Origin: an uncultured bacterium | Lineage (GTDB): Bacteria > Patescibacteriota > Minisyncoccia > UBA6257 > 2-01-FULL-56-20 | Length of the DNA: 64,000 bases | Assembly (NCBI GenBank): GCA_963707865.1 | Contig: OY970175.1 | Location: 556,011-620,010 of the forward strand | Direction: 5' to 3' | In this document: in pieces, positions 1-64,000 of the stretch | Layout of the letters: every line of letters begins with the position of its first letter | Position numbering within the stretch: the first letter of the stretch is position 1 | Made by a program: the position numbers and the translations under genes | The notes under the pieces: model-generated | The model's input: the letters and a program-made list of their open reading frames with translations, nothing else | What the model was told of the DNA's origin: nothing | Database searches by the model: none

Positions 1-1300
1 TCATGATCTCAAGATCGGGTATCGCCACACGGATCCGATCGCCTTTTTTATACACCTTTCCACCATGCACATAATTCGGTCCCGTATATTCATATTCATC
101 ACACACCTTGAATGACCTGATACCATCCAAAACGTCTAATTTCGTGAGAATCACATTCGGCCCGGTGAGCTTGACCGCCGAATAGCGGACAAGGGGAAGG
201 TCAAGCCATCCGGTGCGGCGTGCACGACCGGTGGTTGCGCCGTATTCATTCCCTTTTTGCCGAATCGCGATCCCCTGCACGAATTCGTCCGGATCGTTTA
301 TGGAAGCGTTTGGATAATTTTCCGCCTCCGTCCTTCGGCTCGCACGCCTTACATGCTCGGCAGATCGTCCACCCCCGAGCTCAGTTGGAAACGGCCCTTC
401 GCCGACGCGCGTCATGTAGAAGGCCTTAACAATACCAAAAGTAAGATCAACGTTCTGCTCGCGGAGCCCTACGCCCTTCGCAAGCCCCTGGATGGAGCAA
501 TCCGACGACGTGACATACGGATACGTTCCGTAATCAACGGAGAGCATGTTGCCCTGTGCGCCTTCAAGAAGAATTTTCTTTTTGTGAAGGAGTTCGCGCA
601 GCATCGCATCGGTATCTGCGATGAACGGGCGCAACGCTTTCCCATATTGCAGATAGCGCTTTGCGATGCGCTCGGTGTTAAAAATATTTTTCGGATGATA
701 AAACTCGCCGCGGCGCAAAATATCCTGATACATGATCTCGCGGACGACGCGCGGATCGTACGTCTTGATCAATCGGATTTTCTCCTCCAAATTCCTACGC
801 AATTTTTTCCTGAATACTTTTGGGTTCAGAAGATCGTTCACTATGAGCCCCAAGCGTGCGACGTGGTCGGTATACGCCGGCCCCATGCCGCGGCCCGTCG
901 TACCTATCTTTCCGGTTCCTCCCGATGCTTCTCGGACGCGGTCCAAAACAACATGCTGCGGCAGCACAAGCCGCGCGTTCAGAGCGATGCGCAACCGCTC
1001 CGGAGAAAGACCCGCCTTCGTAAACATCGCAATTTCGTCTAAAATCGTCCCGGGCTCCACGGCGACGCCCGAGCCAATTATATTGAGCTTCTTATGTAGC
1101 ATCCCCGACGGCAGAAGGTGGAATACAAATTCTTTTTTGCCCAATTTGACGGTGTGGCCCGCGTTCGCGCCACCCGTGCCGCGCGCGATGACGTCCGCCC
1201 AGTGCTCGGCGAAATAATCAACGAATTTCCCCTTTCCCGTGTCTCCCCACTGCGTGCAAACTATCCCCAGCGTCCGGACGCCCTTCAAAATATCACGCAT
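1..1300 (-). CDS. purA: adenylosuccinate synthetase; C-terminal end runs off the window start (partial)
   Basis: My translation of the minus strand from an ATG at about 1298-1300 gives [30 protein letters not shown] (the QWGDxGKGK P-loop of AdSS), and further in GATTGRARRTGWLD (the GTTGRxRRCGW motif). The start overlaps the guaB stop by 8 nt. This gene is not in the ORF track because it is truncated. Confidence 0.85.
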   Translation of the reverse strand, partial: MRDILKGVRTLGIVCTQWGDTGKGKFVDYFAEHWADVIARGTGGANAGHTVKLGKKEFVFHLLPSGMLHKKLNIIGSGVAVEPGTILDEIAMFTKAGLSPERLRIALNARLVLPQHVVLDRVREASGGTGKIGTTGRGMGPAYTDHVARLGLIVNDLLNPKVFRKKLRRNLEEKIRLIKTYDPRVVREIMYQDILRRGEFYHPKNIFNTERIAKRYLQYGKALRPFIADTDAMLRELLHKKKILLEGAQGNMLSVDYGTYPYVTSSDCSIQGLAKGVGLREQNVDLTFGIVKAFYMTRVGEGPFPTELGGGRSAEHVRRASRRTEAENYPNASINDPDEFVQGIAIRQKGNEYGATTGRARRTGWLDLPLVRYSAVKLTGPNVILTKLDVLDGIRSFKVCDEYEYTGPNYVHGGKVYKKGDRIRVAIPDLEIM

Positions 1301-2792
1301 GGTCTCTCCGATAGTTGGGCGCGTCGCGTACAATGCGTACTCCGTGGGGATGGGATTCTCTGATGCCGACGGCGCTGATACGGATGAACTCTGCCTTACT
1401 CCGCAGCTCTTCAATCGTCCGCGCGCCGACGTATCCCATCCCTTTTTGCAAACCGCCGACATACTGGTGCATCACGCTTTCCAATTCACCGATGTACGGC
1501 ACCACTCCTTCCACCCCCTCCGGCACGAACCGGTCTTTCGCCGTATTCGCCTCGCGATACCGCTCGCGTGAACTACGGCTCTCTTCCATCGCGGAAAGCG
1601 ACCCCATGCCGCGGTATCGCTTCATCGGCGTTTCAAAACGGAAATCGACTTCTCCCGGCGCTTCTTTGGTGCCCGCAAGCAGTTTGCCGAGCATCACCGA
1701 ATGTGCTCCCGCGCCGATCGCGATCGGGATGTCGCCGGAATTCTCAATACCGCCGTCCGCGCAGATCGGCACGTCCGTTTTTTCAAGTGCTTTTGCCACT
1801 TCATAGGTCGCCGTGACTTGCGGACAACCAATCCCCGCCACGATCCGCGTTGTACATATAGAACCTGGGCCCTGGCCCACCTTCACTCCGTCAGCCCCCG
1901 CCGCGACGAGCCGCTTCGCCGATTCGCCCCGTGAAATATTGCCCGCCACGACATCAACGCGATACGCTTTCTTGAGCGCCTTAATCGTCTGGATAACGTC
2001 TTTTGAGTCACCGTGCGCGGTGTCAATGACCAAAACGTCCACAAATCCCTTAAGCGCTTCCGCCCGCTCCATCGCATCGTCATTCACGCCAATCGCCGCG
2101 CCGACGCGAAGCCGCCCATGGCTGTCAACGTTATATTTTCCCGATCGGCCGGATTTGATCCGCTTGAGATCAGAAAAGAGATACATACCGACAAGATTGC
2201 CCCTGTTCACAAGCGGAAGAACTTTTTTCTTCGCCTTGAGCATGACCTCATATGCCTTATCAATCGACGTGCCCTTGGGCGCCGTCACAAGGTCGCGCGT
2301 CATGACATCCTTCACCTTCTGCGATCCGTCGCCCGAAAAATCAAAATCGTTCTCGGTGATAAGGCCCGCGAGCTTGCCGCGCGCGTCCATGACGGGGAAA
2401 CTGTAGAAGGAAAACCCCTTCTCCCTGCGCATCGCTTCCACTTCCTGGAACGTCATGTCCTCGCGGATCGTTATCGGCGTCTCTATGAGGCCCGACAGGT
2501 GGAACTTCACGCGGCGGACCTCTTCGCTCTGCTCCTTGGGTGTAAACCCTCTGTGGATTACGCCCAAGCCGCCGAGCTTCGCCATCGCGATCGCCATCCG
2601 GCTCTCCGTCACCGTGTCCATCGCCGCGCTTGTGATCGGAATTTTGAGCGGCACGTTGCGCGAGAACCGGCTCGTGAGCACCGTGGCGCTCGGCATCACA
2701 TCGGAGTAGTCCGTCTTCAACCGCACTTCGTCGTAGGTCACCGCAAGACCGAGTCCGGCGAGCTGCTTAAAAAATGTATCACACTTCCGCAT
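1293..2792 (-). CDS. guaB: IMP dehydrogenase with an internal CBS pair
   Basis: 499 aa. Contains the catalytic loop GIGCPQ...GGIENSGD, the motif [12 protein letters not shown], and a CBS insert ([10 protein letters not shown]...[12 protein letters not shown]). Confidence 0.9.
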
Positions 2793-2985
2793 ATATGCAG
2801 TTCATTATATTGAGTTTTCCAAATATTTGCAAAAGCAAACACCCGTCCCAAAATGGCGAAAGGCAGGTCGCTATTTGCAACCTGCCCATCATATTCGCCG
2901 ATGGCATAGCATCCCAGATGATTCGTCTTGTCCATCATCATCTGTAAGCGCCTGCCCAAGGCCTCGGCGTGGGGCCTGTACTGAA

Positions 2986-3435
2986 TTAACTTGCAACAGT
3001 AAGCTCGAGGATACCGAGGAGCTCCCGCGCGAGATCAATAGCCGAGCGCCATTCATCCGTGGTGCCCGTAAGATAGTGCTCGCGGACAGGGTGCTTCTTC
3101 TCGGAAGCACGACTCACCTCAAGTATGACCATCGAACCAGTGCGAAACACCAAGACAAACTTGACTTCCTCCTTGTGCACAAGGAGGTGCCTCGCCACAT
3201 CGAACATCTCGACCGAAAATTCAGTGTCCGGAGCTTCCAAAATGACCGCCCGGCAGCTGTCTGGGATACACCGCGCGACCTCGTAAAATTCCGGTTCCCA
3301 CTCCGGCCCCCAGCTACCAACGGGCGGAAAGTAGAAACGGGTTGGATTCTTGAGCGTGAGAACTGAGATATCTCCCATGCCAAGAATCCTTTCTTCTTCT
3401 CCTCTGCACGTTACCGCAGTAATCTCTCTCGACAT
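2986..3435 (-). CDS. hypothetical protein (149 aa) embedded between guaB and purM
   Basis: ORF in the same orientation and spacing as the pur operon. I recognise no family motif. Its reality rests on its operon context. Confidence 0.4.
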   Translation of the reverse strand: MSREITAVTCRGEEERILGMGDISVLTLKNPTRFYFPPVGSWGPEWEPEFYEVARCIPDSCRAVILEAPDTEFSVEMFDVARHLLVHKEEVKFVLVFRTGSMVILEVSRASEKKHPVREHYLTGTTDEWRSAIDLARELLGILELTVAS

Positions 3436-3501
3436 ATTTTGGGCTACCTCCAGAGCCGCCTATGTTATAACCTCTCCTGCCGTTTATAGCAAGGGTTTTG
3501 C

Positions 3502-4620
3502 CTATCCGGCGCCCGGCGGCGGTAGGGTGATATTTTCGGGTTCAAAAATGACTTCTCGGTTGCCTTCTTCCACGACGCCGAGGTCAAAAAGTTCGTAGCC
3601 GACTTTCTTGCCAAGGGAAACAGTCCGGTCAACTTCTTCCTTCGGCACAAAAAGATAATAGCCGACGCCCCAGTTGAAGGTCTTGAGGCAGTCGCGGAGG
3701 GAAACGCCGAGTCCGCGCATAAATTGAAAAAGCGGCGGCACGGCGGGCCAGTTTTGGATGCGATAGGTAAATGGCCTTTTATCAAACGCGAGCTTGCCGA
3801 TGCCGTCGCCCGTGCCAGGCAGGATCGCCGCGATTCGCACGCCGGCACTTTGGAGCGCCTCCACGAGTGCGACGTATGAGCGGGTTGGAATCAGAGCTTC
3901 TTCGCCGAGCGTGGTACCGTTCGGAAGCTTCGTGAGAAATTTGTCGGGAAGTTCCATCGCGCGCTTGATGACGAGCGAGATACCGTTCGCGTGCAAGCCG
4001 GAGGACACGGCGCCGACAATATGACATCCCGGCGCGAGCTCTTTTCCAGTGATGAGATTTGTATTTGGCGCGATGATGCCCGTCGCGCAACCCGATAGCG
4101 AAGGTGCGGCAAGGACCGGCGGCTCGGATCTCAAGAGATACTTGAGCGCGGGCGATTCCCCTGCAGGCAGGGCCATCCCGACCTCTTTGCAAATCTTGAA
4201 AAACCCTTCGGCCAAGTCGCGGCTGCGCTTCTCGTCCGAGAACCACGCCGCGTCGCCCACCGCAACCTCGTCGGTAAAAATGACGGGCATCGCGCCCTGT
4301 GCAATGAGATCGTTCACCGCCATGAGCGCCGCATCAGTGCCGATCGTTTCATAGTAGGTCCTGCCGGTACCGGCGTTCTGGTACATCCATTCCGCAATCC
4401 AATTCTTGTTGCCGAGCCCTTCCTGCGTTTTGCACCAGAGGTGCGGCTGGCCGCCACGATATTCAAACACCGCGCCGTGCGCGTGGAGCACATCGTCATT
4501 CACGTAAACGCCGCGACGGTTCGGGAAAGAAAGCGTCCGCTTCCCCATCGCGATCATCGCCTGCTTGAAGGGCTCCAATTGCGTGTAATCCACGCCTGCT
4601 TTTGCGTATTCACTTTTCAT
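3502..4620 (-). CDS. purM: phosphoribosylformylglycinamidine cyclo-ligase (AIR synthase), long form
   Basis: N-terminus YAKAGVDY and the MAVNDLIAQGA block match the PurM signatures (YKDAGVDID, MCVNDLVVQGA). The stop overlaps the purB start region by 4 nt. Confidence 0.7.
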   Translation of the reverse strand: MKSEYAKAGVDYTQLEPFKQAMIAMGKRTLSFPNRRGVYVNDDVLHAHGAVFEYRGGQPHLWCKTQEGLGNKNWIAEWMYQNAGTGRTYYETIGTDAALMAVNDLIAQGAMPVIFTDEVAVGDAAWFSDEKRSRDLAEGFFKICKEVGMALPAGESPALKYLLRSEPPVLAAPSLSGCATGIIAPNTNLITGKELAPGCHIVGAVSSGLHANGISLVIKRAMELPDKFLTKLPNGTTLGEEALIPTRSYVALVEALQSAGVRIAAILPGTGDGIGKLAFDKRPFTYRIQNWPAVPPLFQFMRGLGVSLRDCLKTFNWGVGYYLFVPKEEVDRTVSLGKKVGYELFDLGVVEEGNREVIFEPENITLPPPGAG

Positions 4621-6029
4621 TCCCGCGCAAGCTTCTTCGCAATGCCAAGATAATTCTTCGGGGTGAAGCTTTTGAGTTCCTTTTTTAATTTGTCCGATAT
4701 CTTAAGGGAGTCCACGAAGGTGCGAATGTCGTCCAGAGTCACTTGTCGCCCGCGCGTAAGCTCCTTCAATTTTTCGTATGGCATGGGAACGCCCTCCCGG
4801 CGCAGAACGGTCTGGATCGCTTCGGAAATAATTTCAGGGTGTTCCATAAGCGCCTCTACAACTTTCGCTTCGTGTACCGAGATTCGTCCGAGGCCGTTCA
4901 GCAGATACGAGTAACCGATCGCACAATGCGCGAGCGCGACGCCGAAGTTCCGCAGGACGGTGGAGTCAGAGAGGTCGCGCTGCAGGCGCGATATGGGAAG
5001 TTTTGCAGAAAAATGAGCGAGGAGCGCGTTCGCAATCCCCAAATTGCCCTCGCTGTTCTCAAATTTTATCGGGTTCACTTTGTGCGGCATCGTGGAAGAA
5101 CCAACCTCGCCTTCTTTTGTTTTCTGCACGATCCACCCGTCGCTTATGTAGCGCCACACATCCTGGTCAAAATTGATGAGGATCGTATTGATGCGGCGAA
5201 GGGTATCAAAAAGCTCGGCATAGGTGTCGTACGGCTCTATCTGCGTCGTTACAAAACTCGGCTCAAGCGCCACGGCACCGCGACCGGAATGCAGCTGGTT
5301 CAAGCGAGCGATAAATCTTTTCGTGAACGCCATCCAATCAACTTTCGGGTACGCCGCCACATGTGCGTTGTAATTGCCGCTCGCGCCGTTCAGTTTTGCG
5401 AACACACGGGACGCGTTCAGCTGTTTCACTTGCCACGCAAGGCGTGTCCGGAATACGTTCATCTCTTTGCCGAAGGTTGTGGGTATCGCGGGCTGCCCGT
5501 GGGTCCGCGCAAGCATCGGCAAGGCCGCGTACCGTCTTGCGGATCGTTCCAATTCCGCAGCAATCTTCTCAAGTAACGGTGCAAGTACTTCGCGAATGGC
5601 GTCGCCGAGCATCAAGCTGTTTGCAAGGTTGTTCACATCCCAGGTAGTGAGCGCAAAATGCAGCCACCCCAGGGAATCCTTGAGCGAAGTCCTCTTAAGC
5701 TTCTCGCGCATAAAATATTCCACCGCCTTCACGTCATGGTCGGTCGCCTTGATGCCGCGATATCCCACACGCTCAATGTCGCTGATTATTTTTGCGTCCC
5801 TGAGTGACAGCTTGTAAAGGTTGCGGATAAGCCCTTTCTCGCGTTTGGAAAATTTACGGAGACCAACGCCGCGCGTCTCCGAGAGTGCGATAAGATATTC
5901 GCCTTCCACGACGAGCCGGTAGCGCATGAGTCCGGACTCGCTGAAAATCTTTGCAAGGCCTTCTCCATAGCTCCGATATCGCCCGTCCACGGGGCTTATC
6001 GCTGCAAGCTGATCTATGCGCGTATCCAT
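4617..6029 (-). CDS. purB: adenylosuccinate lyase
   Basis: Contains LARTHGQPAIPTTFGKE and GSSTMPHKVNP (the fumarate-lyase signature). The likely true start is the internal Met MDTRIDQLAAISPVDGRY (E. coli MELSSLTAVSPVDGRY) at 6029. The ORF track begins 20 codons earlier. Confidence 0.9.
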   Translation of the reverse strand: MDTRIDQLAAISPVDGRYRSYGEGLAKIFSESGLMRYRLVVEGEYLIALSETRGVGLRKFSKREKGLIRNLYKLSLRDAKIISDIERVGYRGIKATDHDVKAVEYFMREKLKRTSLKDSLGWLHFALTTWDVNNLANSLMLGDAIREVLAPLLEKIAAELERSARRYAALPMLARTHGQPAIPTTFGKEMNVFRTRLAWQVKQLNASRVFAKLNGASGNYNAHVAAYPKVDWMAFTKRFIARLNQLHSGRGAVALEPSFVTTQIEPYDTYAELFDTLRRINTILINFDQDVWRYISDGWIVQKTKEGEVGSSTMPHKVNPIKFENSEGNLGIANALLAHFSAKLPISRLQRDLSDSTVLRNFGVALAHCAIGYSYLLNGLGRISVHEAKVVEALMEHPEIISEAIQTVLRREGVPMPYEKLKELTRGRQVTLDDIRTFVDSLKISDKLKKELKSFTPKNYLGIAKKLARE

Positions 6030-6042
6030 GTTGTTCGGGTTA

Positions 6043-7320
6043 TTACAAAGCTTTTGCGCCGATATCCTTTCTATAATACATCTTTTCAAATTTTATTTTT
6101 CCCACCCCCGCGTACGCCCTGCGGAGCGCCTCCGCGAGTGTCGGTCCCGTTGCACTTACGCCGAGTACTCTCCCGCCTGACGTGACGAGTGCGCCATCCG
6201 CGAGCTTGGTTCCGGCATGAAACACCACAACGCCTTCTATTTTCTCCGCTTCGGGAATGCCCGCGACCGGAAATCCTTTTTCGTACGCGCCGGGATACCC
6301 GCCCGATGCCATCACAACGCACACCGCATAGCCCGAACTCCACTCTATAAAAATCTCTTTCAATCTCCCGGAAGCGCACGCATAAAAAATATCCAGAAGG
6401 TCGGCCTTCAAGAGTCGCATGAGTGATTGCGTCTCGGGATCGCCAAAGCGCGCGTTGAACTCAAGCACTTTAGGCCCTTCGGGAGTGATCTTCAACCCGG
6501 GATACAAACACCCCGAAAAGGTGCACCCTTTTTTCTTCATGGCGCGGAGCGTGGGATCAAGGATCGTCTGCGCGATCTGGTTTTGAAGCTCGTCGGTCAC
6601 CCATGGCACAGGAGCGATCGTCCCCATGCCGCCGGTGTTCGACCCCGTGTCGCCCTCGCCCACCGGTTTGTGGTCCTGCGCGGTGGGCATCATCGCGCGC
6701 GAGATTCCGTCGGAGAATGCGTGAACGGAAATTTCCTGCCCTTCCAAAAATTCCTCTATTACCACTTCGTTCCCCGCATCTCCGAACGTGCGGTCAACCA
6801 TAATGCTTTTAAGCGCGGCCTTCGCTTCCTCCATTGTATTACAAACCATCGCTCCCTTCCCAAGTGCAAGCCCGCTCGCCTTCACAACGATCGGCACGGA
6901 TTGCGATGCAAGGTATCGCGATGCTTCGTCGTAATCCGTGAATACCTGGAACGCCGCCGTAGGAATATATTCTTCCTGCATGAGCTGCTTTGCGAACGCT
7001 TTTGAGGCCTCTATTTGCGCCGCCGCCTTCGTCGGGCCAAATACCAAAAACTTTTCTTTTTGAAATTGATCCACAATGCCGAGCGCGAGAGGATCGTCAG
7101 GGCCCACAACCACAAGATCAATGGACGATTTTTTTGCGAACGCGATAAGCGCCGGAATGTCGTCCGCTTTTATAGGAATGTTTTCGGCGAGCGACCCAAG
7201 CGAAGCAGTACCACCGTTCCCGGGCGCAATGAAAAGCTTCCCGAGCCGCGGCGACTGCGCAAGCTTCCACGCGAGCGCGTGTTCCCGCCCGCCGCTCCCT
7301 ATCAAAAGCACATTCATCAT
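6043..7320 (-). CDS. purD: phosphoribosylamine-glycine ligase
   Basis: Begins MNVLLIGSGGREHALAWKL. It has an ATP-grasp core and a C-terminal GGRVLGVSA block. Confidence 0.9.
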   Translation of the reverse strand: MMNVLLIGSGGREHALAWKLAQSPRLGKLFIAPGNGGTASLGSLAENIPIKADDIPALIAFAKKSSIDLVVVGPDDPLALGIVDQFQKEKFLVFGPTKAAAQIEASKAFAKQLMQEEYIPTAAFQVFTDYDEASRYLASQSVPIVVKASGLALGKGAMVCNTMEEAKAALKSIMVDRTFGDAGNEVVIEEFLEGQEISVHAFSDGISRAMMPTAQDHKPVGEGDTGSNTGGMGTIAPVPWVTDELQNQIAQTILDPTLRAMKKKGCTFSGCLYPGLKITPEGPKVLEFNARFGDPETQSLMRLLKADLLDIFYACASGRLKEIFIEWSSGYAVCVVMASGGYPGAYEKGFPVAGIPEAEKIEGVVVFHAGTKLADGALVTSGGRVLGVSATGPTLAEALRRAYAGVGKIKFEKMYYRKDIGAKAL

Positions 7321-8060
7321 CCCTGCGGAAAAAGAAGTATGGCGGCCTTTTTCGCTTCGTTAAGCATAGTTTCTTCTCCTTTGCGGACAAGCGGCGTTTC
7401 GCGCACGAGCTCCTGCACGCGATCGTTCATAAAATCCTCTAGGGTTGCGATCTGCGTTTCGTGCTCCAAGGGGAGCAGCCGCGCCGCGAGCGACTTCGGA
7501 TCATCATCCGGCAGGATTGCGAGCCGCGTGCGCGCGAGGACCGCGCCTTCGTCAAACTGCACCGCCACGCGCTGCGCCGTTGCCTCCGTCCAGAAATCGC
7601 GGTTTACGCTCCGCACAAATAAGAGCCGCGCCGCGTGGACACGCAGGCCGAACATCCCCTTGCCCCCGAAATCGGGGCGGCCGGGATCAAGCGGCCCCGG
7701 GTGCTGGTTGATCATGGCATTGCGAAATGCGGCAATCACGTTGCCGGGCGTTTTGATCATCCATCCGTACTGGCCGACGATATCAACGGCTTGCTCCTTG
7801 AGGACTTTCAAAATCGCGCTTCCGAACTCTTCTTCGTTTGCGAATTTCTTCGGCTCAATAACAAAAATGTCCTCGCGCAACATTCCCAACCGCTCCATTT
7901 TTTTAATCGCCCCGGCATCGGATCTGCTTGCGACAAGGCACGCGGGAATTATTCCCGAAAGCCGCCCGGCGTGGCACGCCGTGACGATTGCTTCCGCGGT
8001 CGTGCCGCCCCCCGAAGCAAGTATGGCCAAACGAAACGTTTTCATGCCTTTCATGCCCAA
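7317..8060 (-). CDS. purN: phosphoribosylglycinamide formyltransferase (divergent PurN-like)
   Basis: Contains LAILASGGGT (Rossmann loop as in PurN LISGNGSNL) and INQHPGPL (compare LNIHPSLLP). It overlaps purD and purF by 4 and 10 nt. Confidence 0.6.
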   Translation of the reverse strand: MGMKGMKTFRLAILASGGGTTAEAIVTACHAGRLSGIIPACLVASRSDAGAIKKMERLGMLREDIFVIEPKKFANEEEFGSAILKVLKEQAVDIVGQYGWMIKTPGNVIAAFRNAMINQHPGPLDPGRPDFGGKGMFGLRVHAARLLFVRSVNRDFWTEATAQRVAVQFDEGAVLARTRLAILPDDDPKSLAARLLPLEHETQIATLEDFMNDRVQELVRETPLVRKGEETMLNEAKKAAILLFPQG

Positions 8061-9457
8061 GTTTCCTGCAGAGCCGGTATACCGACTTCCGCCTTCCGTT
8101 CACGGATGTCCAGGGGATATTTTCCGGTGAAACAGGACGTGCACAGTTTGTCTTCGGGAACACCGATCCCTCTGAGAATCCCCTGATACGAAAGATAGTG
8201 GAGAGAGGTCGCGCCCAGAAATTCCCTTATCTCGGGAATGGTCTTTTGGAAGGCGAGGAGGCGCGCTTGCCTAGGCGTGTCAATACCGTAAAAATCGGGA
8301 AAGCGCACGGGCGGAGAGTTCACTAAGAAATGCACTTCTTTCGCGCCCGCTTCAAAGAGGATCTTTACGATCTGCGGGCTCGTGTTGCCACGCACGATGG
8401 AATCGTCTATTACGATGACGCGCTTGCCACCCACGATATCGGGGATGGCCGCAAGCTTCGTTTTCACCCCCTGCTTGCGCATCCGGTCGTCCGGATCAAT
8501 GAATGTGCGGTACACATAGCGATTTTTGACGAGTGCGAGTTCCAAAGGGATCCCCGACTCTTCTGAGTAACCGACGGCGGCGGGCAGGCCGGTTTCGGGG
8601 ATGGGGATCACCATGTCGGCATCAATTTTCCGCTCCCGTGCAAGTTCAATGCCGCACCGCTTGCGTGCGGCGTACACCGAGGTCCCCAAAAGCACGCTGC
8701 TTGAGCGCGCGAAATAGACGAATTCAAAGATGTCCAGCTTTTGATCGGGCGGCACAAGTTGAACTGACCTCATGCCTTTCTCGTCCACCACGATCATCTC
8801 ACCGGGAAGGACGTCGCGCATGAAAGTCGCTCCGACCGTAGGAAAGCTGCACGTCTCGGAAGAGAACGTAAACCCACCGTTCAACTGCCCCATAGAGAAC
8901 GGCTTGAGGCCATAGGGATCGCGCACGGCAACGAGCGTCGTCTTGTCCATAATGAGAAGCGAGAACGAGCCGGTGAAAAGTGGGTAGGCCTTCCGCACCG
9001 CGTCCTCAAGCGGAAGACCCTGCTTCGTGAAATGTTCGATGGCGAGTGTCATCATGTAGGAATCCGAGCGGCCTGTCACGTCCACCCCTTCTTTTTTCAA
9101 AAATTCCTCAAGTACCTTCACGCTTGGCAGGTTGCCGTTGTGCGCAAGCGCGATATGCCCATCCCCCGTCATGATCGGCTGTGCGTGCCGAATGCCGGTT
9201 CCCGATGAAGTGGAGTATCGGTTCTGGCCGATCGCAATGTGCCCTTTCAAACTATCAATTTTTGCTTCGTCAAAAACCTGCGTGATAAGACCGTTGCCTT
9301 TTTGGCATTCAAGGCGTGTGCCGTCGGCGGTCGCCATTCCTGCACTCTCCTGCCCGCGGTGCTGGATGGCAAGAACGCCGAAGAACGTGATCCGCGCCAC
9401 ATCCATGCCTTTTCCGTAAATGCCAAAGACGCCGCACTTCTCATTGAGTTCGTGCAT
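8051..9457 (-). CDS. purF: amidophosphoribosyltransferase
   Basis: N-terminal CGVFGIYG (Ntn nucleophile Cys) and a type-I PRTase domain (VIVIDDSIVRGNT). Confidence 0.9.
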   Translation of the reverse strand: MHELNEKCGVFGIYGKGMDVARITFFGVLAIQHRGQESAGMATADGTRLECQKGNGLITQVFDEAKIDSLKGHIAIGQNRYSTSSGTGIRHAQPIMTGDGHIALAHNGNLPSVKVLEEFLKKEGVDVTGRSDSYMMTLAIEHFTKQGLPLEDAVRKAYPLFTGSFSLLIMDKTTLVAVRDPYGLKPFSMGQLNGGFTFSSETCSFPTVGATFMRDVLPGEMIVVDEKGMRSVQLVPPDQKLDIFEFVYFARSSSVLLGTSVYAARKRCGIELARERKIDADMVIPIPETGLPAAVGYSEESGIPLELALVKNRYVYRTFIDPDDRMRKQGVKTKLAAIPDIVGGKRVIVIDDSIVRGNTSPQIVKILFEAGAKEVHFLVNSPPVRFPDFYGIDTPRQARLLAFQKTIPEIREFLGATSLHYLSYQGILRGIGVPEDKLCTSCFTGKYPLDIRERKAEVGIPALQETWA

Positions 9458-9469
9458 GTTGTTCGTACG

Positions 9470-10444
9470 TTACGGTTTATGCAGGACAAACGCCTCTAAA
9501 TTTTTTCTTATGCGATCCAACGCCGGCATCGTGAAGTCCGGCGCGAACGTCCGTCCCGTGATCTGTTCAAAAATCTTCACGTACCGGCTCGCGAGTTCCA
9601 CCACCATCTCGCGCGGCGCCTCGGGCAACACGGCGTCCTTATAAGGATCGCAATGTTCCTTGAACCAAAGCCGCAAAAACTCCTTGTCAAAATTTTCTGG
9701 CTCTTCGCCCTTTGCAATGCGCGCCTCGTAACTTGCCTGCTGCCAATAGCGGGAAGAATCAGGAGTATGTATCTCGTCAATAAGCATCACTTCTCCTTTT
9801 GGAGAAATGCCGAATTCATATTTCGTGTCCACAAGGATCAAACCGCGCTGTTTCGCCAGTTCCTCACCGCGCGCGAAAAGGCGCATCGCCAAATCTTCAA
9901 TTTGCTCCCATATTTCTTTCTTCACAAGCCCTTCGTTTATGATCTCATCCCGCGTGATCGGCCGATCGTGCGTATCTGATTTCGTAGCGGGCGTGAGAAT
10001 GGCGTGCGGCAGTTTTTGGTTCTTTTTCATCCCTTCGGGCAGGGTAAGGTCGCCAAACCGTCGTTCGCCTTTTTGATAAAGCGTCCAAATGGAGGTCCCA
10101 GTAACACCTGTAATGTAGGCGCGCGGGACAAGCTCTATTGGAATCACCTCGCACCTTTCCGTCACCATCACGTTCGAATCGGGAATCGCAATCACGTGGT
10201 TTTTCACGATATCCACGGTCTTTTCAAACCAAAACGTGCTTACTTGTGTAAGCACGTTTCCCTTGAACGGGATGAGGCACAGATTCCTGTCAAACGCGGA
10301 GTAGCGGTCGGTTGCGACAAGGATCAGCCGGTCAGGCTGCACGTACACATCACGCACTTTCCCCGAGCGGCGCTCGCCAAGGTCGCGGAAATCGGTCTTC
10401 TCAATAACATCCCCAATGTGCGCTTCTATGGTTGCCTTATCCAT
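9470..10444 (-). CDS. purC: SAICAR synthetase
   Basis: 324 aa. Contains GKVRDVY...[13 protein letters not shown], typical of the PurC family. Confidence 0.85.
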
Positions 10445-10931
10445 TGGTTTCCATTTTCTTTGCTTTTTCCATCACGCCGTCGCCAAGCTTCCGCTTGTAA
10501 TCCAAAATCTTTTTTTGGAGCGCCGCATCGCCCGCTCCCAAAATCTGCACGGCGAGGATGGCGGCGTTCTTCGCACCGTTGATCGCCACAGTCGCGACGG
10601 GAACTCCGGGCGGCATCTGGACGGTGGAATATAACGAATCAAGACCATTCAAGGTCTTGGATTGTATGGGAACTCCGATCACAGGAAGCGGCGTCATCGC
10701 GGCAGTCACTCCCGCAAGGTGCGCGGCGCCGCCGGCTCCCGCGATGATCACTTTCAGACCGCGGTCCACGGCGCTCTTTGCGTACTCATACGCCCGGTCC
10801 GGCGTGCGGTGCGCGGAGATAACCGTCATCTCATACGGCACGCCGAATTCCTTGAGCGCGTCCGCCGCCTCCTGCATCACGGGCAGATCGGAATCGGAAC
10901 CCATAATAATACCTACGAGGGGCTTAGGCAT
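10437..10931 (-). CDS. purE: N5-carboxyaminoimidazole ribonucleotide mutase (class I PurE)
   Basis: Contains [10 protein letters not shown]...SAHRTPD...[11 protein letters not shown]. The SAHRTP form indicates class I, which normally pairs with PurK. Confidence 0.85.
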
Positions 10932-11014
10932 TGTTCTCGGTCAATTATGCCCTTATTCTACCATACCCGTGGATTGCCACGCCAGCTGGCCGCTCCACCA
11001 CCGCATCGCTATAG

Positions 11015-11596
11015 CTAAATCATCTTTTTCTTCCGGGCGGAGACGAGCAGCCGTTCATAAATCGTGAGGATTTTCTTGTCGTGCAACATGTAGTCGCGTT
11101 TGTATTTTTGAAGCTCGGCCTCGGTGATCCCGTGTTCCTTCCACGGAGGCGTGCCGGAGGCGAGACCTTGGAGCATGGGCTGCAAGCGGTCTATGGAAAT
11201 CGCCACTTTTGCCTCCTTGGTGCGCCCGGCTTCAAACTCCGCCCAGAGCCGGTGGAATTTCTTTTTGAGATCCGGCGGCAAACGCCCAAAGAGCTTTTTT
11301 GCCGCCACGTCCTCACGAGCCTTTTTGGACCTGCGCGCCGCATGGTCAAAAAGAAAAGTGTCGCCCGCGTAAATTTCCACAAGATCATGCGCGAGAATCA
11401 GTTCCAGTGTCCGCAAAAGATCGAGGCTGCGCGGCAAGTCCCTAGAAAGAACCATGGCCCACAGGGCGAGGTCATAAGAATGTTCTGCGCTGCTCTCCGG
11501 ACGCTTCCCGCCGGCAATCCTCGTCCGCCGCTCAACCAACTTCAATTTCGTGGCCTCTCCGAGAAACGAAAGTAGGGTATCAATTCTATCTTTCAT
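11015..11596 (-). CDS. HD-domain phosphohydrolase (YfbR-like 5'-deoxynucleotidase family)
   Basis: Contains ESSAEHSYDLAL...LAHDLVEIYAGD (HD motif). It lies inside the pur operon, overlapping purQ by 4 nt. Confidence 0.6.
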   Translation of the reverse strand: MKDRIDTLLSFLGEATKLKLVERRTRIAGGKRPESSAEHSYDLALWAMVLSRDLPRSLDLLRTLELILAHDLVEIYAGDTFLFDHAARRSKKAREDVAAKKLFGRLPPDLKKKFHRLWAEFEAGRTKEAKVAISIDRLQPMLQGLASGTPPWKEHGITEAELQKYKRDYMLHDKKILTIYERLLVSARKKKMI

Positions 11597-12363
11597 TTGA
11601 AATACCCGACGGCATTCTTGAAAACCTGGAGGCCGGGGCCATGGATGGGAAGCTTTTTCCCTGCGCGCTCCAATTTCTCTTTAAGGTAAGGCCAGTGCGG
11701 GAGCTGCGTGAAGAACATCGCGCGCTCGGGATGCGGCATCGTTCCCAAAATTCTCCCCTCGCGGGCGGTGATGGAGGCGATGTCCCTCATTGCGCCGTTC
11801 GGATTCGCGGCGAGATCTTGATATTTGCAAACTTCCCCTTTTATGTATTTTGCGGCGATTGCATGGCTTTTCTCCAAAACGGCAAGCGTCTTCGAATCCG
11901 CAAAGTATCTCCCCTCGCCATGCGCGATCGGAACCATAAGCGTCTTTATCCCGCGCATCCACGGCGTCTCGCCCACAATTTTCAAATCAACCCAACGGTC
12001 GGTGTACCGCGCGGAGGTGTTTGGAAGCAAAGCGCCGGGCAAAAGGCCGAGGTTCGTGAGGATTTGAAAGCCGTTGCAGATCCCGATTACGAGCCGGTCG
12101 CCGCTCACGAACTTTTCCAGTTCTTCGCGAAGATGATTCTTTAGCTTGTTGGCATACGCCTTGCCGGAGCCCGTGTCGTCGCCGTACGAAAATCCTCCGG
12201 GGATCGCAAGAATCTGATAATTTTTCAATTTTCCCTTTTCCGCAACAAGGTCGTTCACGTGGACAATGTCCGCACGCGCACCCGCGAGGTCAAACGCGTA
12301 TTTGGTCTCGTCCTCGCAATTGAGGCCGTATCCAGAAAGCACAATGGCGCGCGGTTGTTTCAT
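11593..12363 (-). CDS. purQ: FGAM synthase, glutamine amidotransferase subunit
   Basis: Class-I GATase: GICNGFQ (nucleophile Cys) and HGEGR/MPHPER at the C-terminus. Confidence 0.8.
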   Translation of the reverse strand: MKQPRAIVLSGYGLNCEDETKYAFDLAGARADIVHVNDLVAEKGKLKNYQILAIPGGFSYGDDTGSGKAYANKLKNHLREELEKFVSGDRLVIGICNGFQILTNLGLLPGALLPNTSARYTDRWVDLKIVGETPWMRGIKTLMVPIAHGEGRYFADSKTLAVLEKSHAIAAKYIKGEVCKYQDLAANPNGAMRDIASITAREGRILGTMPHPERAMFFTQLPHWPYLKEKLERAGKKLPIHGPGLQVFKNAVGYFK

Positions 12364-12365
12364 GG

Positions 12366-15299
12366 TTAATATCCTTTGAACATAGATTTATATGCGCGCA
12401 GCATCAGGGCGAGCGGCACTTTCGCCGTTTTTCTGCGACAGATGGAAACGTAGCTTTTGTTCGTCACGCGGCCGATGCAGGCGAACGAATTGCCGCGCAT
12501 TTTCTTCTCAAACTCACGGCGACGGCGCGGGGCGATAGTCGCGACGATTCTCCCTTGGCTTTCGGAAAACATCGCCGACTCATCGCTTGAAACCATTCCC
12601 GGCAGCTTGGCGAACGAAACATCCAAACCGAGCTTCCCCGCCATCGCCGTCTTCGCGAGCGCGACCGCAAGCCCACCCCTCTGCACGCCGATGGCCGAAG
12701 CCACCGTGCCTGCGCGCACGCACGAATAGAACGCATCGTACAACCGCTTGTTCTTCTTCGCGTCCACGTGCGGAACCCTTCCGGTTGAAAAATATTCGCT
12801 GCCACCAAGCTCATCAAAGGTATCGCCCAAAACATACACAAGGTCACCCGCCGACTTCGCGTCAAGCGACACCGACTTCGCGGCATCGGGAACAACGCCG
12901 ATCGCGGAGATCAAAAGCGTGGGTGGGATCGAAATTTTCAACGGTTTCCCGTTCGCATCGTACCCTTTGAAATCGTTGAACATACTGTCCTTTCCCGAAA
13001 TGAACGGCGTCCCGTATGCGACTGCGTAGTCGTAACATGCCTGCACGGCGCGCTTCAGTTGGAACAGCCGCTCCGGCTCATTGGAACTGCACCAGCAAAA
13101 ATTATCAAGTAGCGCAAGATAATCGGGGTCGGCACCCGCGGCCACGGCGGATCGGATCGCGGTATCAATCGCGCACGCCGCCATCGCGTAGGGATCGCGC
13201 TCCGAGTATGAGGGAACTATGCCTGACGAGAGCACCACCCCTTTAGGAGAATCAAGAACCGGGCGGAAAACCGACGCGTCCGCGTTCACCCTTCCCCTTC
13301 CGACGAGCGGCTTCAACACGGAACTTGCCTGCACCTCGTGATCGTATTGCATGGCAATAAACTCGGAACTTGCAATGTTCGGATGCGCGAGTATGTGGAA
13401 GACCGCTGCGCCGAGGTCGCGCTCCTCGCGAAGCGGCGAGTCGATGTCAGGTGGCAGCGGCTCGCGGGTCGTGAGCCGCTTCGTGGGCAGTCCTTCGTGG
13501 AGAAATTCCAAATCAACATCCATCGCGGTCTTCCCTTTGAACTTCACAACGCACTTCCCGGAATCCGTAAAGCACCCGATTACGGTTGCCTCAACACCGC
13601 GCGCGCGCAAAAGCTTGGAAAGTTCTTGCCAGTTGGATTTCGGAACGGCGAGCGTCATGCGCTCCTGCGATTCCGAAATCCAGATCTTCCACGGCTCAAG
13701 GCCAGGATATTTAAGCGGCACCTTATCCAAATCAACAAGGCATCCGTTGCACTCCTTCGCCATCTCGGCCACCGAGCACGACAGCCCTCCGGCGCCGTTG
13801 TCCGTAATGCTGTGATAGAGTTTACGGTCGCGCGCTTCTTTTATCAGGGCGTCGCTCATCTTCTTTTGCGTGATCGGATCGCCGATCTGCACCGCCGTCG
13901 CAGGACTTCCCGAATCCATCGCTTCCGAAGAAAATGTCGCACCATGGATGCCGTCCTGCCCCACGCGGCCGCCCGTCATCACGATGTAATCCCCCGCCTG
14001 CGCCCGCTTTTTATACAAAGACCTGCCCCCGTGCACGCGCGGGATGAGCCCCACCGTCCCCACAAAAACAAGTGGCTTCCCTCGGTAACGCTTGTCAAAA
14101 AGGACGAATCCCTGTGGTGTGGGGATGCCGGAGCAATTTCCACCGACGTTCACGCCCCTCACCACACCGTCCATGATCCGCCGCGCGGAAAGCATTTTCT
14201 GCTTTTTAGCCGCATCCCGGTAGAGCACGCTCGTATCGCGCGGGTCGGCGAAGCAAAAGCCGTACAGGTTCGCGACCGGCTTCGCGCCGAGCCCGAATCC
14301 CATCGTGTCGCGGTTCACGCCGACAATGCCCGTGACCGATCCGCCAAAAGGGTCAAGCGCGGAAGGACTGTTGTGCGTTTCCACCTTATGCGTGATTAAA
14401 TATTTATCATCAAACGCTATCGCGCCGGAATTGTCAGTGAAAACCGAAACACAAAAATCTTTTTTGCCTTTCTTCTTGCGGATGTCATTCGTCGCTTGTT
14501 TGATGTACGAACGAAAGAGGCCTCCTTTCACCTCGTCAATTGGATCCGCGAAGATTGTGTGTTTGCAATGCTCCGACCACGTCTGCGCGAGTGATTCAAC
14601 CTCCACGTCAGTCGGCTTGCGCTTTTTCTTCGTGAAGTAATCGCGAATCGCCTTCATACTCGGAAGATCAAGCGCGAGCGGCCCGTTCCGCGTCCCGTCT
14701 TTGTTCTGAATCCCTTCCTTCCCAATGCGGGAGAGCTCTTCGTCGCTCACTTCCAAATTTACGGCCTCCACGGACGGTTTCGTGCGAAGATTCACCTTTG
14801 GAACCGCCGCCCCCATTCCCTTATCGCGCTTGAATTCGCTGGCGCTCTTGATCCGCGCACGCTGGATGAGCGGGTTATAAAGACCTTCGGCAATTGCCGC
14901 TACATCCTCTTTGGGCAATCTTCCCGAGAGGAAGAGAACCTGCGAGGAATATACACCCTGGCCGTTTTTACATTTCCTTCCCAGGAAATCTTCTATCGTT
15001 TCGCGGGCGGTCGTGCCCACGTTGTCGGTCACGCCCGGGAGAAATCCGACCTCAACCGCCCACGCAAACTTCTTTGGCGCCTCGGCAGAATTAATTACCG
15101 CTCGTTCAACGAGCGGGTTTTCAAAAAGTGCGGCGACTCCCTTGCGCTCTTTTGTCGTGAGCGGCATGTCCACCACGTATGAATCCGCAAGCGCGACGCC
15201 GGCAATCTTCCCTTTGAAGCCGCGGTCTTCAAGCTGCCGCCGATACACCTCGGCCCGCGTGTCAGGTACTTTATATCTGACGTCTATGCGCACAGCCAT
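12366..15299 (-). CDS. purL: FGAM synthase II with N-terminal PurS-like domain (purS-purL fusion, 977 aa)
   Basis: Residues 1-70 look like PurS (...LFENPLVE, compare PurS LLANPVIE). The rest is the PurL/AIRS-like double domain with Gly-rich ATP loops (VGLIPRVHGG, VLGDTFDELGGSEYF). Confidence 0.8.
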   Translation of the reverse strand: MAVRIDVRYKVPDTRAEVYRRQLEDRGFKGKIAGVALADSYVVDMPLTTKERKGVAALFENPLVERAVINSAEAPKKFAWAVEVGFLPGVTDNVGTTARETIEDFLGRKCKNGQGVYSSQVLFLSGRLPKEDVAAIAEGLYNPLIQRARIKSASEFKRDKGMGAAVPKVNLRTKPSVEAVNLEVSDEELSRIGKEGIQNKDGTRNGPLALDLPSMKAIRDYFTKKKRKPTDVEVESLAQTWSEHCKHTIFADPIDEVKGGLFRSYIKQATNDIRKKKGKKDFCVSVFTDNSGAIAFDDKYLITHKVETHNSPSALDPFGGSVTGIVGVNRDTMGFGLGAKPVANLYGFCFADPRDTSVLYRDAAKKQKMLSARRIMDGVVRGVNVGGNCSGIPTPQGFVLFDKRYRGKPLVFVGTVGLIPRVHGGRSLYKKRAQAGDYIVMTGGRVGQDGIHGATFSSEAMDSGSPATAVQIGDPITQKKMSDALIKEARDRKLYHSITDNGAGGLSCSVAEMAKECNGCLVDLDKVPLKYPGLEPWKIWISESQERMTLAVPKSNWQELSKLLRARGVEATVIGCFTDSGKCVVKFKGKTAMDVDLEFLHEGLPTKRLTTREPLPPDIDSPLREERDLGAAVFHILAHPNIASSEFIAMQYDHEVQASSVLKPLVGRGRVNADASVFRPVLDSPKGVVLSSGIVPSYSERDPYAMAACAIDTAIRSAVAAGADPDYLALLDNFCWCSSNEPERLFQLKRAVQACYDYAVAYGTPFISGKDSMFNDFKGYDANGKPLKISIPPTLLISAIGVVPDAAKSVSLDAKSAGDLVYVLGDTFDELGGSEYFSTGRVPHVDAKKNKRLYDAFYSCVRAGTVASAIGVQRGGLAVALAKTAMAGKLGLDVSFAKLPGMVSSDESAMFSESQGRIVATIAPRRRREFEKKMRGNSFACIGRVTNKSYVSICRRKTAKVPLALMLRAYKSMFKGY

Positions 15300-15443
15300 T
15301 TCCTTAATTCAGAGTATATCACATCCCTGCCTTAATCCATTACTCGCACTACAGATAACAAACTAAGGTAGAGAGGGAATCTGCGCATACGATCATTGAT
15401 CGCCACACATACTCCCTCACCCAACCTTCCTTCATTCCTCCTT

Positions 15444-15752
15444 CTACTGAGAAACAACAGTGGCCCTTGTCCTCGCTTGGGCCATGGCGGTGAACTGTTG
15501 CCCAAGAAAGAGTAAAAAGTCGCCCGCCATCTCCTCGGCGACCGTCACTTTTTCATCCTTCGGGTCATACTCAGCCGGCATCACCCAGGCGACCTGAGTA
15601 ATCCATGAAGCCCGGCCCTTCATGATTTCTCGGACTATCTCCTCCGGCTCGTGGACATACGTCTCTTCCCAGTCACCATGGTGAGACCGCAAACACCAAT
15701 TGCGGTCGATGTGGCAATCCCTTGCCTCGTTCAGCAAAACAAGCCCCTTCAT
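15444..15752 (-). CDS. hypothetical protein (102 aa)
   Basis: ORF only. It is acidic and sits upstream of the pur operon on the same strand. Confidence 0.3.
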   Translation of the reverse strand: MKGLVLLNEARDCHIDRNWCLRSHHGDWEETYVHEPEEIVREIMKGRASWITQVAWVMPAEYDPKDEKVTVAEEMAGDFLLFLGQQFTAMAQARTRATVVSQ

Positions 15753-15873
15753 GATTCACCCCAAGCAGAATGAAGTCAGACGATCCTCTGTCCGCTGCGG
15801 AAAGCTTATCAAAACCAATACCGTTGTCAATATAATTTGCGTCCCAGATTGCAAGGTCTGTTAGAATGAGGAT

Positions 15874-16458
15874 ATGGAGAAGGGCAAACCGCGACCCGGA
15901 CTTCCACCGAACGCACATCTTGTCTTTAAGGGCGTGATCTTTGAAGTGTGGCAATGGGAACAGGAAATGTTTGATGGAACAACAGAAATTTTTGAAAGGG
16001 TATGGCGGCCGCCGGCAGTAGAGGTCATCGCAACAGTCGGCGACAAGATCCTTATCGAAGACCAAGACCAGCCCGACCGGCCAGACAATATCAATTTCCC
16101 GAGCGGCAGAGCGGACAAAAACGACGATCCGCTCTTAGAAGCGAAGCGGGAGTTACTTGAAGAAACCGGCTATGAATCGGCTGACTGGCAGTTATTCATG
16201 AAACACGCAAGAGACGGAAAGGTAATGCAAGACAGTTATTTCTTTATCGCAAGAAATTGTAAAAAGACTGGCGAGCCGCACCTTGATCCCGGAGAAAAGA
16301 TAGAAACGAGGCTCGTCACGTTTGACGAGCTCATCGCCCTCGCCGACGAGCCACGCTTCTGGATATTTCCCGAATTCATCAGTTACCTCCTCCGGCTGCG
16401 GCTTGACCCCGCGAAGAAACAGGAATTCAAAATACTGCTCTTCCCCTATACACATTGA
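15874..16458 (+). CDS. NUDIX hydrolase
   Basis: Nudix box GRADKNDDPLLEAKRELLEETGY (Gx5Ex7REUxEExGU). Confidence 0.75.
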   Translation: MEKGKPRPGLPPNAHLVFKGVIFEVWQWEQEMFDGTTEIFERVWRPPAVEVIATVGDKILIEDQDQPDRPDNINFPSGRADKNDDPLLEAKRELLEETGYESADWQLFMKHARDGKVMQDSYFFIARNCKKTGEPHLDPGEKIETRLVTFDELIALADEPRFWIFPEFISYLLRLRLDPAKKQEFKILLFPYTH

Positions 16459-16530
16459 CTGCGTTCTAATTCGTTGCTATAAATTCTCATAGATAGAGAG
16501 AGAGAGAAGGGAAAACGGGAGGTGATCCTG

Positions 16531-16872
16531 ATGGTCACTGCAAACATTCGCAAGGTGGATGGCATCCGTGTTGTTGATCTGATTGGGCGACTCGTTTTGG
16601 AGGATGAGGTTGCCCGTGTCAGGGAAGTGCTTTGCGATCTGCTGCTTGAAGAAAATCGCAACGTCCTTGTAAACCTCGAGGGGGTTTCCAGCATTAATAG
16701 CATGGGCATCGCAGGCTTGATCCGCGCTGCCACCACCGCGAGATTTAGCGGCAGAGACGTAAAGCTACTCAAGGTGCCTGTTGTCGTCAGAACCTTGGAT
16801 GTCGATCGGCTCCTGTTCTCCTTTTTTGAAACATTCCAAATAGAGGAAGCAGGAGTGGCCAGCTTTCATTAA
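16531..16872 (+). CDS. STAS-domain anti-sigma-factor antagonist (SpoIIAA-like)
   Basis: GVSSINSMGIAGLIRA is STAS-like. GGAGG sits 10 nt upstream of the ATG at 16531. The track start at 16522 is a GTG. Confidence 0.7.
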   Translation: MVTANIRKVDGIRVVDLIGRLVLEDEVARVREVLCDLLLEENRNVLVNLEGVSSINSMGIAGLIRAATTARFSGRDVKLLKVPVVVRTLDVDRLLFSFFETFQIEEAGVASFH

Positions 16873-17041
16873 TCTCATCCATTCATAACGACCACAACGC
16901 GAACGCGGGCATACCTCAACTCAACACTTGCCCGCACTTCCTAAGCACGGAACGATGGTTGCGTTTTTAGGAAGAGTTGGTATTGACGATTGCGTCACTA
17001 TTTGCATATAGTAGTGGCGGGAGACGGAAGGAGGAAAAGTT

Positions 17042-17410
17042 ATGATCATAGATTTTTCCGAGCCGATTGCCATCTGGGAGATCGGCCTGGCAATGATCAT
17101 CACCGCCAACGGGGGGAACGGTGGATTCAAAGATTGTACCGGTGTTCTTGAAACTTTTTTCCAGAGGCACCGGTCGTCAATGTCGTTCATCTTGCCGGGA
17201 TACGTAAGCCCCGAGGTTTATCAAGCGACCGCAGAACTTGATAAGCTTGAGCGAGCTAACTACATAGTCCGTCAAGGGGGCCTGCTCACCGTAACGCCCA
17301 TCGGAATCAATTACTTCAAAGAGCACCTCGCATATCGATTCCATGGGGCGAAAGGAGAAGAACTCCACAAGCTTGCGGCGGAATTCCGCAAGCAGTTCGC
17401 CACCGAATAA
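17042..17410 (+). CDS. hypothetical protein (122 aa)
   Basis: Good RBS (GGAAGGAGGAAAAG) and an upstream TTGACG -35-like box. No family recognised. Confidence 0.45.
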   Translation: MIIDFSEPIAIWEIGLAMIITANGGNGGFKDCTGVLETFFQRHRSSMSFILPGYVSPEVYQATAELDKLERANYIVRQGGLLTVTPIGINYFKEHLAYRFHGAKGEELHKLAAEFRKQFATE

Positions 17411-17518
17411 GGCGGTAGACCGCGACCGGCCCGTTGAGAGTCTTAACCTCCGGCGGGCCGCGTACTTTATTTGTTAGATTTATGGGTTGCCCCTCTTGAG
17501 GTATATGAGGTATATATA

Positions 17519-18478
17519 ATGAACGCAAATAGTATGAAAAACATCGTCACTATCGGAGGCGGTACCGGCAGCTTTAATGTCTTGAGCGCCCTTAAGGGAT
17601 ACCCGGTACATCTCACTGCCATTGTCGCCATGTCTGATGACGGCAAATCTACTGGCCTCCTGCGCGATCAATACGGCGTCCTTCCGCCGGGCGATGTCCG
17701 GAGAGCACTCGTCGCCCTTTCGGAGTCAAGCGCGGTTATGCGTGATCTTTTTAATTACCGCTTCGTAAATGGAGGACTTGAGGGATATAGTTTCGGCAGT
17801 CTGTTCATCGCAACCCTCGAAAAGGTAACTGGTAGTTTTTCGGCAGCCCTCAAGGAGGCATCAGGCATCTTGAAAATACGGGGAGAAGTGGCGCCGGTGA
17901 CACTAGATAATATCCGCCTGTGCGCGCGTCTTCAAGACGGAGAAGTCATCCACGGTGAAAAAAATATTGACATTCCTCACGTGCCCCCCCGTTCCCCCAT
18001 AGAAAAAGTGTGGCTTGAGCCCGCCGCGCGTATGAACCCGAATCTGCGGCGCATTTTCAAAAACGCCGACCTGATCGTGATTGGTCCGGGCGATCTCTAC
18101 ACGAGCGTAGTACCGAATTTGCTGGTCCGCGGCGTGCGGGAGGAGATCAAAAAATCAAAGGCGAAGAAAGTGTTTCTCTGCAACCTTATGACAAAGCAGG
18201 GCGAGACGGACAATTTCACGGCGGAGGACTTTTTGAACACGATTGAAAAATATCTCGGTAACAACGTACTTGATTTTGCGGTTTTCAACAAAAAGCGGCC
18301 GCAGCGGCAGCTGCTCAAAAAATACGGGGAGGAGGGCGCGCGCTTCGTAACTCCGCCAAAGGGATCCATAAGAAACCGCAAGCCCGTCTATCTCATCGCG
18401 GATGTTCTTGATGGTTCCCGCTTCATCCGCCACGGTTCTCCTCAAAAGCTCGGGAAATTGCTTTTTTCCCTTCTCTAA
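17519..18478 (+). CDS. YvcK/CofD-family protein (gluconeogenesis-factor / UPF0052 family)
   Basis: Starts NIVTIGGGTGSFNVLSALK. Contains the conserved MSDDG and IVIGPGDLYTS blocks. The start is taken at the internal Met MNANSMKNIV. Confidence 0.75.
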   Translation: MNANSMKNIVTIGGGTGSFNVLSALKGYPVHLTAIVAMSDDGKSTGLLRDQYGVLPPGDVRRALVALSESSAVMRDLFNYRFVNGGLEGYSFGSLFIATLEKVTGSFSAALKEASGILKIRGEVAPVTLDNIRLCARLQDGEVIHGEKNIDIPHVPPRSPIEKVWLEPAARMNPNLRRIFKNADLIVIGPGDLYTSVVPNLLVRGVREEIKKSKAKKVFLCNLMTKQGETDNFTAEDFLNTIEKYLGNNVLDFAVFNKKRPQRQLLKKYGEEGARFVTPPKGSIRNRKPVYLIADVLDGSRFIRHGSPQKLGKLLFSLL

Positions 18479-18536
18479 ACGAAAATACCTCGGGAATGCG
18501 GAGCCCACTCGCATACGCCATAGCCCCTATGGCGGC

Positions 18537-19328
18537 TTACGAAAGGAGCACCCCTCCGTCAACGACAACCTGGCTTCCTGTCATATAGGAAGACATGTCG
18601 GAAGCAAGGAAAAGCGCAACCTTGCCGATGTCATCCGGCTCCCCCATCCGCTTCATAGGAATCCTTGCGAGAAAACTTGCGAGCATCTTAGCCATATCAA
18701 CACCCCCTGGCGCCTGCGCCGCCTTCTGCATTCCGGTGGCCCCAGGCGTCGCAATCCCTCCCGGCGCGATCGCATTCACCCAAATGCGGTGCGGCGCGAG
18801 TTCCAACGCCACGTTCTTCGTGAATCCCCACGCACCATGCTTTGAGGCGTCATAATGCGCAAGACCGATGGACGAAGGATGGAGAGCATCAATGGAAGTG
18901 ATATTAATGATCTTCCCCCCGCGTCCCTGCGCGATCATCCGCTCGGCAACTTTCTTCGTGCACAGAAACAGGCCCTTCAAATTGATGGCGAGCACCCGAT
19001 CAAAATCGGCGGCGGTCATGTTCATCACGAGAATGCTCGGATAGATGCCCGCATTGTTCACAAGAATGTCTACGCCGCCGAACGCCTCCGTTGCTTTCCC
19101 CACCATGCGCTCCACGTCCGCCTCATTGGACACGTCAGCCTGCACCGCGTCCGCTTTCCAACCGTCCGCCAGAAGTTCCTGCTTCGCCTTCTCCGCGTTC
19201 TCGGCATTCACGTCCGCGACGAGCACGTTCGCCCCCGCTTCCGCCAACCGGCGACTGATCCCGAAGCCAATGCCCACCGCCCCGCCCGTCACAATCGCAG
19301 TTTTTCCCGAAAGATTGAGTAATTCCAT
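18537..19328 (-). CDS. SDR-family oxidoreductase (FabG-like)
   Basis: Contains TGGAVGIG and NNAG, plus the catalytic Y-x3-K (YDASKHG). Confidence 0.85.
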   Translation of the reverse strand: MELLNLSGKTAIVTGGAVGIGFGISRRLAEAGANVLVADVNAENAEKAKQELLADGWKADAVQADVSNEADVERMVGKATEAFGGVDILVNNAGIYPSILVMNMTAADFDRVLAINLKGLFLCTKKVAERMIAQGRGGKIINITSIDALHPSSIGLAHYDASKHGAWGFTKNVALELAPHRIWVNAIAPGGIATPGATGMQKAAQAPGGVDMAKMLASFLARIPMKRMGEPDDIGKVALFLASDMSSYMTGSQVVVDGGVLLS

Positions 19329-19342
19329 GGGATTGCCATCTA

Positions 19343-19606
19343 TTGTACCACAATAATGCCGGCGGCCGGAAGTGGTATAATGGCAATGTGCGGAAAAAGG
19401 ATGCCATCTATGATGCGGAGAAACTCGCCCGGTTTTTTGGCGTCACAAAAAAGACAGTGTGGGACTGGTGCAAACGCGGCAAGCTCCCCGGTTTCAAGAT
19501 CGGGAAACAATGGAAGGTGCGCGTGGCGGATTTACAAAAGATGATTGACCGGAAAATATGGCGCCAAAAGGAAGGTGCGTCGCCGGCAACCCCGAAATTA
19601 TTTTAA
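19343..19606 (+). CDS. small HTH DNA-binding protein (excisionase/MerR-like)
   Basis: FFGVTKKTVWDWCKRGKLPGFKIGKQWKV matches the excisionase-family HTH pattern. Confidence 0.45.
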   Translation: MYHNNAGGRKWYNGNVRKKDAIYDAEKLARFFGVTKKTVWDWCKRGKLPGFKIGKQWKVRVADLQKMIDRKIWRQKEGASPATPKLF

Positions 19607-19634
19607 AGGTCGAAAAAAATCATTCATCATTCCC

Positions 19635-19781
19635 ATGTGGAAGCAATGGGTTAATTTCATCCTCGGCATTCTCGTTGTGGTTTTCGCGTACGCAAGCAGT
19701 GGCCATACCTTGCGCTTTGTGATCGCTGGTGTTTTGATCGCAGTGCTCGCGCTCTGGACCGCGCTACAAAAGAAAGCGTAA
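19635..19781 (+). CDS. small two-helix membrane protein (about 48 aa)
   Basis: The hydrophobic stretch WVNFILGILVVVFAYASSGHTLRFVIAGVLIAVLALW lies within the track ORF 19545..19781. Confidence 0.3.
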   Translation: MWKQWVNFILGILVVVFAYASSGHTLRFVIAGVLIAVLALWTALQKKA

Positions 19782-19788
19782 ACCACAC

Positions 19789-20238
19789 ATGAAAGTCCGC
19801 GAGGTAATGATCTCGCCGGTCGTAACGGTATCGCCGAAAACGACGTACGAAGAAACGGCGGCGATTCTCCATAAACATCAGATAAGCGGCGTGCCGGTCG
19901 TGAATGGTCGCGGGAAGCTTGCAGGCATCGTTTCTGAAAAAGATCTCTTCCGCGCGATGTATCCTCTTTATGAGGAATACCTCCTGGAACCACACGCGTA
20001 CTACAATCAAGAGCTCCAGGAAGAGGAAATCCGAGCGATCCGCACGCAACCCGTAGAAAAATATATGAGCACGCAGGTGGTCACGATTGATGCCGAGGCC
20101 TCCATCCTCCACGCCGGAGGCCTCATGCTCGCACGAGGTTTCCACCGGCTGCCGGTGCTCCACGAAGGCAAGCTCGTCGGTATCGTAAGCCGCGAGGACA
20201 TTTACGGCGCCATCCTCAAAAAACATCTCAATTTGTGA
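19789..20238 (+). CDS. CBS-pair domain protein
   Basis: Two CBS motifs (ISGVPVVNGRGKLAGIVSEKD and HRLPVLHEGKLVGIVSRED). Confidence 0.75.
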   Translation: MKVREVMISPVVTVSPKTTYEETAAILHKHQISGVPVVNGRGKLAGIVSEKDLFRAMYPLYEEYLLEPHAYYNQELQEEEIRAIRTQPVEKYMSTQVVTIDAEASILHAGGLMLARGFHRLPVLHEGKLVGIVSREDIYGAILKKHLNL

Positions 20239-20313
20239 CCCCGAAAGCCCCCTCTTGCGTTTTTTAACGGCCTGTGCTATCATACCATTACCTACAAAGT
20301 AGAAATGTGATAT

Positions 20314-20336
20314 GCCCCGAAAGGGGCGTTTTTGTT
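20314..20336 (+). terminator. intrinsic terminator after the CBS gene
   Basis: GCCCCGAAAGGGGC hairpin followed by GTTTTTGTT. Confidence 0.6.
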
Positions 20337-20343
20337 GGAAAAC

Positions 20344-20805
20344 ATGCATATTACCTTACATAGATTCCTCAAAAGGATCTACATTCTCGTAACTACGGCG
20401 GCAGCCTTTGTGATGACCGTTGCTCCGGCCATTATTAGGGCTGATATCCTGCCGCAAGCGGACATTTCGGGGCAAAAACTCCAACCCAAAGCGACGCCCA
20501 CGCTTTACCTACGCGTGACGGCATATTCAAGTTCGCCCGACGAGACCGACGATACCCCCTTTATCACCGCAGCGGGGACGAGGGTTAAGAACGGTATCGT
20601 CGCAACAAACGCGTTCCCCTTTGGAACAAAGCTACAAATCCCCGCACTTTTTGGCAATCGGATTTTCACCGTAGAAGATCGTATGAATCGCCGCATGAAA
20701 AATGTCGTGGACGTCTGGATGCCGACGAAATCCGCCGCAATCACATTCGGCGTGAGCTACGCGAACGTCATTATTGTAAAGGACAAGGCACTCTCTCAAA
20801 AGTAA
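20344..20805 (+). CDS. 3D-domain cell-wall-associated protein (MltA/YocH-like)
   Basis: N-terminal signal/TM segment, then VTAYSSSPDETDDTPFITAAGTRV...VDVWM, the 3D-domain signature. Confidence 0.65.
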   Translation: MHITLHRFLKRIYILVTTAAAFVMTVAPAIIRADILPQADISGQKLQPKATPTLYLRVTAYSSSPDETDDTPFITAAGTRVKNGIVATNAFPFGTKLQIPALFGNRIFTVEDRMNRRMKNVVDVWMPTKSAAITFGVSYANVIIVKDKALSQK

Positions 20806-20811
20806 TCCGCA

Positions 20812-21459
20812 CTAAGCAGCCCTTGCAGATTGAAGGAATTCGTAATCCTTTCGGAAGATATGCTTCGCCATGCAAAAAATGCCGAACGCGATGAAAAGCG
20901 CGGAGAACACGTCTATGGAATAGTGGAGGTGCCCAAGAAGCACGGAGACGCCACCGATCGTGGCGAATGCGAAGAAAAGGTATCGTAAATATTTTTCGTC
21001 CCAAAAGACGAACGCAAGCATGAAGGGTAATCCGGTATGCGCCGAAAAGAAGAGATCGTCGCCGGAGCTGAATTTATAGAAGAAATCGGTGGTATCAAGA
21101 TAGGAATGTACCTCTGGCGGCGCGATATGGGTAAGCACCATAAAGATAGAACGAATGAGCGTAAAGAGGGCGATGCTTTTCAGCACAAAGGGGATTCGCC
21201 GCGGCTCATAAAAAATAATGAGGAGCACGACGACATAGAAAATGGTGGCTCCCTCCGTGAAGACAAAGTTGACGTTCACGACGGGGATATTATCCAAGAT
21301 AACGTCCGTGACGACATTTGATACATGCGTCACCGTAAAAATATTCGCGTAATACGTGGCGAAGAGCGCAACTGCATAAAATATTACACCGAAAACCACC
21401 CCGATGAGGAAGCGCTTTTTTGTCCAAATACCTCTATGTTTTTGGATGAATCTCTCCAT
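20812..21459 (-). CDS. polytopic membrane protein, PAP2-like
   Basis: Five to six TM segments. FSAHTG and LLGHLHYSIDV resemble PAP2 motifs 2 and 3. The assignment is weak. Confidence 0.4.
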   Translation of the reverse strand: MERFIQKHRGIWTKKRFLIGVVFGVIFYAVALFATYYANIFTVTHVSNVVTDVILDNIPVVNVNFVFTEGATIFYVVVLLIIFYEPRRIPFVLKSIALFTLIRSIFMVLTHIAPPEVHSYLDTTDFFYKFSSGDDLFFSAHTGLPFMLAFVFWDEKYLRYLFFAFATIGGVSVLLGHLHYSIDVFSALFIAFGIFCMAKHIFRKDYEFLQSARAA

Positions 21460-23405
21460 CAGCGACCGTGAAGTTTTGCTGCGTGCACGAGTCCGGAAAC
21501 GATAACGTTCATATCCAACATCGCCACCGCGACGAACTTGTCAGCTCCCCCGTAATACACATAGAGCTGATGCTTCATCATAATCGCTCCGCAGGGAAAA
21601 ACAACGTTCGGAACCACACCCTCTTTTTCGTAGGGCATCATAGGCTCCAAAAGCGGATCGTGCGTCCGGTAGAGTACGAGCGAGGGGTCTTTGGCGTCAA
21701 GAAGCGCGGCGCGGATGCTGTAATGGCTCGTGCGGCGCGAAATGCCGTGATAGAAAAGCAGCCATCCATATTCGGTTTCTATCGGCGGCGAAGTGCCGCC
21801 GATCCGTTTTGAATCCCATTCGCTCGGGCGCGGCTGCATAAGAATCTTTCCGCCGAGGAACTTCGTCTCGCCGTCAAAATTCAAATCATCCACGGAATCA
21901 ATCCAGATATCCGACCCAAGACGGTGCAAGAACCAATACTTCCCCCCGATCTTTTTCGGAAAGAGCGCGGCATCTTTGTCGTCAAGTCCGGGCGGCGAAA
22001 TCAAGACCGGCTTCGTCCAATGCCACTTGTGGTCGTCAAAATCCTTCGCGCCGATTGATGTGAATGCGACGCGTGGAGGATCTTTCCCGTCAAACGCGGT
22101 GTAGCACATGTAAATCGTATCTCCTATCTGCGTGAGCCGCGGATCCTCACAGCCGGAATTGCCGCCGGGCACGAGTTTTTGCTCAAAACCTTCGCGCGGC
22201 GTGTAAATCGGATCCTGAAGCCGCTTGGTAACATGCACGCCATCCACCGAACTTGCGTATCCGATAACCGACGTATTGTCATCGGACATCGCGCGGTAGA
22301 GAATCCTCACTTTGCCGTTCAAAAAGATCGCCCCGGGATTGAAGGTCGCTTTGGCTTCCCATGCATGTTCCTTGACGGGTGCCACGATGGGATTGCCTTC
22401 AAAGCGAACAAGTTCCCGCTGTCTCGTAAAAACCAGTTGTTCCAAAAGGTCACCGAGCGGCACCACTGCGACGCAAGAAACCGTGTCTGCGGCACCGTAG
22501 TACAGGTACACGTCCTTTCTGTGAACGAGCGCACCCGACGGAAATACAATGTGCGGCACGCGTCCGTAATATTCGTATTCTTCCTCCGGCACAAGGAACG
22601 GCCGCTTCACTTCGCCCGCAATCCTTTTGGGATCGTTCATGTCCAAAAGCACCGCCTGCACCCCGAAGATCGCCGGTGGCGAAAAGTAATTGTAAATATA
22701 AGAGTAAAAGACGAGCCAGCCATCCTTGGTTTTCAAGGGCGCCGCGCCGACCTCCACTTGGTCCTTCTCGTCGTTTTGCTCAATATCAATAACGTGGCTC
22801 TTCCAATCGGCATACCATACATTCCAGTATTCTTCCGACCAAATGTCTTCAATGCGATCAAAAAGTGCAAGGCAGATCTTCGCCGGCGGCCGATCGGTGT
22901 TCACCGTAAGAATCGCTGCGATCTTGCCCTGGACACGCTCCGGAAAAAGCGCCATCGCTTTCGCGTTGAAAGGCGTCACAAGATGTTTCTCTTGTATCGT
23001 CCTGCAATCGCGGGTGACGGCGACGGCCACTCTGATGCCGTCCGCGGAAAATTCCCTGACCGCCGTATAAAAAACATAGTGCTTTCCTTCAAACGTCGTC
23101 GCACGGGGGTCTTCGCAACCGTAGCGTTCCCAATCGTGCTCCGGACCGAAGAGCCGCTCGCGGTTCTTGAAATGAACGCCGTCCTCACTTACCGCGTGAC
23201 CGATCACAGAAATTTCCACTTCGCGGTCTCCCACTTTTTGCTTCGCGCCCGTCGCACGATAGAGCATGTGGATCAAGCCGCCTTCCGTGACGACGCACGG
23301 ATTGTACGCGGCGACGGATTCCCACGCCGACTGCGGATCGGGCGAAAGCACCGGATTTTCGGATAGGCGCCTAACGAGCGGCATTGCGCAGCTTTGGAGC
23401 GCCAT
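21459..23405 (-). CDS. glycoside hydrolase family 130 (DUF377) protein with two tandem GH130 domains
   Basis: Two roughly 300-aa repeats, each carrying the signatures NP..V, LLYR, the acidic GCEDPR motif and FYGGAD/YYGGAD. Confidence 0.7.
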   Translation of the reverse strand: MALQSCAMPLVRRLSENPVLSPDPQSAWESVAAYNPCVVTEGGLIHMLYRATGAKQKVGDREVEISVIGHAVSEDGVHFKNRERLFGPEHDWERYGCEDPRATTFEGKHYVFYTAVREFSADGIRVAVAVTRDCRTIQEKHLVTPFNAKAMALFPERVQGKIAAILTVNTDRPPAKICLALFDRIEDIWSEEYWNVWYADWKSHVIDIEQNDEKDQVEVGAAPLKTKDGWLVFYSYIYNYFSPPAIFGVQAVLLDMNDPKRIAGEVKRPFLVPEEEYEYYGRVPHIVFPSGALVHRKDVYLYYGAADTVSCVAVVPLGDLLEQLVFTRQRELVRFEGNPIVAPVKEHAWEAKATFNPGAIFLNGKVRILYRAMSDDNTSVIGYASSVDGVHVTKRLQDPIYTPREGFEQKLVPGGNSGCEDPRLTQIGDTIYMCYTAFDGKDPPRVAFTSIGAKDFDDHKWHWTKPVLISPPGLDDKDAALFPKKIGGKYWFLHRLGSDIWIDSVDDLNFDGETKFLGGKILMQPRPSEWDSKRIGGTSPPIETEYGWLLFYHGISRRTSHYSIRAALLDAKDPSLVLYRTHDPLLEPMMPYEKEGVVPNVVFPCGAIMMKHQLYVYYGGADKFVAVAMLDMNVIVSGLVHAAKLHGR

Positions 23406-24597
23406 AGCGCTTCAATTCCTCAAGGAACGCATCGAGTTTGGCCATCGCGACGCAGACCACGGAATCTCCCCCGCCGTAGTAAAGGTAGAGCTCGCCATCC
23501 TTCGTGACCGCACCGCAGGAATAGACGACACCCGACTTGAATCCATTGTTCTCGTAATGCATATCCGGCTCCAAAACCGGCGCGCGCGCGCGGTATAGCA
23601 CTTTCGCGGGATCTTTGAGATCAAGGATCATGGCGCCGATCTTATAGCGGTCGGGATCGCGCACGTCCATTGCGTGATAGAAAAGCAGCCACCCGAGTCT
23701 TGTCTTCACGGGCGGCGGCCCCGCGCCGCGGATCCAGCTGTCCCAACCCCCCGCGCGCGAAACGCGGTCATAATGGCTTTGGATGACCGTTTCCTCATTT
23801 TCCAATTTTTCCAAGCTGTCAAAATATTCAACTTCAACGCGCGGCGAAATGCTGTGCAAAATGGCGAACTTGCCGTTGATCTTTTCGGGGAAGAGCACCC
23901 AGTTTTTGTGAATTTCTCCAGGCGGAGAGATGAGTGCCGGTTCCTTCCATGTCCAACGTTTTTTCAAAAAATCCTCCAAACTGATGGAAGATAACGCGAT
24001 GCGGATGGAGCCCCAGCCATCAAACGCGGTATACATTAGATATACTCTATCGTCGAGAAGCGTGAGGCGGGGATCCTCACAGCCACCGTTCCATCCCCCA
24101 CCCGATAAGTATGCGACGGGCGAAACGGACGCCTCCGCCCCGGATGTCGGCTTCTCACGGCTCACGGGGATAAATGCGGGCCGCTCCAAACGCTCCGCAA
24201 TGGTCACCCCATCGTCGCTTCGCGCGTACCCCAATACCGACATGTCGTCCCCGCCGATGGCCCGATAGAGAAGATGCACGCGATGATCCGCATATAAGGC
24301 ACCCGGATTGAATGTCGCCTTCATTTCCCAATACCGCCCTTCGTGCGGCGCGATGATCGGATTGCCTTCGTGCCGTACCAGCTGATGGAGTTTTGGGTAC
24401 GCCCGTTCTCTCTTTTCCCTCCGCGCCCGCGCGAGCGCCGCGCGGCGCAAGGTTCGCAGCAATACGACGTGATGGGAATTAGATTTTTTTGCGTGACCCC
24501 GCGGCGTGCGCTTTTTAGGAGATGCACGGGCGGATTTTTTCCTGATTGCTTTGCGGAGTGGCGGCATTGTATTAGCTACACCAAAACTTGGGGACAA
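23371..24597 (-). CDS. GH130 (DUF377) family protein with Lys/Arg-rich N-terminal tail
   Basis: Contains GCEDPRLT, YLMYTAFDG and LYLYYGGGD. The first 60 aa are strongly basic. The start overlaps the preceding GH130 gene by about 35 nt. Confidence 0.65.
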   Translation of the reverse strand: MSPSFGVANTMPPLRKAIRKKSARASPKKRTPRGHAKKSNSHHVVLLRTLRRAALARARREKRERAYPKLHQLVRHEGNPIIAPHEGRYWEMKATFNPGALYADHRVHLLYRAIGGDDMSVLGYARSDDGVTIAERLERPAFIPVSREKPTSGAEASVSPVAYLSGGGWNGGCEDPRLTLLDDRVYLMYTAFDGWGSIRIALSSISLEDFLKKRWTWKEPALISPPGEIHKNWVLFPEKINGKFAILHSISPRVEVEYFDSLEKLENEETVIQSHYDRVSRAGGWDSWIRGAGPPPVKTRLGWLLFYHAMDVRDPDRYKIGAMILDLKDPAKVLYRARAPVLEPDMHYENNGFKSGVVYSCGAVTKDGELYLYYGGGDSVVCVAMAKLDAFLEELKRYGAPKLRNAAR

Positions 24598-24652
24598 AAA
24601 CCCCAGTCTTATTTACAATTATACACTACGCAGTACGCCGCGAAGGCCCCTT

Positions 24653-25852
24653 TTAGTGCATAACACTCCAGGTCGCGGGGTCCAAATCCCCATCCGCCTT
24701 AAAAAGCATTGCTCCGCGAAGCCCGTATTTCTTAGCTATAGCTATCTTATCCGCCGTTGACTGTGCATCGCTCACGGAAGCAAAGAAGGTAGTGGAGGCG
24801 TTGGGATCTTTCGTCACGAGTGCCGTAGGAAGCGTAGAGGCGACAAGGGAAGTTAGACTGGGGCCGACGTTTATGTGTGTGCTGGAAGCGAAGGTGAAAC
24901 TTAACTCGCCGGCATTATTGCGGTACGGCGCGATGCCCAAGTTGTCCGCCCGATCCATCGCTTGGAAAAACGTGAAGCTGCGCACCCTCTCATACGTGGT
25001 CGCCCCCATGTTCCACGAAACCTGATATTCGTAACCGTACGTCGGGATGCCGAGTACAACTTTCTTCGGACTGATCGTCGCGATCGTATTTTTGATCACT
25101 TTTTCCACCCATGCCGGATCTGCAGTCGGCGCGTAGAGCGTGCCATTCCCTTTTGACGCGTCGAGGTTGATATCAATCGTTCCTTGGTCGTAGGCCATAA
25201 CGCGCACCTCGTCACAATATTTATTGAGCGCGGTGTAATCTTCAGCATACGATACTATGGGCAATGGGTTTGAATCATAGAGCGAACTCACGGGCGTTCG
25301 CGGCACGACAGTGCAGGCAAGCGCCTTGTTCACCGGGTGCAACCGGAGCGCAAGCCCATAGATAAAAAGGGAATAATACGGCTTTGTGCTGGACGTCATG
25401 CTTTCAAAATCAATATCAATGCCGTCAAATTTTTTCGCTTTCACGAGCGCGGCGATCGTATCTTCTTCCGCCTGGCGCTTTTTGGTATTGGAAAGAAGTC
25501 TATAGATATTCGCGGTATCAAACCAGGCAATCGTGGGAATGATCTTCACGCCCGCGTCGCGCACGGCGCCGAACCACGCGTCCCATGAACCATTGCCAAT
25601 GTGGAGATCGTCGATCAAGGCACCACTGGAACTCAACTCGTACGAGAATGGACTTACCTCGTGAAGGATATCAAGGTTCACCGCAATGTTCGCCGCACCG
25701 TCCTGGCTCTTCCAAAATGGCAGCCAGACACCGTAGTAAAATGGCGTCTTTGTGGCCGCGTGCGCCGTAGCCGTGCCTACCGCACCCGCGAAGATTGCGG
25801 CGGGCGTCGCAAGAAATACTATAAAAATTGTGGCAATGATTTTCGTTCTCAT
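24653..25852 (-). CDS. secreted GH18-like (chitinase-like) protein
   Basis: Signal peptide MRTKIIATIFIVFLATPAAIFA and the catalytic motif DGIDIDFE (DxxDxDxE). Confidence 0.6.
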   Translation of the reverse strand: MRTKIIATIFIVFLATPAAIFAGAVGTATAHAATKTPFYYGVWLPFWKSQDGAANIAVNLDILHEVSPFSYELSSSGALIDDLHIGNGSWDAWFGAVRDAGVKIIPTIAWFDTANIYRLLSNTKKRQAEEDTIAALVKAKKFDGIDIDFESMTSSTKPYYSLFIYGLALRLHPVNKALACTVVPRTPVSSLYDSNPLPIVSYAEDYTALNKYCDEVRVMAYDQGTIDINLDASKGNGTLYAPTADPAWVEKVIKNTIATISPKKVVLGIPTYGYEYQVSWNMGATTYERVRSFTFFQAMDRADNLGIAPYRNNAGELSFTFASSTHINVGPSLTSLVASTLPTALVTKDPNASTTFFASVSDAQSTADKIAIAKKYGLRGAMLFKADGDLDPATWSVMH

Positions 25853-26739
25853 GTTTGTTTCCGCGTGATAAATCCTTCCCGTGCGAGCGTGCGCACGATT
25901 TTCCGGATCCGCGGAAGGGGCTCTCTGATTTCCTGGTTGACTCTCCGAACAAGCGATGTTTGAGAAACATTCCCCAAACCTTTCCCCAGGAGCAGTATCC
26001 GCAATATTTTACCACGCAATTCGCGGTCCGAGCCAGCAAATCGCGGCTGTTTCCTATAATGAGCGCTCTTCCAATTCGGATTTTTGATGTCACGCCCGCT
26101 GCCGTTCTCGCCCCCCGAGACAACTCGGCTTGCTGCACCGAGCGACGCGCCGTAATCCATAAGCGCCCAGTACCACTCGCGCGCGTTCTTCCGCGGGAGG
26201 GTTCGTTTGATATAACGCGCGAGTTCCCGATCGGTTACCCACTGTCGGCCCGGTCGGCGCGAAAAGAACGGTCGGCGCGAAAAGAAAAAATGAATGAAAA
26301 CGCGGCGGATGTTCGTTTCAATAAAAACCTCCGGTTCATCCCACGCAAACGCGCGGATGGCGCCCGCCGTCGCTTTCCCTATTCCAGGCAGCGATTCAAG
26401 ATCGGCGCGGTCGCGCGGGAGTTCGCCATTAAATTTTTCTAAAACAATCCTTGACAAGCGCTGGAGTGCAAGCGCGCGTCGGTTATACCCCATCCCCTGC
26501 CACGCGCGGAGCACCTCCGCCGTCCTTGCCCGCGCGAGCGCCCGGACATTCGGAAATTTTTTGATGAAAACCGGATAAAACTTCATCACCCGCGCGACCT
26601 GCGTCTGCTGAAGCATGATCTCCGAGACCAAAATACGGTACGGATCGCGCGTCCGCCGCCAGGGCATACGGCGCCCCTTACGGCGGTAATAATCCCAAAT
26701 AACCCTTCTAAAATGGGCCGTGGACATCGTATTCATCAT
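25849..26739 (-). CDS. HhH-GPD family DNA glycosylase (MutY / A-G-specific adenine glycosylase-like)
   Basis: Contains YRILVSEIMLQQTQV...LPGIGKATAGAI (HhH-GPD). The start is taken at the internal ATG ATG (MMNTMST). The track ORF extends a further 45 codons, through the promoter and hairpin of the rbp gene, from a GTG. Confidence 0.6.
   Translation of the reverse strand: MMNTMSTAHFRRVIWDYYRRKGRRMPWRRTRDPYRILVSEIMLQQTQVARVMKFYPVFIKKFPNVRALARARTAEVLRAWQGMGYNRRALALQRLSRIVLEKFNGELPRDRADLESLPGIGKATAGAIRAFAWDEPEVFIETNIRRVFIHFFFSRRPFFSRRPGRQWVTDRELARYIKRTLPRKNAREWYWALMDYGASLGAASRVVSGGENGSGRDIKNPNWKSAHYRKQPRFAGSDRELRGKILRILLLGKGLGNVSQTSLVRRVNQEIREPLPRIRKIVRTLAREGFITRKQT
26251..26286 (-). repeat. perfect 18-bp tandem duplication inside the glycosylase CDS (FFSRRP x2)
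   Basis: cggtcggcgcgaaaagaa occurs twice in tandem, in frame. Confidence 0.6.
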
Positions 26740-26765
26740 AGACCAAAATTGGAGCCCCCGCGGGA

Positions 26766-26795
26766 CTTGCAATATTTGGTGACGTTGTGGTATAA
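26766..26795 (+). promoter_or_regulatory. sigma-70-type promoter of the RNA-binding-protein gene
   Basis: TTGCAA - 18 bp - TGgTATAAT (extended -10). It is followed by a roughly 200-nt leader containing the hairpin 26834-26899. Confidence 0.5.
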
Positions 26796-26833
26796 TACAA
26801 ACGTTGTAAGTGTTCTTAGTAGGTTTGGCTTGT

Positions 26834-26899
26834 CCAGCCGTAGTTTTGCCCGTGATGCCTTGCGTGAATGGCACGCATGATAAGTAAAACTACGGCTAG
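26834..26899 (+). repeat. copy 1 of the CCAGCCGTAGTT hairpin family (in the rbp leader)
   Basis: CCAGCCGTAGTTTT ... AAAACTACGGCTAG arms enclose a second hairpin (TGCGTG aatgg CACGCA). Confidence 0.5.
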
Positions 26900-26999
26900 A
26901 TGAGAAAGCAGAGGAGAAGTAGGTCGCCTTACACAAAAATAGCAACACAGAGAACTCAGCACCAAATTGTTTTCGCGAGAAGGCGCTGGGTTTTATTTA

Positions 27000-27305
27000 A
27001 TGGCTACAAAATTATACGTTGGGGGTTTGCCCTACACCACGACGCAGGATGAGCTTCAGGCTGCGTTCGCGCAGGCCGGCACCGTTTCGTCCACAACCAT
27101 CATTGTGGACAAGATGACAGGCCGCTCGCGCGGGTTCGGTTTCGTCGAAATGGCATCCGACGAGGATGCCCAGAAGGCGATCGAGATGTGGAACGGCAAG
27201 GACTTCGGCGGCCGCAAGTTGACCGTGAACGAAGCCAAGCCCCTTGAGCAGCGCGCTCCCCGGAGCGGCGGCGGCGGCTATGGCGGCGGACGCCAGAGCT
27301 GGTAG
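27000..27305 (+). CDS. RRM-type RNA-binding protein with Gly-rich tail
   Basis: Begins MATKLYVGGLPY (RNP2), has RGFGFVEM (RNP1) and a C-terminal GGGGYGGGRQSW tail. The track start at 26967 is a TTG. Confidence 0.85.
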   Translation: MATKLYVGGLPYTTTQDELQAAFAQAGTVSSTTIIVDKMTGRSRGFGFVEMASDEDAQKAIEMWNGKDFGGRKLTVNEAKPLEQRAPRSGGGGYGGGRQSW

Positions 27306-27322
27306 GATCCGCTTAACTGCAG

Positions 27323-27358
27323 AACCAAAAATCCCGCGACAACGCGGGATTTTTGGTT
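27323..27358 (+). terminator. strong intrinsic terminator after the rbp gene
   Basis: AACCAAAAATCCCGCG acaa CGCGGGATTTTTGGTT is a perfect 16-bp stem with an embedded U-run. Confidence 0.75.
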
Positions 27359-27603
27359 TGTCCTCGTCTTATGCTTTTCGGAGCCCGCTTCGGACTCGAG
27401 AAATCAACTCGCTCATAACGAAAATCCGCCACCCTGGTCGCTGCTCCCGGGTACCCGGTGGATTTTCTATTCGCTCGCGATTTCTACCTCGTCCTCTCGC
27501 TAGGCTCCTCAAAACACAAGACGAGGACAGGCACAAGACTTCGCAACCCGAGTACTTCTGAATAGTTTAGGATGGGACCATCTTACTCATCTCGATCGGG
27601 ATG

Positions 27604-28122
27604 TTAACCCGTGACTTTATTTTTGTGATAGCCAAGCCGGTTCATAATCCGTTCTTGCATTTTCCCAATTGTTGTACCGAAAGCTAGAAAAGGAGACATT
27701 GACCCCACAACGATCGGCCAAAGTAATGCCAAAATACCCCACAGGTATACATGATTATAAATTAAATATCCACCAACGCCGATCGAAGAAAACCATCTTA
27801 ACTTCACAAAAATTGGGCCGAAGTACATTAAGTTTAAATTAATAAGCATCATAGAAACTAAATTCCAGGCGATGCCTATAATTAACAAAATAATCACCAC
27901 AAACTCTGGTTTATAAAATATAAACAATAGAGGAACAATCGGCTGGGTTATAAAAAAAGGCCAAGCACGCCACTCTATTGCTCGCAAAAGGGCCCATCTT
28001 AGGTTCTCGTCATCTGTATAACTTGTTGGATCCCAAAACATTTTCGTAATTATTGAACGGGCAATTCTAAAATCGTTAGTACGATGAAAAGTCATCATTA
28101 CTTCTCCTATTCTGATAATCAA
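27604..28122 (-). CDS. hypothetical membrane protein (about 4 TM), AT-rich island
   Basis: Hydrophobic segments. GC is much lower than in flanking DNA. It overlaps the upstream gene by 47 nt. Confidence 0.45.
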   Translation of the reverse strand: MIIRIGEVMMTFHRTNDFRIARSIITKMFWDPTSYTDDENLRWALLRAIEWRAWPFFITQPIVPLLFIFYKPEFVVIILLIIGIAWNLVSMMLINLNLMYFGPIFVKLRWFSSIGVGGYLIYNHVYLWGILALLWPIVVGSMSPFLAFGTTIGKMQERIMNRLGYHKNKVTG

Positions 28123-28483
28123 TATAAGCTTGATCTGGATGAACTTGAACGCCTTTATTTTGACAATTAGGGCAATCGAAGTAAGCAGGATTTCCGCAAG
28201 GCTGCATTCTTATTAACTTTTTGTCCGAATCCCAACAACGAGAGCAAAATGGTCCGTCGTGACCCTTTTCTTCTTGAAACCAGTAGGCATTTTTTTCGTA
28301 TCTGAGCTTTCCTTTGATTTCCAGTTTTTCCTTCAAATCACGATTCTCAACTTCAAGATCACCTATATGTTTCTGCATCTCGATCATTTTTCCCTGAGCA
28401 TTAAGAATCTGGCGGTACTGTTCAATTTTCCCGCTCTCCTGTAATACTTTCGCCGCGTCTTTTAACCCATCATATACACCCAT
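28076..28483 (-). CDS. hypothetical coiled-coil / zinc-ribbon protein, AT-rich island
   Basis: Heptad-rich N-terminus (DLEVENRDLKEKLEIKGKL) and a CxxC...CxxC pair (CSRCW...CPNCQ). Confidence 0.45.
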   Translation of the reverse strand: MGVYDGLKDAAKVLQESGKIEQYRQILNAQGKMIEMQKHIGDLEVENRDLKEKLEIKGKLRYEKNAYWFQEEKGHDGPFCSRCWDSDKKLIRMQPCGNPAYFDCPNCQNKGVQVHPDQAYIDYQNRRSNDDFSSY

Positions 28484-28592
28484 TTGAGCTAATTATAATC
28501 AAAATTTAGTAATCCCACATGCCCCACGGTTACTTGGATGCTACGCAACGCTGCCGCTCGCCTCTCGCACCGCGCGGTGGTAAAATGAACGC

Positions 28593-29639
28593 ATGGAAAT
28601 CGCGCTTTTTGCAATTATTGTGGTTGCCCTCGCACTTATCGCCTGGCGCCTCTTCAAGCCACAACCGCCCCAAAAGCAGGATGACCAGGCGCTGCTTCTC
28701 ATTCAAAACCAAATCCAGGACCAGCAAAAACAGATCCGCGACCAGATGAGCGAGCTTTCGCGGACGCTTGATGCGCGGCTCGGCGATTCCACGAAGACCA
28801 TGCTCGCGCAGTCGGACAAAAGCGTGCAGATCGTGCGCGAAATCACAGGCGAGATCACGAAGGTGACCGAGGGACAAAAACAGATTGCCTCCCTCGCCGA
28901 CCAATTGAAAGGCCTGCAGGACATTTTAAAAAACCCGAAACAGCGCGGCGTGCTTGGGGAATATTTTTTGGAAACGGTTTTAAAGAATGTTCTTCCGCCC
29001 GGCGCCTACCAATTGCAGTATCCCTTTGCAGATGGAACAAAAGTGGATGCCGTCATTTTTTACCAGGACCACGTAATCCCGATTGATTCAAAATTCAGTT
29101 TGGAAAATTATAATCGTTTTGTGGGCGCGGCCACCGACGAAGAACGCAAGCGGTTTGAGGATGCCTTGCGCATGGATCTCAAAACGCGCATTGACGAAAC
29201 CGCAAAATACATCAAGCCCGCCGAGGATACGCTGGACTTCGCTTTTATGTTCATCCCGTCGGAGGCGCTTTATTATGACCTCCTTGTGAACAAGATTGGC
29301 GCTGCGGCGGAACGCGACCTTATCCAATATGCGGGCGAAAAGCGCGTCTATCCTGTTTCCCCCACCACGTTCTATGCCTACCTCCAGATGGCGCTCCAGG
29401 GAATCCGCCAGATGGAGATCAACAAGTCCGCCGAGCAAATTCGCAAAAACGTTGGCGAACTGCAGCGCCACTTGGAACGTTACGAGGAGTATCTGGAAAA
29501 AATCGGTACGCACCTTTCGACCACCACAAACGCCTACGACACCGCCTACAAAGAATTTGGGAAGATAGACAAGGACATTTTGAAGATCGGCGGGAGTGCC
29601 GAGTTGGATGGTCCGCGGTCGCCGGAAAAACCGCTCTAA
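28593..29639 (+). CDS. rmuC: DNA recombination protein RmuC
   Basis: N-terminal TM, a long coiled coil, and the conserved C-terminal nuclease-like block (YPFADGTKVDAVIFYQDHVIPIDSKF). Confidence 0.8.
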   Translation: MEIALFAIIVVALALIAWRLFKPQPPQKQDDQALLLIQNQIQDQQKQIRDQMSELSRTLDARLGDSTKTMLAQSDKSVQIVREITGEITKVTEGQKQIASLADQLKGLQDILKNPKQRGVLGEYFLETVLKNVLPPGAYQLQYPFADGTKVDAVIFYQDHVIPIDSKFSLENYNRFVGAATDEERKRFEDALRMDLKTRIDETAKYIKPAEDTLDFAFMFIPSEALYYDLLVNKIGAAAERDLIQYAGEKRVYPVSPTTFYAYLQMALQGIRQMEINKSAEQIRKNVGELQRHLERYEEYLEKIGTHLSTTTNAYDTAYKEFGKIDKDILKIGGSAELDGPRSPEKPL

Positions 29640-29682
29640 AATTTAATAATCTTTTAACGGCTGGTCGTGTTAAATAAGAGGC

Positions 29683-39127: not shown

Positions 39128-40420
39128 CTAGAACCGCTTTTTGATCTCGTCCACGACTTTGTGCCGCGGCACCGCTTCCTGCAGTCCGGTTTTTAAATCG
39201 CGAACGATAACGCTGCCCTCGTAAATCTCCTTTTGGCCAAGAATGAGCGCGAGTTCAATCCCTTCCTTATTCGCGGTCTTCAGCTGTGCCGCGAGTGATT
39301 CCTTCGCAAGCACTTCGGAAACGGCGATGCCGCGTGCACGCAGTTCCTTCAAAAGGCCGAATGATTTCTGCTTCGCCAAATCGCCCGCGTGTACAAGAAA
39401 CACCCTTTTTTGGGCCCGCGCAGGCAGGGCAATCGCCTTTGCCTTCATAACGGTAATCAGGCGCTCCACGCCGCATGCGGCGCCGACGGCAGGAGTGAGA
39501 TGCCCTCCAATCGTCTCCATCAGATAATCGTAGCGGCCACCAGCCGGAAGCGCACCGATTTCGGCCTCCTTCCCATCGGCATACATTTCAAACACCGTCC
39601 GACTGTAATAGTCCAGTCCGCGCACCAAGTGGTTATCAAGCTCGTACGGGATTGCCGCTTCCTCAAGATATTCGAGAACTGATTTGAAATGCTCGGCGCA
39701 CGTCGCACACAGCTTGTCCAAAAAGATTGGCGCCTTCTCCTTCAGTTGCATGCAATCCTCTTCCTTGCAATCCAAGAGGCGTAAGGGGTTCGTCGCGAGC
39801 CGCTTCTTGCAATCCTCACACAATTCCTTCTCATGATTCTTGTAATAGTTCACAAGCTGTTTCTTGTATAGCGGGCGGCACACGCGGCAGCCGATGGAAT
39901 TTATCTTCAGTGTGAAATTCTTTATCTTGAGTTCGTAAAGGAGATCCACGCAGACAGAGATGGTCTCCGCGTCATAGATCGGATCGTTCGGCCCGGCAAG
40001 CGTTTCGAAACCGATCTGCGTAAATTGGCGATAGCGGCCGAGCTGCGGCCGATCGTGCCGGAAGACAGGGCCGAAGTGGAAAAGCTTCTGCGGCTGGCCG
40101 AGGCGACTTAAGCCGTTTTCGAGGTAGGCGCGCGCGATACCGGGGGTATATTCGGGACGGAGCGCGAGCACATCACCACCCTTCGTACGCAACGTATACA
40201 TTTCTTTCGCGACCACGTCGCTCGCTTCACCGGACGTTTTATTATAGAGGTCCGCAAACTCCAAGACCGGTGTCTCTATCCGCGCGAACCCGTAGGACCG
40301 CGCAAGGTCCTTCACTGCGCTTTCAATCCGCTCCCAATAAGGCTGGTCGGCAGGCAGCACGTCGTGCATACCCGTCGGGGCACGAAAGGTCCTCGCCCCC
40401 TGCTTTTCATTAGTTTTCAT
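39128..40420 (-). CDS. hisS: histidyl-tRNA synthetase
   Basis: Class-II aaRS motifs (FRHDRPQLGRYRQF, GGRYD) and the C-terminal anticodon-binding domain. Confidence 0.9.
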   Translation of the reverse strand: MKTNEKQGARTFRAPTGMHDVLPADQPYWERIESAVKDLARSYGFARIETPVLEFADLYNKTSGEASDVVAKEMYTLRTKGGDVLALRPEYTPGIARAYLENGLSRLGQPQKLFHFGPVFRHDRPQLGRYRQFTQIGFETLAGPNDPIYDAETISVCVDLLYELKIKNFTLKINSIGCRVCRPLYKKQLVNYYKNHEKELCEDCKKRLATNPLRLLDCKEEDCMQLKEKAPIFLDKLCATCAEHFKSVLEYLEEAAIPYELDNHLVRGLDYYSRTVFEMYADGKEAEIGALPAGGRYDYLMETIGGHLTPAVGAACGVERLITVMKAKAIALPARAQKRVFLVHAGDLAKQKSFGLLKELRARGIAVSEVLAKESLAAQLKTANKEGIELALILGQKEIYEGSVIVRDLKTGLQEAVPRHKVVDEIKKRF

Positions 40421-40421
40421 T

Positions 40422-40973
40422 TTACTTATATTGCGGCGCTGCGAACGCGGTCACGTCGGTGGGCGGCCACAACCGGACGCGCACGAGGCCAACGATATTC
40501 TTCGCGGGCAGCGCCTTCCACATACGCGAATCATAACTGGCGGGCCGGTTGTCGCCGAGGAGCACATACGTGCTGGAAGACAGCGTGAAATCGTAACTCC
40601 CCGACGTGTCCGTCCCTTTCGGCAAATAGGACTCGTCAAGCACAAATCCCTGCGGGTGATCGGCATTGAACACCGTAATCGTATCGTTCTTAATCGTGAC
40701 GCGCTCGTTCGGCAGGCCGATGACGCGCTTGATAAAATAGGTGGAATAATCCTGCGGGTCGTGGAATACGACCACTTCTCCGCGCTCCGGCGCGCGCAGG
40801 TCATACGTGAGCTCGTCCACAAGGACGTAATCGCCGTTTGAAAAATTCGGTGACATGCTTGAACCGCTCACAAGGAAGGGCTGCACAAGAAACGTGCGCA
40901 CAAGGAAGACGGCGCCCACGGCGATCACGGCGACCTCAAGCACCTCCAAAAAAGCAGCGAAGAACTTTCTCAT
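40422..40973 (-). CDS. lepB: signal peptidase I
   Basis: GSSMSPNF (catalytic Ser) and GDYVLVD...RVIGLPNE (S26 boxes). Confidence 0.8.
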   Translation of the reverse strand: MRKFFAAFLEVLEVAVIAVGAVFLVRTFLVQPFLVSGSSMSPNFSNGDYVLVDELTYDLRAPERGEVVVFHDPQDYSTYFIKRVIGLPNERVTIKNDTITVFNADHPQGFVLDESYLPKGTDTSGSYDFTLSSSTYVLLGDNRPASYDSRMWKALPAKNIVGLVRVRLWPPTDVTAFAAPQYK

Positions 40974-41016
40974 GTAGTACTCATTATATCCCGCGCATTA
41001 TGGTAAAATCAAGCCA

Positions 41017-41556
41017 ATGAAAACGGAGAAGACGATCCTCGTGGGTCTCGGCAATCCCGGACCGGAATTTGAAAACACGTACCACAACGTGGGCCGTGCC
41101 GCCCTCGCTGCGATCGCGCGGCGGCTTCCGAACGGCGAATCCCTCACGTGGAAAACGCACAAAAAGCTATTCCGCTACGCCGCCGGGAGCACTACGGTGC
41201 TTGTGGCGCCGCTTATATTCATGAACGAATCCGGCAGGGCGGTGCGGGAAGCGATAAAGAAATTCAAGGCGGCGCCGGAGGATCTCGTCGTCATCCACGA
41301 TGAGAGCGATCTACCCGTTGGAACGTATAAAATATCGTTCGGAAGAGGTTCTGCGGGTCACAAGGGAATCCAGTCAATCATGGACACGCTCCGCACGAAT
41401 CGCTTCACTCGCATTCGCGTCGGCATCCGCGAAGCGGGCGAAAAAAAACGCAGGAAAGCATCCGCGTTCGTCCTTGCAAAAATAACTCCGAAGGACCAGA
41501 TCGTCTTTGCCGCGTTGTTCTCTCTGATCGCCCGCGGGCTTCCTCACTGCCCCTAG
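41017..41556 (+). CDS. pth: peptidyl-tRNA hydrolase
   Basis: LVGLGNPGPEFENTYHNVG. Confidence 0.85.
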   Translation: MKTEKTILVGLGNPGPEFENTYHNVGRAALAAIARRLPNGESLTWKTHKKLFRYAAGSTTVLVAPLIFMNESGRAVREAIKKFKAAPEDLVVIHDESDLPVGTYKISFGRGSAGHKGIQSIMDTLRTNRFTRIRVGIREAGEKKRRKASAFVLAKITPKDQIVFAALFSLIARGLPHCP

Positions 41557-41589
41557 GAACCGGTGGACGGAGATTCCCGTAACCCGGGA

Positions 41590-43089
41590 TTAGTGGGCAT
41601 GCGAAAAAGTCATGGAAAAGGAAGTAGTGAGGCCGTTCGTTTGCACCTGTCCCAATGGAAGGTTGACGGAACTGAAATCGGAATCGCTCTTGAGCGCCGT
41701 TTCAAACGCAAGGATCGCATCCTGCGTCCGCGCGGTCCCCGAGAGCGCGATAGGAGTGCCCATGGACTGAAACGCAACGTGGTTCACGGTCACTTGATTG
41801 CTCCCTGCGATATCCAAGATTTTTTTCAAAATGACGCCCTTAGGGGCCGCGGCGTTCAGGGCGGCGGCGACGAGCGCCACGGAACCGTTGAAACCGCTGG
41901 CAGTTGCCTGCAGTGCGGTGGTTTCCGCAACCTGCGCGCTGCTCAAATTAAATGAGGAACGTGATTCAATGGTCGTCTTTGTTTCCGAGAGGAATATATC
42001 TGCTCCTGCGAAGGTAACAACGAGAAGCAATAGGGCGGCGGGAATGGCGACGCGCCAAAATCGCATAAAGCCCAGAAGTTCCTCCCCGCGGAACTTGTCT
42101 TGCAACTCCTTTCCCAAGAGGTTGATCTCGCGGTCCTTCACTTTGAACCCCGACTCGCGCAAACTGCATCCGAGCGCGGTAAACCATGCCGACGAAACCG
42201 GCTGGCCCATCGTGAGCATGCAACGTACCGCAGGAACCGAGGCGCTCTCCGTGATGACACGCTCGGTCTCCGCTTCTAAAACCACGGCGGAAAAGATGAT
42301 CGCATCCAAAGATCCGGCCCAGTGCTGGTAATAAAAATTTATGACGCGCCGCACGCTTGCCCCGAGCGTTTCTTCGAATTTTGGAACGGAGATCTCCCCT
42401 TTGTCATTCATAAGATCCTGCCATGGAACCGCGTATTCAAAATATGGCACGCCCTTGCGAATGATCGCGAAATCCAGTCCGGCATCATCAATGTTCACAA
42501 AGAGGTAGGACTTTGCCATGTCAATGCCAGCCCCTTTTTCACGGAGCAGCCGCGCGAGCGCAAACGCCCGTGATTCCACCGCCGTTATGATGAATCCCGC
42601 CTCAAAAAACGCTTCCGCCATCCCATCCACCACGCCGCGTTCAATAAACGCAGAGAGGATCTGAAGCTGCAACGTGTTCTCGTCACGTCCCACAAACTCC
42701 CAGTCCGAATATGCCTCGTCTGCCTCAAGCGGCGAAGTCATCTTGAGGTTCAACTCCACCGCCCTTTCCAAATCCTTTCCCTTAACCGCGGGGAGTGCGA
42801 ATACCTGCGTATAGGTTTCCGCGGAATTGAAACATACCGCCACGCTCATTTTCCCCTTTCTTCCTTTCTTTTGCGCTTGTTCCTTAAGCGCCATGAGCGC
42901 CGCGACAAATCCCTTGCGGTCGGCAATCCTTCCTCCCTTCACTACGCCGGGCTCAAGGCGCACCGCATGCATCTGCCAAGCTTTCCCGTCAAAACGCACG
43001 AGCCGCACCACTTGATCGCTTACGGAAAGTCCCGCGGCCGCCGAATGGACGCGAAGAAGTAAAAGTAATTTTTGGAACCAGCGTTGCAT
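41590..43089 (-). CDS. type IV pilus assembly protein PilM fused to PilN (and possibly PilO)
   Basis: N-terminal actin-like PilM region, then INLLGKE (the PilN INLLP motif), a TM segment and a periplasmic tail. The start is at the internal ATG (MQRWFQ) because the track start lies inside the upstream palindrome. Confidence 0.6.
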   Translation of the reverse strand: MQRWFQKLLLLLRVHSAAAGLSVSDQVVRLVRFDGKAWQMHAVRLEPGVVKGGRIADRKGFVAALMALKEQAQKKGRKGKMSVAVCFNSAETYTQVFALPAVKGKDLERAVELNLKMTSPLEADEAYSDWEFVGRDENTLQLQILSAFIERGVVDGMAEAFFEAGFIITAVESRAFALARLLREKGAGIDMAKSYLFVNIDDAGLDFAIIRKGVPYFEYAVPWQDLMNDKGEISVPKFEETLGASVRRVINFYYQHWAGSLDAIIFSAVVLEAETERVITESASVPAVRCMLTMGQPVSSAWFTALGCSLRESGFKVKDREINLLGKELQDKFRGEELLGFMRFWRVAIPAALLLLVVTFAGADIFLSETKTTIESRSSFNLSSAQVAETTALQATASGFNGSVALVAAALNAAAPKGVILKKILDIAGSNQVTVNHVAFQSMGTPIALSGTARTQDAILAFETALKSDSDFSSVNLPLGQVQTNGLTTSFSMTFSHAH

Positions 43090-43100
43090 AGTTTGGTAGT

Positions 43101-43266
43101 TAGACCCCATCCCCAAAATAGACCACACGACTCTTATGGCCATTTTCGGCTGCGAAACGTGAGTCCCTCCTCGCAATACCACAAGGTATTCCTTCGTCGG
43201 GATTCACGTTTCTCGCTCGAAAATGGTTCATAATCCTCATGTGCCTATTTTTGGGATGGGGTCTAG
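43101..43266. repeat. about 165-bp near-perfect palindromic element, copy A (between pilMN and pilC)
   Basis: Outer arms TAGACCCCATCCCCAAAATAG / CTATTTTTGGGATGGGGTCTAG, inner arms GAAACGTGAGTCCC / GGGATTCACGTTTC. The core of about 85 bp recurs at 44517-44600. Confidence 0.6.
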
Positions 43267-44468
43267 AAAGAACTCGTGAGCTGGTAGATCGGCACAATGA
43301 TGGAAAGCGCGATGGTCACCACGATCAATCCCATACCCAGGAGAAGAATGGGCTCCAAGAGTGACACGAGCGTCTGGATGCTGCTATCAATGTTCGCACC
43401 GTAGAAATCGGCGAGGGTGGCGAGCACCTCGTCCAAGTGACCCGCCTTTTCCGAGATGGCGATCAGATTGCTCAACGTTTTCGGGAAGACCGCCTCGCGC
43501 TTGAACGATTCCCCGATCGTAAGGCCTTTCGCCAAACCTTCATTCGCAACCCGCATGAGCGCATATTGATAATCGCGGTGATTCACGGTTTCCGCCGCGA
43601 CCGTGATGGTTTCAATAATAGGCAATCCCGCCTTGATGAGCGAACTGATTGTAGAGGCCATGCGCTGCACCCCAAGGTCGTTGTAAACTTTCCGAATGAC
43701 AGGAAGATTCGCCAAGATGCGATGAAGGATCCTTTTTCCTGTCTCCGTCTTTTGTGCCCCCACCACGCACACGATGATCGCTGTAATTAAAATCGCGTAG
43801 ATCGGCACGATATTTGCGCCGACGAAAAGCCCGACGCCGAAGACGATGCGCGAGAAAAGCGGCGCACTGATGCCTCCTCCTGAAAATGCCGCGGCGAGTT
43901 TCGGCAACGCAAAGGTGACAAGAAACGTAAGGATAGCGGCTGCCATGCACAAAACAACCACCGGATAGATGAGCGCCGCGCGGATTTTGGATTTTAACTC
44001 CGCATCGCGCTCAAGCGAAACGGAAAGGTCTTCAAAGGTCTTCTCCAAGTTGCCGGAAATCTCTGCGGCTTTGACCAAATTCACGAATGTCGGCGAAAAA
44101 GCCTCCGGATGCCTCGCAAACGATTCGTAGAACGGCTGGCCGCGGCTCAAACTGTCGTACACTTCAAGGAGAAAGTTCTTGATGGAAGGCTTGTCAAAAT
44201 CCGCGATGAGGATGTTCACTGCGGAAAGAAGGTCGGTGCCCACGCGCAGCATAAGCGCAAGGTATTTGGTCAAAAACACCTCGTCGGACGTAGTGATGCC
44301 TCCCCAAAACCTCGGCGCGCCGAACCTGCCACGCTTCAATGCTTTGACCGAGATCGGGCGGAGCTCTTTTCCTGAAAGATAGTGCAGAACGTCGTCAAGC
44401 GTCCCCGCATCAAAATCGGCTTCTTGCGTCTCTCCGGAGCGGTCCACGGCGACATAATGATAGAGCAT
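43263..44468 (-). CDS. pilC: type IV pilus / T2SS platform protein (GspF/PilC family)
   Basis: 401 aa, two GspF repeats, three TM segments. Confidence 0.85.
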   Translation of the reverse strand: MLYHYVAVDRSGETQEADFDAGTLDDVLHYLSGKELRPISVKALKRGRFGAPRFWGGITTSDEVFLTKYLALMLRVGTDLLSAVNILIADFDKPSIKNFLLEVYDSLSRGQPFYESFARHPEAFSPTFVNLVKAAEISGNLEKTFEDLSVSLERDAELKSKIRAALIYPVVVLCMAAAILTFLVTFALPKLAAAFSGGGISAPLFSRIVFGVGLFVGANIVPIYAILITAIIVCVVGAQKTETGKRILHRILANLPVIRKVYNDLGVQRMASTISSLIKAGLPIIETITVAAETVNHRDYQYALMRVANEGLAKGLTIGESFKREAVFPKTLSNLIAISEKAGHLDEVLATLADFYGANIDSSIQTLVSLLEPILLLGMGLIVVTIALSIIVPIYQLTSSF

Positions 44469-44491
44469 GATCTTATTGTACCAGAACCTAC

Positions 44492-44634
44492 ATCAAAAGT
44501 AGGATTCGTCTATTCCGTGTCAGTTTCGAGCGAGAAAGGTGAATCCCGACGAAGCTGTAGCCATGCCTACTGCGAGGAGGAATTCGCCTTTCGTAGCCGA
44601 AACTGGCCGGAAGAGGCGATTGATCTACTTTTGA
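44492..44634. repeat. palindromic element, copy B (between pilC and pilB), inverted relative to copy A
   Basis: The reverse complement of 44517-44600 aligns nearly base-for-base with 43150-43225 (...TTCGTCGGGATTCACnTTTCTCGCTCGAAA). It has its own outer arms, ATCAAAAGTAG / CTACTTTTGAT. Confidence 0.6.
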
Positions 44635-44643
44635 TATAGGTTC

Positions 44644-46359
44644 TCATTCGCGTATCACGCGGAGCACTTCTTCCAATGTCGTGAGCGCAAGCTCGGCTTT
44701 CTGAATGCCGTCTTCAAACATTGTCTTCGCGCCTTCCTTTCTCGCGACGGCGCGCAGGTTCTCAAGATTGAAATTTTCCGCGGTGATGACCCCTTTCACG
44801 GCATCGGTCACGCGGAGTAATTCAAAAATGCCAAGGCGGCCGCGATACCCCGTCATCCCGCAGGAGCTGCATCCTTTCCCACGATAAAGGGTCTTTGGTG
44901 TAAACATGGCATCTTCCGGCACGCCAAGCTCGTGTAATTGGATCCGAACGGTCCGGGCGACATCGGGACCGGCGTCATACGAATAGATACAGGCTGGACA
45001 AACGCGCCGGACGAGGCGCTGGGCAATAATGAGGTTCAGCACCGATCCGGCAAGAAACGGCGGCACTTTTAGATCAAACAGGCGCGGGACTGCGGTGGGA
45101 GCATCGTTCGTGTGGAGCGAGGAAAGAAAAAGGTGGCCGGTCAAGGCCGCTTGGACAGCGATGTCGGCGGTTTCCGCATCGCGGATTTCACCGACCATGA
45201 TGATGTTCGGATCCTGCCGGAGGAGTGCGCGGAGTCCCGATGCGAACGTGACCCCTGCCTGCGTGTTGACCTGCGTCTGGTTCACGTAGCGCATGTTATA
45301 TTCAATTGGGTCCTCAATGGTCACCACATTCACCTGCGGCTTGTTCAGAATGTTCATAAGCGCATAGAGTGTCGTCGTTTTCCCGGAGCCGGTCGGACCA
45401 CAAGAAAGCACCATGCCATAGGCCTTCTTGAGTTCTTCTTTCGCTGCAGCGGCATCTCCTGCCGCCATGCCTATTTCTTCAAGCGAAAGAGGTTTTTGTG
45501 ACGACGTGAGCACCCGCATCTCCGCCTTTTCCCCATAAAATGTGGGCATCACGGAAACGCGCACGTCAGTCAACTCGTTCCCCACCTGCTCCCTGAACCG
45601 CCCGTCTTGCGGCTCGTAGTGTTCATCAATCTTGAGACCCGCCAAAAGCTTGATACGCGCGACGATCGCGGGATGGATGGTCTTCGATACGTTCATCACT
45701 TCGTAGAGAATGCCGTCAATGCGATACCGTATGAACATTGATTCTTCCAATACTTCTATATGGATGTCCGAGGCTCGCGAAGCAATCGCGTAGGAGAGGA
45801 TGTTGTCCACAATAGCGACAATAGGAAGATCTCCCGCTGCTTCTTCGGCACTCTTCGCCCGCGCCGCAAGCGACGCTTTGACATTCTCTCCGATGAGCTT
45901 TTTGAAATCCTGACCGAGCTCGTAGCCGAAAACCGAAAAACCGCGATTGAGATCTTCTTCGGTAGCAAGAAATGGTTTGACTTTCGCTTTCAGGCGCTGT
46001 GCGAGGAATTCTATCGTCTCAAGGTTGGATGGATCCCTCATGGCAACGTCGTATGTCCCGTCGGCTTCCTTGGCGAAGAGGACGACCTGGCGCTGGCGCG
46101 CGATATCTTCCGGAATGAGTTTTAGCACGTCGTTCTCCACTTTCTGCACACTGAAATCAACGCGCGGGACGCCAAGCGCTTTCGCCACAAGGTTGTTCAA
46201 ATAATCCGCGGTGGTGAACTGTTCCGAAATAAGCACGTCAAGGATATTCTGGCTCTTCCTCTCGGCTTCGGCAAAAAGCTCGTCAAATTTTTCCGCCGAG
46301 ATAAGCCCTTCGTCAACAATCAGTTTCTTAAGCTGGAGCGGCGGAAGTGGTAATCGCAT
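44644..46359 (-). CDS. pilB: type IV pilus assembly ATPase (GspE/PilB family)
   Basis: Walker A GPTGSGKTTT, Asp/His boxes, and a C-terminal tetracysteine (CPAC...CSSC). Confidence 0.9.
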   Translation of the reverse strand: MRLPLPPLQLKKLIVDEGLISAEKFDELFAEAERKSQNILDVLISEQFTTADYLNNLVAKALGVPRVDFSVQKVENDVLKLIPEDIARQRQVVLFAKEADGTYDVAMRDPSNLETIEFLAQRLKAKVKPFLATEEDLNRGFSVFGYELGQDFKKLIGENVKASLAARAKSAEEAAGDLPIVAIVDNILSYAIASRASDIHIEVLEESMFIRYRIDGILYEVMNVSKTIHPAIVARIKLLAGLKIDEHYEPQDGRFREQVGNELTDVRVSVMPTFYGEKAEMRVLTSSQKPLSLEEIGMAAGDAAAAKEELKKAYGMVLSCGPTGSGKTTTLYALMNILNKPQVNVVTIEDPIEYNMRYVNQTQVNTQAGVTFASGLRALLRQDPNIIMVGEIRDAETADIAVQAALTGHLFLSSLHTNDAPTAVPRLFDLKVPPFLAGSVLNLIIAQRLVRRVCPACIYSYDAGPDVARTVRIQLHELGVPEDAMFTPKTLYRGKGCSSCGMTGYRGRLGIFELLRVTDAVKGVITAENFNLENLRAVARKEGAKTMFEDGIQKAELALTTLEEVLRVIRE

Positions 46360-46376
46360 AGTTATATAATACCAAA

Positions 46377-46408
46377 CCAGCCGTAGTTTCAGAAGAAACT
46401 ACGGCTGG
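46377..46408. repeat. copy 2 of the CCAGCCGTAGTT hairpin family (between the pilin gene and pilB)
   Basis: CCAGCCGTAGTTTC agaa GAAACTACGGCTGG is a perfect 14-bp stem. Confidence 0.5.
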
Positions 46409-46433
46409 ATGGATTTTGTTCAACCAAAGACCC

Positions 46434-47117
46434 CTACAGGCTGCTTATGGTCGTCCCCGCTTCGTAGACGTACGAATTGAGGCCACCGTCATTGGAAGTC
46501 ACGGCACTGCCGCCCCCCTCCGCGAATTTTGCGCTCTCCATAAAGGCAGCGAGTTTGTAATTCGAGCCACTCATGATGTAGCTGTAGAAAAGAGAACAGT
46601 TCGAAATGGTAACCGAACTGTTCAGCCCGCTACAACCACTGGTGCCTCCGGAGTTTATCGAATCAATTGGTTCCTGCCCGATCGGCGAGCCGGAGCTGAT
46701 GGCCGAGAAGTTTATCGGAAGCCAGCCGGTGAGGGCACCGGAACCAGGCATACTAGTGATGCCCCTTGACGAAGTCGCCACGACACTCGCTGCAGTTACC
46801 ATCCAGTTTGTACATTGCGCAGTGGTAGGAGCGCTCCAAGTCGCGTTGGTGCTGGATATGGTAGCAAAGGTTGTAGTCGCAAGGCTTATGTAGCAAACCG
46901 TTGATGTCCCGATAGCCGTAGATGACACATCCACAAGATAGAGCGAAATAGCGCTTCTCAAGGTTGCCATATCCGAGATGCGGTTAGAATCCCTCGCTTG
47001 GCGCAAAAGCTCCACCGGGTTGAGGGACAGAATGACGACAACCGACAAAATCGCAATGATTGCGATCACGATCAGAAGTTCAATGAGAGTAAAGCCCTTT
47101 TGGTTCTTATGTTTCAT
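46434..47117 (-). CDS. type IV pilin / pseudopilin (prepilin N-terminal methylation motif)
   Basis: MKHKNQKGFTLIELLIVIAIIAIL is a class-III signal peptide. The body is Ser/Thr-rich. The track ORF starts 37 codons earlier, inside rluA. Confidence 0.75.
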   Translation of the reverse strand: MKHKNQKGFTLIELLIVIAIIAILSVVVILSLNPVELLRQARDSNRISDMATLRSAISLYLVDVSSTAIGTSTVCYISLATTTFATISSTNATWSAPTTAQCTNWMVTAASVVATSSRGITSMPGSGALTGWLPINFSAISSGSPIGQEPIDSINSGGTSGCSGLNSSVTISNCSLFYSYIMSGSNYKLAAFMESAKFAEGGGSAVTSNDGGLNSYVYEAGTTISSL

Positions 47118-47224
47118 ACACTTTGTCTGATAAAAGCGACCTTTTAAGGACCAATTCATTATAACAACCTTCGCGGAAGTATGGAAAGGCTGGGTGGGGA
47201 TAACAGCTGTGGATAACTGGCGCG

Positions 47225-48001
47225 TCATTCACGGGCGCCGTTTGACTCTTTCGTGGGCAAGTCGTTCCAAAGACCTCCCGGCGGCTCAGCTTCAAATTTC
47301 ATGCGCGCCCCGCTTGCCGAGGTAAACTCTATGGAAAGCGCGTGCAGCATCAAGCGCTTCGCCCACGACGGCTGCGCCTTCGGGCCGTAGAGGCGGTCTC
47401 CGACCACGGGGAGGCCCACGCTTGCAAGATGAACGCGGATCTGGTGCGTACGTCCCGTCTTTGGATTCACCAAGAGGAGGGAGTACTTCGCTTCCGCGCC
47501 GCCACTTTCATTTTGGCCTCTCTTTAACTCCCCACGTGCGCCCGCAGAAGTTTTTGTAAATGTCATAATGACGCGGTATTCCGTGATGGCGGGCTTTGCC
47601 ATTTTCGCGGAGCTGACACTCCGTTTCGTCGTCCCGTTCCGGATCCCAATCGGCGCGTCAATCGTCCCATGTTTTTGGTGCGGCACACCCGCAACTACTG
47701 CGAGATACGTCTTCAGAACCTCGTGCTCTTGGAAAAGCGATTTGAGATATTCAAAACTTTTTTGGTTTCGGGCGACAAGCATGACGCCAGAAGTTTCTCT
47801 GTCAAGCCGGTGCACGATTCCAGGCCGGAGCGCGGGATTGTCGCCGACCGTTCTCACTTCCGGATAATGCGCGGTAAGCCAATCAACGAGCGTAGGCTCT
47901 GAGGCACCGGATTTTTTTGCGGCGTGCACCTGTAATCCCGCTGGCTTCATGATCGCGAGAAAATTTTTGTCTTCGTAGATAATAGTAGGTTCAAGTATCA
48001 C
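47225..48001 (-). CDS. RluA-family pseudouridine synthase
   Basis: HRLDRETSGVMLVA (catalytic Asp motif). Confidence 0.85.
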   Translation of the reverse strand: MILEPTIIYEDKNFLAIMKPAGLQVHAAKKSGASEPTLVDWLTAHYPEVRTVGDNPALRPGIVHRLDRETSGVMLVARNQKSFEYLKSLFQEHEVLKTYLAVVAGVPHQKHGTIDAPIGIRNGTTKRSVSSAKMAKPAITEYRVIMTFTKTSAGARGELKRGQNESGGAEAKYSLLLVNPKTGRTHQIRVHLASVGLPVVGDRLYGPKAQPSWAKRLMLHALSIEFTSASGARMKFEAEPPGGLWNDLPTKESNGARE

Positions 48002-48132
48002 AGTATGAAAGGGTTATAAAATCTCCGGCCGCCACAGTTCAAATGCAACCCCCATCGCAAATCGTATCAAAAGGTACATTATGAGCGCGCTCGCAGTAAC
48101 CACAATGAACAGCCGGTACTGCTTCCTCATTA

Positions 48133-51100
48133 TTATAGTATATCGCTTTCCGCAACCTTTCTGATGGCCGCCCGCGTCTTCGGACCCAAATATCCCGAAA
48201 CGGGCGTGATTTTTTCTCCCGTCTGATACTCCTTGAGCGCGTTTGTGGTAAAGGCGCCGAAGAAGCCGGTCGGCCCAACCGCGGCGAGCGAGCGCGCCGC
48301 CCGACCGCCGCCGGTTATGAGAAACACCTGGAGCGCCCAGACGTCATTGCCCTTCGCGCCCACGGACAAGGGTCTCCTGGAATTCATGGACGCAAAAAGC
48401 TTGGCGGCGAGGAGTCGCAATCGGGCAAACAATTCAGCGAGCGATGGGACGACGCTTACCGTTGTTGAGGCGCCCAGCACCTGCGGATTGGGCGCACCCG
48501 GAGCAGGGTACGTTGCGCCACTACTACTTCCCTCGCCACCACCGCCACCACTTGCGCCGGTTGTGCCGGTGCCACCTCCACCTCCGCCCGCGCTGTTACT
48601 GCCGCTGCTGTTGTCACCACCGCCACCATTACTACTCACACTGCCACTGTTATCATCACTGCTTGCGCCGTAAGTGGTGCCGCTGGTCCCACCCCCATTA
48701 TTCCCTCCACTATTATCTTCCCCGCTTCCTGTATCTTCCCCATTCTCTGTCCCCCCGCCTCCCGCGCCACCACCGGCATCCGCAGGCGCAACCACCTGAA
48801 AATCAATTTCATAAATCCGCGGGTTTCCCGCCTTGTCAAATGCGGTGATGATCAAAACGTTTTTACCAACATCCTTGAACATCACTATTTCACCATTCGC
48901 GACCGGATTGCCGTTCAACGTTGCCGTCGTAGTCGCAACGCCGGACCCGGCATCCGTCGCGCTGAAATAAAGCGTCGTCGTGCTGTTCTGGAATACCTCC
49001 GCAGGAATAGTCGGCGGGACGATCTCCGGAGGCGTTACATCGGCGATCGCTTCGGCGGCTGAAGTGGTTGCGGTAAGAACCGCAGTCGGCGAGCTTGTCG
49101 CGTCGACATTGCCATCGCCATCATTATCAATCGCGAGCGAAAGATCACCGTCAAAACCGGAGAAGTCCAGTTCCGCCGTTGCGCTCACGTTTTGGAGCGG
49201 CACCGAAACATACGTCGCGGTATCGGTTACCTGATCTGTGGTACGCTTCTTCACCTTTACGGTGGCGAGTGTTGTCGTAGTGGTTGTTTTGGCGGTGCTC
49301 GTAGCGGTGGTACTCGTGTCGGTGGTACTCGTGTCGGTGGTACTCGTGGCAGCCGAGCCAGATGTGGCAGATGTGCCAGTCGTGCTCGAAGCGTTCGCGG
49401 CGGTGCTTATCTTTCGCTTTGTCACTTCCACCTTATAGGTGCTCGTGCTCAAAGAAGCGCCCGTGCCGAGAGAAGTGCTCGTGCTCGCCGGCACCGTGAC
49501 GAACGTGTTGTCGCCGATGACATCGTAGCTGCTCCCCGGAATGCTCACCTCCACGGAACCGTCATATAAAATTCCCGTATGAAGCCCCGTCGGATCCGAA
49601 ATCTCAAGATCAACGGAGCCGTGCGCGCTGAATTCAAACCAAGCCCCCGTGCCGCCGCCGCCCGCCGTGCCGTCCGTACTTGACGCGTGATGCCATCCCG
49701 CAACGCAATCTGCAAGTGCAGCCGAGATGCCCTGCGGCAGATCAGCGTCGGCGATGGCGCCGTCATCAATAAGAGCCACAATGAGCGAAATGGGGCGGGC
49801 ATCAGCGACGAGTCCCCCATGGTCAATCCCCGTCGCGCCACCGTCCACGAAATAATTATGAAAACTGTCCGCAAGGTTCATGGCGCTCACCTCGGGCACG
49901 GTGCCGTCGCCCGTCGTTTGCGCAACATCCACCACACCGCCGTCGTAAAGATCAAATTCGGAAATGGTCGGCATGCGGCAACCCAAAATGTTGTACACGC
50001 TTGGCGCGCTTGCGGTACTTATGCCGTTTGACGCGCTCACCGGCTGCCCGTCAAGTCCCGCATGGAACGCGGCGGCGGCGTCCAAAAGCGCGGCGTTGCG
50101 GCTGTCCGAAGAATTGCTCGCCATCAGGCGGCGTATCGCATCATAGTCCAAAACCGAGCCGTTGTTTCCATTGCGGAAATCGCGCACATATCCCCCGTTC
50201 ACTTGCACGTACCGCGAACTCGGCAGGAGTTCATAGAGCGACGGCATGTTCTCTGCGATTTTCTTGATCTCGGAAGAATTTAAAATATCAAACGGACCGA
50301 GCGCAACGCCAAGATTATCGCCGTAGTTCAAAACCTTGAAGGCCTTCGGCGCTCCGAGTTGCGGCACGCCGACCAGGACCAGCTTATCCAAAAACGAACT
50401 GCCGGGGCGGTCTCTCAAATACCGATTTATCAAGACGCCGCCCATGCTGTGCGCAACAATATTGATTTTCCCGTCCGGCGACGCCGCGACCGCTTGCTGT
50501 ATTCTCGCGTCAAGCGCGCCTGTCTCCGCATCCATGCCCAGCCGCCAATCATACGGCGCCACAAAAAGATCTTTGTTTTCCACGTATCCATCAGAGACAA
50601 AAGCGTTTATGAGATCGCCGTAAAAATCCTTTTGAACCGCGAGGAAAGAAATTGTGGTCGTGACCGTCCTTAGGATGTCGGGCGCACTCATGGCAATCGT
50701 GGAATGGCCCTGCGCGTCCAACGCAAGATCATCAAGGTACGCATCGTGGGAAAGAACGCCCGCGACGCTCGCCATCTTGCCTATGTTCGGCCACACCTCT
50801 TCCCCATCCGAAACGCGCGCGAGGGCCGATCCCGCGATGCCGGGGACGATGACCACCGGCTCACGCGGTCCGCCGCTGTCAAGCTTCATGAACGGAACGC
50901 CCGCCACGTCCGCCGCATAGCAATAATTGTTGACTTGCCACGTACAGGCATAGGTGGCGCCGGGTGCCGCGGCAATGGACACCGGCCTGCCAAAATCACA
51001 GGAGTTGAAACTCAACGCGTAGTAATCAAATGGATTGATCCTTCCTGCGGCGGTGCCCGCGATGACGCCGGCATAATCGCGCGAGGCGATGGGCGCGCCC

Positions 51101-52335
51101 GAGGCATCGGTCCAATTGCCGAACGCGGCGGGTGGACCATCGGCAGCTTGATAATCGCTGTCGGAATATCCCTGGAGGAGGTAGGCAGGCATACCGCACT
51201 CGGACGAGCCTTCCTGGTACATTGTGAGAGAAAGCGTTGTGCTCCCTGTGCCGCCGAGTGGCTGGCCAAGCTTGATCCGCACCGCAAGCGGACCGAAGGA
51301 CGTCCCCGCTTGAGCGTTGTCGGTACCAATGCTTCCTGATTGATCATTCCAATGGTAGAGATAGTAAGCGCTATTCCCAATTCCAAAATCAACGTCTGCC
51401 GGCGGATCGCTCAAGGTACGCCAGGAAGAAACGTTTCCTTCTTCGTCTGCCGCCCTCGCCTGCCAATGATAACCGCCCGGCGCGAGGCCGCTCACAGAAA
51501 CGGCGGCGCGGACGCCCGGCGCGGCAAACGTGCTCGTCGCGGTGGGCACCCCTTCAAAAGGAACGTTGGAAGGTTCAACCTCAACCTGAAGTTGGAGCGG
51601 CTTTGTGCCCGCGGACTGCGGTACGCCAGAGAAAATAATCGTGGTAGTGGCCAAGCTTCTTTCCACAATCGCCGCCACGCCGTCGGATTCGTATTGGCCA
51701 AGTGACGATGCCGCGATATCCGGAATCACCGTCGGATCCGGCACCCAGATGCCGATGGTGATTGTCTGACCATCCATAAGATTGGACGGCTTACCGTCAT
51801 ACCACCACCCCACTACGTCATACGAACTCCCCGCTTGAAGCGCGTAGGTTGTGGTCGCCCATAACAACGTTTGAGAATTCAAGATAGCCCATGCCGAGGT
51901 CGTCGCCGTTCCCCGAAACTGCACAGCACCGCCATCCCCAGGAGGGTCAAGCGCGGCCCTGTTATCGTGAGAAAAGACAAACGAAGTCCCGGTCTCCTGC
52001 CCGTTGTACAGCTCGCTCGTCACGATCGCCGGGTCGTCAATGGAAATCCCGTATGCCTCGGCGATGTCCTTGTCCGGCGTAAAAGTGACAAAAAACTCAT
52101 TGTCCGCGCAGGGGCGGCCCGTCACGGAACAGCTCCGAAAGTTATGGTACAGATGGAATGTTACCTCCTGCGTGAAAACCTCCCGATATCCCGTGGGATC
52201 GTTGAAATAATGCCCGGAATAGCCGCGGCCGTAATCGGTGATAACCGCAGCGTGAGCGAAAAGAGAAGGCGGGAACATTAACCATGCGCTACAGGCCCCG
52301 CCGAGCGCACAGACAAAGAAAATAATCTTTTGCAT
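48133..52335 (-). CDS. large secreted surface protein (1400 aa) with an LCAT/PGAP1-like alpha/beta-hydrolase domain, Thr/Ser and Gly-rich linkers, and a C-terminal peptidoglycan-binding domain
   Basis: Signal peptide, then PYDWRLG plus VAHSMGGVL (lipase GxSxG), a TSTTDTSTTDTSTT linker, a 90-aa Gly/Ser tract, and a PG_binding_1-like C-terminus (LSVGAKGNDVWALQVFL...YLGPKTRAAI). Confidence 0.6.
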   Translation of the reverse strand: MQKIIFFVCALGGACSAWLMFPPSLFAHAAVITDYGRGYSGHYFNDPTGYREVFTQEVTFHLYHNFRSCSVTGRPCADNEFFVTFTPDKDIAEAYGISIDDPAIVTSELYNGQETGTSFVFSHDNRAALDPPGDGGAVQFRGTATTSAWAILNSQTLLWATTTYALQAGSSYDVVGWWYDGKPSNLMDGQTITIGIWVPDPTVIPDIAASSLGQYESDGVAAIVERSLATTTIIFSGVPQSAGTKPLQLQVEVEPSNVPFEGVPTATSTFAAPGVRAAVSVSGLAPGGYHWQARAADEEGNVSSWRTLSDPPADVDFGIGNSAYYLYHWNDQSGSIGTDNAQAGTSFGPLAVRIKLGQPLGGTGSTTLSLTMYQEGSSECGMPAYLLQGYSDSDYQAADGPPAAFGNWTDASGAPIASRDYAGVIAGTAAGRINPFDYYALSFNSCDFGRPVSIAAAPGATYACTWQVNNYCYAADVAGVPFMKLDSGGPREPVVIVPGIAGSALARVSDGEEVWPNIGKMASVAGVLSHDAYLDDLALDAQGHSTIAMSAPDILRTVTTTISFLAVQKDFYGDLINAFVSDGYVENKDLFVAPYDWRLGMDAETGALDARIQQAVAASPDGKINIVAHSMGGVLINRYLRDRPGSSFLDKLVLVGVPQLGAPKAFKVLNYGDNLGVALGPFDILNSSEIKKIAENMPSLYELLPSSRYVQVNGGYVRDFRNGNNGSVLDYDAIRRLMASNSSDSRNAALLDAAAAFHAGLDGQPVSASNGISTASAPSVYNILGCRMPTISEFDLYDGGVVDVAQTTGDGTVPEVSAMNLADSFHNYFVDGGATGIDHGGLVADARPISLIVALIDDGAIADADLPQGISAALADCVAGWHHASSTDGTAGGGGTGAWFEFSAHGSVDLEISDPTGLHTGILYDGSVEVSIPGSSYDVIGDNTFVTVPASTSTSLGTGASLSTSTYKVEVTKRKISTAANASSTTGTSATSGSAATSTTDTSTTDTSTTATSTAKTTTTTTLATVKVKKRTTDQVTDTATYVSVPLQNVSATAELDFSGFDGDLSLAIDNDGDGNVDATSSPTAVLTATTSAAEAIADVTPPEIVPPTIPAEVFQNSTTTLYFSATDAGSGVATTTATLNGNPVANGEIVMFKDVGKNVLIITAFDKAGNPRIYEIDFQVVAPADAGGGAGGGGTENGEDTGSGEDNSGGNNGGGTSGTTYGASSDDNSGSVSSNGGGGDNSSGSNSAGGGGGGTGTTGASGGGGGEGSSSGATYPAPGAPNPQVLGASTTVSVVPSLAELFARLRLLAAKLFASMNSRRPLSVGAKGNDVWALQVFLITGGGRAARSLAAVGPTGFFGAFTTNALKEYQTGEKITPVSGYLGPKTRAAIRKVAESDIL
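49307..49351 (-). repeat. three tandem 15-bp repeats inside the surface-protein CDS
   Basis: gtggtactcgtgtcg x2 plus one imperfect unit. They encode the T/S-rich linker. Confidence 0.6.
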
Positions 52336-52393
52336 GCCCGCAATCGTAGCACGGCGGGCATTAAAATCTTTTTAAAGAACGCTTGACGGGGTA

Positions 52394-54019
52394 TTATCGC
52401 AGATAGTTTTGTAACACCGCCGAGCCGGGAGTGATCGCCATAGCTCGTATCCATTCGTCCGCTGCCGCCGCGCGGTCCTGCGCGGGAATGTCGCCCGCGC
52501 GAACAAAAGGACTGATATAGCGATACGCGAATGCGTCAATCAGAGATTTGTTTTGCGGATCGTCGCGCGCGAGGATGATCGCCGTGTCGTCCCAGTAGAC
52601 GAGTTTGAATCCCAGCTTGCCGGTAAGCCGCGCCGTGAGATTGCCCACGAGGTTCACAAGTGGCGGTTCATACCAAAGGATAAAGTAATTGACCCGATAT
52701 TTTTGGTTGACGAGGGCTTCCCAGCCGGGCGCCGTCGTCATGATCGAAACATAATCGTCCGCGGGGGTTCCCGCATACACATCGTCCCGACTGTCGATGA
52801 AAACCGGCGTTTGCGGCCAGAGCTTCCAGATAAGATAGCCCCCGAAAGACGCATCGTCAAAAACCGGGCCTTGGATATTTTGTTTTTGGATGAACTGCAC
52901 GGCGTTTACGGGAAGCTGATCAGCATTCACTGCGGGAATCGTCCGGGCCCGCGCGATGCCATAAGCCACCACAAGGAAAATAAAAAGTAAAATGGTGAGG
53001 CTGGGAATTATTGATTTCAAAAGGGCCACGCGGGGGAATTTCTTTTCAACACAATAGATGAAGATGGGGAACGTGATAAGCGGGAAAAATCCGACGTGGC
53101 GTATGGAAACGATGGGTAGGACGACCGCGACGAGAAGAAGGAAGAACGCTGGCCAGTCAACCACGCGGTATGGTATCCACCGATCATTTTCCCAGAGAAG
53201 GGTGTAGGTACAAAAGAAGAAAACCAGGAGTGCGAGCACAAGAAAACTCCACGCTTGCCAGGTAATGAGATAGTCGAGAAGCGAGCGCCATTCCTCAACG
53301 CCCAATTGCTGCACGGTCGGGCCAATAATGGAGGAATAGGCGAGCAGGCGCCAGCCATTGGGATTCACGAGCGTTACGGCAAAGGAAAGCGCGCCGATCA
53401 AAGCCAGGCGTATGCGGTCCGCCCACCGCAGTGCGAAAAAGATGAAGCCATGTAAAAGATAAAGTCCGGCGATGCCGATGCCGAGAATGACGCTGGCATG
53501 CATGTTGGCCCATACGAGGAGCACGAGCGGGATCGCAATGAGGAACCGAAAATCTTTGCTGCCGCGCCATGTTTCAAAAATAAAAATGGTGAGGGCGGCA
53601 AAAAAGTAGCTGAAGATCTGCGGCCGCGCTACCCACAGTTCGTAGGTAAGCAAACCGTAGGGAATAAGAATGACGGCGGCAAGCGGCACGTTCCGGCTTT
53701 TCCGGAATGCAGTAAGAAGGACGATGCCGTACGTAAGGAGACTTACGAGCGCGACGAGCGCGATAAGCCCCCCACCGGCTCCGGCGCGGTAAGCAAAATA
53801 AAAAGCGACGTCTGAGAGCCAATAATGATTGATCCATAGCGCGCCTGGCGCAGTATAAGAAAAAATATCGTGCGTGGGAACAAAACCGTGCGTTACGATG
53901 AAGGCACCATTCTCTAGATGGTAGCCGGTGTCGAAGTCGCCGATCGTATTGAGCGAAAGAAGAAAAACGGCCGCGAGCACTGCGGCGACGAGCAGGCCGT
54001 ACCCAAGCTTCCGGTTCAT
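52394..54019 (-). CDS. large polytopic membrane protein, possibly a GT-C-fold glycosyltransferase (YfhO/ArnT-like)
   Basis: About 12 TM segments plus a C-terminal soluble domain. Family assignment is tentative. Confidence 0.35.
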   Translation of the reverse strand: MNRKLGYGLLVAAVLAAVFLLSLNTIGDFDTGYHLENGAFIVTHGFVPTHDIFSYTAPGALWINHYWLSDVAFYFAYRAGAGGGLIALVALVSLLTYGIVLLTAFRKSRNVPLAAVILIPYGLLTYELWVARPQIFSYFFAALTIFIFETWRGSKDFRFLIAIPLVLLVWANMHASVILGIGIAGLYLLHGFIFFALRWADRIRLALIGALSFAVTLVNPNGWRLLAYSSIIGPTVQQLGVEEWRSLLDYLITWQAWSFLVLALLVFFFCTYTLLWENDRWIPYRVVDWPAFFLLLVAVVLPIVSIRHVGFFPLITFPIFIYCVEKKFPRVALLKSIIPSLTILLFIFLVVAYGIARARTIPAVNADQLPVNAVQFIQKQNIQGPVFDDASFGGYLIWKLWPQTPVFIDSRDDVYAGTPADDYVSIMTTAPGWEALVNQKYRVNYFILWYEPPLVNLVGNLTARLTGKLGFKLVYWDDTAIILARDDPQNKSLIDAFAYRYISPFVRAGDIPAQDRAAAADEWIRAMAITPGSAVLQNYLR

Positions 54020-54057
54020 TAGTCTAGTATACCAATCCTAATGATACGAAATGTTGT

Positions 54058-54132
54058 TGGTGCGCGTGGTAGGAATCGAACCTACGACCTCGTCTTTATC
54101 AGAGACGCGTTCTGCCACTGAACTACACGCGC
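54058..54132 (-). tRNA. tRNA-Ile (anticodon GAU), CCA encoded
   Basis: Minus-strand sequence GCGCGTG-TA-GTTCAGTGGCAGAAC-G-CGTCT-CTGATAA-AGACG-AGGTC-GTAGG-TTCGATT-CCTAC-CACGCGC-ACCA. All four stems pair. Confidence 0.85.
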
Positions 54133-54261
54133 AATATCTTCTTTTTTACATCACAACTATTCAAACTGCAAGCGTTGCAGCGAGGGGGCGGGGCACAGAC
54201 ATGGACGAGCTTCGAACTATCTCGAGCCGACTCCTTAATACCCCGGCTGAGATGGAAACTT

Positions 54262-54828
54262 TTACTTATACGTGAGTTCACTGAAAGTAATTACCGTAAT
54301 GCTGTCCAAATCATAGCCATAATGCCGAAAGACCTCTCGCGCATCGCCGTCGAACCTCTTTTCCCAGTCCATATCCAATTTGCCGCAAATTTCTCTCAAA
54401 GACTCCACTGATGGTCCTTCTATTTCTGCATAAGCAGGGATTTTGGGCCAGGTATCAATGTCGATAGTAACGCCGTTAAGTTTAAAGGTGTGTCGATATT
54501 TCTCTAGCTGCCTCATTGGCGTTAATCCAATCTTACTTAAAAGCTCAGAACACTTGCCTAAGTCGGATACCTCTAGCTCGATTTCTTGCGCACTATCCAC
54601 TGCCTGCTCCACATTTTCTTTGTACGTCAGCTTTATCTTGTCTTTTGTTTTTCGGAGCCGTACAAATTTCCTTTTCCCGACCCATGACATATCTGCCGCA
54701 TGGAAAATTATTTCTTCAACCTTTTCTTCGTCTTTATCAATGGCACCCAGCAAGGCGATTTTCTGTGCAAGCTGATCTTTATTTATATCGAGGAACCTTG
54801 TTTCTATTTCCTTCTGCATAGCTTTCAT
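54262..54828 (-). CDS. CYTH-like (triphosphate tunnel metalloenzyme / CyaB-like) domain protein
   Basis: N-terminal EIETRFL resembles the CYTH ExExK motif. Size is 188 aa with a beta-rich pattern. Moderate confidence. Confidence 0.45.
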   Translation of the reverse strand: MKAMQKEIETRFLDINKDQLAQKIALLGAIDKDEEKVEEIIFHAADMSWVGKRKFVRLRKTKDKIKLTYKENVEQAVDSAQEIELEVSDLGKCSELLSKIGLTPMRQLEKYRHTFKLNGVTIDIDTWPKIPAYAEIEGPSVESLREICGKLDMDWEKRFDGDAREVFRHYGYDLDSITVITFSELTYK

Positions 54829-55141
54829 CGTACTAATTTTCAGCGTTTAACACAAAACATTAACGCGCACGGGAGTGGACGATTTTCGAACGATTTTGGC
54901 TTTTAGCCAAAAACAGGCCTGTTTTGTTGATACTTGACAACAAAGTTAATCATATAGTAAACGTGCTGGTGGACTCCGGCTGGGAGCGCAGTAGAAGCTT
55001 CCCGGGGAGGTATACTAGCGTTGCTGTACCTTGTTGCAGTGTTGGTCGGACCGTTGTTAGACGCCAGATCCGAGAGGCCCAATGGTGGAGAGCGAAAGCT
55101 CATCGAAACCGGGCCTTCGGATCTGGCCATTATAATCAAAG

Positions 55142-55172
55142 GCTTCGCACATCGCGAAGCGCTTTGTTTTTT
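55142..55172 (+). terminator. intrinsic terminator inside the long non-coding region
   Basis: GCTTCGC acatc GCGAAGC followed by GCTTTGTTTTTT. Confidence 0.45.
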
Positions 55173-55308
55173 AGGAATACAATCATCAAATTTCAGCGCA
55201 CAAATGAGGATTCGAACATAAGCTATTAAAGAGAGGGACTATCCAAGGGGATCGGACCTTGCGCAGCACCCCGACCCCCGGTCTGGGAAACCCACGGTTT
55301 CCCACCCG

Positions 55309-55339
55309 CCAGCCATAGTTCACTGCGAACTACGGCTGG
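55309..55339. repeat. copy 3 of the CCAGCCGTAGTT hairpin family
   Basis: CCAGCCATAGTTC actgc GAACTACGGCTGG. It is preceded by a second hairpin, GGGAAACC cac GGTTTCCC (55285-55303). Confidence 0.5.
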
Positions 55340-55382
55340 CTCCTTCCTATACGGGGTGCTGCTCCGGTCCGCTCCCAACAAA

Positions 55383-55548
55383 ACAGACAAGCAGGCAGAG
55401 TATATTTTGAGAGGACCGCGCAGCCCCGCTCGGCTCGGTCCGAAATGCCATTGCGCGCATTTCGGCGAGCGGGGCGAGCGCCAAGAAAAAATTGCCGCTG
55501 GAGCAATTTTATTCTGTCTCTCAAAATATACTCTGCCTGCTTGTCTGT
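55383..55548. repeat. MITE-like element: perfect 31-bp terminal inverted repeats flanking 104 bp
   Basis: ACAGACAAGCAGGCAGAGTATATTTTGAGAG occurs at 55383-55413, and its exact reverse complement at 55518-55548. The interior carries nested inverted repeats (CCGAAATGC/GCATTTCGG, CGCAGCCCCGCTCG/CGAGCGGGGCGAGCG). Confidence 0.55.
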
Positions 55549-55721
55549 GCCCCCTCTCGGTCTTGGACCTTTTCGGGAGCAACCTAGCAAGCGTTTCCGA
55601 GGGTCTTCTTCTCCTCTTGTTTGAAGCCTCACGGTCGCTAGGCTCGGGAAATACTATAAGGCATTTTCAGAGATTTTGGTAGGGCTGACGCCTCACGGTC
55701 GCCTCTGCATTGGTGCTTCGT

Positions 55722-55766
55722 AAATGTTACAAATGTTACACTTTTTTGGCACTTTGGCGTGTAACA
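55722..55766 (-). terminator. terminator of the SLATT/SMODS operon
   Basis: On the minus strand, TGTTACAC...GTGTAACA (8-bp stem) is followed by TTTGTAACATTT. Confidence 0.4.
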
Positions 55767-56267
55767 TTATCTGATCTTTCCGGCCTTATCGCGATCCGGC
55801 TCATGCATGCCGCCTTGAACTGTTTTACGTGCTTCGGCAAAGCTTTTATCATCCGTCGGCGGTGTTGATTTCAATAATTCGTTGTAGCGCTGGTGTAAGT
55901 TTTCTATGGCGATAACCAACGCCTCATCAGTCAGCCTTGTCGACTGCGATTCGCGGAGGAAACGGGCGTCGTGCTTTAATGTCGTGAAATTCTTCGCTGC
56001 TGCGAGATGATCTTGGTATGTTTTGTTGGGATTTAGAACGGCTGTGACCGCAGACACCGTGGCGGAGAGGATAGTGAACGGCAAAAGCCATTCGCCAAGC
56101 CAATGGACAGCCACAAGCGTGCTCGATAAAGCAGCGCAGATGGCTGGAACAACTTCAAACCAAGTCGCCTTCCTCTTTGCCCAAACGGCGAGGCGATGAT
56201 GGGCCTCCGCCGTATACGTGCAGTTCTGCTGGATAATTCCACACTCTTCTATATATTTTTCTCTCAT
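55767..56267 (-). CDS. small two-TM protein resembling SLATT-type effectors
   Basis: Amphipathic N-helix (YTAEAHHRLAVWAKRK), then two TM helices (VVPAICAALSSTLVAVHWL, LLPFTILSATVSAVTAVL) and a helical tail. It is the last gene of the nucleotidyltransferase operon. Confidence 0.45.
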   Translation of the reverse strand: MREKYIEECGIIQQNCTYTAEAHHRLAVWAKRKATWFEVVPAICAALSSTLVAVHWLGEWLLPFTILSATVSAVTAVLNPNKTYQDHLAAAKNFTTLKHDARFLRESQSTRLTDEALVIAIENLHQRYNELLKSTPPTDDKSFAEARKTVQGGMHEPDRDKAGKIR

Positions 56268-56284
56268 GGTTTTATTTTATAATT

Positions 56285-57205
56285 TTACAGCGTTGCAGGG
56301 AAATGATCCGGAAACAATTCCCTCCACATTTCAATTTTTGTGCCCTGTTGCGGAGCGGCGTTGATACCGCGGATGTAGTTGGCGATCGTGACAAACGTAC
56401 CGCTGAGTTGCCGCGCTTTATCGGGATCGAACACAATGGGCGTCGACTTACTGCCGGGTATTCCAATCGGAGCCGAGAGCTGAGCGGACGCGTCCGCGAA
56501 AAACTCCCGGAGAAGGTCGTGATAAAACACGGACACGTTGTTCGACCTCTTAACCACCACCGAAAGCGGGATGTTCTTCGTCGCAAGTATCTCCAGTGGG
56601 AAAGAATCCATATCCGCGAAATATCTCTGCTTGAGGGCTTTGAGCATTTTGATCGCAGGAATCAAGTATCCCCCGCTCGCCTCGTTCTGTTTTGAAATAT
56701 ACTCGGCTTCGTAATCGTAATCCGCCATCTGCCACGTACCATTCTTAACAACCCAGTAACCACGACCAATGGAACCGAGCTCTCTTCCGGCGGAATCTCT
56801 CCCGATCATATCAATATACGCCGGAACAAGCTGCGCCTGAATTTCATCGGCGTATGTGACGGTAACGGTGGGCGCATCCTGAAAAGGGTTCATGTCGCCA
56901 TACCGGGCGCTTTCATTAACGGTAGAATGCAGCTGATCCAGTGCCGCTTGCGGGGTCACGCCGCCGGATGCCACCCATGCGGTAAACTCTCCTGCGATCA
57001 CGAGAATATCAATATCAAATTTTTTTCCGCTGCCCGGATGAATTCTTGTCTTGCGGGCAACCGAACCGATGAGCTTCGAATCCTTGAAGGACGGGTGGTG
57101 GTTCTGAAGGTATGTCCGCATGGCGGTATGCCGCGTAGAAACGGATTCCGCGAGCGTAGGATCAAGCTCGAGATTACTTTTCAGTTTTAGAAAATATTCG
57201 TGCAT
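56285..57205 (-). CDS. SMODS / cGAS-DncV-like nucleotidyltransferase (CD-NTase-like)
   Basis: N-terminal helix, then LIGSVARKTRIHPGSGKKFDIDILV (GS-x12-hDhDh) and a downstream YADEIQAQLVPAY (third acidic residue). Confidence 0.55.
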   Translation of the reverse strand: MHEYFLKLKSNLELDPTLAESVSTRHTAMRTYLQNHHPSFKDSKLIGSVARKTRIHPGSGKKFDIDILVIAGEFTAWVASGGVTPQAALDQLHSTVNESARYGDMNPFQDAPTVTVTYADEIQAQLVPAYIDMIGRDSAGRELGSIGRGYWVVKNGTWQMADYDYEAEYISKQNEASGGYLIPAIKMLKALKQRYFADMDSFPLEILATKNIPLSVVVKRSNNVSVFYHDLLREFFADASAQLSAPIGIPGSKSTPIVFDPDKARQLSGTFVTIANYIRGINAAPQQGTKIEMWRELFPDHFPATL

Positions 57206-57209
57206 GAGG

Positions 57210-64000: not shown

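Follow-up and report, generated by a model that had tools for sequence, protein, structure and literature searches.

In the pur operon of Bacillus subtilis, nearly all genes of the de novo purine pathway are lined up on one strand in the order purEKBCSQLFMNHD. The class I PurE proteins carry the 40s loop SAHR and the 70s loop AGGAAHLxG, and class II PurE the loop GRSNGLGP. Variants have been described at two steps. In methanogens, about 200 extra N-terminal residues of mdPurL replace PurS (Brown et al. 2011, PMC3261824). Class I PurE does not depend strictly on PurK; its occurrence without that partner has been put down to N5-CAIR forming non-enzymatically at high CO2, and E. coli purK mutants are rescued by PurE over-expression or by high CO2 (PMC3261824). 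Complete de novo purine synthesis has been reported in about one third of the CPR MAGs of one study (PMC11608272). Here we describe a 64-kb window (the whole stretch of DNA analysed), which very probably holds most of a conventional cluster for de novo purine synthesis from small-genome Patescibacteria (CPR; class Minisyncoccia), on a contig of about 0.9 Mb, with purH cut off by the window, an enzyme made of PurSL and PurQ, ORF149 as a passenger and PurE acting on N5-CAIR.

Gene content and conserved layout of the cluster

Thirteen minus-strand ORFs were assigned to families using Pfam and NCBIfam, in the order purSL, purQ, HD, purE, purC, purF, purN, purD, purB, purM, ORF149, guaB and purA (Table 1). 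The sequence-only reading had described a compact, one-strand purine cluster of 13 genes with a partly overlapping layout, and both the families and the junctions bore this out, as they did the positions. Six junctions overlap by 4-10 nt (purQ/HD, purN/purD and purB/purM by 4 nt, purE/purC and guaB/purA by 8 nt, purF/purN by 10 nt), and the remaining gaps are of 2, 12, 83, 66 and 193 nt. The purD/purB junction is a 47-nt overlap if purB starts at a TTG, or a 13-nt gap if it starts at the ATG at 6029; the ATG is probably the true start, hence the 13-nt gap, and the purB gene call in a relative is of 471 aa. For the cluster as a whole, we infer an operon structure and translational coupling.

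Table 1. Positions in the window of the cluster genes and putative regulatory elements, with the matches behind each assignment
Feature	Position	Strand	Evidence or remark
purA, 3' end lost at window edge, about 60 codons missing	1..1300	-	Adenylsucc_synt E=6e-114, profile positions 2-347 of 416
guaB, IMP dehydrogenase with CBS pair	1293..2792	-	IMPDH E=1e-135; TIGR01302 497 bits, above cutoff
Promoter-like element TTGCAA-17-TATAAT, upstream of guaB	2804..2836	-	10/12 positions, best sigma-70-like match in 1-16000
ORF149, orphan in variable purM-guaB slot, outside conserved pathway	2986..3435	-	without family
purM, divergent CPR type	3502..4620	-	TIGR00878 143 bits, below cutoff 236; full-length match 4-352
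purB	4617..6089	-	NF006764 594 bits
purD	6043..7320	-	TIGR00877 536 bits
purN, divergent GAR transformylase	7317..8060	-	Formyl_trans_N E=8e-17; TIGR00639 73 bits, below cutoff 150
purF	8051..9457	-	TIGR01134 425 bits, above cutoff
purC, long form, PRK12607 type	9470..10444	-	SAICAR_synt E=1e-69; NF009251 424 bits, above cutoff
purE, N5-CAIR mutase, class I by its motifs	10437..10931	-	AIRC E=6e-68; TIGR01162 223 bits, above cutoff
HD_3-family metal-dependent phosphohydrolase, predicted 5'-nucleotidase	11015..11596	-	HD_3 E=1e-42; YfbR-like E=4.5e-9
purQ, FGAM synthetase glutaminase subunit	11593..12363	-	GATase_5 E=5e-72; TIGR01737 182 bits, above cutoff
purSL ('mdPurL'), 977 aa	12366..15299	-	Pfam AIRS, AIRS_C, FGAR-AT_linker
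Conserved hairpin, purSL leader	15323..15372	-	RNAalifold 19 pairs, 2 compensatory; window, L004 and L005

Since PurN and PurM scored below the NCBIfam trusted cutoffs, they were assigned by the best-matching family, the catalytic motif and the operon context. The purN product has the NxHP motif and the Asp, and its best PDB matches are mostly PurN/GAR transformylases; the purM product is 94% identical in the loci L004 and L005. These two loci belong to the two nearest relatives, about 90% identical to the window, and carry 12 conserved genes in identical order, with 82-96% amino-acid identity to those of the window. In the cluster of a relative at 91%, one protein carries the name 'Minisyncoccia bacterium'. 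The layout of the lineage, as judged from gene order in these genomes, is purSL-purQ-HD-purE-purC-purF-purN-purD-purB-purM, then guaB-purA-purH(-prs). Genes of this cluster would supply all steps from PRPP to IMP, XMP and adenylosuccinate, except that of PurK.

No purH had been noticed in the cluster, and the 64-kb window has none (best E=2.3 in tblastn with E. coli PurH), but the view that the gene is missing or replaced fails. PurA of a relative is 495 aa long and is followed by purH. In L005, purH (17700-19349) lies directly 3' of purA on the same strand, beginning 5 nt past the end of the purA ORF, and in L004/L030 an inserted 878-aa R-M gene separates purA from purH, likewise on the strand of purA, which is followed by prs. 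As purA of the window is cut at position 1 and purH comes after purA in close relatives, its apparent absence from the cluster is an effect of the window edge. An ordinary PurH of 550 aa with MGS and AICARFT_IMPCHas domains (P0130), 91% identical to PurH of L005, is recorded on one contig of 898,885 bp, and the exact PurSL (P0002) and ORF149 (P0125) of the window are found on a single contig, likewise of 898,885 bp. The bifunctional PurH would share its contig with PurSL and ORF149, as judged by equal size rather than by reading of the DNA. Both the relatives and the same-sized contig of P0130 indicate that purH almost certainly lies just past the left edge of the window, 3' of purA.

A purine riboswitch had been looked for in the leader and not seen; Rfam likewise gave no match at the gathering threshold, nor anything credible when the leader was scanned at a relaxed setting. 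The conserved hairpin in the purSL leader, for which there was no Rfam match, may possibly be a regulatory element.

PurSL and PurE proteins

PurSL comprises a tandem PurS-like N-domain (residues 1 to about 160), a connector of about 45 aa (about 160-205), an FGAR-AT linker (206-247) and a core of the small-PurL type (215-975). The core scored 510 bits with the small-PurL model TIGR01736 over residues 215-975, as against 228-272 bits with large-PurL models, and the match begins at residue 215 of 977, which leaves an extension of about 200 aa ahead of it. The sequence-only reading had proposed a PurS-like domain of about 110 aa at this N-terminus; the extension is indeed present, but it is a tandem of two units, about 160 aa long, plus the connector.

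Similarity of the N-domain to PurS was weak with Pfam PurS (E=0.009) and in a profile search against PDB PurS (E=0.43). Its AF2 model (pLDDT 87.5) contains two E-H-E-H-E (beta-alpha-beta-alpha-beta) units, and its top 19 Foldseek matches were all Salmonella or human large PurL (1t3t and 9nb3; prob 1.0, about 160 columns). PurS 1vq3 matched one unit (prob 0.89, 79 columns). In the model, the extension folds like PurS and the N-domain of large PurL. Alignment had been expected to tell an ordinary large-PurL N-domain from PurS, but this is a false choice because the large-PurL N-domain itself mimics a fused PurS dimer; large-PurL N-domains are the best structural matches, and a single PurS matches one half.

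PurSL ends in AIRS_C, has no C-terminal glutaminase domain, and is followed 2 nt downstream by a separate purQ. A low-sensitivity tblastn using a PurS fragment and both PurSL repeats gave no further PurS copy in the window, L003, L004, L005 or L030, and, to judge by this DNA, the extension would stand in for a separate purS. FGAM synthetase would then be made of two proteins, PurSL, with its tandem PurS-like N-domain in lieu of a PurS dimer, and PurQ. Two PurD-PurSL fusions aside, the PurSL homologues listed measure about 960-1070 aa; nearly all those with a name come from CPR or DPANN, and one carries the JGI name 'subunit PurSL'. The mdPurL/PurSL form has already been described, and it is universal in the CPR/DPANN homologues listed.

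PurE is 52% identical to E. coli PurE. The SAHRTP motif, from which it had been placed in class I, is accompanied by AGGAAHLAG, both being class I signatures. The reported lack of purK in the cluster extends to the 64-kb window, where tblastn with E. coli PurK gave a best E of 0.34 and a CPR PurK query gave none at E <= 0.01, and to the loci L003, L004, L005, L024, L028, L029 and L030; the DNA searched comprised the window, about 38 kb surrounding the closest relative's cluster and stretches of about 20 kb from other relatives. In L026, purK lies immediately upstream of purE. Carboxylation of AIR would most likely fall to class I PurE, with N5-CAIR as its substrate, formed either non-enzymatically at high CO2/bicarbonate or with the help of a purK elsewhere in the genome.

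The lineage may also have truly lost purK, with the class I-type PurE (AGGAAHLAG) working alone, either on N5-CAIR that forms spontaneously where the habitat is anoxic and rich in CO2, or by direct carboxylation of AIR at high bicarbonate, and we regard the chances for and against such a loss as even. In favour of a loss, no purK stands beside purE in the window, L003/L004/L005/L030, L024, L028 or L029, while L026 has one, and methanogens, other archaea and E. coli purK mutants provide precedent (PMC3261824). However, these loci are a fraction of each genome, and purK could be elsewhere. A P-to-A change in the 70s loop (AGGAAHLAG vs AGGAAHLPG), common to the PurK-less clusters, also speaks for a loss, but, with six sequences of which one is PurK-linked, it may be plain phylogenetic signal. 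Loss of purK is compatible with PurE acting on N5-CAIR, and would sharpen that one step of the preferred explanation.

Variable slots and their occupants

Spacer contents are unrelated among the window, L004 and L005. The exceptions are about 44 bp ahead of guaB and the spacer between HD and purE, the latter common to L004 and L005 with 91% identity. The promoter-like block upstream of guaB is invariant in all three while the rest of that spacer is unrelated. Occupants of the variable slots include a HAD_2 hydrolase in L005 and an R-M enzyme in L004. The purQ-HD, HD-purE, purM-guaB and purA-purH spaces are variable slots with strain-dependent passengers, of which ORF149 would be one and the HD nucleotidase an older one.

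ORF149 had been called a protein of 149 aa of no recognisable family, and indeed Pfam, NCBIfam, PHROGs and PADLOC gave no match. Among billions of proteins it has one distant homologue (P0126, 36-37% identical, E=3e-11). Its AF2 model has a pLDDT of 51; a fold search with it returned no significant match, and in this low-confidence model none of the ATP-grasp, MGS, PurO and PurP folds could be recognised. GC3 of ORF149 is similar to that of the neighbouring genes. The gene is absent from L004 and L005, where the purM-guaB slot holds unrelated genes, and by this comparison of gene content it appears as a strain-specific passenger in a variable slot.

The sequence-only reading had offered ORF149 as a candidate substitute enzyme, i.e., a non-orthologous protein supplying AICAR transformylase/IMP cyclohydrolase or N5-CAIR synthetase in a genome truly devoid of purH and/or purK. 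The lack of both genes in the window would agree with this, as would the location of ORF149 inside the cluster on the same strand, its membership of a real though rare family, and its neighbour-like GC3. Against it stand the canonical PurH on the same-sized contig and the purH that follows purA in both close relatives, which largely refute the proposal as regards purH. Moreover, the relatives that lack ORF149 share the pathway layout and likewise have no adjacent purK, and ORF149 itself, with one distant homologue, no family and no confident fold, is unlike the ATP-grasp, MGS, PurO and PurP folds. A replacement of purH or purK by ORF149 is highly improbable.

The gene between purE and purQ, which had been taken for a YfbR-like HD-domain nucleotidase, did match both HD_3 and YfbR-like families. 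Its PDB matches include 3kh1 (E=2.5e-36), human HDDC2 (E=1e-17) and YfbR (E=1e-3). The H...HD...D signature is intact, and the identifiable H and HD ligands in AEHS...HDxxE...D match those of 3kh1 and HDDC2. It is possible, though on balance doubtful, that this phosphohydrolase has a function in the pathway and is no neutral passenger, as a nucleotidase converting IMP/AMP/GMP or ZMP to nucleosides for export, host exchange or pool control. Such a role would be in keeping with the intact metal-binding signature of the HDDC2/YfbR nucleotidase family, the overlap with purQ, the 92-94% identity across three genomes (window, L004 and L005), and the recurrence of phosphatases at the purine clusters of CPR (L024 has a HAD between purQ and purE, L005 a HAD_2, and L026 a HAD beside the cluster). 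However, the gene is kept in the three closest genomes only; its position is taken by a HAD hydrolase in L024 and by a non-phosphatase, Peptidase_M24-like gene in L028, and L029 has no insertion behind purQ. HD_3 proteins are, besides, common housekeeping enzymes, and the substrate is predicted from the family.

Comparison with known purine systems

Like the HDDC2/YfbR 5'-nucleotidases, the HD protein has an HD_3 domain with an intact metal-binding signature, and it is closest to human HDDC2 and the uncharacterised 3kh1; from E. coli YfbR it is distant, NF003009 giving 27 bits against a cutoff of 122. PurE resembles the PurK-less class I enzymes of methanogens, Desulfurococcales and some Thermococci (PMC3261824) in having class I motifs and no adjacent purK, but belongs to a bacterial CPR lineage, in which the absence of purK was seen in the window and around the clusters of the nearest relatives.

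With the B. subtilis pur operon, taken here from general knowledge, the cluster shares the placement of nearly the whole pathway on one strand, short overlaps and a separate PurQ. It differs in that neither a purine riboswitch nor a PurBox-type leader was seen, purS and purL are fused, purK is not adjacent and the gene order is another one. In addition, the cluster takes in guaB and purA, with prs as well in a relative, and the passengers HD and ORF149 are interspersed.

The order of tandem PurS-like domain, linker and FGAM synthetase core is that of large PurL (Salmonella FGAR-AT, 1t3t; human PFAS, 9nb3). Large PurL, however, has a C-terminal glutaminase domain, whereas here the glutaminase is PurQ and the core scores best as small PurL. 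The mdPurL of methanogens (PMC3261824) is alike in its extension of about 200 residues, which has little sequence identity with either PurS or the N-domain of large PurL, in its separate purQ and, on a weak check limited to the window and loci fetched from relatives, in that no separate purS was detected. Compared with that protein, the PurSL described here is a bacterial CPR version, the fold of which has been modelled and matched to the large-PurL N-domain.

The purine cluster and its closest relatives

Thirteen consecutive ORFs on the minus strand (1-15299) were assigned using Pfam and NCBIfam, and are listed in the table. Adjacent ORFs overlapped by 4-10 nt at six junctions, while gaps of 2-193 nt separated the rest. 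The sequence-only reading had described a compact cluster of 13 genes on a single strand, and both the assignments and the junction lengths showed this description to be correct. The start codon of purB is probably the ATG at 6029 and not the upstream TTG. The PurN-like and PurM-like proteins, which scored below their family cutoffs, were considered as other enzymes, but this was rejected since their full-length best matches were PurN and PurM, PurN retained the N-x-H...D residues and both proteins were conserved in CPR clusters. The catalytic N-x-H-P and Asp motif was present in PurN, and its best PDB matches were nearly all GAR transformylases.

Features of the purine cluster, of the rest of the window and of related loci
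Feature	Locus	Position	Strand	Remark
purA	window	1-1300	-	open at window edge
guaB	window	1293-2792	-
Promoter-like element	window	2804-2836	-	immediately upstream of guaB
ORF149	window	2986-3435	-	no family
purM-like	window	3502-4620	-	143 bits vs cutoff 236 (below)
purB	window	4617-6089	-
purD	window	6043-7320	-
purN-like	window	7317-8060	-	73 bits vs PurN cutoff 150 (below)
purF	window	8051-9457	-
purC	window	9470-10444	-	long form
purE	window	10437-10931	-	class I by motif
HD	window	11015-11596	-	HD_3 / YfbR-like phosphohydrolase
purQ	window	11593-12363	-	glutaminase subunit
purL-type (purSL)	window	12366-15299	-	977 aa
purSL leader hairpin	window	~15323-15372	-
purSL leader hairpin	L004	~1092-1145
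purSL leader hairpin	L005	~562-613
102-aa ORF	window	15444-15752	-	upstream of purSL
ftsZ	window	30296-31594
rve-family integrase + DUF3800	window	32113-33930	-	between ftsA and ftsZ
ftsA	window	34744-35988
Lipase-like protein	window	48133-52335	-	1400 aa
333-aa ORF	L005	4384-5382		purQ|HD slot
HAD_2 hydrolase	L005	13934-14578		purM|guaB slot
purH	L005	17700-19349		549 aa
R-M enzyme	L004	17352-19988		between purA and purH
R-M enzyme (same gene)	L030	7330-9966
prs	L030	12211-13278		downstream of purH
HAD hydrolase	L024	13775-14446		purQ|purE slot

The nearest relatives of the PurL protein were encoded on an 887,956-bp chromosome (OY970382.1, MAG MFD03726.bin.c.5; 91% identical) and in 'Minisyncoccia bacterium' SPRUCE_501 (~91% identical). 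Other PurL homologues among the matches listed were 60-71% identical, and the named ones were almost all from Patescibacteria/CPR or DPANN archaea. Comparison with close relatives was made on the purine clusters L004 and L005, with loci L003 and L030 used for their flanks. All 12 of the 12 conserved genes were found in unchanged order in L004 and L005, with 82-96% amino-acid identity. As a purine cluster of a CPR bacterium it is conventional, and its PurL is of a previously described type. Judged by its genes, this small-genome bacterium apparently supplies its own purines, purK being the sole step left open. One study reported complete de novo purine synthesis for roughly one third of its CPR MAGs (PMC11608272).

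Elsewhere, the window encoded ftsA, ftsZ, rmuC, hisS, GH130 and cofD, consistent with a CPR bacterium of small genome. ftsA and ftsZ, which are side by side in the related genomes L024 and L028, were separated here by an rve-family integrase (IS transposase, 311 aa) and a DUF3800 protein. The 1400-aa protein combined a lipase-like domain (LCAT / alpha-beta-hydrolase) in its centre with a peptidoglycan-binding domain at its C-terminus, and may serve an episymbiont as a secreted or surface effector.

purH, probably beyond the window edge, and the orphan ORF149

Absence of purH had been noted earlier, with the suggestion that the enzyme was either encoded elsewhere or replaced, possibly by ORF149. 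purH was indeed absent from the 64-kb window, where purA is truncated at position 1. In L005, purH starts 5 nt past the end of the purA ORF, while in L004/L030 purA is followed by an inserted 878-aa restriction-modification (R-M) gene and then by purH. A search of the protein collection with PurH of L005 yielded a 550-aa protein (P0130) with MGS and AICARFT_IMPCHas domains, 91% identical to the query. This protein, the PurSL of the window (P0002) and ORF149 (P0125) are each recorded on a contig of 898,885 bp. Since purH follows purA in both close relatives and P0130 is recorded on a contig of the same length as PurSL and ORF149, an ordinary purH is almost certainly present in this genome just left of the window, at an exact position that we infer. 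Canonical purH also lay beside the cluster in the more distant CPR loci L024 and L029. A missing or replaced purH was therefore not supported, and the case serves as a caution: a pathway gap at the window edge was taken for a missing enzyme and a candidate for non-orthologous replacement, when by comparison with the relatives the gene was almost certainly just cut off. In the closest relative (L030), purH was followed after ~560 bp by prs, which encodes PRPP synthetase (Pribosyltran_N), so that the extended cluster of that genome spans PRPP synthesis to IMP, XMP and adenylosuccinate.

ORF149 had no match in four HMM libraries (Pfam, NCBIfam, PHROGs and PADLOC), and a word-index search of 5.8 billion proteins retrieved only ORF149 itself. 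Exhaustive phmmer search against 1.84 billion representatives revealed one real homologue of 162 aa (P0126; full-length identity 36-37%, E=3e-11), whose 559-bp contig offered no context. ORF149 thus probably represents a genuine though very rare protein. The other phmmer match was spurious, to a repetitive protein of eukaryotic appearance, and a 149-aa ORF adjoining guaB in L024 was unrelated. With two sequences as input, AF2 gave a poor model (pLDDT 51), for which Foldseek found no significant match in PDB, so that the suggested check of family and structure assigned ORF149 to no HMM family and no fold. ORF149 was absent from both L004 and L005, where the purM-guaB spacer harboured an unrelated 84-aa ORF and a 215-aa HAD_2 hydrolase, respectively, and sequence was shared only over the ~44 bp that precede guaB. 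By this comparison of sequences, ORF149 is a strain-specific passenger. As sister genomes have an identical pathway but lack this protein, it cannot be the purH or purK substitute of the lineage, a role for which it had been named a candidate.

Passenger slots, purE without adjacent purK and putative expression signals

Variability as between purM and guaB was also seen at the purQ|HD, HD|purE and purA|purH positions. The HD gene shares 4 nt with purQ and is kept in the three closest genomes. It encodes an intact HD_3 phosphohydrolase (3kh1, E=2.5e-36; human HDDC2, E=1e-17; YfbR, E=1e-3), for which a role in the handling of purine nucleotides or nucleosides is possible. The same slot was occupied by a HAD hydrolase in L024 and by a Peptidase_M24-like gene in L028, and in L029 purF came straight after purQ with nothing inserted. 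The 333-aa ORF of L005 encodes a HAD-like protein that had a DxDGT-like N-terminus and no Pfam match. The HAD-type genes in the slots of L005 and L024 indicate that phosphatases are repeatedly associated with CPR purine clusters. Insertion of mobile or defence genes into this biosynthetic cluster is exemplified by the R-M enzyme (N6_Mtase, Eco57I, HSDR_N) between purA and purH of the closest relative. The 102-aa ORF upstream of purSL belonged to no family and had no tblastn match in L004/L005; its site is occupied by another small ORF in the relatives and so is a further variable slot. The recurrence of unrelated passengers within an otherwise conserved biosynthetic operon is of modest interest.

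Motifs SAHRTP and AGGAAHLAG place PurE in class I. Queries with PurK of E. coli and of the CPR locus L026 gave no tblastn match in either the window or the loci of its close relatives, and the purine clusters of these relatives and of L024, L028 and L029 contained no purK. A class I purE without purK, as described earlier, was thus borne out within the window and the loci of the close relatives. In L026, purK was directly upstream of purE. The 70s loop read AGGAAHLAG in PurE of five clusters without adjacent purK (window, L024, L028, L029 and L003) and had the canonical AGGAAHLPG in L026, where purK adjoins; this pattern, seen in six sequences, may simply reflect phylogeny. That class I PurE can occur without PurK is well known and has been ascribed to non-enzymatic formation of N5-CAIR or to activity of PurE under high CO2/bicarbonate, and the authors explicitly did not read the absence of PurK as a missing enzyme (PMC3261824). 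A true absence of purK, if true, would therefore be an already known situation, and the lack of purK adjoining class I purE in most related clusters examined is of modest interest. It appears unlikely, though conceivable, that an entire Minisyncoccia clade lacks PurK, carboxylates AIR with a slightly altered class I PurE (AGGAAHLAG) and has purine operons serving as landing pads for passengers (HD/HAD phosphatases, an R-M enzyme, orphans like ORF149), the phosphatases at least having been recruited to adjust nucleotide or nucleoside pools in episymbiosis.

At the gathering threshold, Rfam detected only tRNA-Ile in the window, and a relaxed scan of 15200-15900 gave nothing credible, in agreement with the earlier statement that no purine riboswitch was seen in the leader. 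A promoter-like element (TTGCAA-17-TATAAT, GCTTTTGCAAA-N17-ATATAAT) preceded guaB and did not vary between the window, L004 and L005, the remaining purM-guaB spacer being unrelated. Its invariance amid unrelated spacers suggests that guaB-purA(-purH) forms a separate second transcription unit. The purSL leader contained a conserved hairpin of ~50 nt, with an outer stem CCTTAG...CTAAGG and an inner stem TCACCC/GGGTGG, which occurred once in the window and had no Rfam match. Two compensatory pairs were found among the three genomes, too little to call it a regulatory element.

Architecture of the PurL N-terminus

The N-terminus of PurL had been proposed to be a fused PurS-like domain. The Pfam PurS match was weak (E=0.009, residues 3-58), and a 26-sequence profile searched against PDB matched PurS (8j3n) best, again weakly (E=0.43). 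The AlphaFold model of residues 1-215, from the same alignment, was confident (pLDDT 87.5) and consisted of two successive beta-alpha-beta-alpha-beta units (residues 3-69 and 80-152). In Foldseek, each of the best 19 matches was to FGAR-AT of Salmonella or to human PFAS (prob 1.0, ~160 columns, TM 0.47-0.54), and Thermotoga PurS (1vq3) aligned to one unit (79 columns, prob 0.89). The large-PurL HMM matched colinearly (protein 191-959 to model 163-969), and the part aligned by Foldseek is therefore the large-PurL N-domain, which has been described as structurally similar to PurS (PMC3261824). On the basis of the modelled units, the Foldseek matches and this colinearity, the protein is predicted to be a tandem PurS-like domain fused to a small-PurL core, with a separate PurQ as partner. 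The proposed fusion thus stood as regards a PurS-like N-terminus, but the domain is a tandem of two units and matches the large-PurL N-domain best.

A search of low sensitivity revealed no separate purS gene in the available DNA. Two homologues, P0055 (1702 aa) and P0094 (1415 aa), appeared to be PurD-PurSL fusions (GARS_N/A/C with FGAR-AT_linker, AIRS and AIRS_C); these may be genuine or artefacts of gene calling. Among the CPR/DPANN homologues listed, fused PurSL was standard. One homologue bears the JGI name 'subunit PurSL'. The term 'PurSL' was found in none of the relevant literature, where the concept occurs as 'mdPurL', the name given to this PurL form in methanogens by Brown et al. 2011 (PMC3261824). 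The PurL of the window thus has the same fused form as mdPurL of methanogens.

Follow-up and report, generated by a model that had tools for sequence, protein, structure and literature searches.

The two spacers that flank pilC are each occupied by a long hairpin, D and E, and these are probably diverged, oppositely oriented copies of a non-coding, palindromic, MITE-like foldback mobile element of ~160 nt that has spread in a small clade of Minisyncoccia (Patescibacteria/CPR). The family is a new one of the MITE/REPIN/Correia-like kind in Minisyncoccia, and co-option for use as a hairpin at transcript ends is possible. D and E were inserted independently and at different times, since their sites are filled and empty differently among relatives, and they do not constitute an inversion cassette; each occupies a stop codon's short, dispensable interval before the promoter or start codon that follows. 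Features are listed in Table 1 by their position in the window, which is the whole 64-kb stretch of DNA that was analysed.

Table 1. Hairpin elements, their conserved parts and the adjoining pil genes.
Feature	Position	Strand	Description
Element B	27359..27529	-	171-nt hairpin of B/C type between convergent genes; adjoins canonical terminator hairpin 27323-27358
Element C	38535..38701	+	167-nt hairpin of B/C type between HIT gene and rpsU; orthologous copy in L002
pilM-pilN fusion (pilMN)	41590..43089	-	PilM_2+PilN by Pfam; 499 aa, ATG at 43089; 499-aa orthologues in relatives
Element D	43101..43265	-	165-nt full-length hairpin from pilC stop to pilMN start; sense strand is the minus, transcribed strand
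Best-conserved arm of D	43192..43225		CTTCGTCGGGATTCACGTTTCTCGCTCGAAAATG (plus strand); carries TCGCTC/GAGCGA; 94% complementary to 44521-44554
pilC	43263..44468	-	T2SSF, 401 aa; gene between D and E; Pfam PF00482, 7e-46
Putative extended -10 box	44475..44483	-	TGGTACAAT; 6 nt upstream of pilC ATG; abuts E directly
Element E	44483..44644	+	162-nt full-length hairpin from pilB stop to pilC promoter; plus strand is the more stable (sense) one
Matching conserved arm of E	44521..44554		CAGTTTCGAGCGAGAAAGGTGAATCCCGACGAAG (plus strand)
pilB	44644..46359	-	T2SSE ATPase, 571 aa; Pfam PF00437, 4e-118; TGA overlaps end of E by 1 nt
Element F	55383..55548	not assigned	166-nt hairpin with perfect 31-bp outer arms
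Element-end sequence			AGAACCCATMTCC

A preliminary description had reported a long near-perfect palindrome in each pilC spacer, the ~85-bp cores of the two being reverse complements of one another, and both observations were confirmed. The RNA minimum free energy was -96 to -97.2 kcal/mol for D and -79.1 to -88 kcal/mol for E (the values of -97.2 and -79.1 kcal/mol are for folds that include short flanks), against shuffle means of ~-46 kcal/mol, giving z scores of -12.5 and -8.5, respectively, with none of 200 shuffles folding equally well; as single-stranded DNA, D folds with -52.6 kcal/mol (z -12.0) and E with -44.1 kcal/mol (z -8.5). The outer arms of both, 20-21 nt long, are 95% complementary, and the RNA helices predicted in D and E are perfect over 20 bp. 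D and E can be aligned solely after reverse-complementing one of them, with 94% identity over 34 nt and 77% over ~125 nt, and they align along their full length, end to end, rather than by short, low-complexity similarity only; the longest perfect identity is 16 nt. The 34-nt arm of D does not vary in any of the four D/E-type copies (4/4), and its TCGCTC/GAGCGA motif is common to the wider hairpin family. The copies differ by indels, so that no reading frame is conserved.

The first copy has exact limits of 43101-43265 (165 nt), and those of the second had to be moved from 44492-44634 to 44483-44644 (162 nt); both copies contact the upstream stop codon and end 11 nt (D) and 14 nt (E) before the next ATG. 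Read on the minus strand, D begins with the pilC TAG (43263-43265), which provides the first three pairs of its stem. D is flanked by TA...TA, and the spacer between its end and the pilMN ATG equals in length that of relatives lacking D. E includes the A of the pilB TGA at 44644, and its other end is the TG of TGGTACAAT, which by its sequence pattern alone is a predicted leaderless-type promoter of pilC; the box is conserved in relatives, with E present or not. E is inverted relative to D, and the pil transcript carries the sense strand of D and the antisense strand of E. The neighbours at the locus are pilB, pilMN, pth, lepB and hisS by Pfam; the host belongs to the CPR bacteria, and its genome measures ~0.9 Mb.

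Comparison with related genomes revealed filled and empty sites. The E site is filled in the window and in L002 (9825-9986) and empty in L001, L003, L004, L022 and L024, with the closest relative, L001, keeping only AACC. The D site is filled in the window alone and empty in L001 and L002; both elements occur together in this genome only, among the relatives compared. E is the older insertion, since L002 also has it, and L001, where AACC is left, has apparently lost it by deletion; D occurs in this lineage only. In a sister species (L007/L010/L028) the site following comF is occupied by a D-type copy with 91% identity to D, which is fixed in 10 contigs, and the comF site is empty in the L002 genome, so each of the pilB-pilC, pilC-pilMN and comF junctions is found both filled and empty; further related copies are present in L027/L028. 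No intraspecific polymorphism was seen in the SPRUCE species at pil (10 contigs), comF (10 contigs) or HIT (two of the pil contigs). Together with the related elements in the window, the comF copy and the filled and empty orthologous sites support the earlier suggestion of MITE/REP-like insertions.

Five hairpins of ~165 nt (B-F), and no others in the 64-kb window, were clearly above the shuffled background and formed a single long hairpin, three of the five lying at the upper edge of that background; the search was a k-mer hairpin scan, with marginal matches then folded. Folding resolved the marginal hairpins at 10674, 31670, 4067, 30379, 19191 and 48829 into branched structures of coding regions, and 20313-20474 and 58483-58604 were likewise rejected as branched or coding. 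With five elements and ~60 spacers, simple arithmetic gives adjacent occupied spacers in ~30% of random placements, and the adjacency of D and E is therefore unsurprising in itself. The search for more copies that had been proposed yielded B, C and F in the window, and a pattern scan of the metagenome gave only one true extra locus, found twice, its three other matches being chance occurrences in coding sequence.

The element types have the hairpin architecture and the GAGCGA motif in common, and homologous cores occur at unrelated loci, including the HIT-rpsU spacer, T2SSE 3' ends and convergent gene ends. The HIT-rpsU site carries a C-type element in the window and in L002 and an F-type element in the L001 species; the core of F is 90% identical to this post-HIT element, whereas the outer stems are unrelated. 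Cores move among loci and outer stems stay locus-specific. In B, C, D and E the sense strand is the more stable by 8-18 kcal/mol, irrespective of the direction of host transcription, the sense strand being inferred from four to nine sequences. The GAGCGA loops were also considered as attC sites and k-turns, and showed no defining feature of either; apart from the hairpin stems no 8-12-mer is over-represented that could suggest a DNA-uptake sequence.

The hairpin is clearly under constraint. Covarying pairs number 14 of 61 in the D/E type and 25 of 62 in the B/C type, and 97.5% of cells are paired in the D/E-type alignment, compared with 35-49% when it is slid. The E orthologues of the window and L002 are 96.3% identical, whereas third codon positions of pilB and pilC are 78.7-83.8% identical (P = 8e-9), and the C orthologues differ at 16/169 positions (P = 5e-4); both evolve at about the rate of first and second codon positions. 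Two of the six differences in E form one compensatory pair, and two more give C.A in the sense strand and G.U in the transcribed strand.

The high conservation of E, which accords better with a function for the host than with pure selfishness, bears on the possibility that the hairpins, whatever their origin, are retained as RNA structures for use in pil transcripts, a reading that is compatible with a mobile origin and that we regard as plausible though short of probable. The roles proposed are a transcription stop or insulation between pilB and the leaderless pilC promoter, protection of 3' ends, cleavage by RNase III that uncouples the messages, and a closed stem across which the stop of pilC and the start of pilMN are kept close. 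The slow evolution of E and C, the compensatory and G.U-forming changes in E, the unaltered 11-nt spacer between D and the pilMN ATG and the location of E in the interval between stop codon and extended -10 box, exactly where other genes of this genome have terminator hairpins, all favour such a use, and RNA-level effects of this sort are described for the Correia elements of Neisseria (PMC2649163). Set against it, neither hairpin has a U-tract: the sequences that come after the complete stems, GGTACAAT and ACTACCAAAC, contain no T-run, and a terminator scan returned no terminator for the full stem and only a chance-level internal site; canonical T-run terminators do exist in this genome (e.g. 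27323-27358). Close relatives also live without either element and, because the transcript has the sense strand of D but the antisense strand of E, no sequence-specific RNA motif can be common to both.

A purely mutational origin of the pairing is unlikely, although several observations agree with it. Template switching at quasipalindromes is an established mutational mechanism, and by copying arm onto arm during replication it would perfect palindromes in the absence of selection, yielding compensatory changes, matching indels and perfect locus-specific outer stems as by-products and a structure that has no role. Perfect outer stems (31/31 and 28/28) are indeed unrelated between copies with cores 90% alike, in orthologous C copies the changes, an indel among them, are matched between the two arms, and at orthologous sites the outer stems are conserved while the cores differ. 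Arm copying, however, leaves the substitution rate unlowered, and synonymous sites have changed much more than E and C; moreover, internal loops and bulges are conserved across all copies, where they persist uncorrected, and G.U positions are common to the copies in one strand only.

The preliminary description had also raised the possibility that the inverted copies mediate inversion or exchange of pilC; we find such a recombination device, with pilC as a phase- or antigenic-variation cassette, highly improbable, and pilC does not belong to a switch. The copies do enclose exactly one gene with its promoter, and pilus genes are frequent targets of phase and antigenic switches in other bacteria. 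In this respect the arrangement resembles invertible segments (fim, hin, Piv-type, shufflons), which likewise have inverted repeats around a pilus-related gene. Unlike in those systems, where crossover sites are short, each repeat here is a long and diverged element in its entirety, relatives lack the second repeat, and a Pfam search of the window ORFs found no recombinase, invertase or integrase gene near pilC. More than 30 related contigs have a compact pilB-pilC-pilMN arrangement that is always in the same orientation, and none is inverted; in L001-L004 and L011-L026, pilB, pilC and the next gene all point the same way and are separated by 19-27 and 10-11 nt. Copies that are 77% identical, with perfect identity of at most 16 nt, are a poor substrate for homologous recombination, and PilC, far from being a variable protein of the cell surface, is the conserved platform of the inner membrane (93-94% identity to the homologues in L001 and L002). 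Any inverted segment would include the pilC promoter, and its inversion would therefore leave pilC on. Least probable of all is that D and E are ancestral cis-regulatory hairpins of the pil operon, never mobile and lost in relatives: the strong conservation of E between two species and the AACC left in L001 would fit loss, but the view is largely refuted by the near-identical copy after comF in another species, at a site empty in a third, and distant relatives (PilC identity 73-77%) have compact junctions without trace of the elements, while homologous cores occur at the unrelated loci named above.

Returning to the mobile hairpin, which we consider the best explanation, the junctions suggest how it may enter. 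The junction dinucleotides are TA/TA for D, TA/TC for the comF copy and GA/TG for E, and no clear direct target duplication was found for E, B, C or F. An element with G...C ends placed between two TA dinucleotides (TA-G...C-TA) rebuilds TAG, as judged from three D/E-type insertion sites. We infer that the element has 5'-G...C-3' ends flanked by TA, and that its entry at the TA of a stop codon would rebuild TAG and extend the stem over the stop; the junctions may also be read, and fit about equally well, as insertion right after TAG without duplication. That the AGAACC/GGTTCT ends of the D/E type arose through inverted duplication of the target was rejected on finding identical ends at three independent loci; such duplication may still account for the outer stems of B/C/F-type copies. 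Mobilisation would require the whole molecule to be folded as a hairpin, probably in one particular single strand, which would explain both the compensatory changes along the whole stem and the better-folding sense strand. As very stable hairpins, resident copies would either be transcribed together with their neighbours or form the ends of transcripts, and because they are kept almost unchanged, either the host or repeated conversion from active copies may now preserve them. A likely reason is that an intact closed hairpin would be the sole form tolerated in such tight junctions, where its use may be that of an insulator or of a structure ending the transcript; the bracketing of pilC would be incidental.

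A more far-reaching reading, which joins several of these elements and which we consider somewhat unlikely as a whole, is that the hairpins belong to an undescribed CPR superfamily of modular whole-length hairpins, in which exchangeable cores sit in locus-specific perfect stems that start exactly at the stop codon, movement is through a single strand and purifying selection maintains them as gene-end or insulator hairpins. The conserved core (TTTTG..GAACC...GGTTC..CAAAA), which has a defined sense strand and internal loops bearing GAGCGA, would be nested in the stem apex, and the host genome would be organised around leaderless, individually promoted genes. If so, a mobile element supplies and renews the 3'-end structures of its host.

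Searches for partner genes and known families were negative. No transposase with matching ends was found, and the only insertion sequence in the window, an IS481-like element (32977-33966), was rejected as parent on account of its terminal repeat, GCACACACATATGGCGGACT, which is unrelated to AGAACC... A RAYT/Y1 gene was absent from the 63 window ORFs (Pfam, 64 kb) and from ~300 kb of related loci. Rfam 15 at the gathering threshold matched only a tRNA in the window, and permissive Rfam scans gave nothing but sub-threshold matches to generic hairpins or leaders. Viral contigs scanned with the D/E and B/C core patterns gave zero matches, and nothing was matched by plasmid and phage blastn.

Like MITEs, the elements are short and non-coding, with terminal inverted repeats, and lie at several unrelated loci and at orthologous sites both filled and empty. 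Among described families they resemble the CREE/NEMIS of Neisseria, which are also non-coding (~105-157 bp there, ~160-170 bp here), enclose a directional core within terminal inverted repeats, use TA as insertion site (probably so here) and are intergenic, often co-transcribed, form RNA hairpins, differ as filled and empty sites between strains and have no known dedicated transposase (PMC2649163). Unlike CREE, whose hairpin is confined to the 26-bp ends, the hairpin here spans the whole length, the termini vary while the centre is most conserved, the host belongs to the CPR, and no sequence similarity is apparent from the CREE motifs quoted in PMC2649163, AACAAAAA or AAATTTAAA at the ends and CCGGTACGG and TCAGGACAA at the core ends. 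The D/E termini, AGAACCCATMTCCAAAATAG (AGAACC...GGTTCT), lack the quoted end motifs and are set apart by that description (PMC2649163); the D/E-type element would not be a member of CREE, and by analogy its function may be similar. REPINs, too, are extragenic and are predicted to form whole-element hairpins in single-stranded DNA or mRNA with frequent compensatory stem changes, and their excision leaves ~6 bp of one end (PMC3116915), a residue comparable to the AACC at the E site of L001; the strand polarity seen here suggests a single-stranded form. They are, however, shorter (~70-110 nt), are mobilised by RAYT or IS200-IS605-type Y1 transposases, and have highly conserved ~16-mer ends around a variable spacer, in contrast to the variable ends and conserved middle found here.

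Integron attC sites are also imperfect palindromes that follow genes, conserve structure rather than sequence and derive strand polarity from unpaired bases. The AGAACC...GGTTCT ends, however, do not fit the R'/R'' core sites GTTRRRY/RYYYAAC, no integrase is present, D and E lie in both orientations, and the genes beside them have promoters of their own and core housekeeping functions. ERIC/IRU and other enterobacterial repeats (BIME/REP, RUP and RPE) are imperfect palindromes of ~100-170 bp in transcribed intergenic regions that occur in either orientation and can affect the fate of the mRNA, traits shared with the D/E-type elements, although the sequences are unrelated. None of these families is known to have locus-specific outer stems together with exchangeable cores, or systematic overlap of stem and stop codon; this combination is unusual and could reveal single-strand or apex-targeted insertion.

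Comparable repeats in Patescibacteria were not found in the literature and are apparently undescribed in this group, whose genomes of ~0.9 Mb are usually regarded as streamlined. Five elements per 64 kb, placed at stops and promoters and conserved beyond synonymous sites, show that even reduced genomes tolerate, and perhaps use, mobile hairpins. In metagenome-assembled CPR genomes the elements are a likely cause of assembly breaks, and they are sharp markers of strain and species history and of rearrangement boundaries.

The spacers on either side of pilC, a gene for a T2SSF protein, are each filled by a single long hairpin, elements D and E. The preliminary description had reported two palindromic spacers, mutually inverted, around pilC, and the folds and the inverted alignment bear this out; the limits that it gave hold for the first copy but were slightly too narrow for the second (44483-44644 here). 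Folded as RNA with short flanks, D and E reach −97.2 and −79.1 kcal/mol (z-scores of −12.5 and −8.5, no shuffle being equally stable) and, as single-stranded DNA, −52.6 kcal/mol (z −12.0) and −44.1 kcal/mol (z −8.5), far more stable than shuffles in both forms. The minus strand of E aligns end-to-end with the plus strand of D, ~125 nt of the alignment being 77% identical and one 34-nt arm reaching 94% identity between D and inverted E. The pilC stop codon TAG is part of the D stem, whereas E shares the final base of the pilB TGA and has its other end at the TG of TGGTACAAT, a sequence located upstream of pilC, 6 nt from its ATG.

Genes and hairpin elements of the pil region, further hairpins of the window and the segment missing from two relatives
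Feature	Position	Strand	Length	Flanks	Description
pilB	44644-46359	minus			T2SSE
pilC	43263-44468	minus			T2SSF
pilM-pilN fusion	41590-43089	minus			
Element D	43101-43265		165 nt	TA/TA	single long hairpin, fills pilC-pilMN spacer
Element E	44483-44644		162 nt	GA/TG	single long hairpin, fills pilB-pilC spacer
comF copy (L001 species)				TA/TC	D-type
Element B	27359-27529		~165 nt		full-length hairpin, inverted-repeat search
Element C	38535-38701		~165 nt		full-length hairpin, inverted-repeat search
Element F	55383-55548		~165 nt		full-length hairpin with perfect 31-bp outer arms, inverted-repeat search
DUF3800 gene	32113-32982				within 31642-34736
IS481-like insertion sequence	32977-33966				20-nt perfect terminal repeats, within 31642-34736
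rve transposase	32995-33930				in the IS481-like sequence

D and E are members of a family and not merely a pair. An inverted-repeat search of the whole window found three more hairpins of nearly the same length (B, C and F). A k-mer hairpin scan placed C, D and E far above the background of shuffled sequence, with B and F at the upper limit of that background; none of the remaining marginal matches folds into a single long hairpin, which leaves these five as the window's only elements of this type. The core common to B and C has GAGCGA on each arm, predicted to form a tandem G.A in the fold. Both align to D and E in one relative orientation, with a CGAGCGA motif equally far from the end, giving a common 'sense' orientation (B minus, C plus, D minus, E plus) in which each element is 8-18 kcal/mol more stable than its complement regardless of flanking-gene direction. 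Element F and a short hairpin lie in ~530 nt without a convincing ORF or an Rfam match (55230-55766), which may contain an unannotated RNA or decayed genes. In a second family, of short hairpins (26833-26900, 46361-46424, 55309-55340 and L002 8059-8094), the stem is CCAGCCGTAGTT/AACTACGGCTGG and the loop varies, with 40 extra loop nucleotides in one copy.

Relatives were found through PilC, which yielded four related genomes, all Minisyncoccia (CPR), with PilC identities to the window of 93% and 94% for contigs L002 and L001. E is present at the pilB-pilC junction in the window and L002; the junction reads TAG-AACC-TGGTACAAT in L001 and TAG-TGGTACAAT in L004, and E is also missing there from L003, L022 and L024. 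Because third-codon identities (84.2% for L001, 81.4% for L002) place the window nearer to L001 than to L002, the common ancestor most likely had E, which was then deleted in L001 with AACC left behind. D occurs at the pilC-pilMN junction in the window alone; in L001 and L002 this junction is TAG, 11 nt and ATG, and the spacer after D is also 11 nt. A scan of metagenomes with the core pattern gave a single true match, a D-type copy after comF in the L001 species, 91% identical to D and fixed in all 10 contigs of this species that were read. Its site is empty in the L002 genome (GGCATAA followed by CATGGTACCAT) and filled in the L001 species (GGCATAG, AACCC...GGGTTC, TCACGTGGTAAAAT). The loci at which D-type copies lie differ between the two sister lineages. 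The filled and empty orthologous sites, the copy after comF and the further copies in the window support the MITE/REP-like insertions among the options first considered. Inversion or cassette exchange of pilC is not supported, as the 10 contigs of the L001 species and those from species at 73-75% identity have compact pil junctions and one gene orientation, and the elements are not an invertase substrate. A perfect hairpin unlike that of the short family occupies the pilin-pilB site of the L001 species (L001 160-206). L002 carries a 780-nt insertion (1299-2078) relative to window ~52395, with a hairpin element at its end (1942-2078; arms TTCCCTTTCTGCTTTTGGGAG / CTACCAAAAGCAGAAAGGGAA).

Pairing is maintained by changes on both sides of the stem in 14 of 61 pairs of the D/E type (four copies) and 25 of 62 pairs of the B/C type (five copies). 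Paired cells make up 97.5% and 90.6%, respectively, and pairing collapses to 35-49% and 35-50% when the 3' partners are moved by 1-3 columns. Both types show strong covariation, and their internal loops and bulges persist across copies and are not removed. Between the window and L002, the E orthologues have 6 differences in 161 positions, compared with 16-21% of the third codon positions in pilB and pilC (at a rate of 19%, P = 8e-9 for as few changes as this); the C orthologues differ at 16 of 169 (P = 5e-4). Two of the six E differences form one compensatory pair and a further two are C.A in the sense strand and G.U in the strand actually transcribed. This slow change indicates that resident copies are conserved well past neutrality, either by host-level selection for an intact hairpin or by repeated conversion from conserved active copies. 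An RNA-level role of the predicted hairpins, another of the original options, is plausible.

Cores and outer stems do not travel together. In the L002 genome, the core at the T2SSE site (L027 5381-5567) is 96% identical to that of window C (blastn, 129 nt; 93.9% over core columns of the alignment), with an unrelated outer stem of roughly 20-27 bp; at the orthologous site of the sister species (L028 5381-5564) the outer stem is conserved and the core only 58% identical. Synteny between L027 and L028 breaks ~70 nt beside this hairpin. In the HIT-rpsU spacer, the window (38472-38708) and L002 (15642-15813) have a C-type element, and the L001 species (L001 7568-7727) has an F-type core with a perfect 28-bp outer stem that begins at the HIT stop codon; this copy is 90% identical to F in its core, with an outer stem unrelated to the 31-bp one of F. 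Homology among paralogues runs from TTTTG...GAACC to GGTTC...CAAAA. Judging from these cases, the stems belong to the locus and the cores at their apex appear to be exchanged or newly inserted. In one reading, insertions at the apex alone keep both hairpins and hence alone survive. Quasi-palindrome template switching may also perfect and lengthen the outer stems. Hairpins of more distant relatives (L004 3206-3257 and 4029-4104, L024 2332-2447) have the conserved centre GGAAAGAG-TACTNNGAAGGG-CTCTTTCC, while their outer stems, perfect and 20-32 bp long, vary; a tRNA gene directly precedes two of these hairpins.

The D/E-type ends, AGAACCCATMTCCAAAATAG, are homologous at all three loci and are therefore part of the element, the copies reading TA-G...C-TA. 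A TA target may be duplicated on insertion, which would lengthen the stem, with the 5' G of the element restoring the TAG stop. Insertion straight after TAG without duplication fits the same junctions, at three sites, about equally well. The TAG...CTA framing also occurs at the F-type copy after HIT (L001) and the copy after the T2SSE gene (L027, L028). Many genes, including pilB and pilC, have TGnTAnnnT 6-7 nt before ATG, which suggests that leaderless mRNAs are widespread and that each gene has its own promoter. The only free bases would then be those after a stop codon and before the −10 box that follows it, which is exactly where the elements lie. The extended −10-like TGnTAnnnT occurs window-wide (e.g. 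44475-44483, 46365-46375 and 38486-38494), with no Shine-Dalgarno sequence.

Among known systems, attC sites and invertase substrates were rejected by membership tests, and canonical terminators by the absence of a U-tract at the hairpins; genuine terminators with T-runs are present nearby. The elements matched no Rfam family, and comparisons with phage, plasmid and viral-contig DNA gave no similarity. The scan of 63 ORFs in the window found no transposase partner, and the ends of the IS481-like element are unrelated. The nearest functional analogues are the Correia elements of Neisseria and REPINs, for both of which sequence-based membership fails. Correia elements have a TA target and a directional core between inverted ends, are co-transcribed and have RNase III and promoter effects (PMC2649163), and resemble the present family in size, core and ends and probably in target and co-transcription. 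REPINs are whole-element hairpins with compensatory changes, as here; their excision leaves ~6 bp of one end, and RAYTs mobilise them as single strands (PMC3116915). The present family is set apart from both by its variable ends, the conservation of its centre and its modular stems. It appears to be a new form of the MITE/REP-like kind of element. The literature searched gave no description of such repeats in Patescibacteria. The main interest of the family lies in CPR genome biology and the mechanism behind modular hairpins.

The window also has a 3.1-kb segment (31642-34736) that is missing from L001 and L002. An apparently complete de novo purine synthesis run (1293-15299; IMPDH, PurM-like, PurB, PurD, PurN, PurF, PurC, PurQ and PurL) is unusual for a CPR genome of ~0.9 Mb. 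The stretch 55767-61524 begins with a CBASS-like defence cluster (55767-58457), made up of two SMODS nucleotidyltransferases and a SLATT effector; after it come a LexA-like repressor (58671-59285) and an N6/N4 DNA methylase (60247-61524).

Follow-up and report, generated by a model that had tools for sequence, protein, structure and literature searches.

The gap of about 940 bp (54829-55766) that lies between a CYTH gene and a CBASS operon in the analysed DNA stretch of 64,000 nucleotides, hereafter the window, is real, non-coding and unusually rich in hairpins, and our analysis favours reading it as a patchwork, peculiar to the strain, of foldback repeats, palindromic repeats and terminators rather than as a conserved RNA gene. 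We would give about even credence to the more particular proposal that it constitutes a nest of MITE- and REP-like foldbacks with terminators at an internal junction of a genomic island.

Structure, coding potential and setting of the gap

Folding z-scores for the whole gap were between -12 and -14.5 on either strand and reached -17.5 for 55240-55560(+); after correction for GC content, 4 of the 12 most structured 200-nt sub-windows (n=639) fall into the gap, with two spots elsewhere in the window scoring higher still. An earlier note on this DNA had called the region highly structured, and z values of -5 to -17 bear this out; the features listed there are all present, at the same positions or within 1-2 nt of them (Table 1). 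The note also described the region as ORF-free, and what holds of this is the lack of a coding signal: mechanical ORFs of up to 118 aa do exist, all of them crossing hairpins, and they have no match in Pfam at E<=1 or in phage records. A 66-aa ORF at 55021-55221 is preceded by a GGAGG box but runs across the terminator, and protein coding was rejected because the ORFs are without family matches and a terminator lies inside them.

At Rfam gathering thresholds tRNA-Ile is the sole match in the whole window, and at E<=10 the gap yields just two chance miRNA matches, the families weighed being RNase P, tmRNA, 6S, SRP, riboswitches, group I/II introns, GOLLD, ROOL and Y RNA. The gap lacks the CR-I and CR-V motifs, which led to the rejection of an RNase P RNA, and tmRNA and tRNA were rejected because ARAGORN calls none there. 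A TIGR array is made of tandem repeat-spacer units beside a Tas gene (PMC12045711), and a TIGR/CRISPR array was rejected here because there are no tandem units, only a single 17-nt repeat pair, and the neighbouring genes include no Nop-domain, Tas or Cas gene.

The gap has no blastn match in plasmid and phage collections, and IMG/VR contains no exact match to the patterns scanned (TIR, D hairpins, B hairpin, E core, CCAGCC hairpin). The middle 835 bp (~54885 to ~55722) have no homologue in the collections searched, and homology to relatives is confined to the two edges of the gap, ~54829-54885 and ~55722-55768. The gap is found neither behind any of five related CBASS operons nor in front of related CYTH genes, and in other CBASS relatives genes occupy its place.

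The host is a CPR/Patescibacteria bacterium, and homologues of its CYTH gene lead to Paceibacterota and Nomurabacteria. The sister genome OY970382.1, with 86-91% nucleotide identity to the window, is collinear with it over 43007-54133, tRNA-Ile included; beyond this tRNA it has tRNA-Val, DprA and TopA and is devoid of CYTH, the gap and the island. The right flank of the gap is phage-derived, with a CI/LexA-like repressor, two cyclases and a SLATT effector, two methylases, TerS and TerL, and it is this phage-derived island that carries the CBASS operon. From these comparisons the gap is best read as a part of a variable genomic island that would start beside tRNA-Ile in a Paceibacteria-like CPR genome. 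The earlier note had placed the gap next to a tRNA gene; tRNA-Ile itself lies beyond CYTH, ~700 nt away.

Table 1. Features of the gap and related elements in the window
Feature	Position	Strand	Remarks
tRNA-Ile gene	54058-54132		on the far side of CYTH from the gap
CYTH 5' untranslated / promoter-proximal region	54829-54885	-	sole left-hand part common to relatives
Palindrome TTGGCTTTTAGCCAA	54898-54912		abuts AAAACAGGCCTGTTTT
16-bp palindrome AAAACAGGCCTGTTTT	54910-54925		self-match in BLAST
TTGACA box	54934-54939	+	read from sequence
Weak promoter candidate, TTGACA + TATAGT	54934-54958	+	spacer 13 nt
Segment B, candidate small RNA of ~205 nt	54965-55172	+	five hairpins
65-nt hairpin in B	55063-55127	+	GAAA loop; 11 perfect pairs, ~20 in the MFE fold
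Intrinsic terminator GCTTCGC-ACATC-GCGAAGC, then GCTTTGTTTTTT	55142-55172	+	terminator scan
Two weak tRNA-like motifs	55204-55261	-	sequence
T-loop decamer GTTCGAATCC	55208-55217	-	sole exact copy in window
Hairpin CAAGG-TCCGATCC-CCTTG	55244-55261	-	GGTCCGATCC common to tRNA-Val of the sister genome
Segment D, 128-nt multi-branch foldback	55248-55375		outer stems around three hairpins
GGGAAACC/GGTTTCCC hairpin	55284-55304		inside D
Copy of dispersed CPR hairpin repeat unit	55302-55352	-	stem CCAGCCGTAGTT / AACTACGGCTGG
CCAGCC(A/G)TAGTT hairpin	55308-55340		inside D
Segment E, 166-bp foldback	55383-55548		perfect 31-bp arms, two internal hairpins, three-way junction
Arms of E, perfect 31-bp inverted repeat	55383-55413 / 55518-55548		0 of 100 shuffles give any match
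Two 17-nt direct repeats TGA(A/C)GCCTCACGGTCGC	55622-55702	+	starts 55622 and 55686, 64 nt apart
AAATGTTACA, two copies	55722 and 55731
CBASS 3' hairpin AATGTTACAC-(17 nt)-GTGTAACATT, then TGTAACATTT	55722-55768	-	directly after the SLATT stop codon
Foldbacks of 162-171 nt	27359, 38535, 43101, 44483, 55383		n=5 in window

Edges, hairpins and foldbacks

On the left, similarity to the CYTH-bearing contigs L001-L004 (86% identity) ends at ~54861-54885, and the CYTH start codon is probably at 54819, because the homologues are of 185 aa. The two palindromes that follow (54898-54925) possibly form an operator between divergent transcription units. The TTGACA box of the earlier note is present at 54934 and makes a poor promoter: TATAGT follows at 13 nt, no acceptable -10 hexamer occurs 16-18 nt downstream, and the sigma-70 scan did not call this site, nor did it find an acceptable promoter on either strand of the gap. 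On the right, the hairpin after the SLATT gene is kept in L013, whose SLATT is 89% identical, a single T>G change being compensated there by A>C, and we infer that it serves as a terminator or a regulatory hairpin of the CBASS operon. Similarity to L013 stops at ~55722, and this closest SLATT relative is the only one sharing anything beyond the stop codon; no SLATT relatives were found in IMG/VR. The 17-nt direct repeats have no third exact copy in the window.

Segment B folds at -96.3 kcal/mol (z -5.3 for 54960-55175(+)) and its opposite strand at -78.3 kcal/mol only, with 7 G-U pairs on the plus strand against 3 on the minus strand. It has no Rfam match and no homologue by plasmid/phage blastn or by the IMG/VR pattern scan. 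The terminator hairpin at its end is called on the minus strand too, with a weaker tail. As a stand-alone sRNA, B has a terminator, while no promoter is called for it and relatives do not conserve it. The clear advantage of one strand in folding, together with the good terminator, counts against the reading of the gap as a repeat nest.

Segment D is seen in the inverted repeats I3, I4 and I7 and in folds, within the segment with z of -17.5, and it includes a member of a dispersed hairpin family. The hairpin 10-mer occurs 11 times against 2.4 expected, and three hairpins are found in the window. The CCAGCC hairpin family has 27 loci in 21 genomes, 23 of the loci being named as CPR, with up to 8 copies per genome in either orientation (both in L040); the copies sit in ORF-poor, hairpin-dense clusters and are mostly intergenic (28/34). 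Over 50 nt, the flanks of the D copy match the repeat unit found in L036, L040, L025 and L026 at 76% identity. Being short, repeated, mostly extragenic and present in either orientation, the 55308-55340 hairpin is REP/BIME-like. In other CPR (L046, L031) the same hairpin constitutes helix P3 or the P16/17 region of genuine RNase P RNAs; it therefore may be an RNA-level module, and D may be a part of a real RNA. The lone mismatch of its stem becomes a G-U pair on the minus strand only. A literature search with the hairpin sequence returned unrelated primer sequences only, and a link of the family to a DUF559 endonuclease was rejected because an ORF of this kind accompanies the copies in L040 only.

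Segment E folds at -107 to -108 kcal/mol on either strand. Similarly to D, its stems are near-perfectly Watson-Crick, with 0-1 G-U pairs, and fit DNA-level palindromes. Terminal inverted repeats, small size and the absence of an ORF with a Pfam match are the properties that E shares with MITEs. No target-site duplication is seen at its flanks (caacaaa|ACAGAC...GTCTGT|gccccct). Further copies of its TIR, a count of which had been suggested in the earlier note, were looked for in several collections: in the window, which covers 64 of 899 kb (7%) of the source genome, only the arms of E itself match, GTDB species genomes and IMG/VR gave 0 each, and 7 matches of a TIR 20-mer in JGI metagenomes are due to chance, with unrelated flanks. 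With neither a second copy nor a target-site duplication, only the architecture of E can argue for its mobility.

This architecture belongs to a size class of which the window holds five foldbacks, E included. Exact 12-mer inverted seeds are present in 4/5 of them against 0.28 expected, the maximum among shuffles being 2. The element 43101-43265 is missing from the sister genome, where the empty site fits a TA or TAG duplication, and by this comparison it appears as a clear insertion. In the paralogous foldback families X and Y the rods are preserved by 13 and 15 compensatory double changes, respectively, and the copy X2 is 96% identical to its sister copy against ~86% for its flanks. Such a pattern looks like selection on structure and weakens the reading of the class as junk. 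A sequence kinship of E with X and Y was tried with nhmmer and rejected. Among the options offered earlier, a mobile or repeat element is the most supported one, by the island, the CPR hairpin family and the foldback class; the single-copy state of E and its lack of a target-site duplication do not fit it.

Taking the above together, we suggest that the edges of the gap belong to its neighbours, the CYTH 5' region on the left and the 3' hairpin of the CBASS operon on the right, and that the middle 835 bp may be made up of separate modules, hairpins and foldbacks such as colonise non-essential spacers. The first of them would be the dispersed CPR palindromic hairpin embedded in D, the second would be the single-copy E, built like the ~165-nt MITE/Correia-like foldbacks of the window, and the third the structured 200-nt B with a bidirectional intrinsic terminator at its end. 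They would be DNA-level selfish or repeat elements whose arms are kept complementary. If transcribed, they would give very stable hairpins. Transcription of the CBASS operon on the minus strand and transcription starting in the CYTH-side promoter region on the plus strand would converge here, and the hairpins would end it or insulate the two from each other; they could also form RNase III or exonuclease barriers.

Competing explanations

The first alternative, already raised in the earlier note, is that the gap encodes new functional ncRNAs: a ~205-nt plus-strand sRNA (B), a ~500-nt minus-strand RNA (F-E-D), or both. The minus-strand RNA would be a 3' extension of the CBASS operon or would start just downstream of it, and both RNAs would end at the shared bidirectional terminator. 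We consider it doubtful. The extreme folding z-scores, the strand asymmetry of B (-96 against -78 kcal/mol, 7 against 3 G-U pairs) combined with its terminator, the G-U pair of the CCAGCC hairpin on the minus strand and the role of this hairpin as an RNase P RNA helix in L046 and L031 all speak for it. But Rfam, chance matches apart, gives nothing at E<=10, plasmid and phage collections and the IMG/VR pattern scan hold no homologue, relatives keep only the edges of the gap, which is absent from the five related CBASS operons and from related CYTH genes, and neither strand has an acceptable promoter; the almost wholly Watson-Crick stems of D and E are, besides, unusual for an evolved RNA. A narrower version, in which D-E (with F) would be a ~500-nt minus-strand RNA of the CBASS island built from CPR-specific modules, including the CCAGCCGUAGUU hairpin that in other CPR takes the place of RNase P RNA helix P3 or P16/17, we regard as rather improbable. 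If true, it would make the CCAGCCGUAGUU hairpin a shared docking site for a CPR RNA-binding factor, and the ~165-nt rods (E, X, Y) a new structured-RNA class and not transposon relics.

It is similarly improbable, to our opinion, that the gap represents an attL-like recombination scar left by integration of the phage-derived CBASS island into a tRNA gene, with the hairpins and direct repeats as remnant binding sites of a recombinase or accessory proteins. A tRNA cluster adjoins the island, and tRNA-Val stands in the sister genome at a place where the window lacks it; the T-loop decamer and the T-arm-like hairpin share the strand with this tRNA-Val, 17-nt direct repeats exist in the gap, and similarity to the related island stops at ~55722. 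The integration scar of the earlier note depends, however, on the two weak tRNA-like motifs, in which neither ARAGORN nor the Rfam tRNA model (E<=10) calls a tRNA, and the T-arm-like hairpin has an 8-nt loop and a mismatching stem sequence. Moreover, the island genes examined include no recognisable integrase or other recombinase, the DNA up to window position 67962 contains neither a matching direct repeat nor an intact tRNA, and att arms are not typically GC-rich perfect hairpins.

Two further explanations concern E only. It might be an invertible DNA switch, a 104-bp segment flipped between the 31-bp arms by a recombinase acting in trans; recombination would maintain such perfect, identical arms, and the internal U-tract hairpin would reverse its facing upon inversion. 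This is very improbable, for no recombinase was recognised within ~10 kb, the 104-bp segment is without a promoter, and the window's four other foldbacks of this size pair continuously as rods with imperfect arms, a design that does not suit a switch. Finally, that the perfect 31-bp inverted repeat is an assembly artefact is hardly credible: the arms have the length of a frequently used k-mer, and a Logan contig built with k=31 (run ERR10755942) ends one base before the inner end of the right arm of E, but a real inverted repeat of at least 31 nt would cause exactly such a break of a k=31 graph, so that the reads do contain the arm beside the SLATT flank. The interior of 104 nt consists of unique, structured sequence, not of a duplicated flank, and the same foldback design recurs in the window, in one case kept in an independent genome.

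Known repeat systems and significance

The preferred reading, a nest of foldbacks and terminators, has parallels in well-known systems. Correia elements (CREE) of Neisseria and bacterial MITEs are, like the elements described here, ~100-170 bp long, free of ORFs, flanked by 20-30 bp terminal inverted repeats, folded into rods and intergenic, and the insertion of 43101-43265 with a TA(G) duplication resembles Correia elements and IS630-derived MITEs in particular. Correia elements and MITEs can serve as RNase III sites and can also terminate or initiate transcription. In contrast to them, E was found once only in all that was searched, no target-site duplication flanks it, its termini are unlike those of the other foldbacks of the window, and no cognate transposase was identified.

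The CCAGCCGTAGTT hairpin, in turn, is similar to REP/BIME/REPIN elements of proteobacteria as a short, mostly extragenic palindrome repeated in both orientations and clustered with other hairpins in ORF-poor tracts; but REPs are species-specific, whereas its stem is common to very distant CPR classes and is found also inside RNase P RNA helices. Tolerance of palindromic repeats in structured-RNA genes and in spacers is known for Rickettsia palindromic elements as well. Those are of 100-150 bp and often lie in-frame in protein-coding genes, unlike the 30-50 nt hairpin of the CPR unit, which forms a whole helix of RNase P RNA and not a loop insert. GOLLD and ROOL share with the gap a several-hundred-nt multi-hairpin non-coding sequence in prophage-like DNA near tRNA genes, but no covariance model matches at E<=10 and the stems of the gap are almost perfectly Watson-Crick; as the gap has no homologues, it offers no covariation.

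If the gap is a strain-specific repeat nest, its value is mainly in excluding a new RNA gene; two side results are of more consequence. CPR genomes are tiny and gene-dense, and in the literature searched we came across no account of extragenic palindromes or of foldbacks resembling MITEs in CPR. In the CPR material analysed here, such elements are common, their structure is maintained, and at least one of them is mobile.

Hairpins of very distant CPR classes have one 12-bp stem sequence in common, which in RNase P RNA makes up whole helices. This points either to a palindrome that spreads horizontally and is tolerated by structured RNAs or to a module for RNA-protein recognition used across the phylum. 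Both outcomes would help in annotating CPR genomes and would explain the poor scores of CPR RNase P RNAs against standard models.

Composition of the gap and the question of real RNAs

The gap of about 940 bp between the CYTH and SLATT genes is best explained as a patchwork, in which the two edges would belong to the flanking genes and the interior would be a cluster of hairpin and foldback modules independent of one another. B would be a structured 200-nt segment with an intrinsic terminator at its end, D would be built around a copy of a dispersed hairpin repeat, and E would be a single-copy foldback of a local 165-nt design. Once transcribed, such hairpins would act on the convergent transcription units as stops or insulators.

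Features of the gap, of its surroundings and of the foldback class
Feature	Position	Strand	Length	Remark
tRNA-Ile	54058-54132			sole Rfam match in the entire window
CYTH gene	54262-54828	minus		left border of gap
Module B	54965-55172	plus		
66-aa ORF	55021-55221	plus	66 aa	TTG start
Terminator of B	55142-55172			intrinsic
Module D	55248-55375			multi-branch foldback
D hairpin	55308-55340			CCAGCC(A/G)TAGTT hairpin
E	55383-55548		166 nt	window-wide foldback scan
SLATT effector gene	55767-56267	minus		right border of gap
CBASS-like operon	55767-59285			
Right-flank genes		minus		CI/LexA-like S24 repressor, 67-aa gene, SMODS+AGS_C cyclase, second SMODS cyclase, SLATT 2TM effector
269-aa gene, two DNA methylases, TerS, TerL				divergent from the repressor-cyclase-SLATT genes
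Recurrences of D hairpin stem	26834-26899; 46377-46408			
Y1	27359-27529		171 nt	window-wide foldback scan
Y2	38535-38701		167 nt	window-wide foldback scan
X1	43101-43265		165 nt	window-wide foldback scan
X2	44483-44644		162 nt	window-wide foldback scan
Weaker foldback	20313-20474		162 nt	19-nt arms, 79% complementary

In contigs with an 86%-identical CYTH gene, a nitroreductase gene lies some 100 nt upstream of it, and their similarity to the window ends at ~54861-54885; where CYTH is 88% identical, a tRNA-Tyr gene takes the upstream position instead. On the other side, the hairpin 3' of the SLATT stop codon is kept in the contig with an 89%-identical SLATT gene (L013), where a single pair has changed in a compensatory way (T>G with A>C); the similarity ends at ~55722, while SLATT relatives at 85%, 81% and 77% identity have different sequence or genes downstream. 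Since the similarity of the relatives stops at these points, ~54885-55720 has no homologue in any CYTH or SLATT relative compared; it also has no blastn match in plasmid or phage collections. The pattern scans of sequence collections need exact patterns, which diverged homologues of B, D and E would escape.

Sequence, repeat and terminator checks recovered all the gap features listed in the earlier note, at positions exact or off by 1-2 nt. The gap folds far better than shuffled sequence, with z-scores of -5.3 for 54960-55175 and -17.5 for 55240-55560 (both plus strand) and of -12 to -14.5 for the entire gap on either strand. It holds 4 of the 12 most structured among 639 scanned 200-nt windows after GC correction, and two further places in the 64 kb outscore it by this measure. 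The description of the gap as free of ORFs holds in part: mechanical ORFs, the longest of 118 aa, run across it, but they match no family (no Pfam match at E<=1, no phage match by tblastn), and the hairpins and terminator lie within them. One of them, the 66-aa ORF, is preceded at 10 nt by a GGAGG box, encodes a hydrophobic N-terminus (MLYLVAVLVGPLL) and continues across the terminator; it has no Pfam match.

In the main rival explanation B, D-E or both would be real RNAs, as the fold of B (18 kcal/mol more stable on the plus strand) and its G-U pairs (7 on plus vs 3 on minus) would suggest. The D hairpin has a single mismatch, which on the minus strand becomes a G-U pair, and, as its role in RNase P RNA shows, this hairpin can serve as an RNA helix. 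These RNAs would, however, be without a homologue in relatives or in plasmid and phage collections, without conservation beside related CYTH and SLATT genes, and without a promoter found for the gap; the TTGACA box reported earlier is present, but no -10 hexamer follows it at a usable distance, and it was not called in a promoter scan. Pairing in the stems of D and E is Watson-Crick almost throughout (0-1 G-U pairs), which suits DNA-level palindromes, and the hairpin of the terminator closing B was called on the opposite strand too. The Rfam check proposed for the gap gave nothing meaningful even at E<=10. As particular candidates, RNase P RNA was rejected with its core motifs missing, and tmRNA with none called by ARAGORN.

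A variable island with a phage-derived flank

The sister genome (OY970382.1, 887,956 bp; DNA identity 86-91%) and the window are collinear over window positions 43007-54133, through tRNA-Ile; after it the sister genome has tRNA-Val, two small genes, DprA and TopA. Because it has no counterpart of CYTH, gap or island beyond tRNA-Ile, the gap lies within a variable island, 13.8 kb long or longer, that starts at the tRNA-Ile gene. The synteny break (window 54133/54134 against 9700-9880 of the sister locus) coincides exactly with the 5' side of tRNA-Ile; the tRNA-Val adjoining it in the sister genome has no equivalent in the window, and no tRNA is reached in the island as far as window-equivalent position 67962. 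GC content is 42-46% around CYTH vs 53-59% in the collinear core. The CYTH homologues belong to MAGs of Paceibacterota and Nomurabacteria, which makes the source organism a CPR/Patescibacteria bacterium. An att scar is an unlikely explanation of the gap: two weak tRNA-like motifs are all that points to it, and no integrase was recognised among the island genes examined.

The right flank of the gap is phage-derived. Its CBASS-like operon, which encodes a SLATT_4 2TM effector and two SMODS cyclases, one of them bearing an AGS_C domain, stands directly downstream of the CI/LexA-like S24 repressor, in a block with TerS/TerL and no structural genes. Its relatives (L008, L009, L013) have one cyclase each and are sited in different islands.

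Foldbacks of about 165 nt

Four of the five foldbacks from the window-wide scan contain exact 12-mer inverted seeds, against a mean of 0.28 and a maximum of 2 in dinucleotide shuffles. X1/X2 and Y1/Y2 are paralogue pairs, between which double compensatory changes keep the rod structure (13/65 in X, 15/54 in Y). X1 is absent from the sister genome, whose empty site fits a duplication of TA or TAG, and X2 is 96% identical to the sister's copy, in surroundings of ~86%-identical genes. The insertion of X1, the compensatory changes and the identity of X2 show that the source genome carries mobile, structurally maintained foldbacks of ~165 nt. E is likened to them by architecture only, and nhmmer detected no sequence relationship of E to families X and Y.

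Family X, a rod of ~163 nt, has no Rfam match, and X2 sits between pilC-like and pilB genes; in family Y (~169 nt) paralogues are 65-80% identical, and Y1 comes immediately after the terminator of a gene (26967-27305) for a glycine-rich RNA-binding protein of RRM type. A sixth, weaker foldback possibly overlaps coding sequence.

The earlier note read E as MITE-like and took a lack of further genomic copies as evidence against this; by that measure a MITE is not shown. Only E's own two arms match in the window, the source genome being covered by 64 kb of its 898,885-bp contig and 4 kb from a Logan contig. A 20-mer of the arm has no match in GTDB (one genome per species) or IMG/VR, and its seven matches in JGI metagenomes are due to chance, since the flanks are unrelated and the matches do not extend; the flanks of E show no target-site duplication. 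The Logan k=31 contig ERR10755942_941254 (run ERR10755942) ends at window 55519, one base short of the right arm's inner end (30 of 31 nt). It is the break expected of a genuine inverted repeat this long, and the contig independently supports the presence of the repeat in the reads. Foldbacks such as E fragment short-read assemblies.

A dispersed hairpin and RNase P RNA in CPR bacteria

The stem of the D hairpin recurs twice in the window, where the hairpin 10-mer occurs 11 times vs 2.4 expected. Scanning GTDB for CCAGCCGTAGTT-N(3-33)-AACTACGGCTGG returned 27 loci (L022-L048) in 21 genomes, with an estimated ~0.1 expected by chance. Of these loci 23 belong to named CPR lineages of very distant classes (Saccharimonadales, Yanofsky-, Kaiser-, Lipton-, Moran-, Gracilibacteria, Parcubacteria), the others to two MAGs (one the sister genome), one Pollutimonas and one Nocardia; 28 of 34 hairpin copies are intergenic. 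We found no description of the hairpin in the literature.

One Parcubacteria genome has eight copies within a ~50-nt repeat unit, in both orientations and in ORF-poor, hairpin-dense tracts, and the flanks of the copy in D are 76% identical over 50 nt to this unit. In this genome, GW2011_GWA2_49_9, which carries the repeat units in multiple copies, ~1-kb tracts (L040 5200-6500, L025 5100-6900), built up from a few hairpin modules that recur in both orientations, resemble the gap in style; L040 also contains a DUF559 endonuclease-like ORF (5702-6118) flanked by 101-nt inverted repeats.

At other loci the hairpin lies near RNA genes, 234 nt upstream of tmRNA in L029 and ~440 nt upstream of 23S rRNA in L030. 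As part of RNase P RNA it makes up helix P3 in L046, where the RNA scores above the Rfam threshold, and the P16/17 region in L031. In L022, L027 and L044 it adjoins a CR-I-like motif, GAGGAAAG(C/U)(U/C)CGG, and these loci probably encode RNase P RNAs that score under the Rfam gathering cutoff. The presence of this motif by the hairpin suggests that the standard model misses some of the RNase P RNAs of CPR bacteria.
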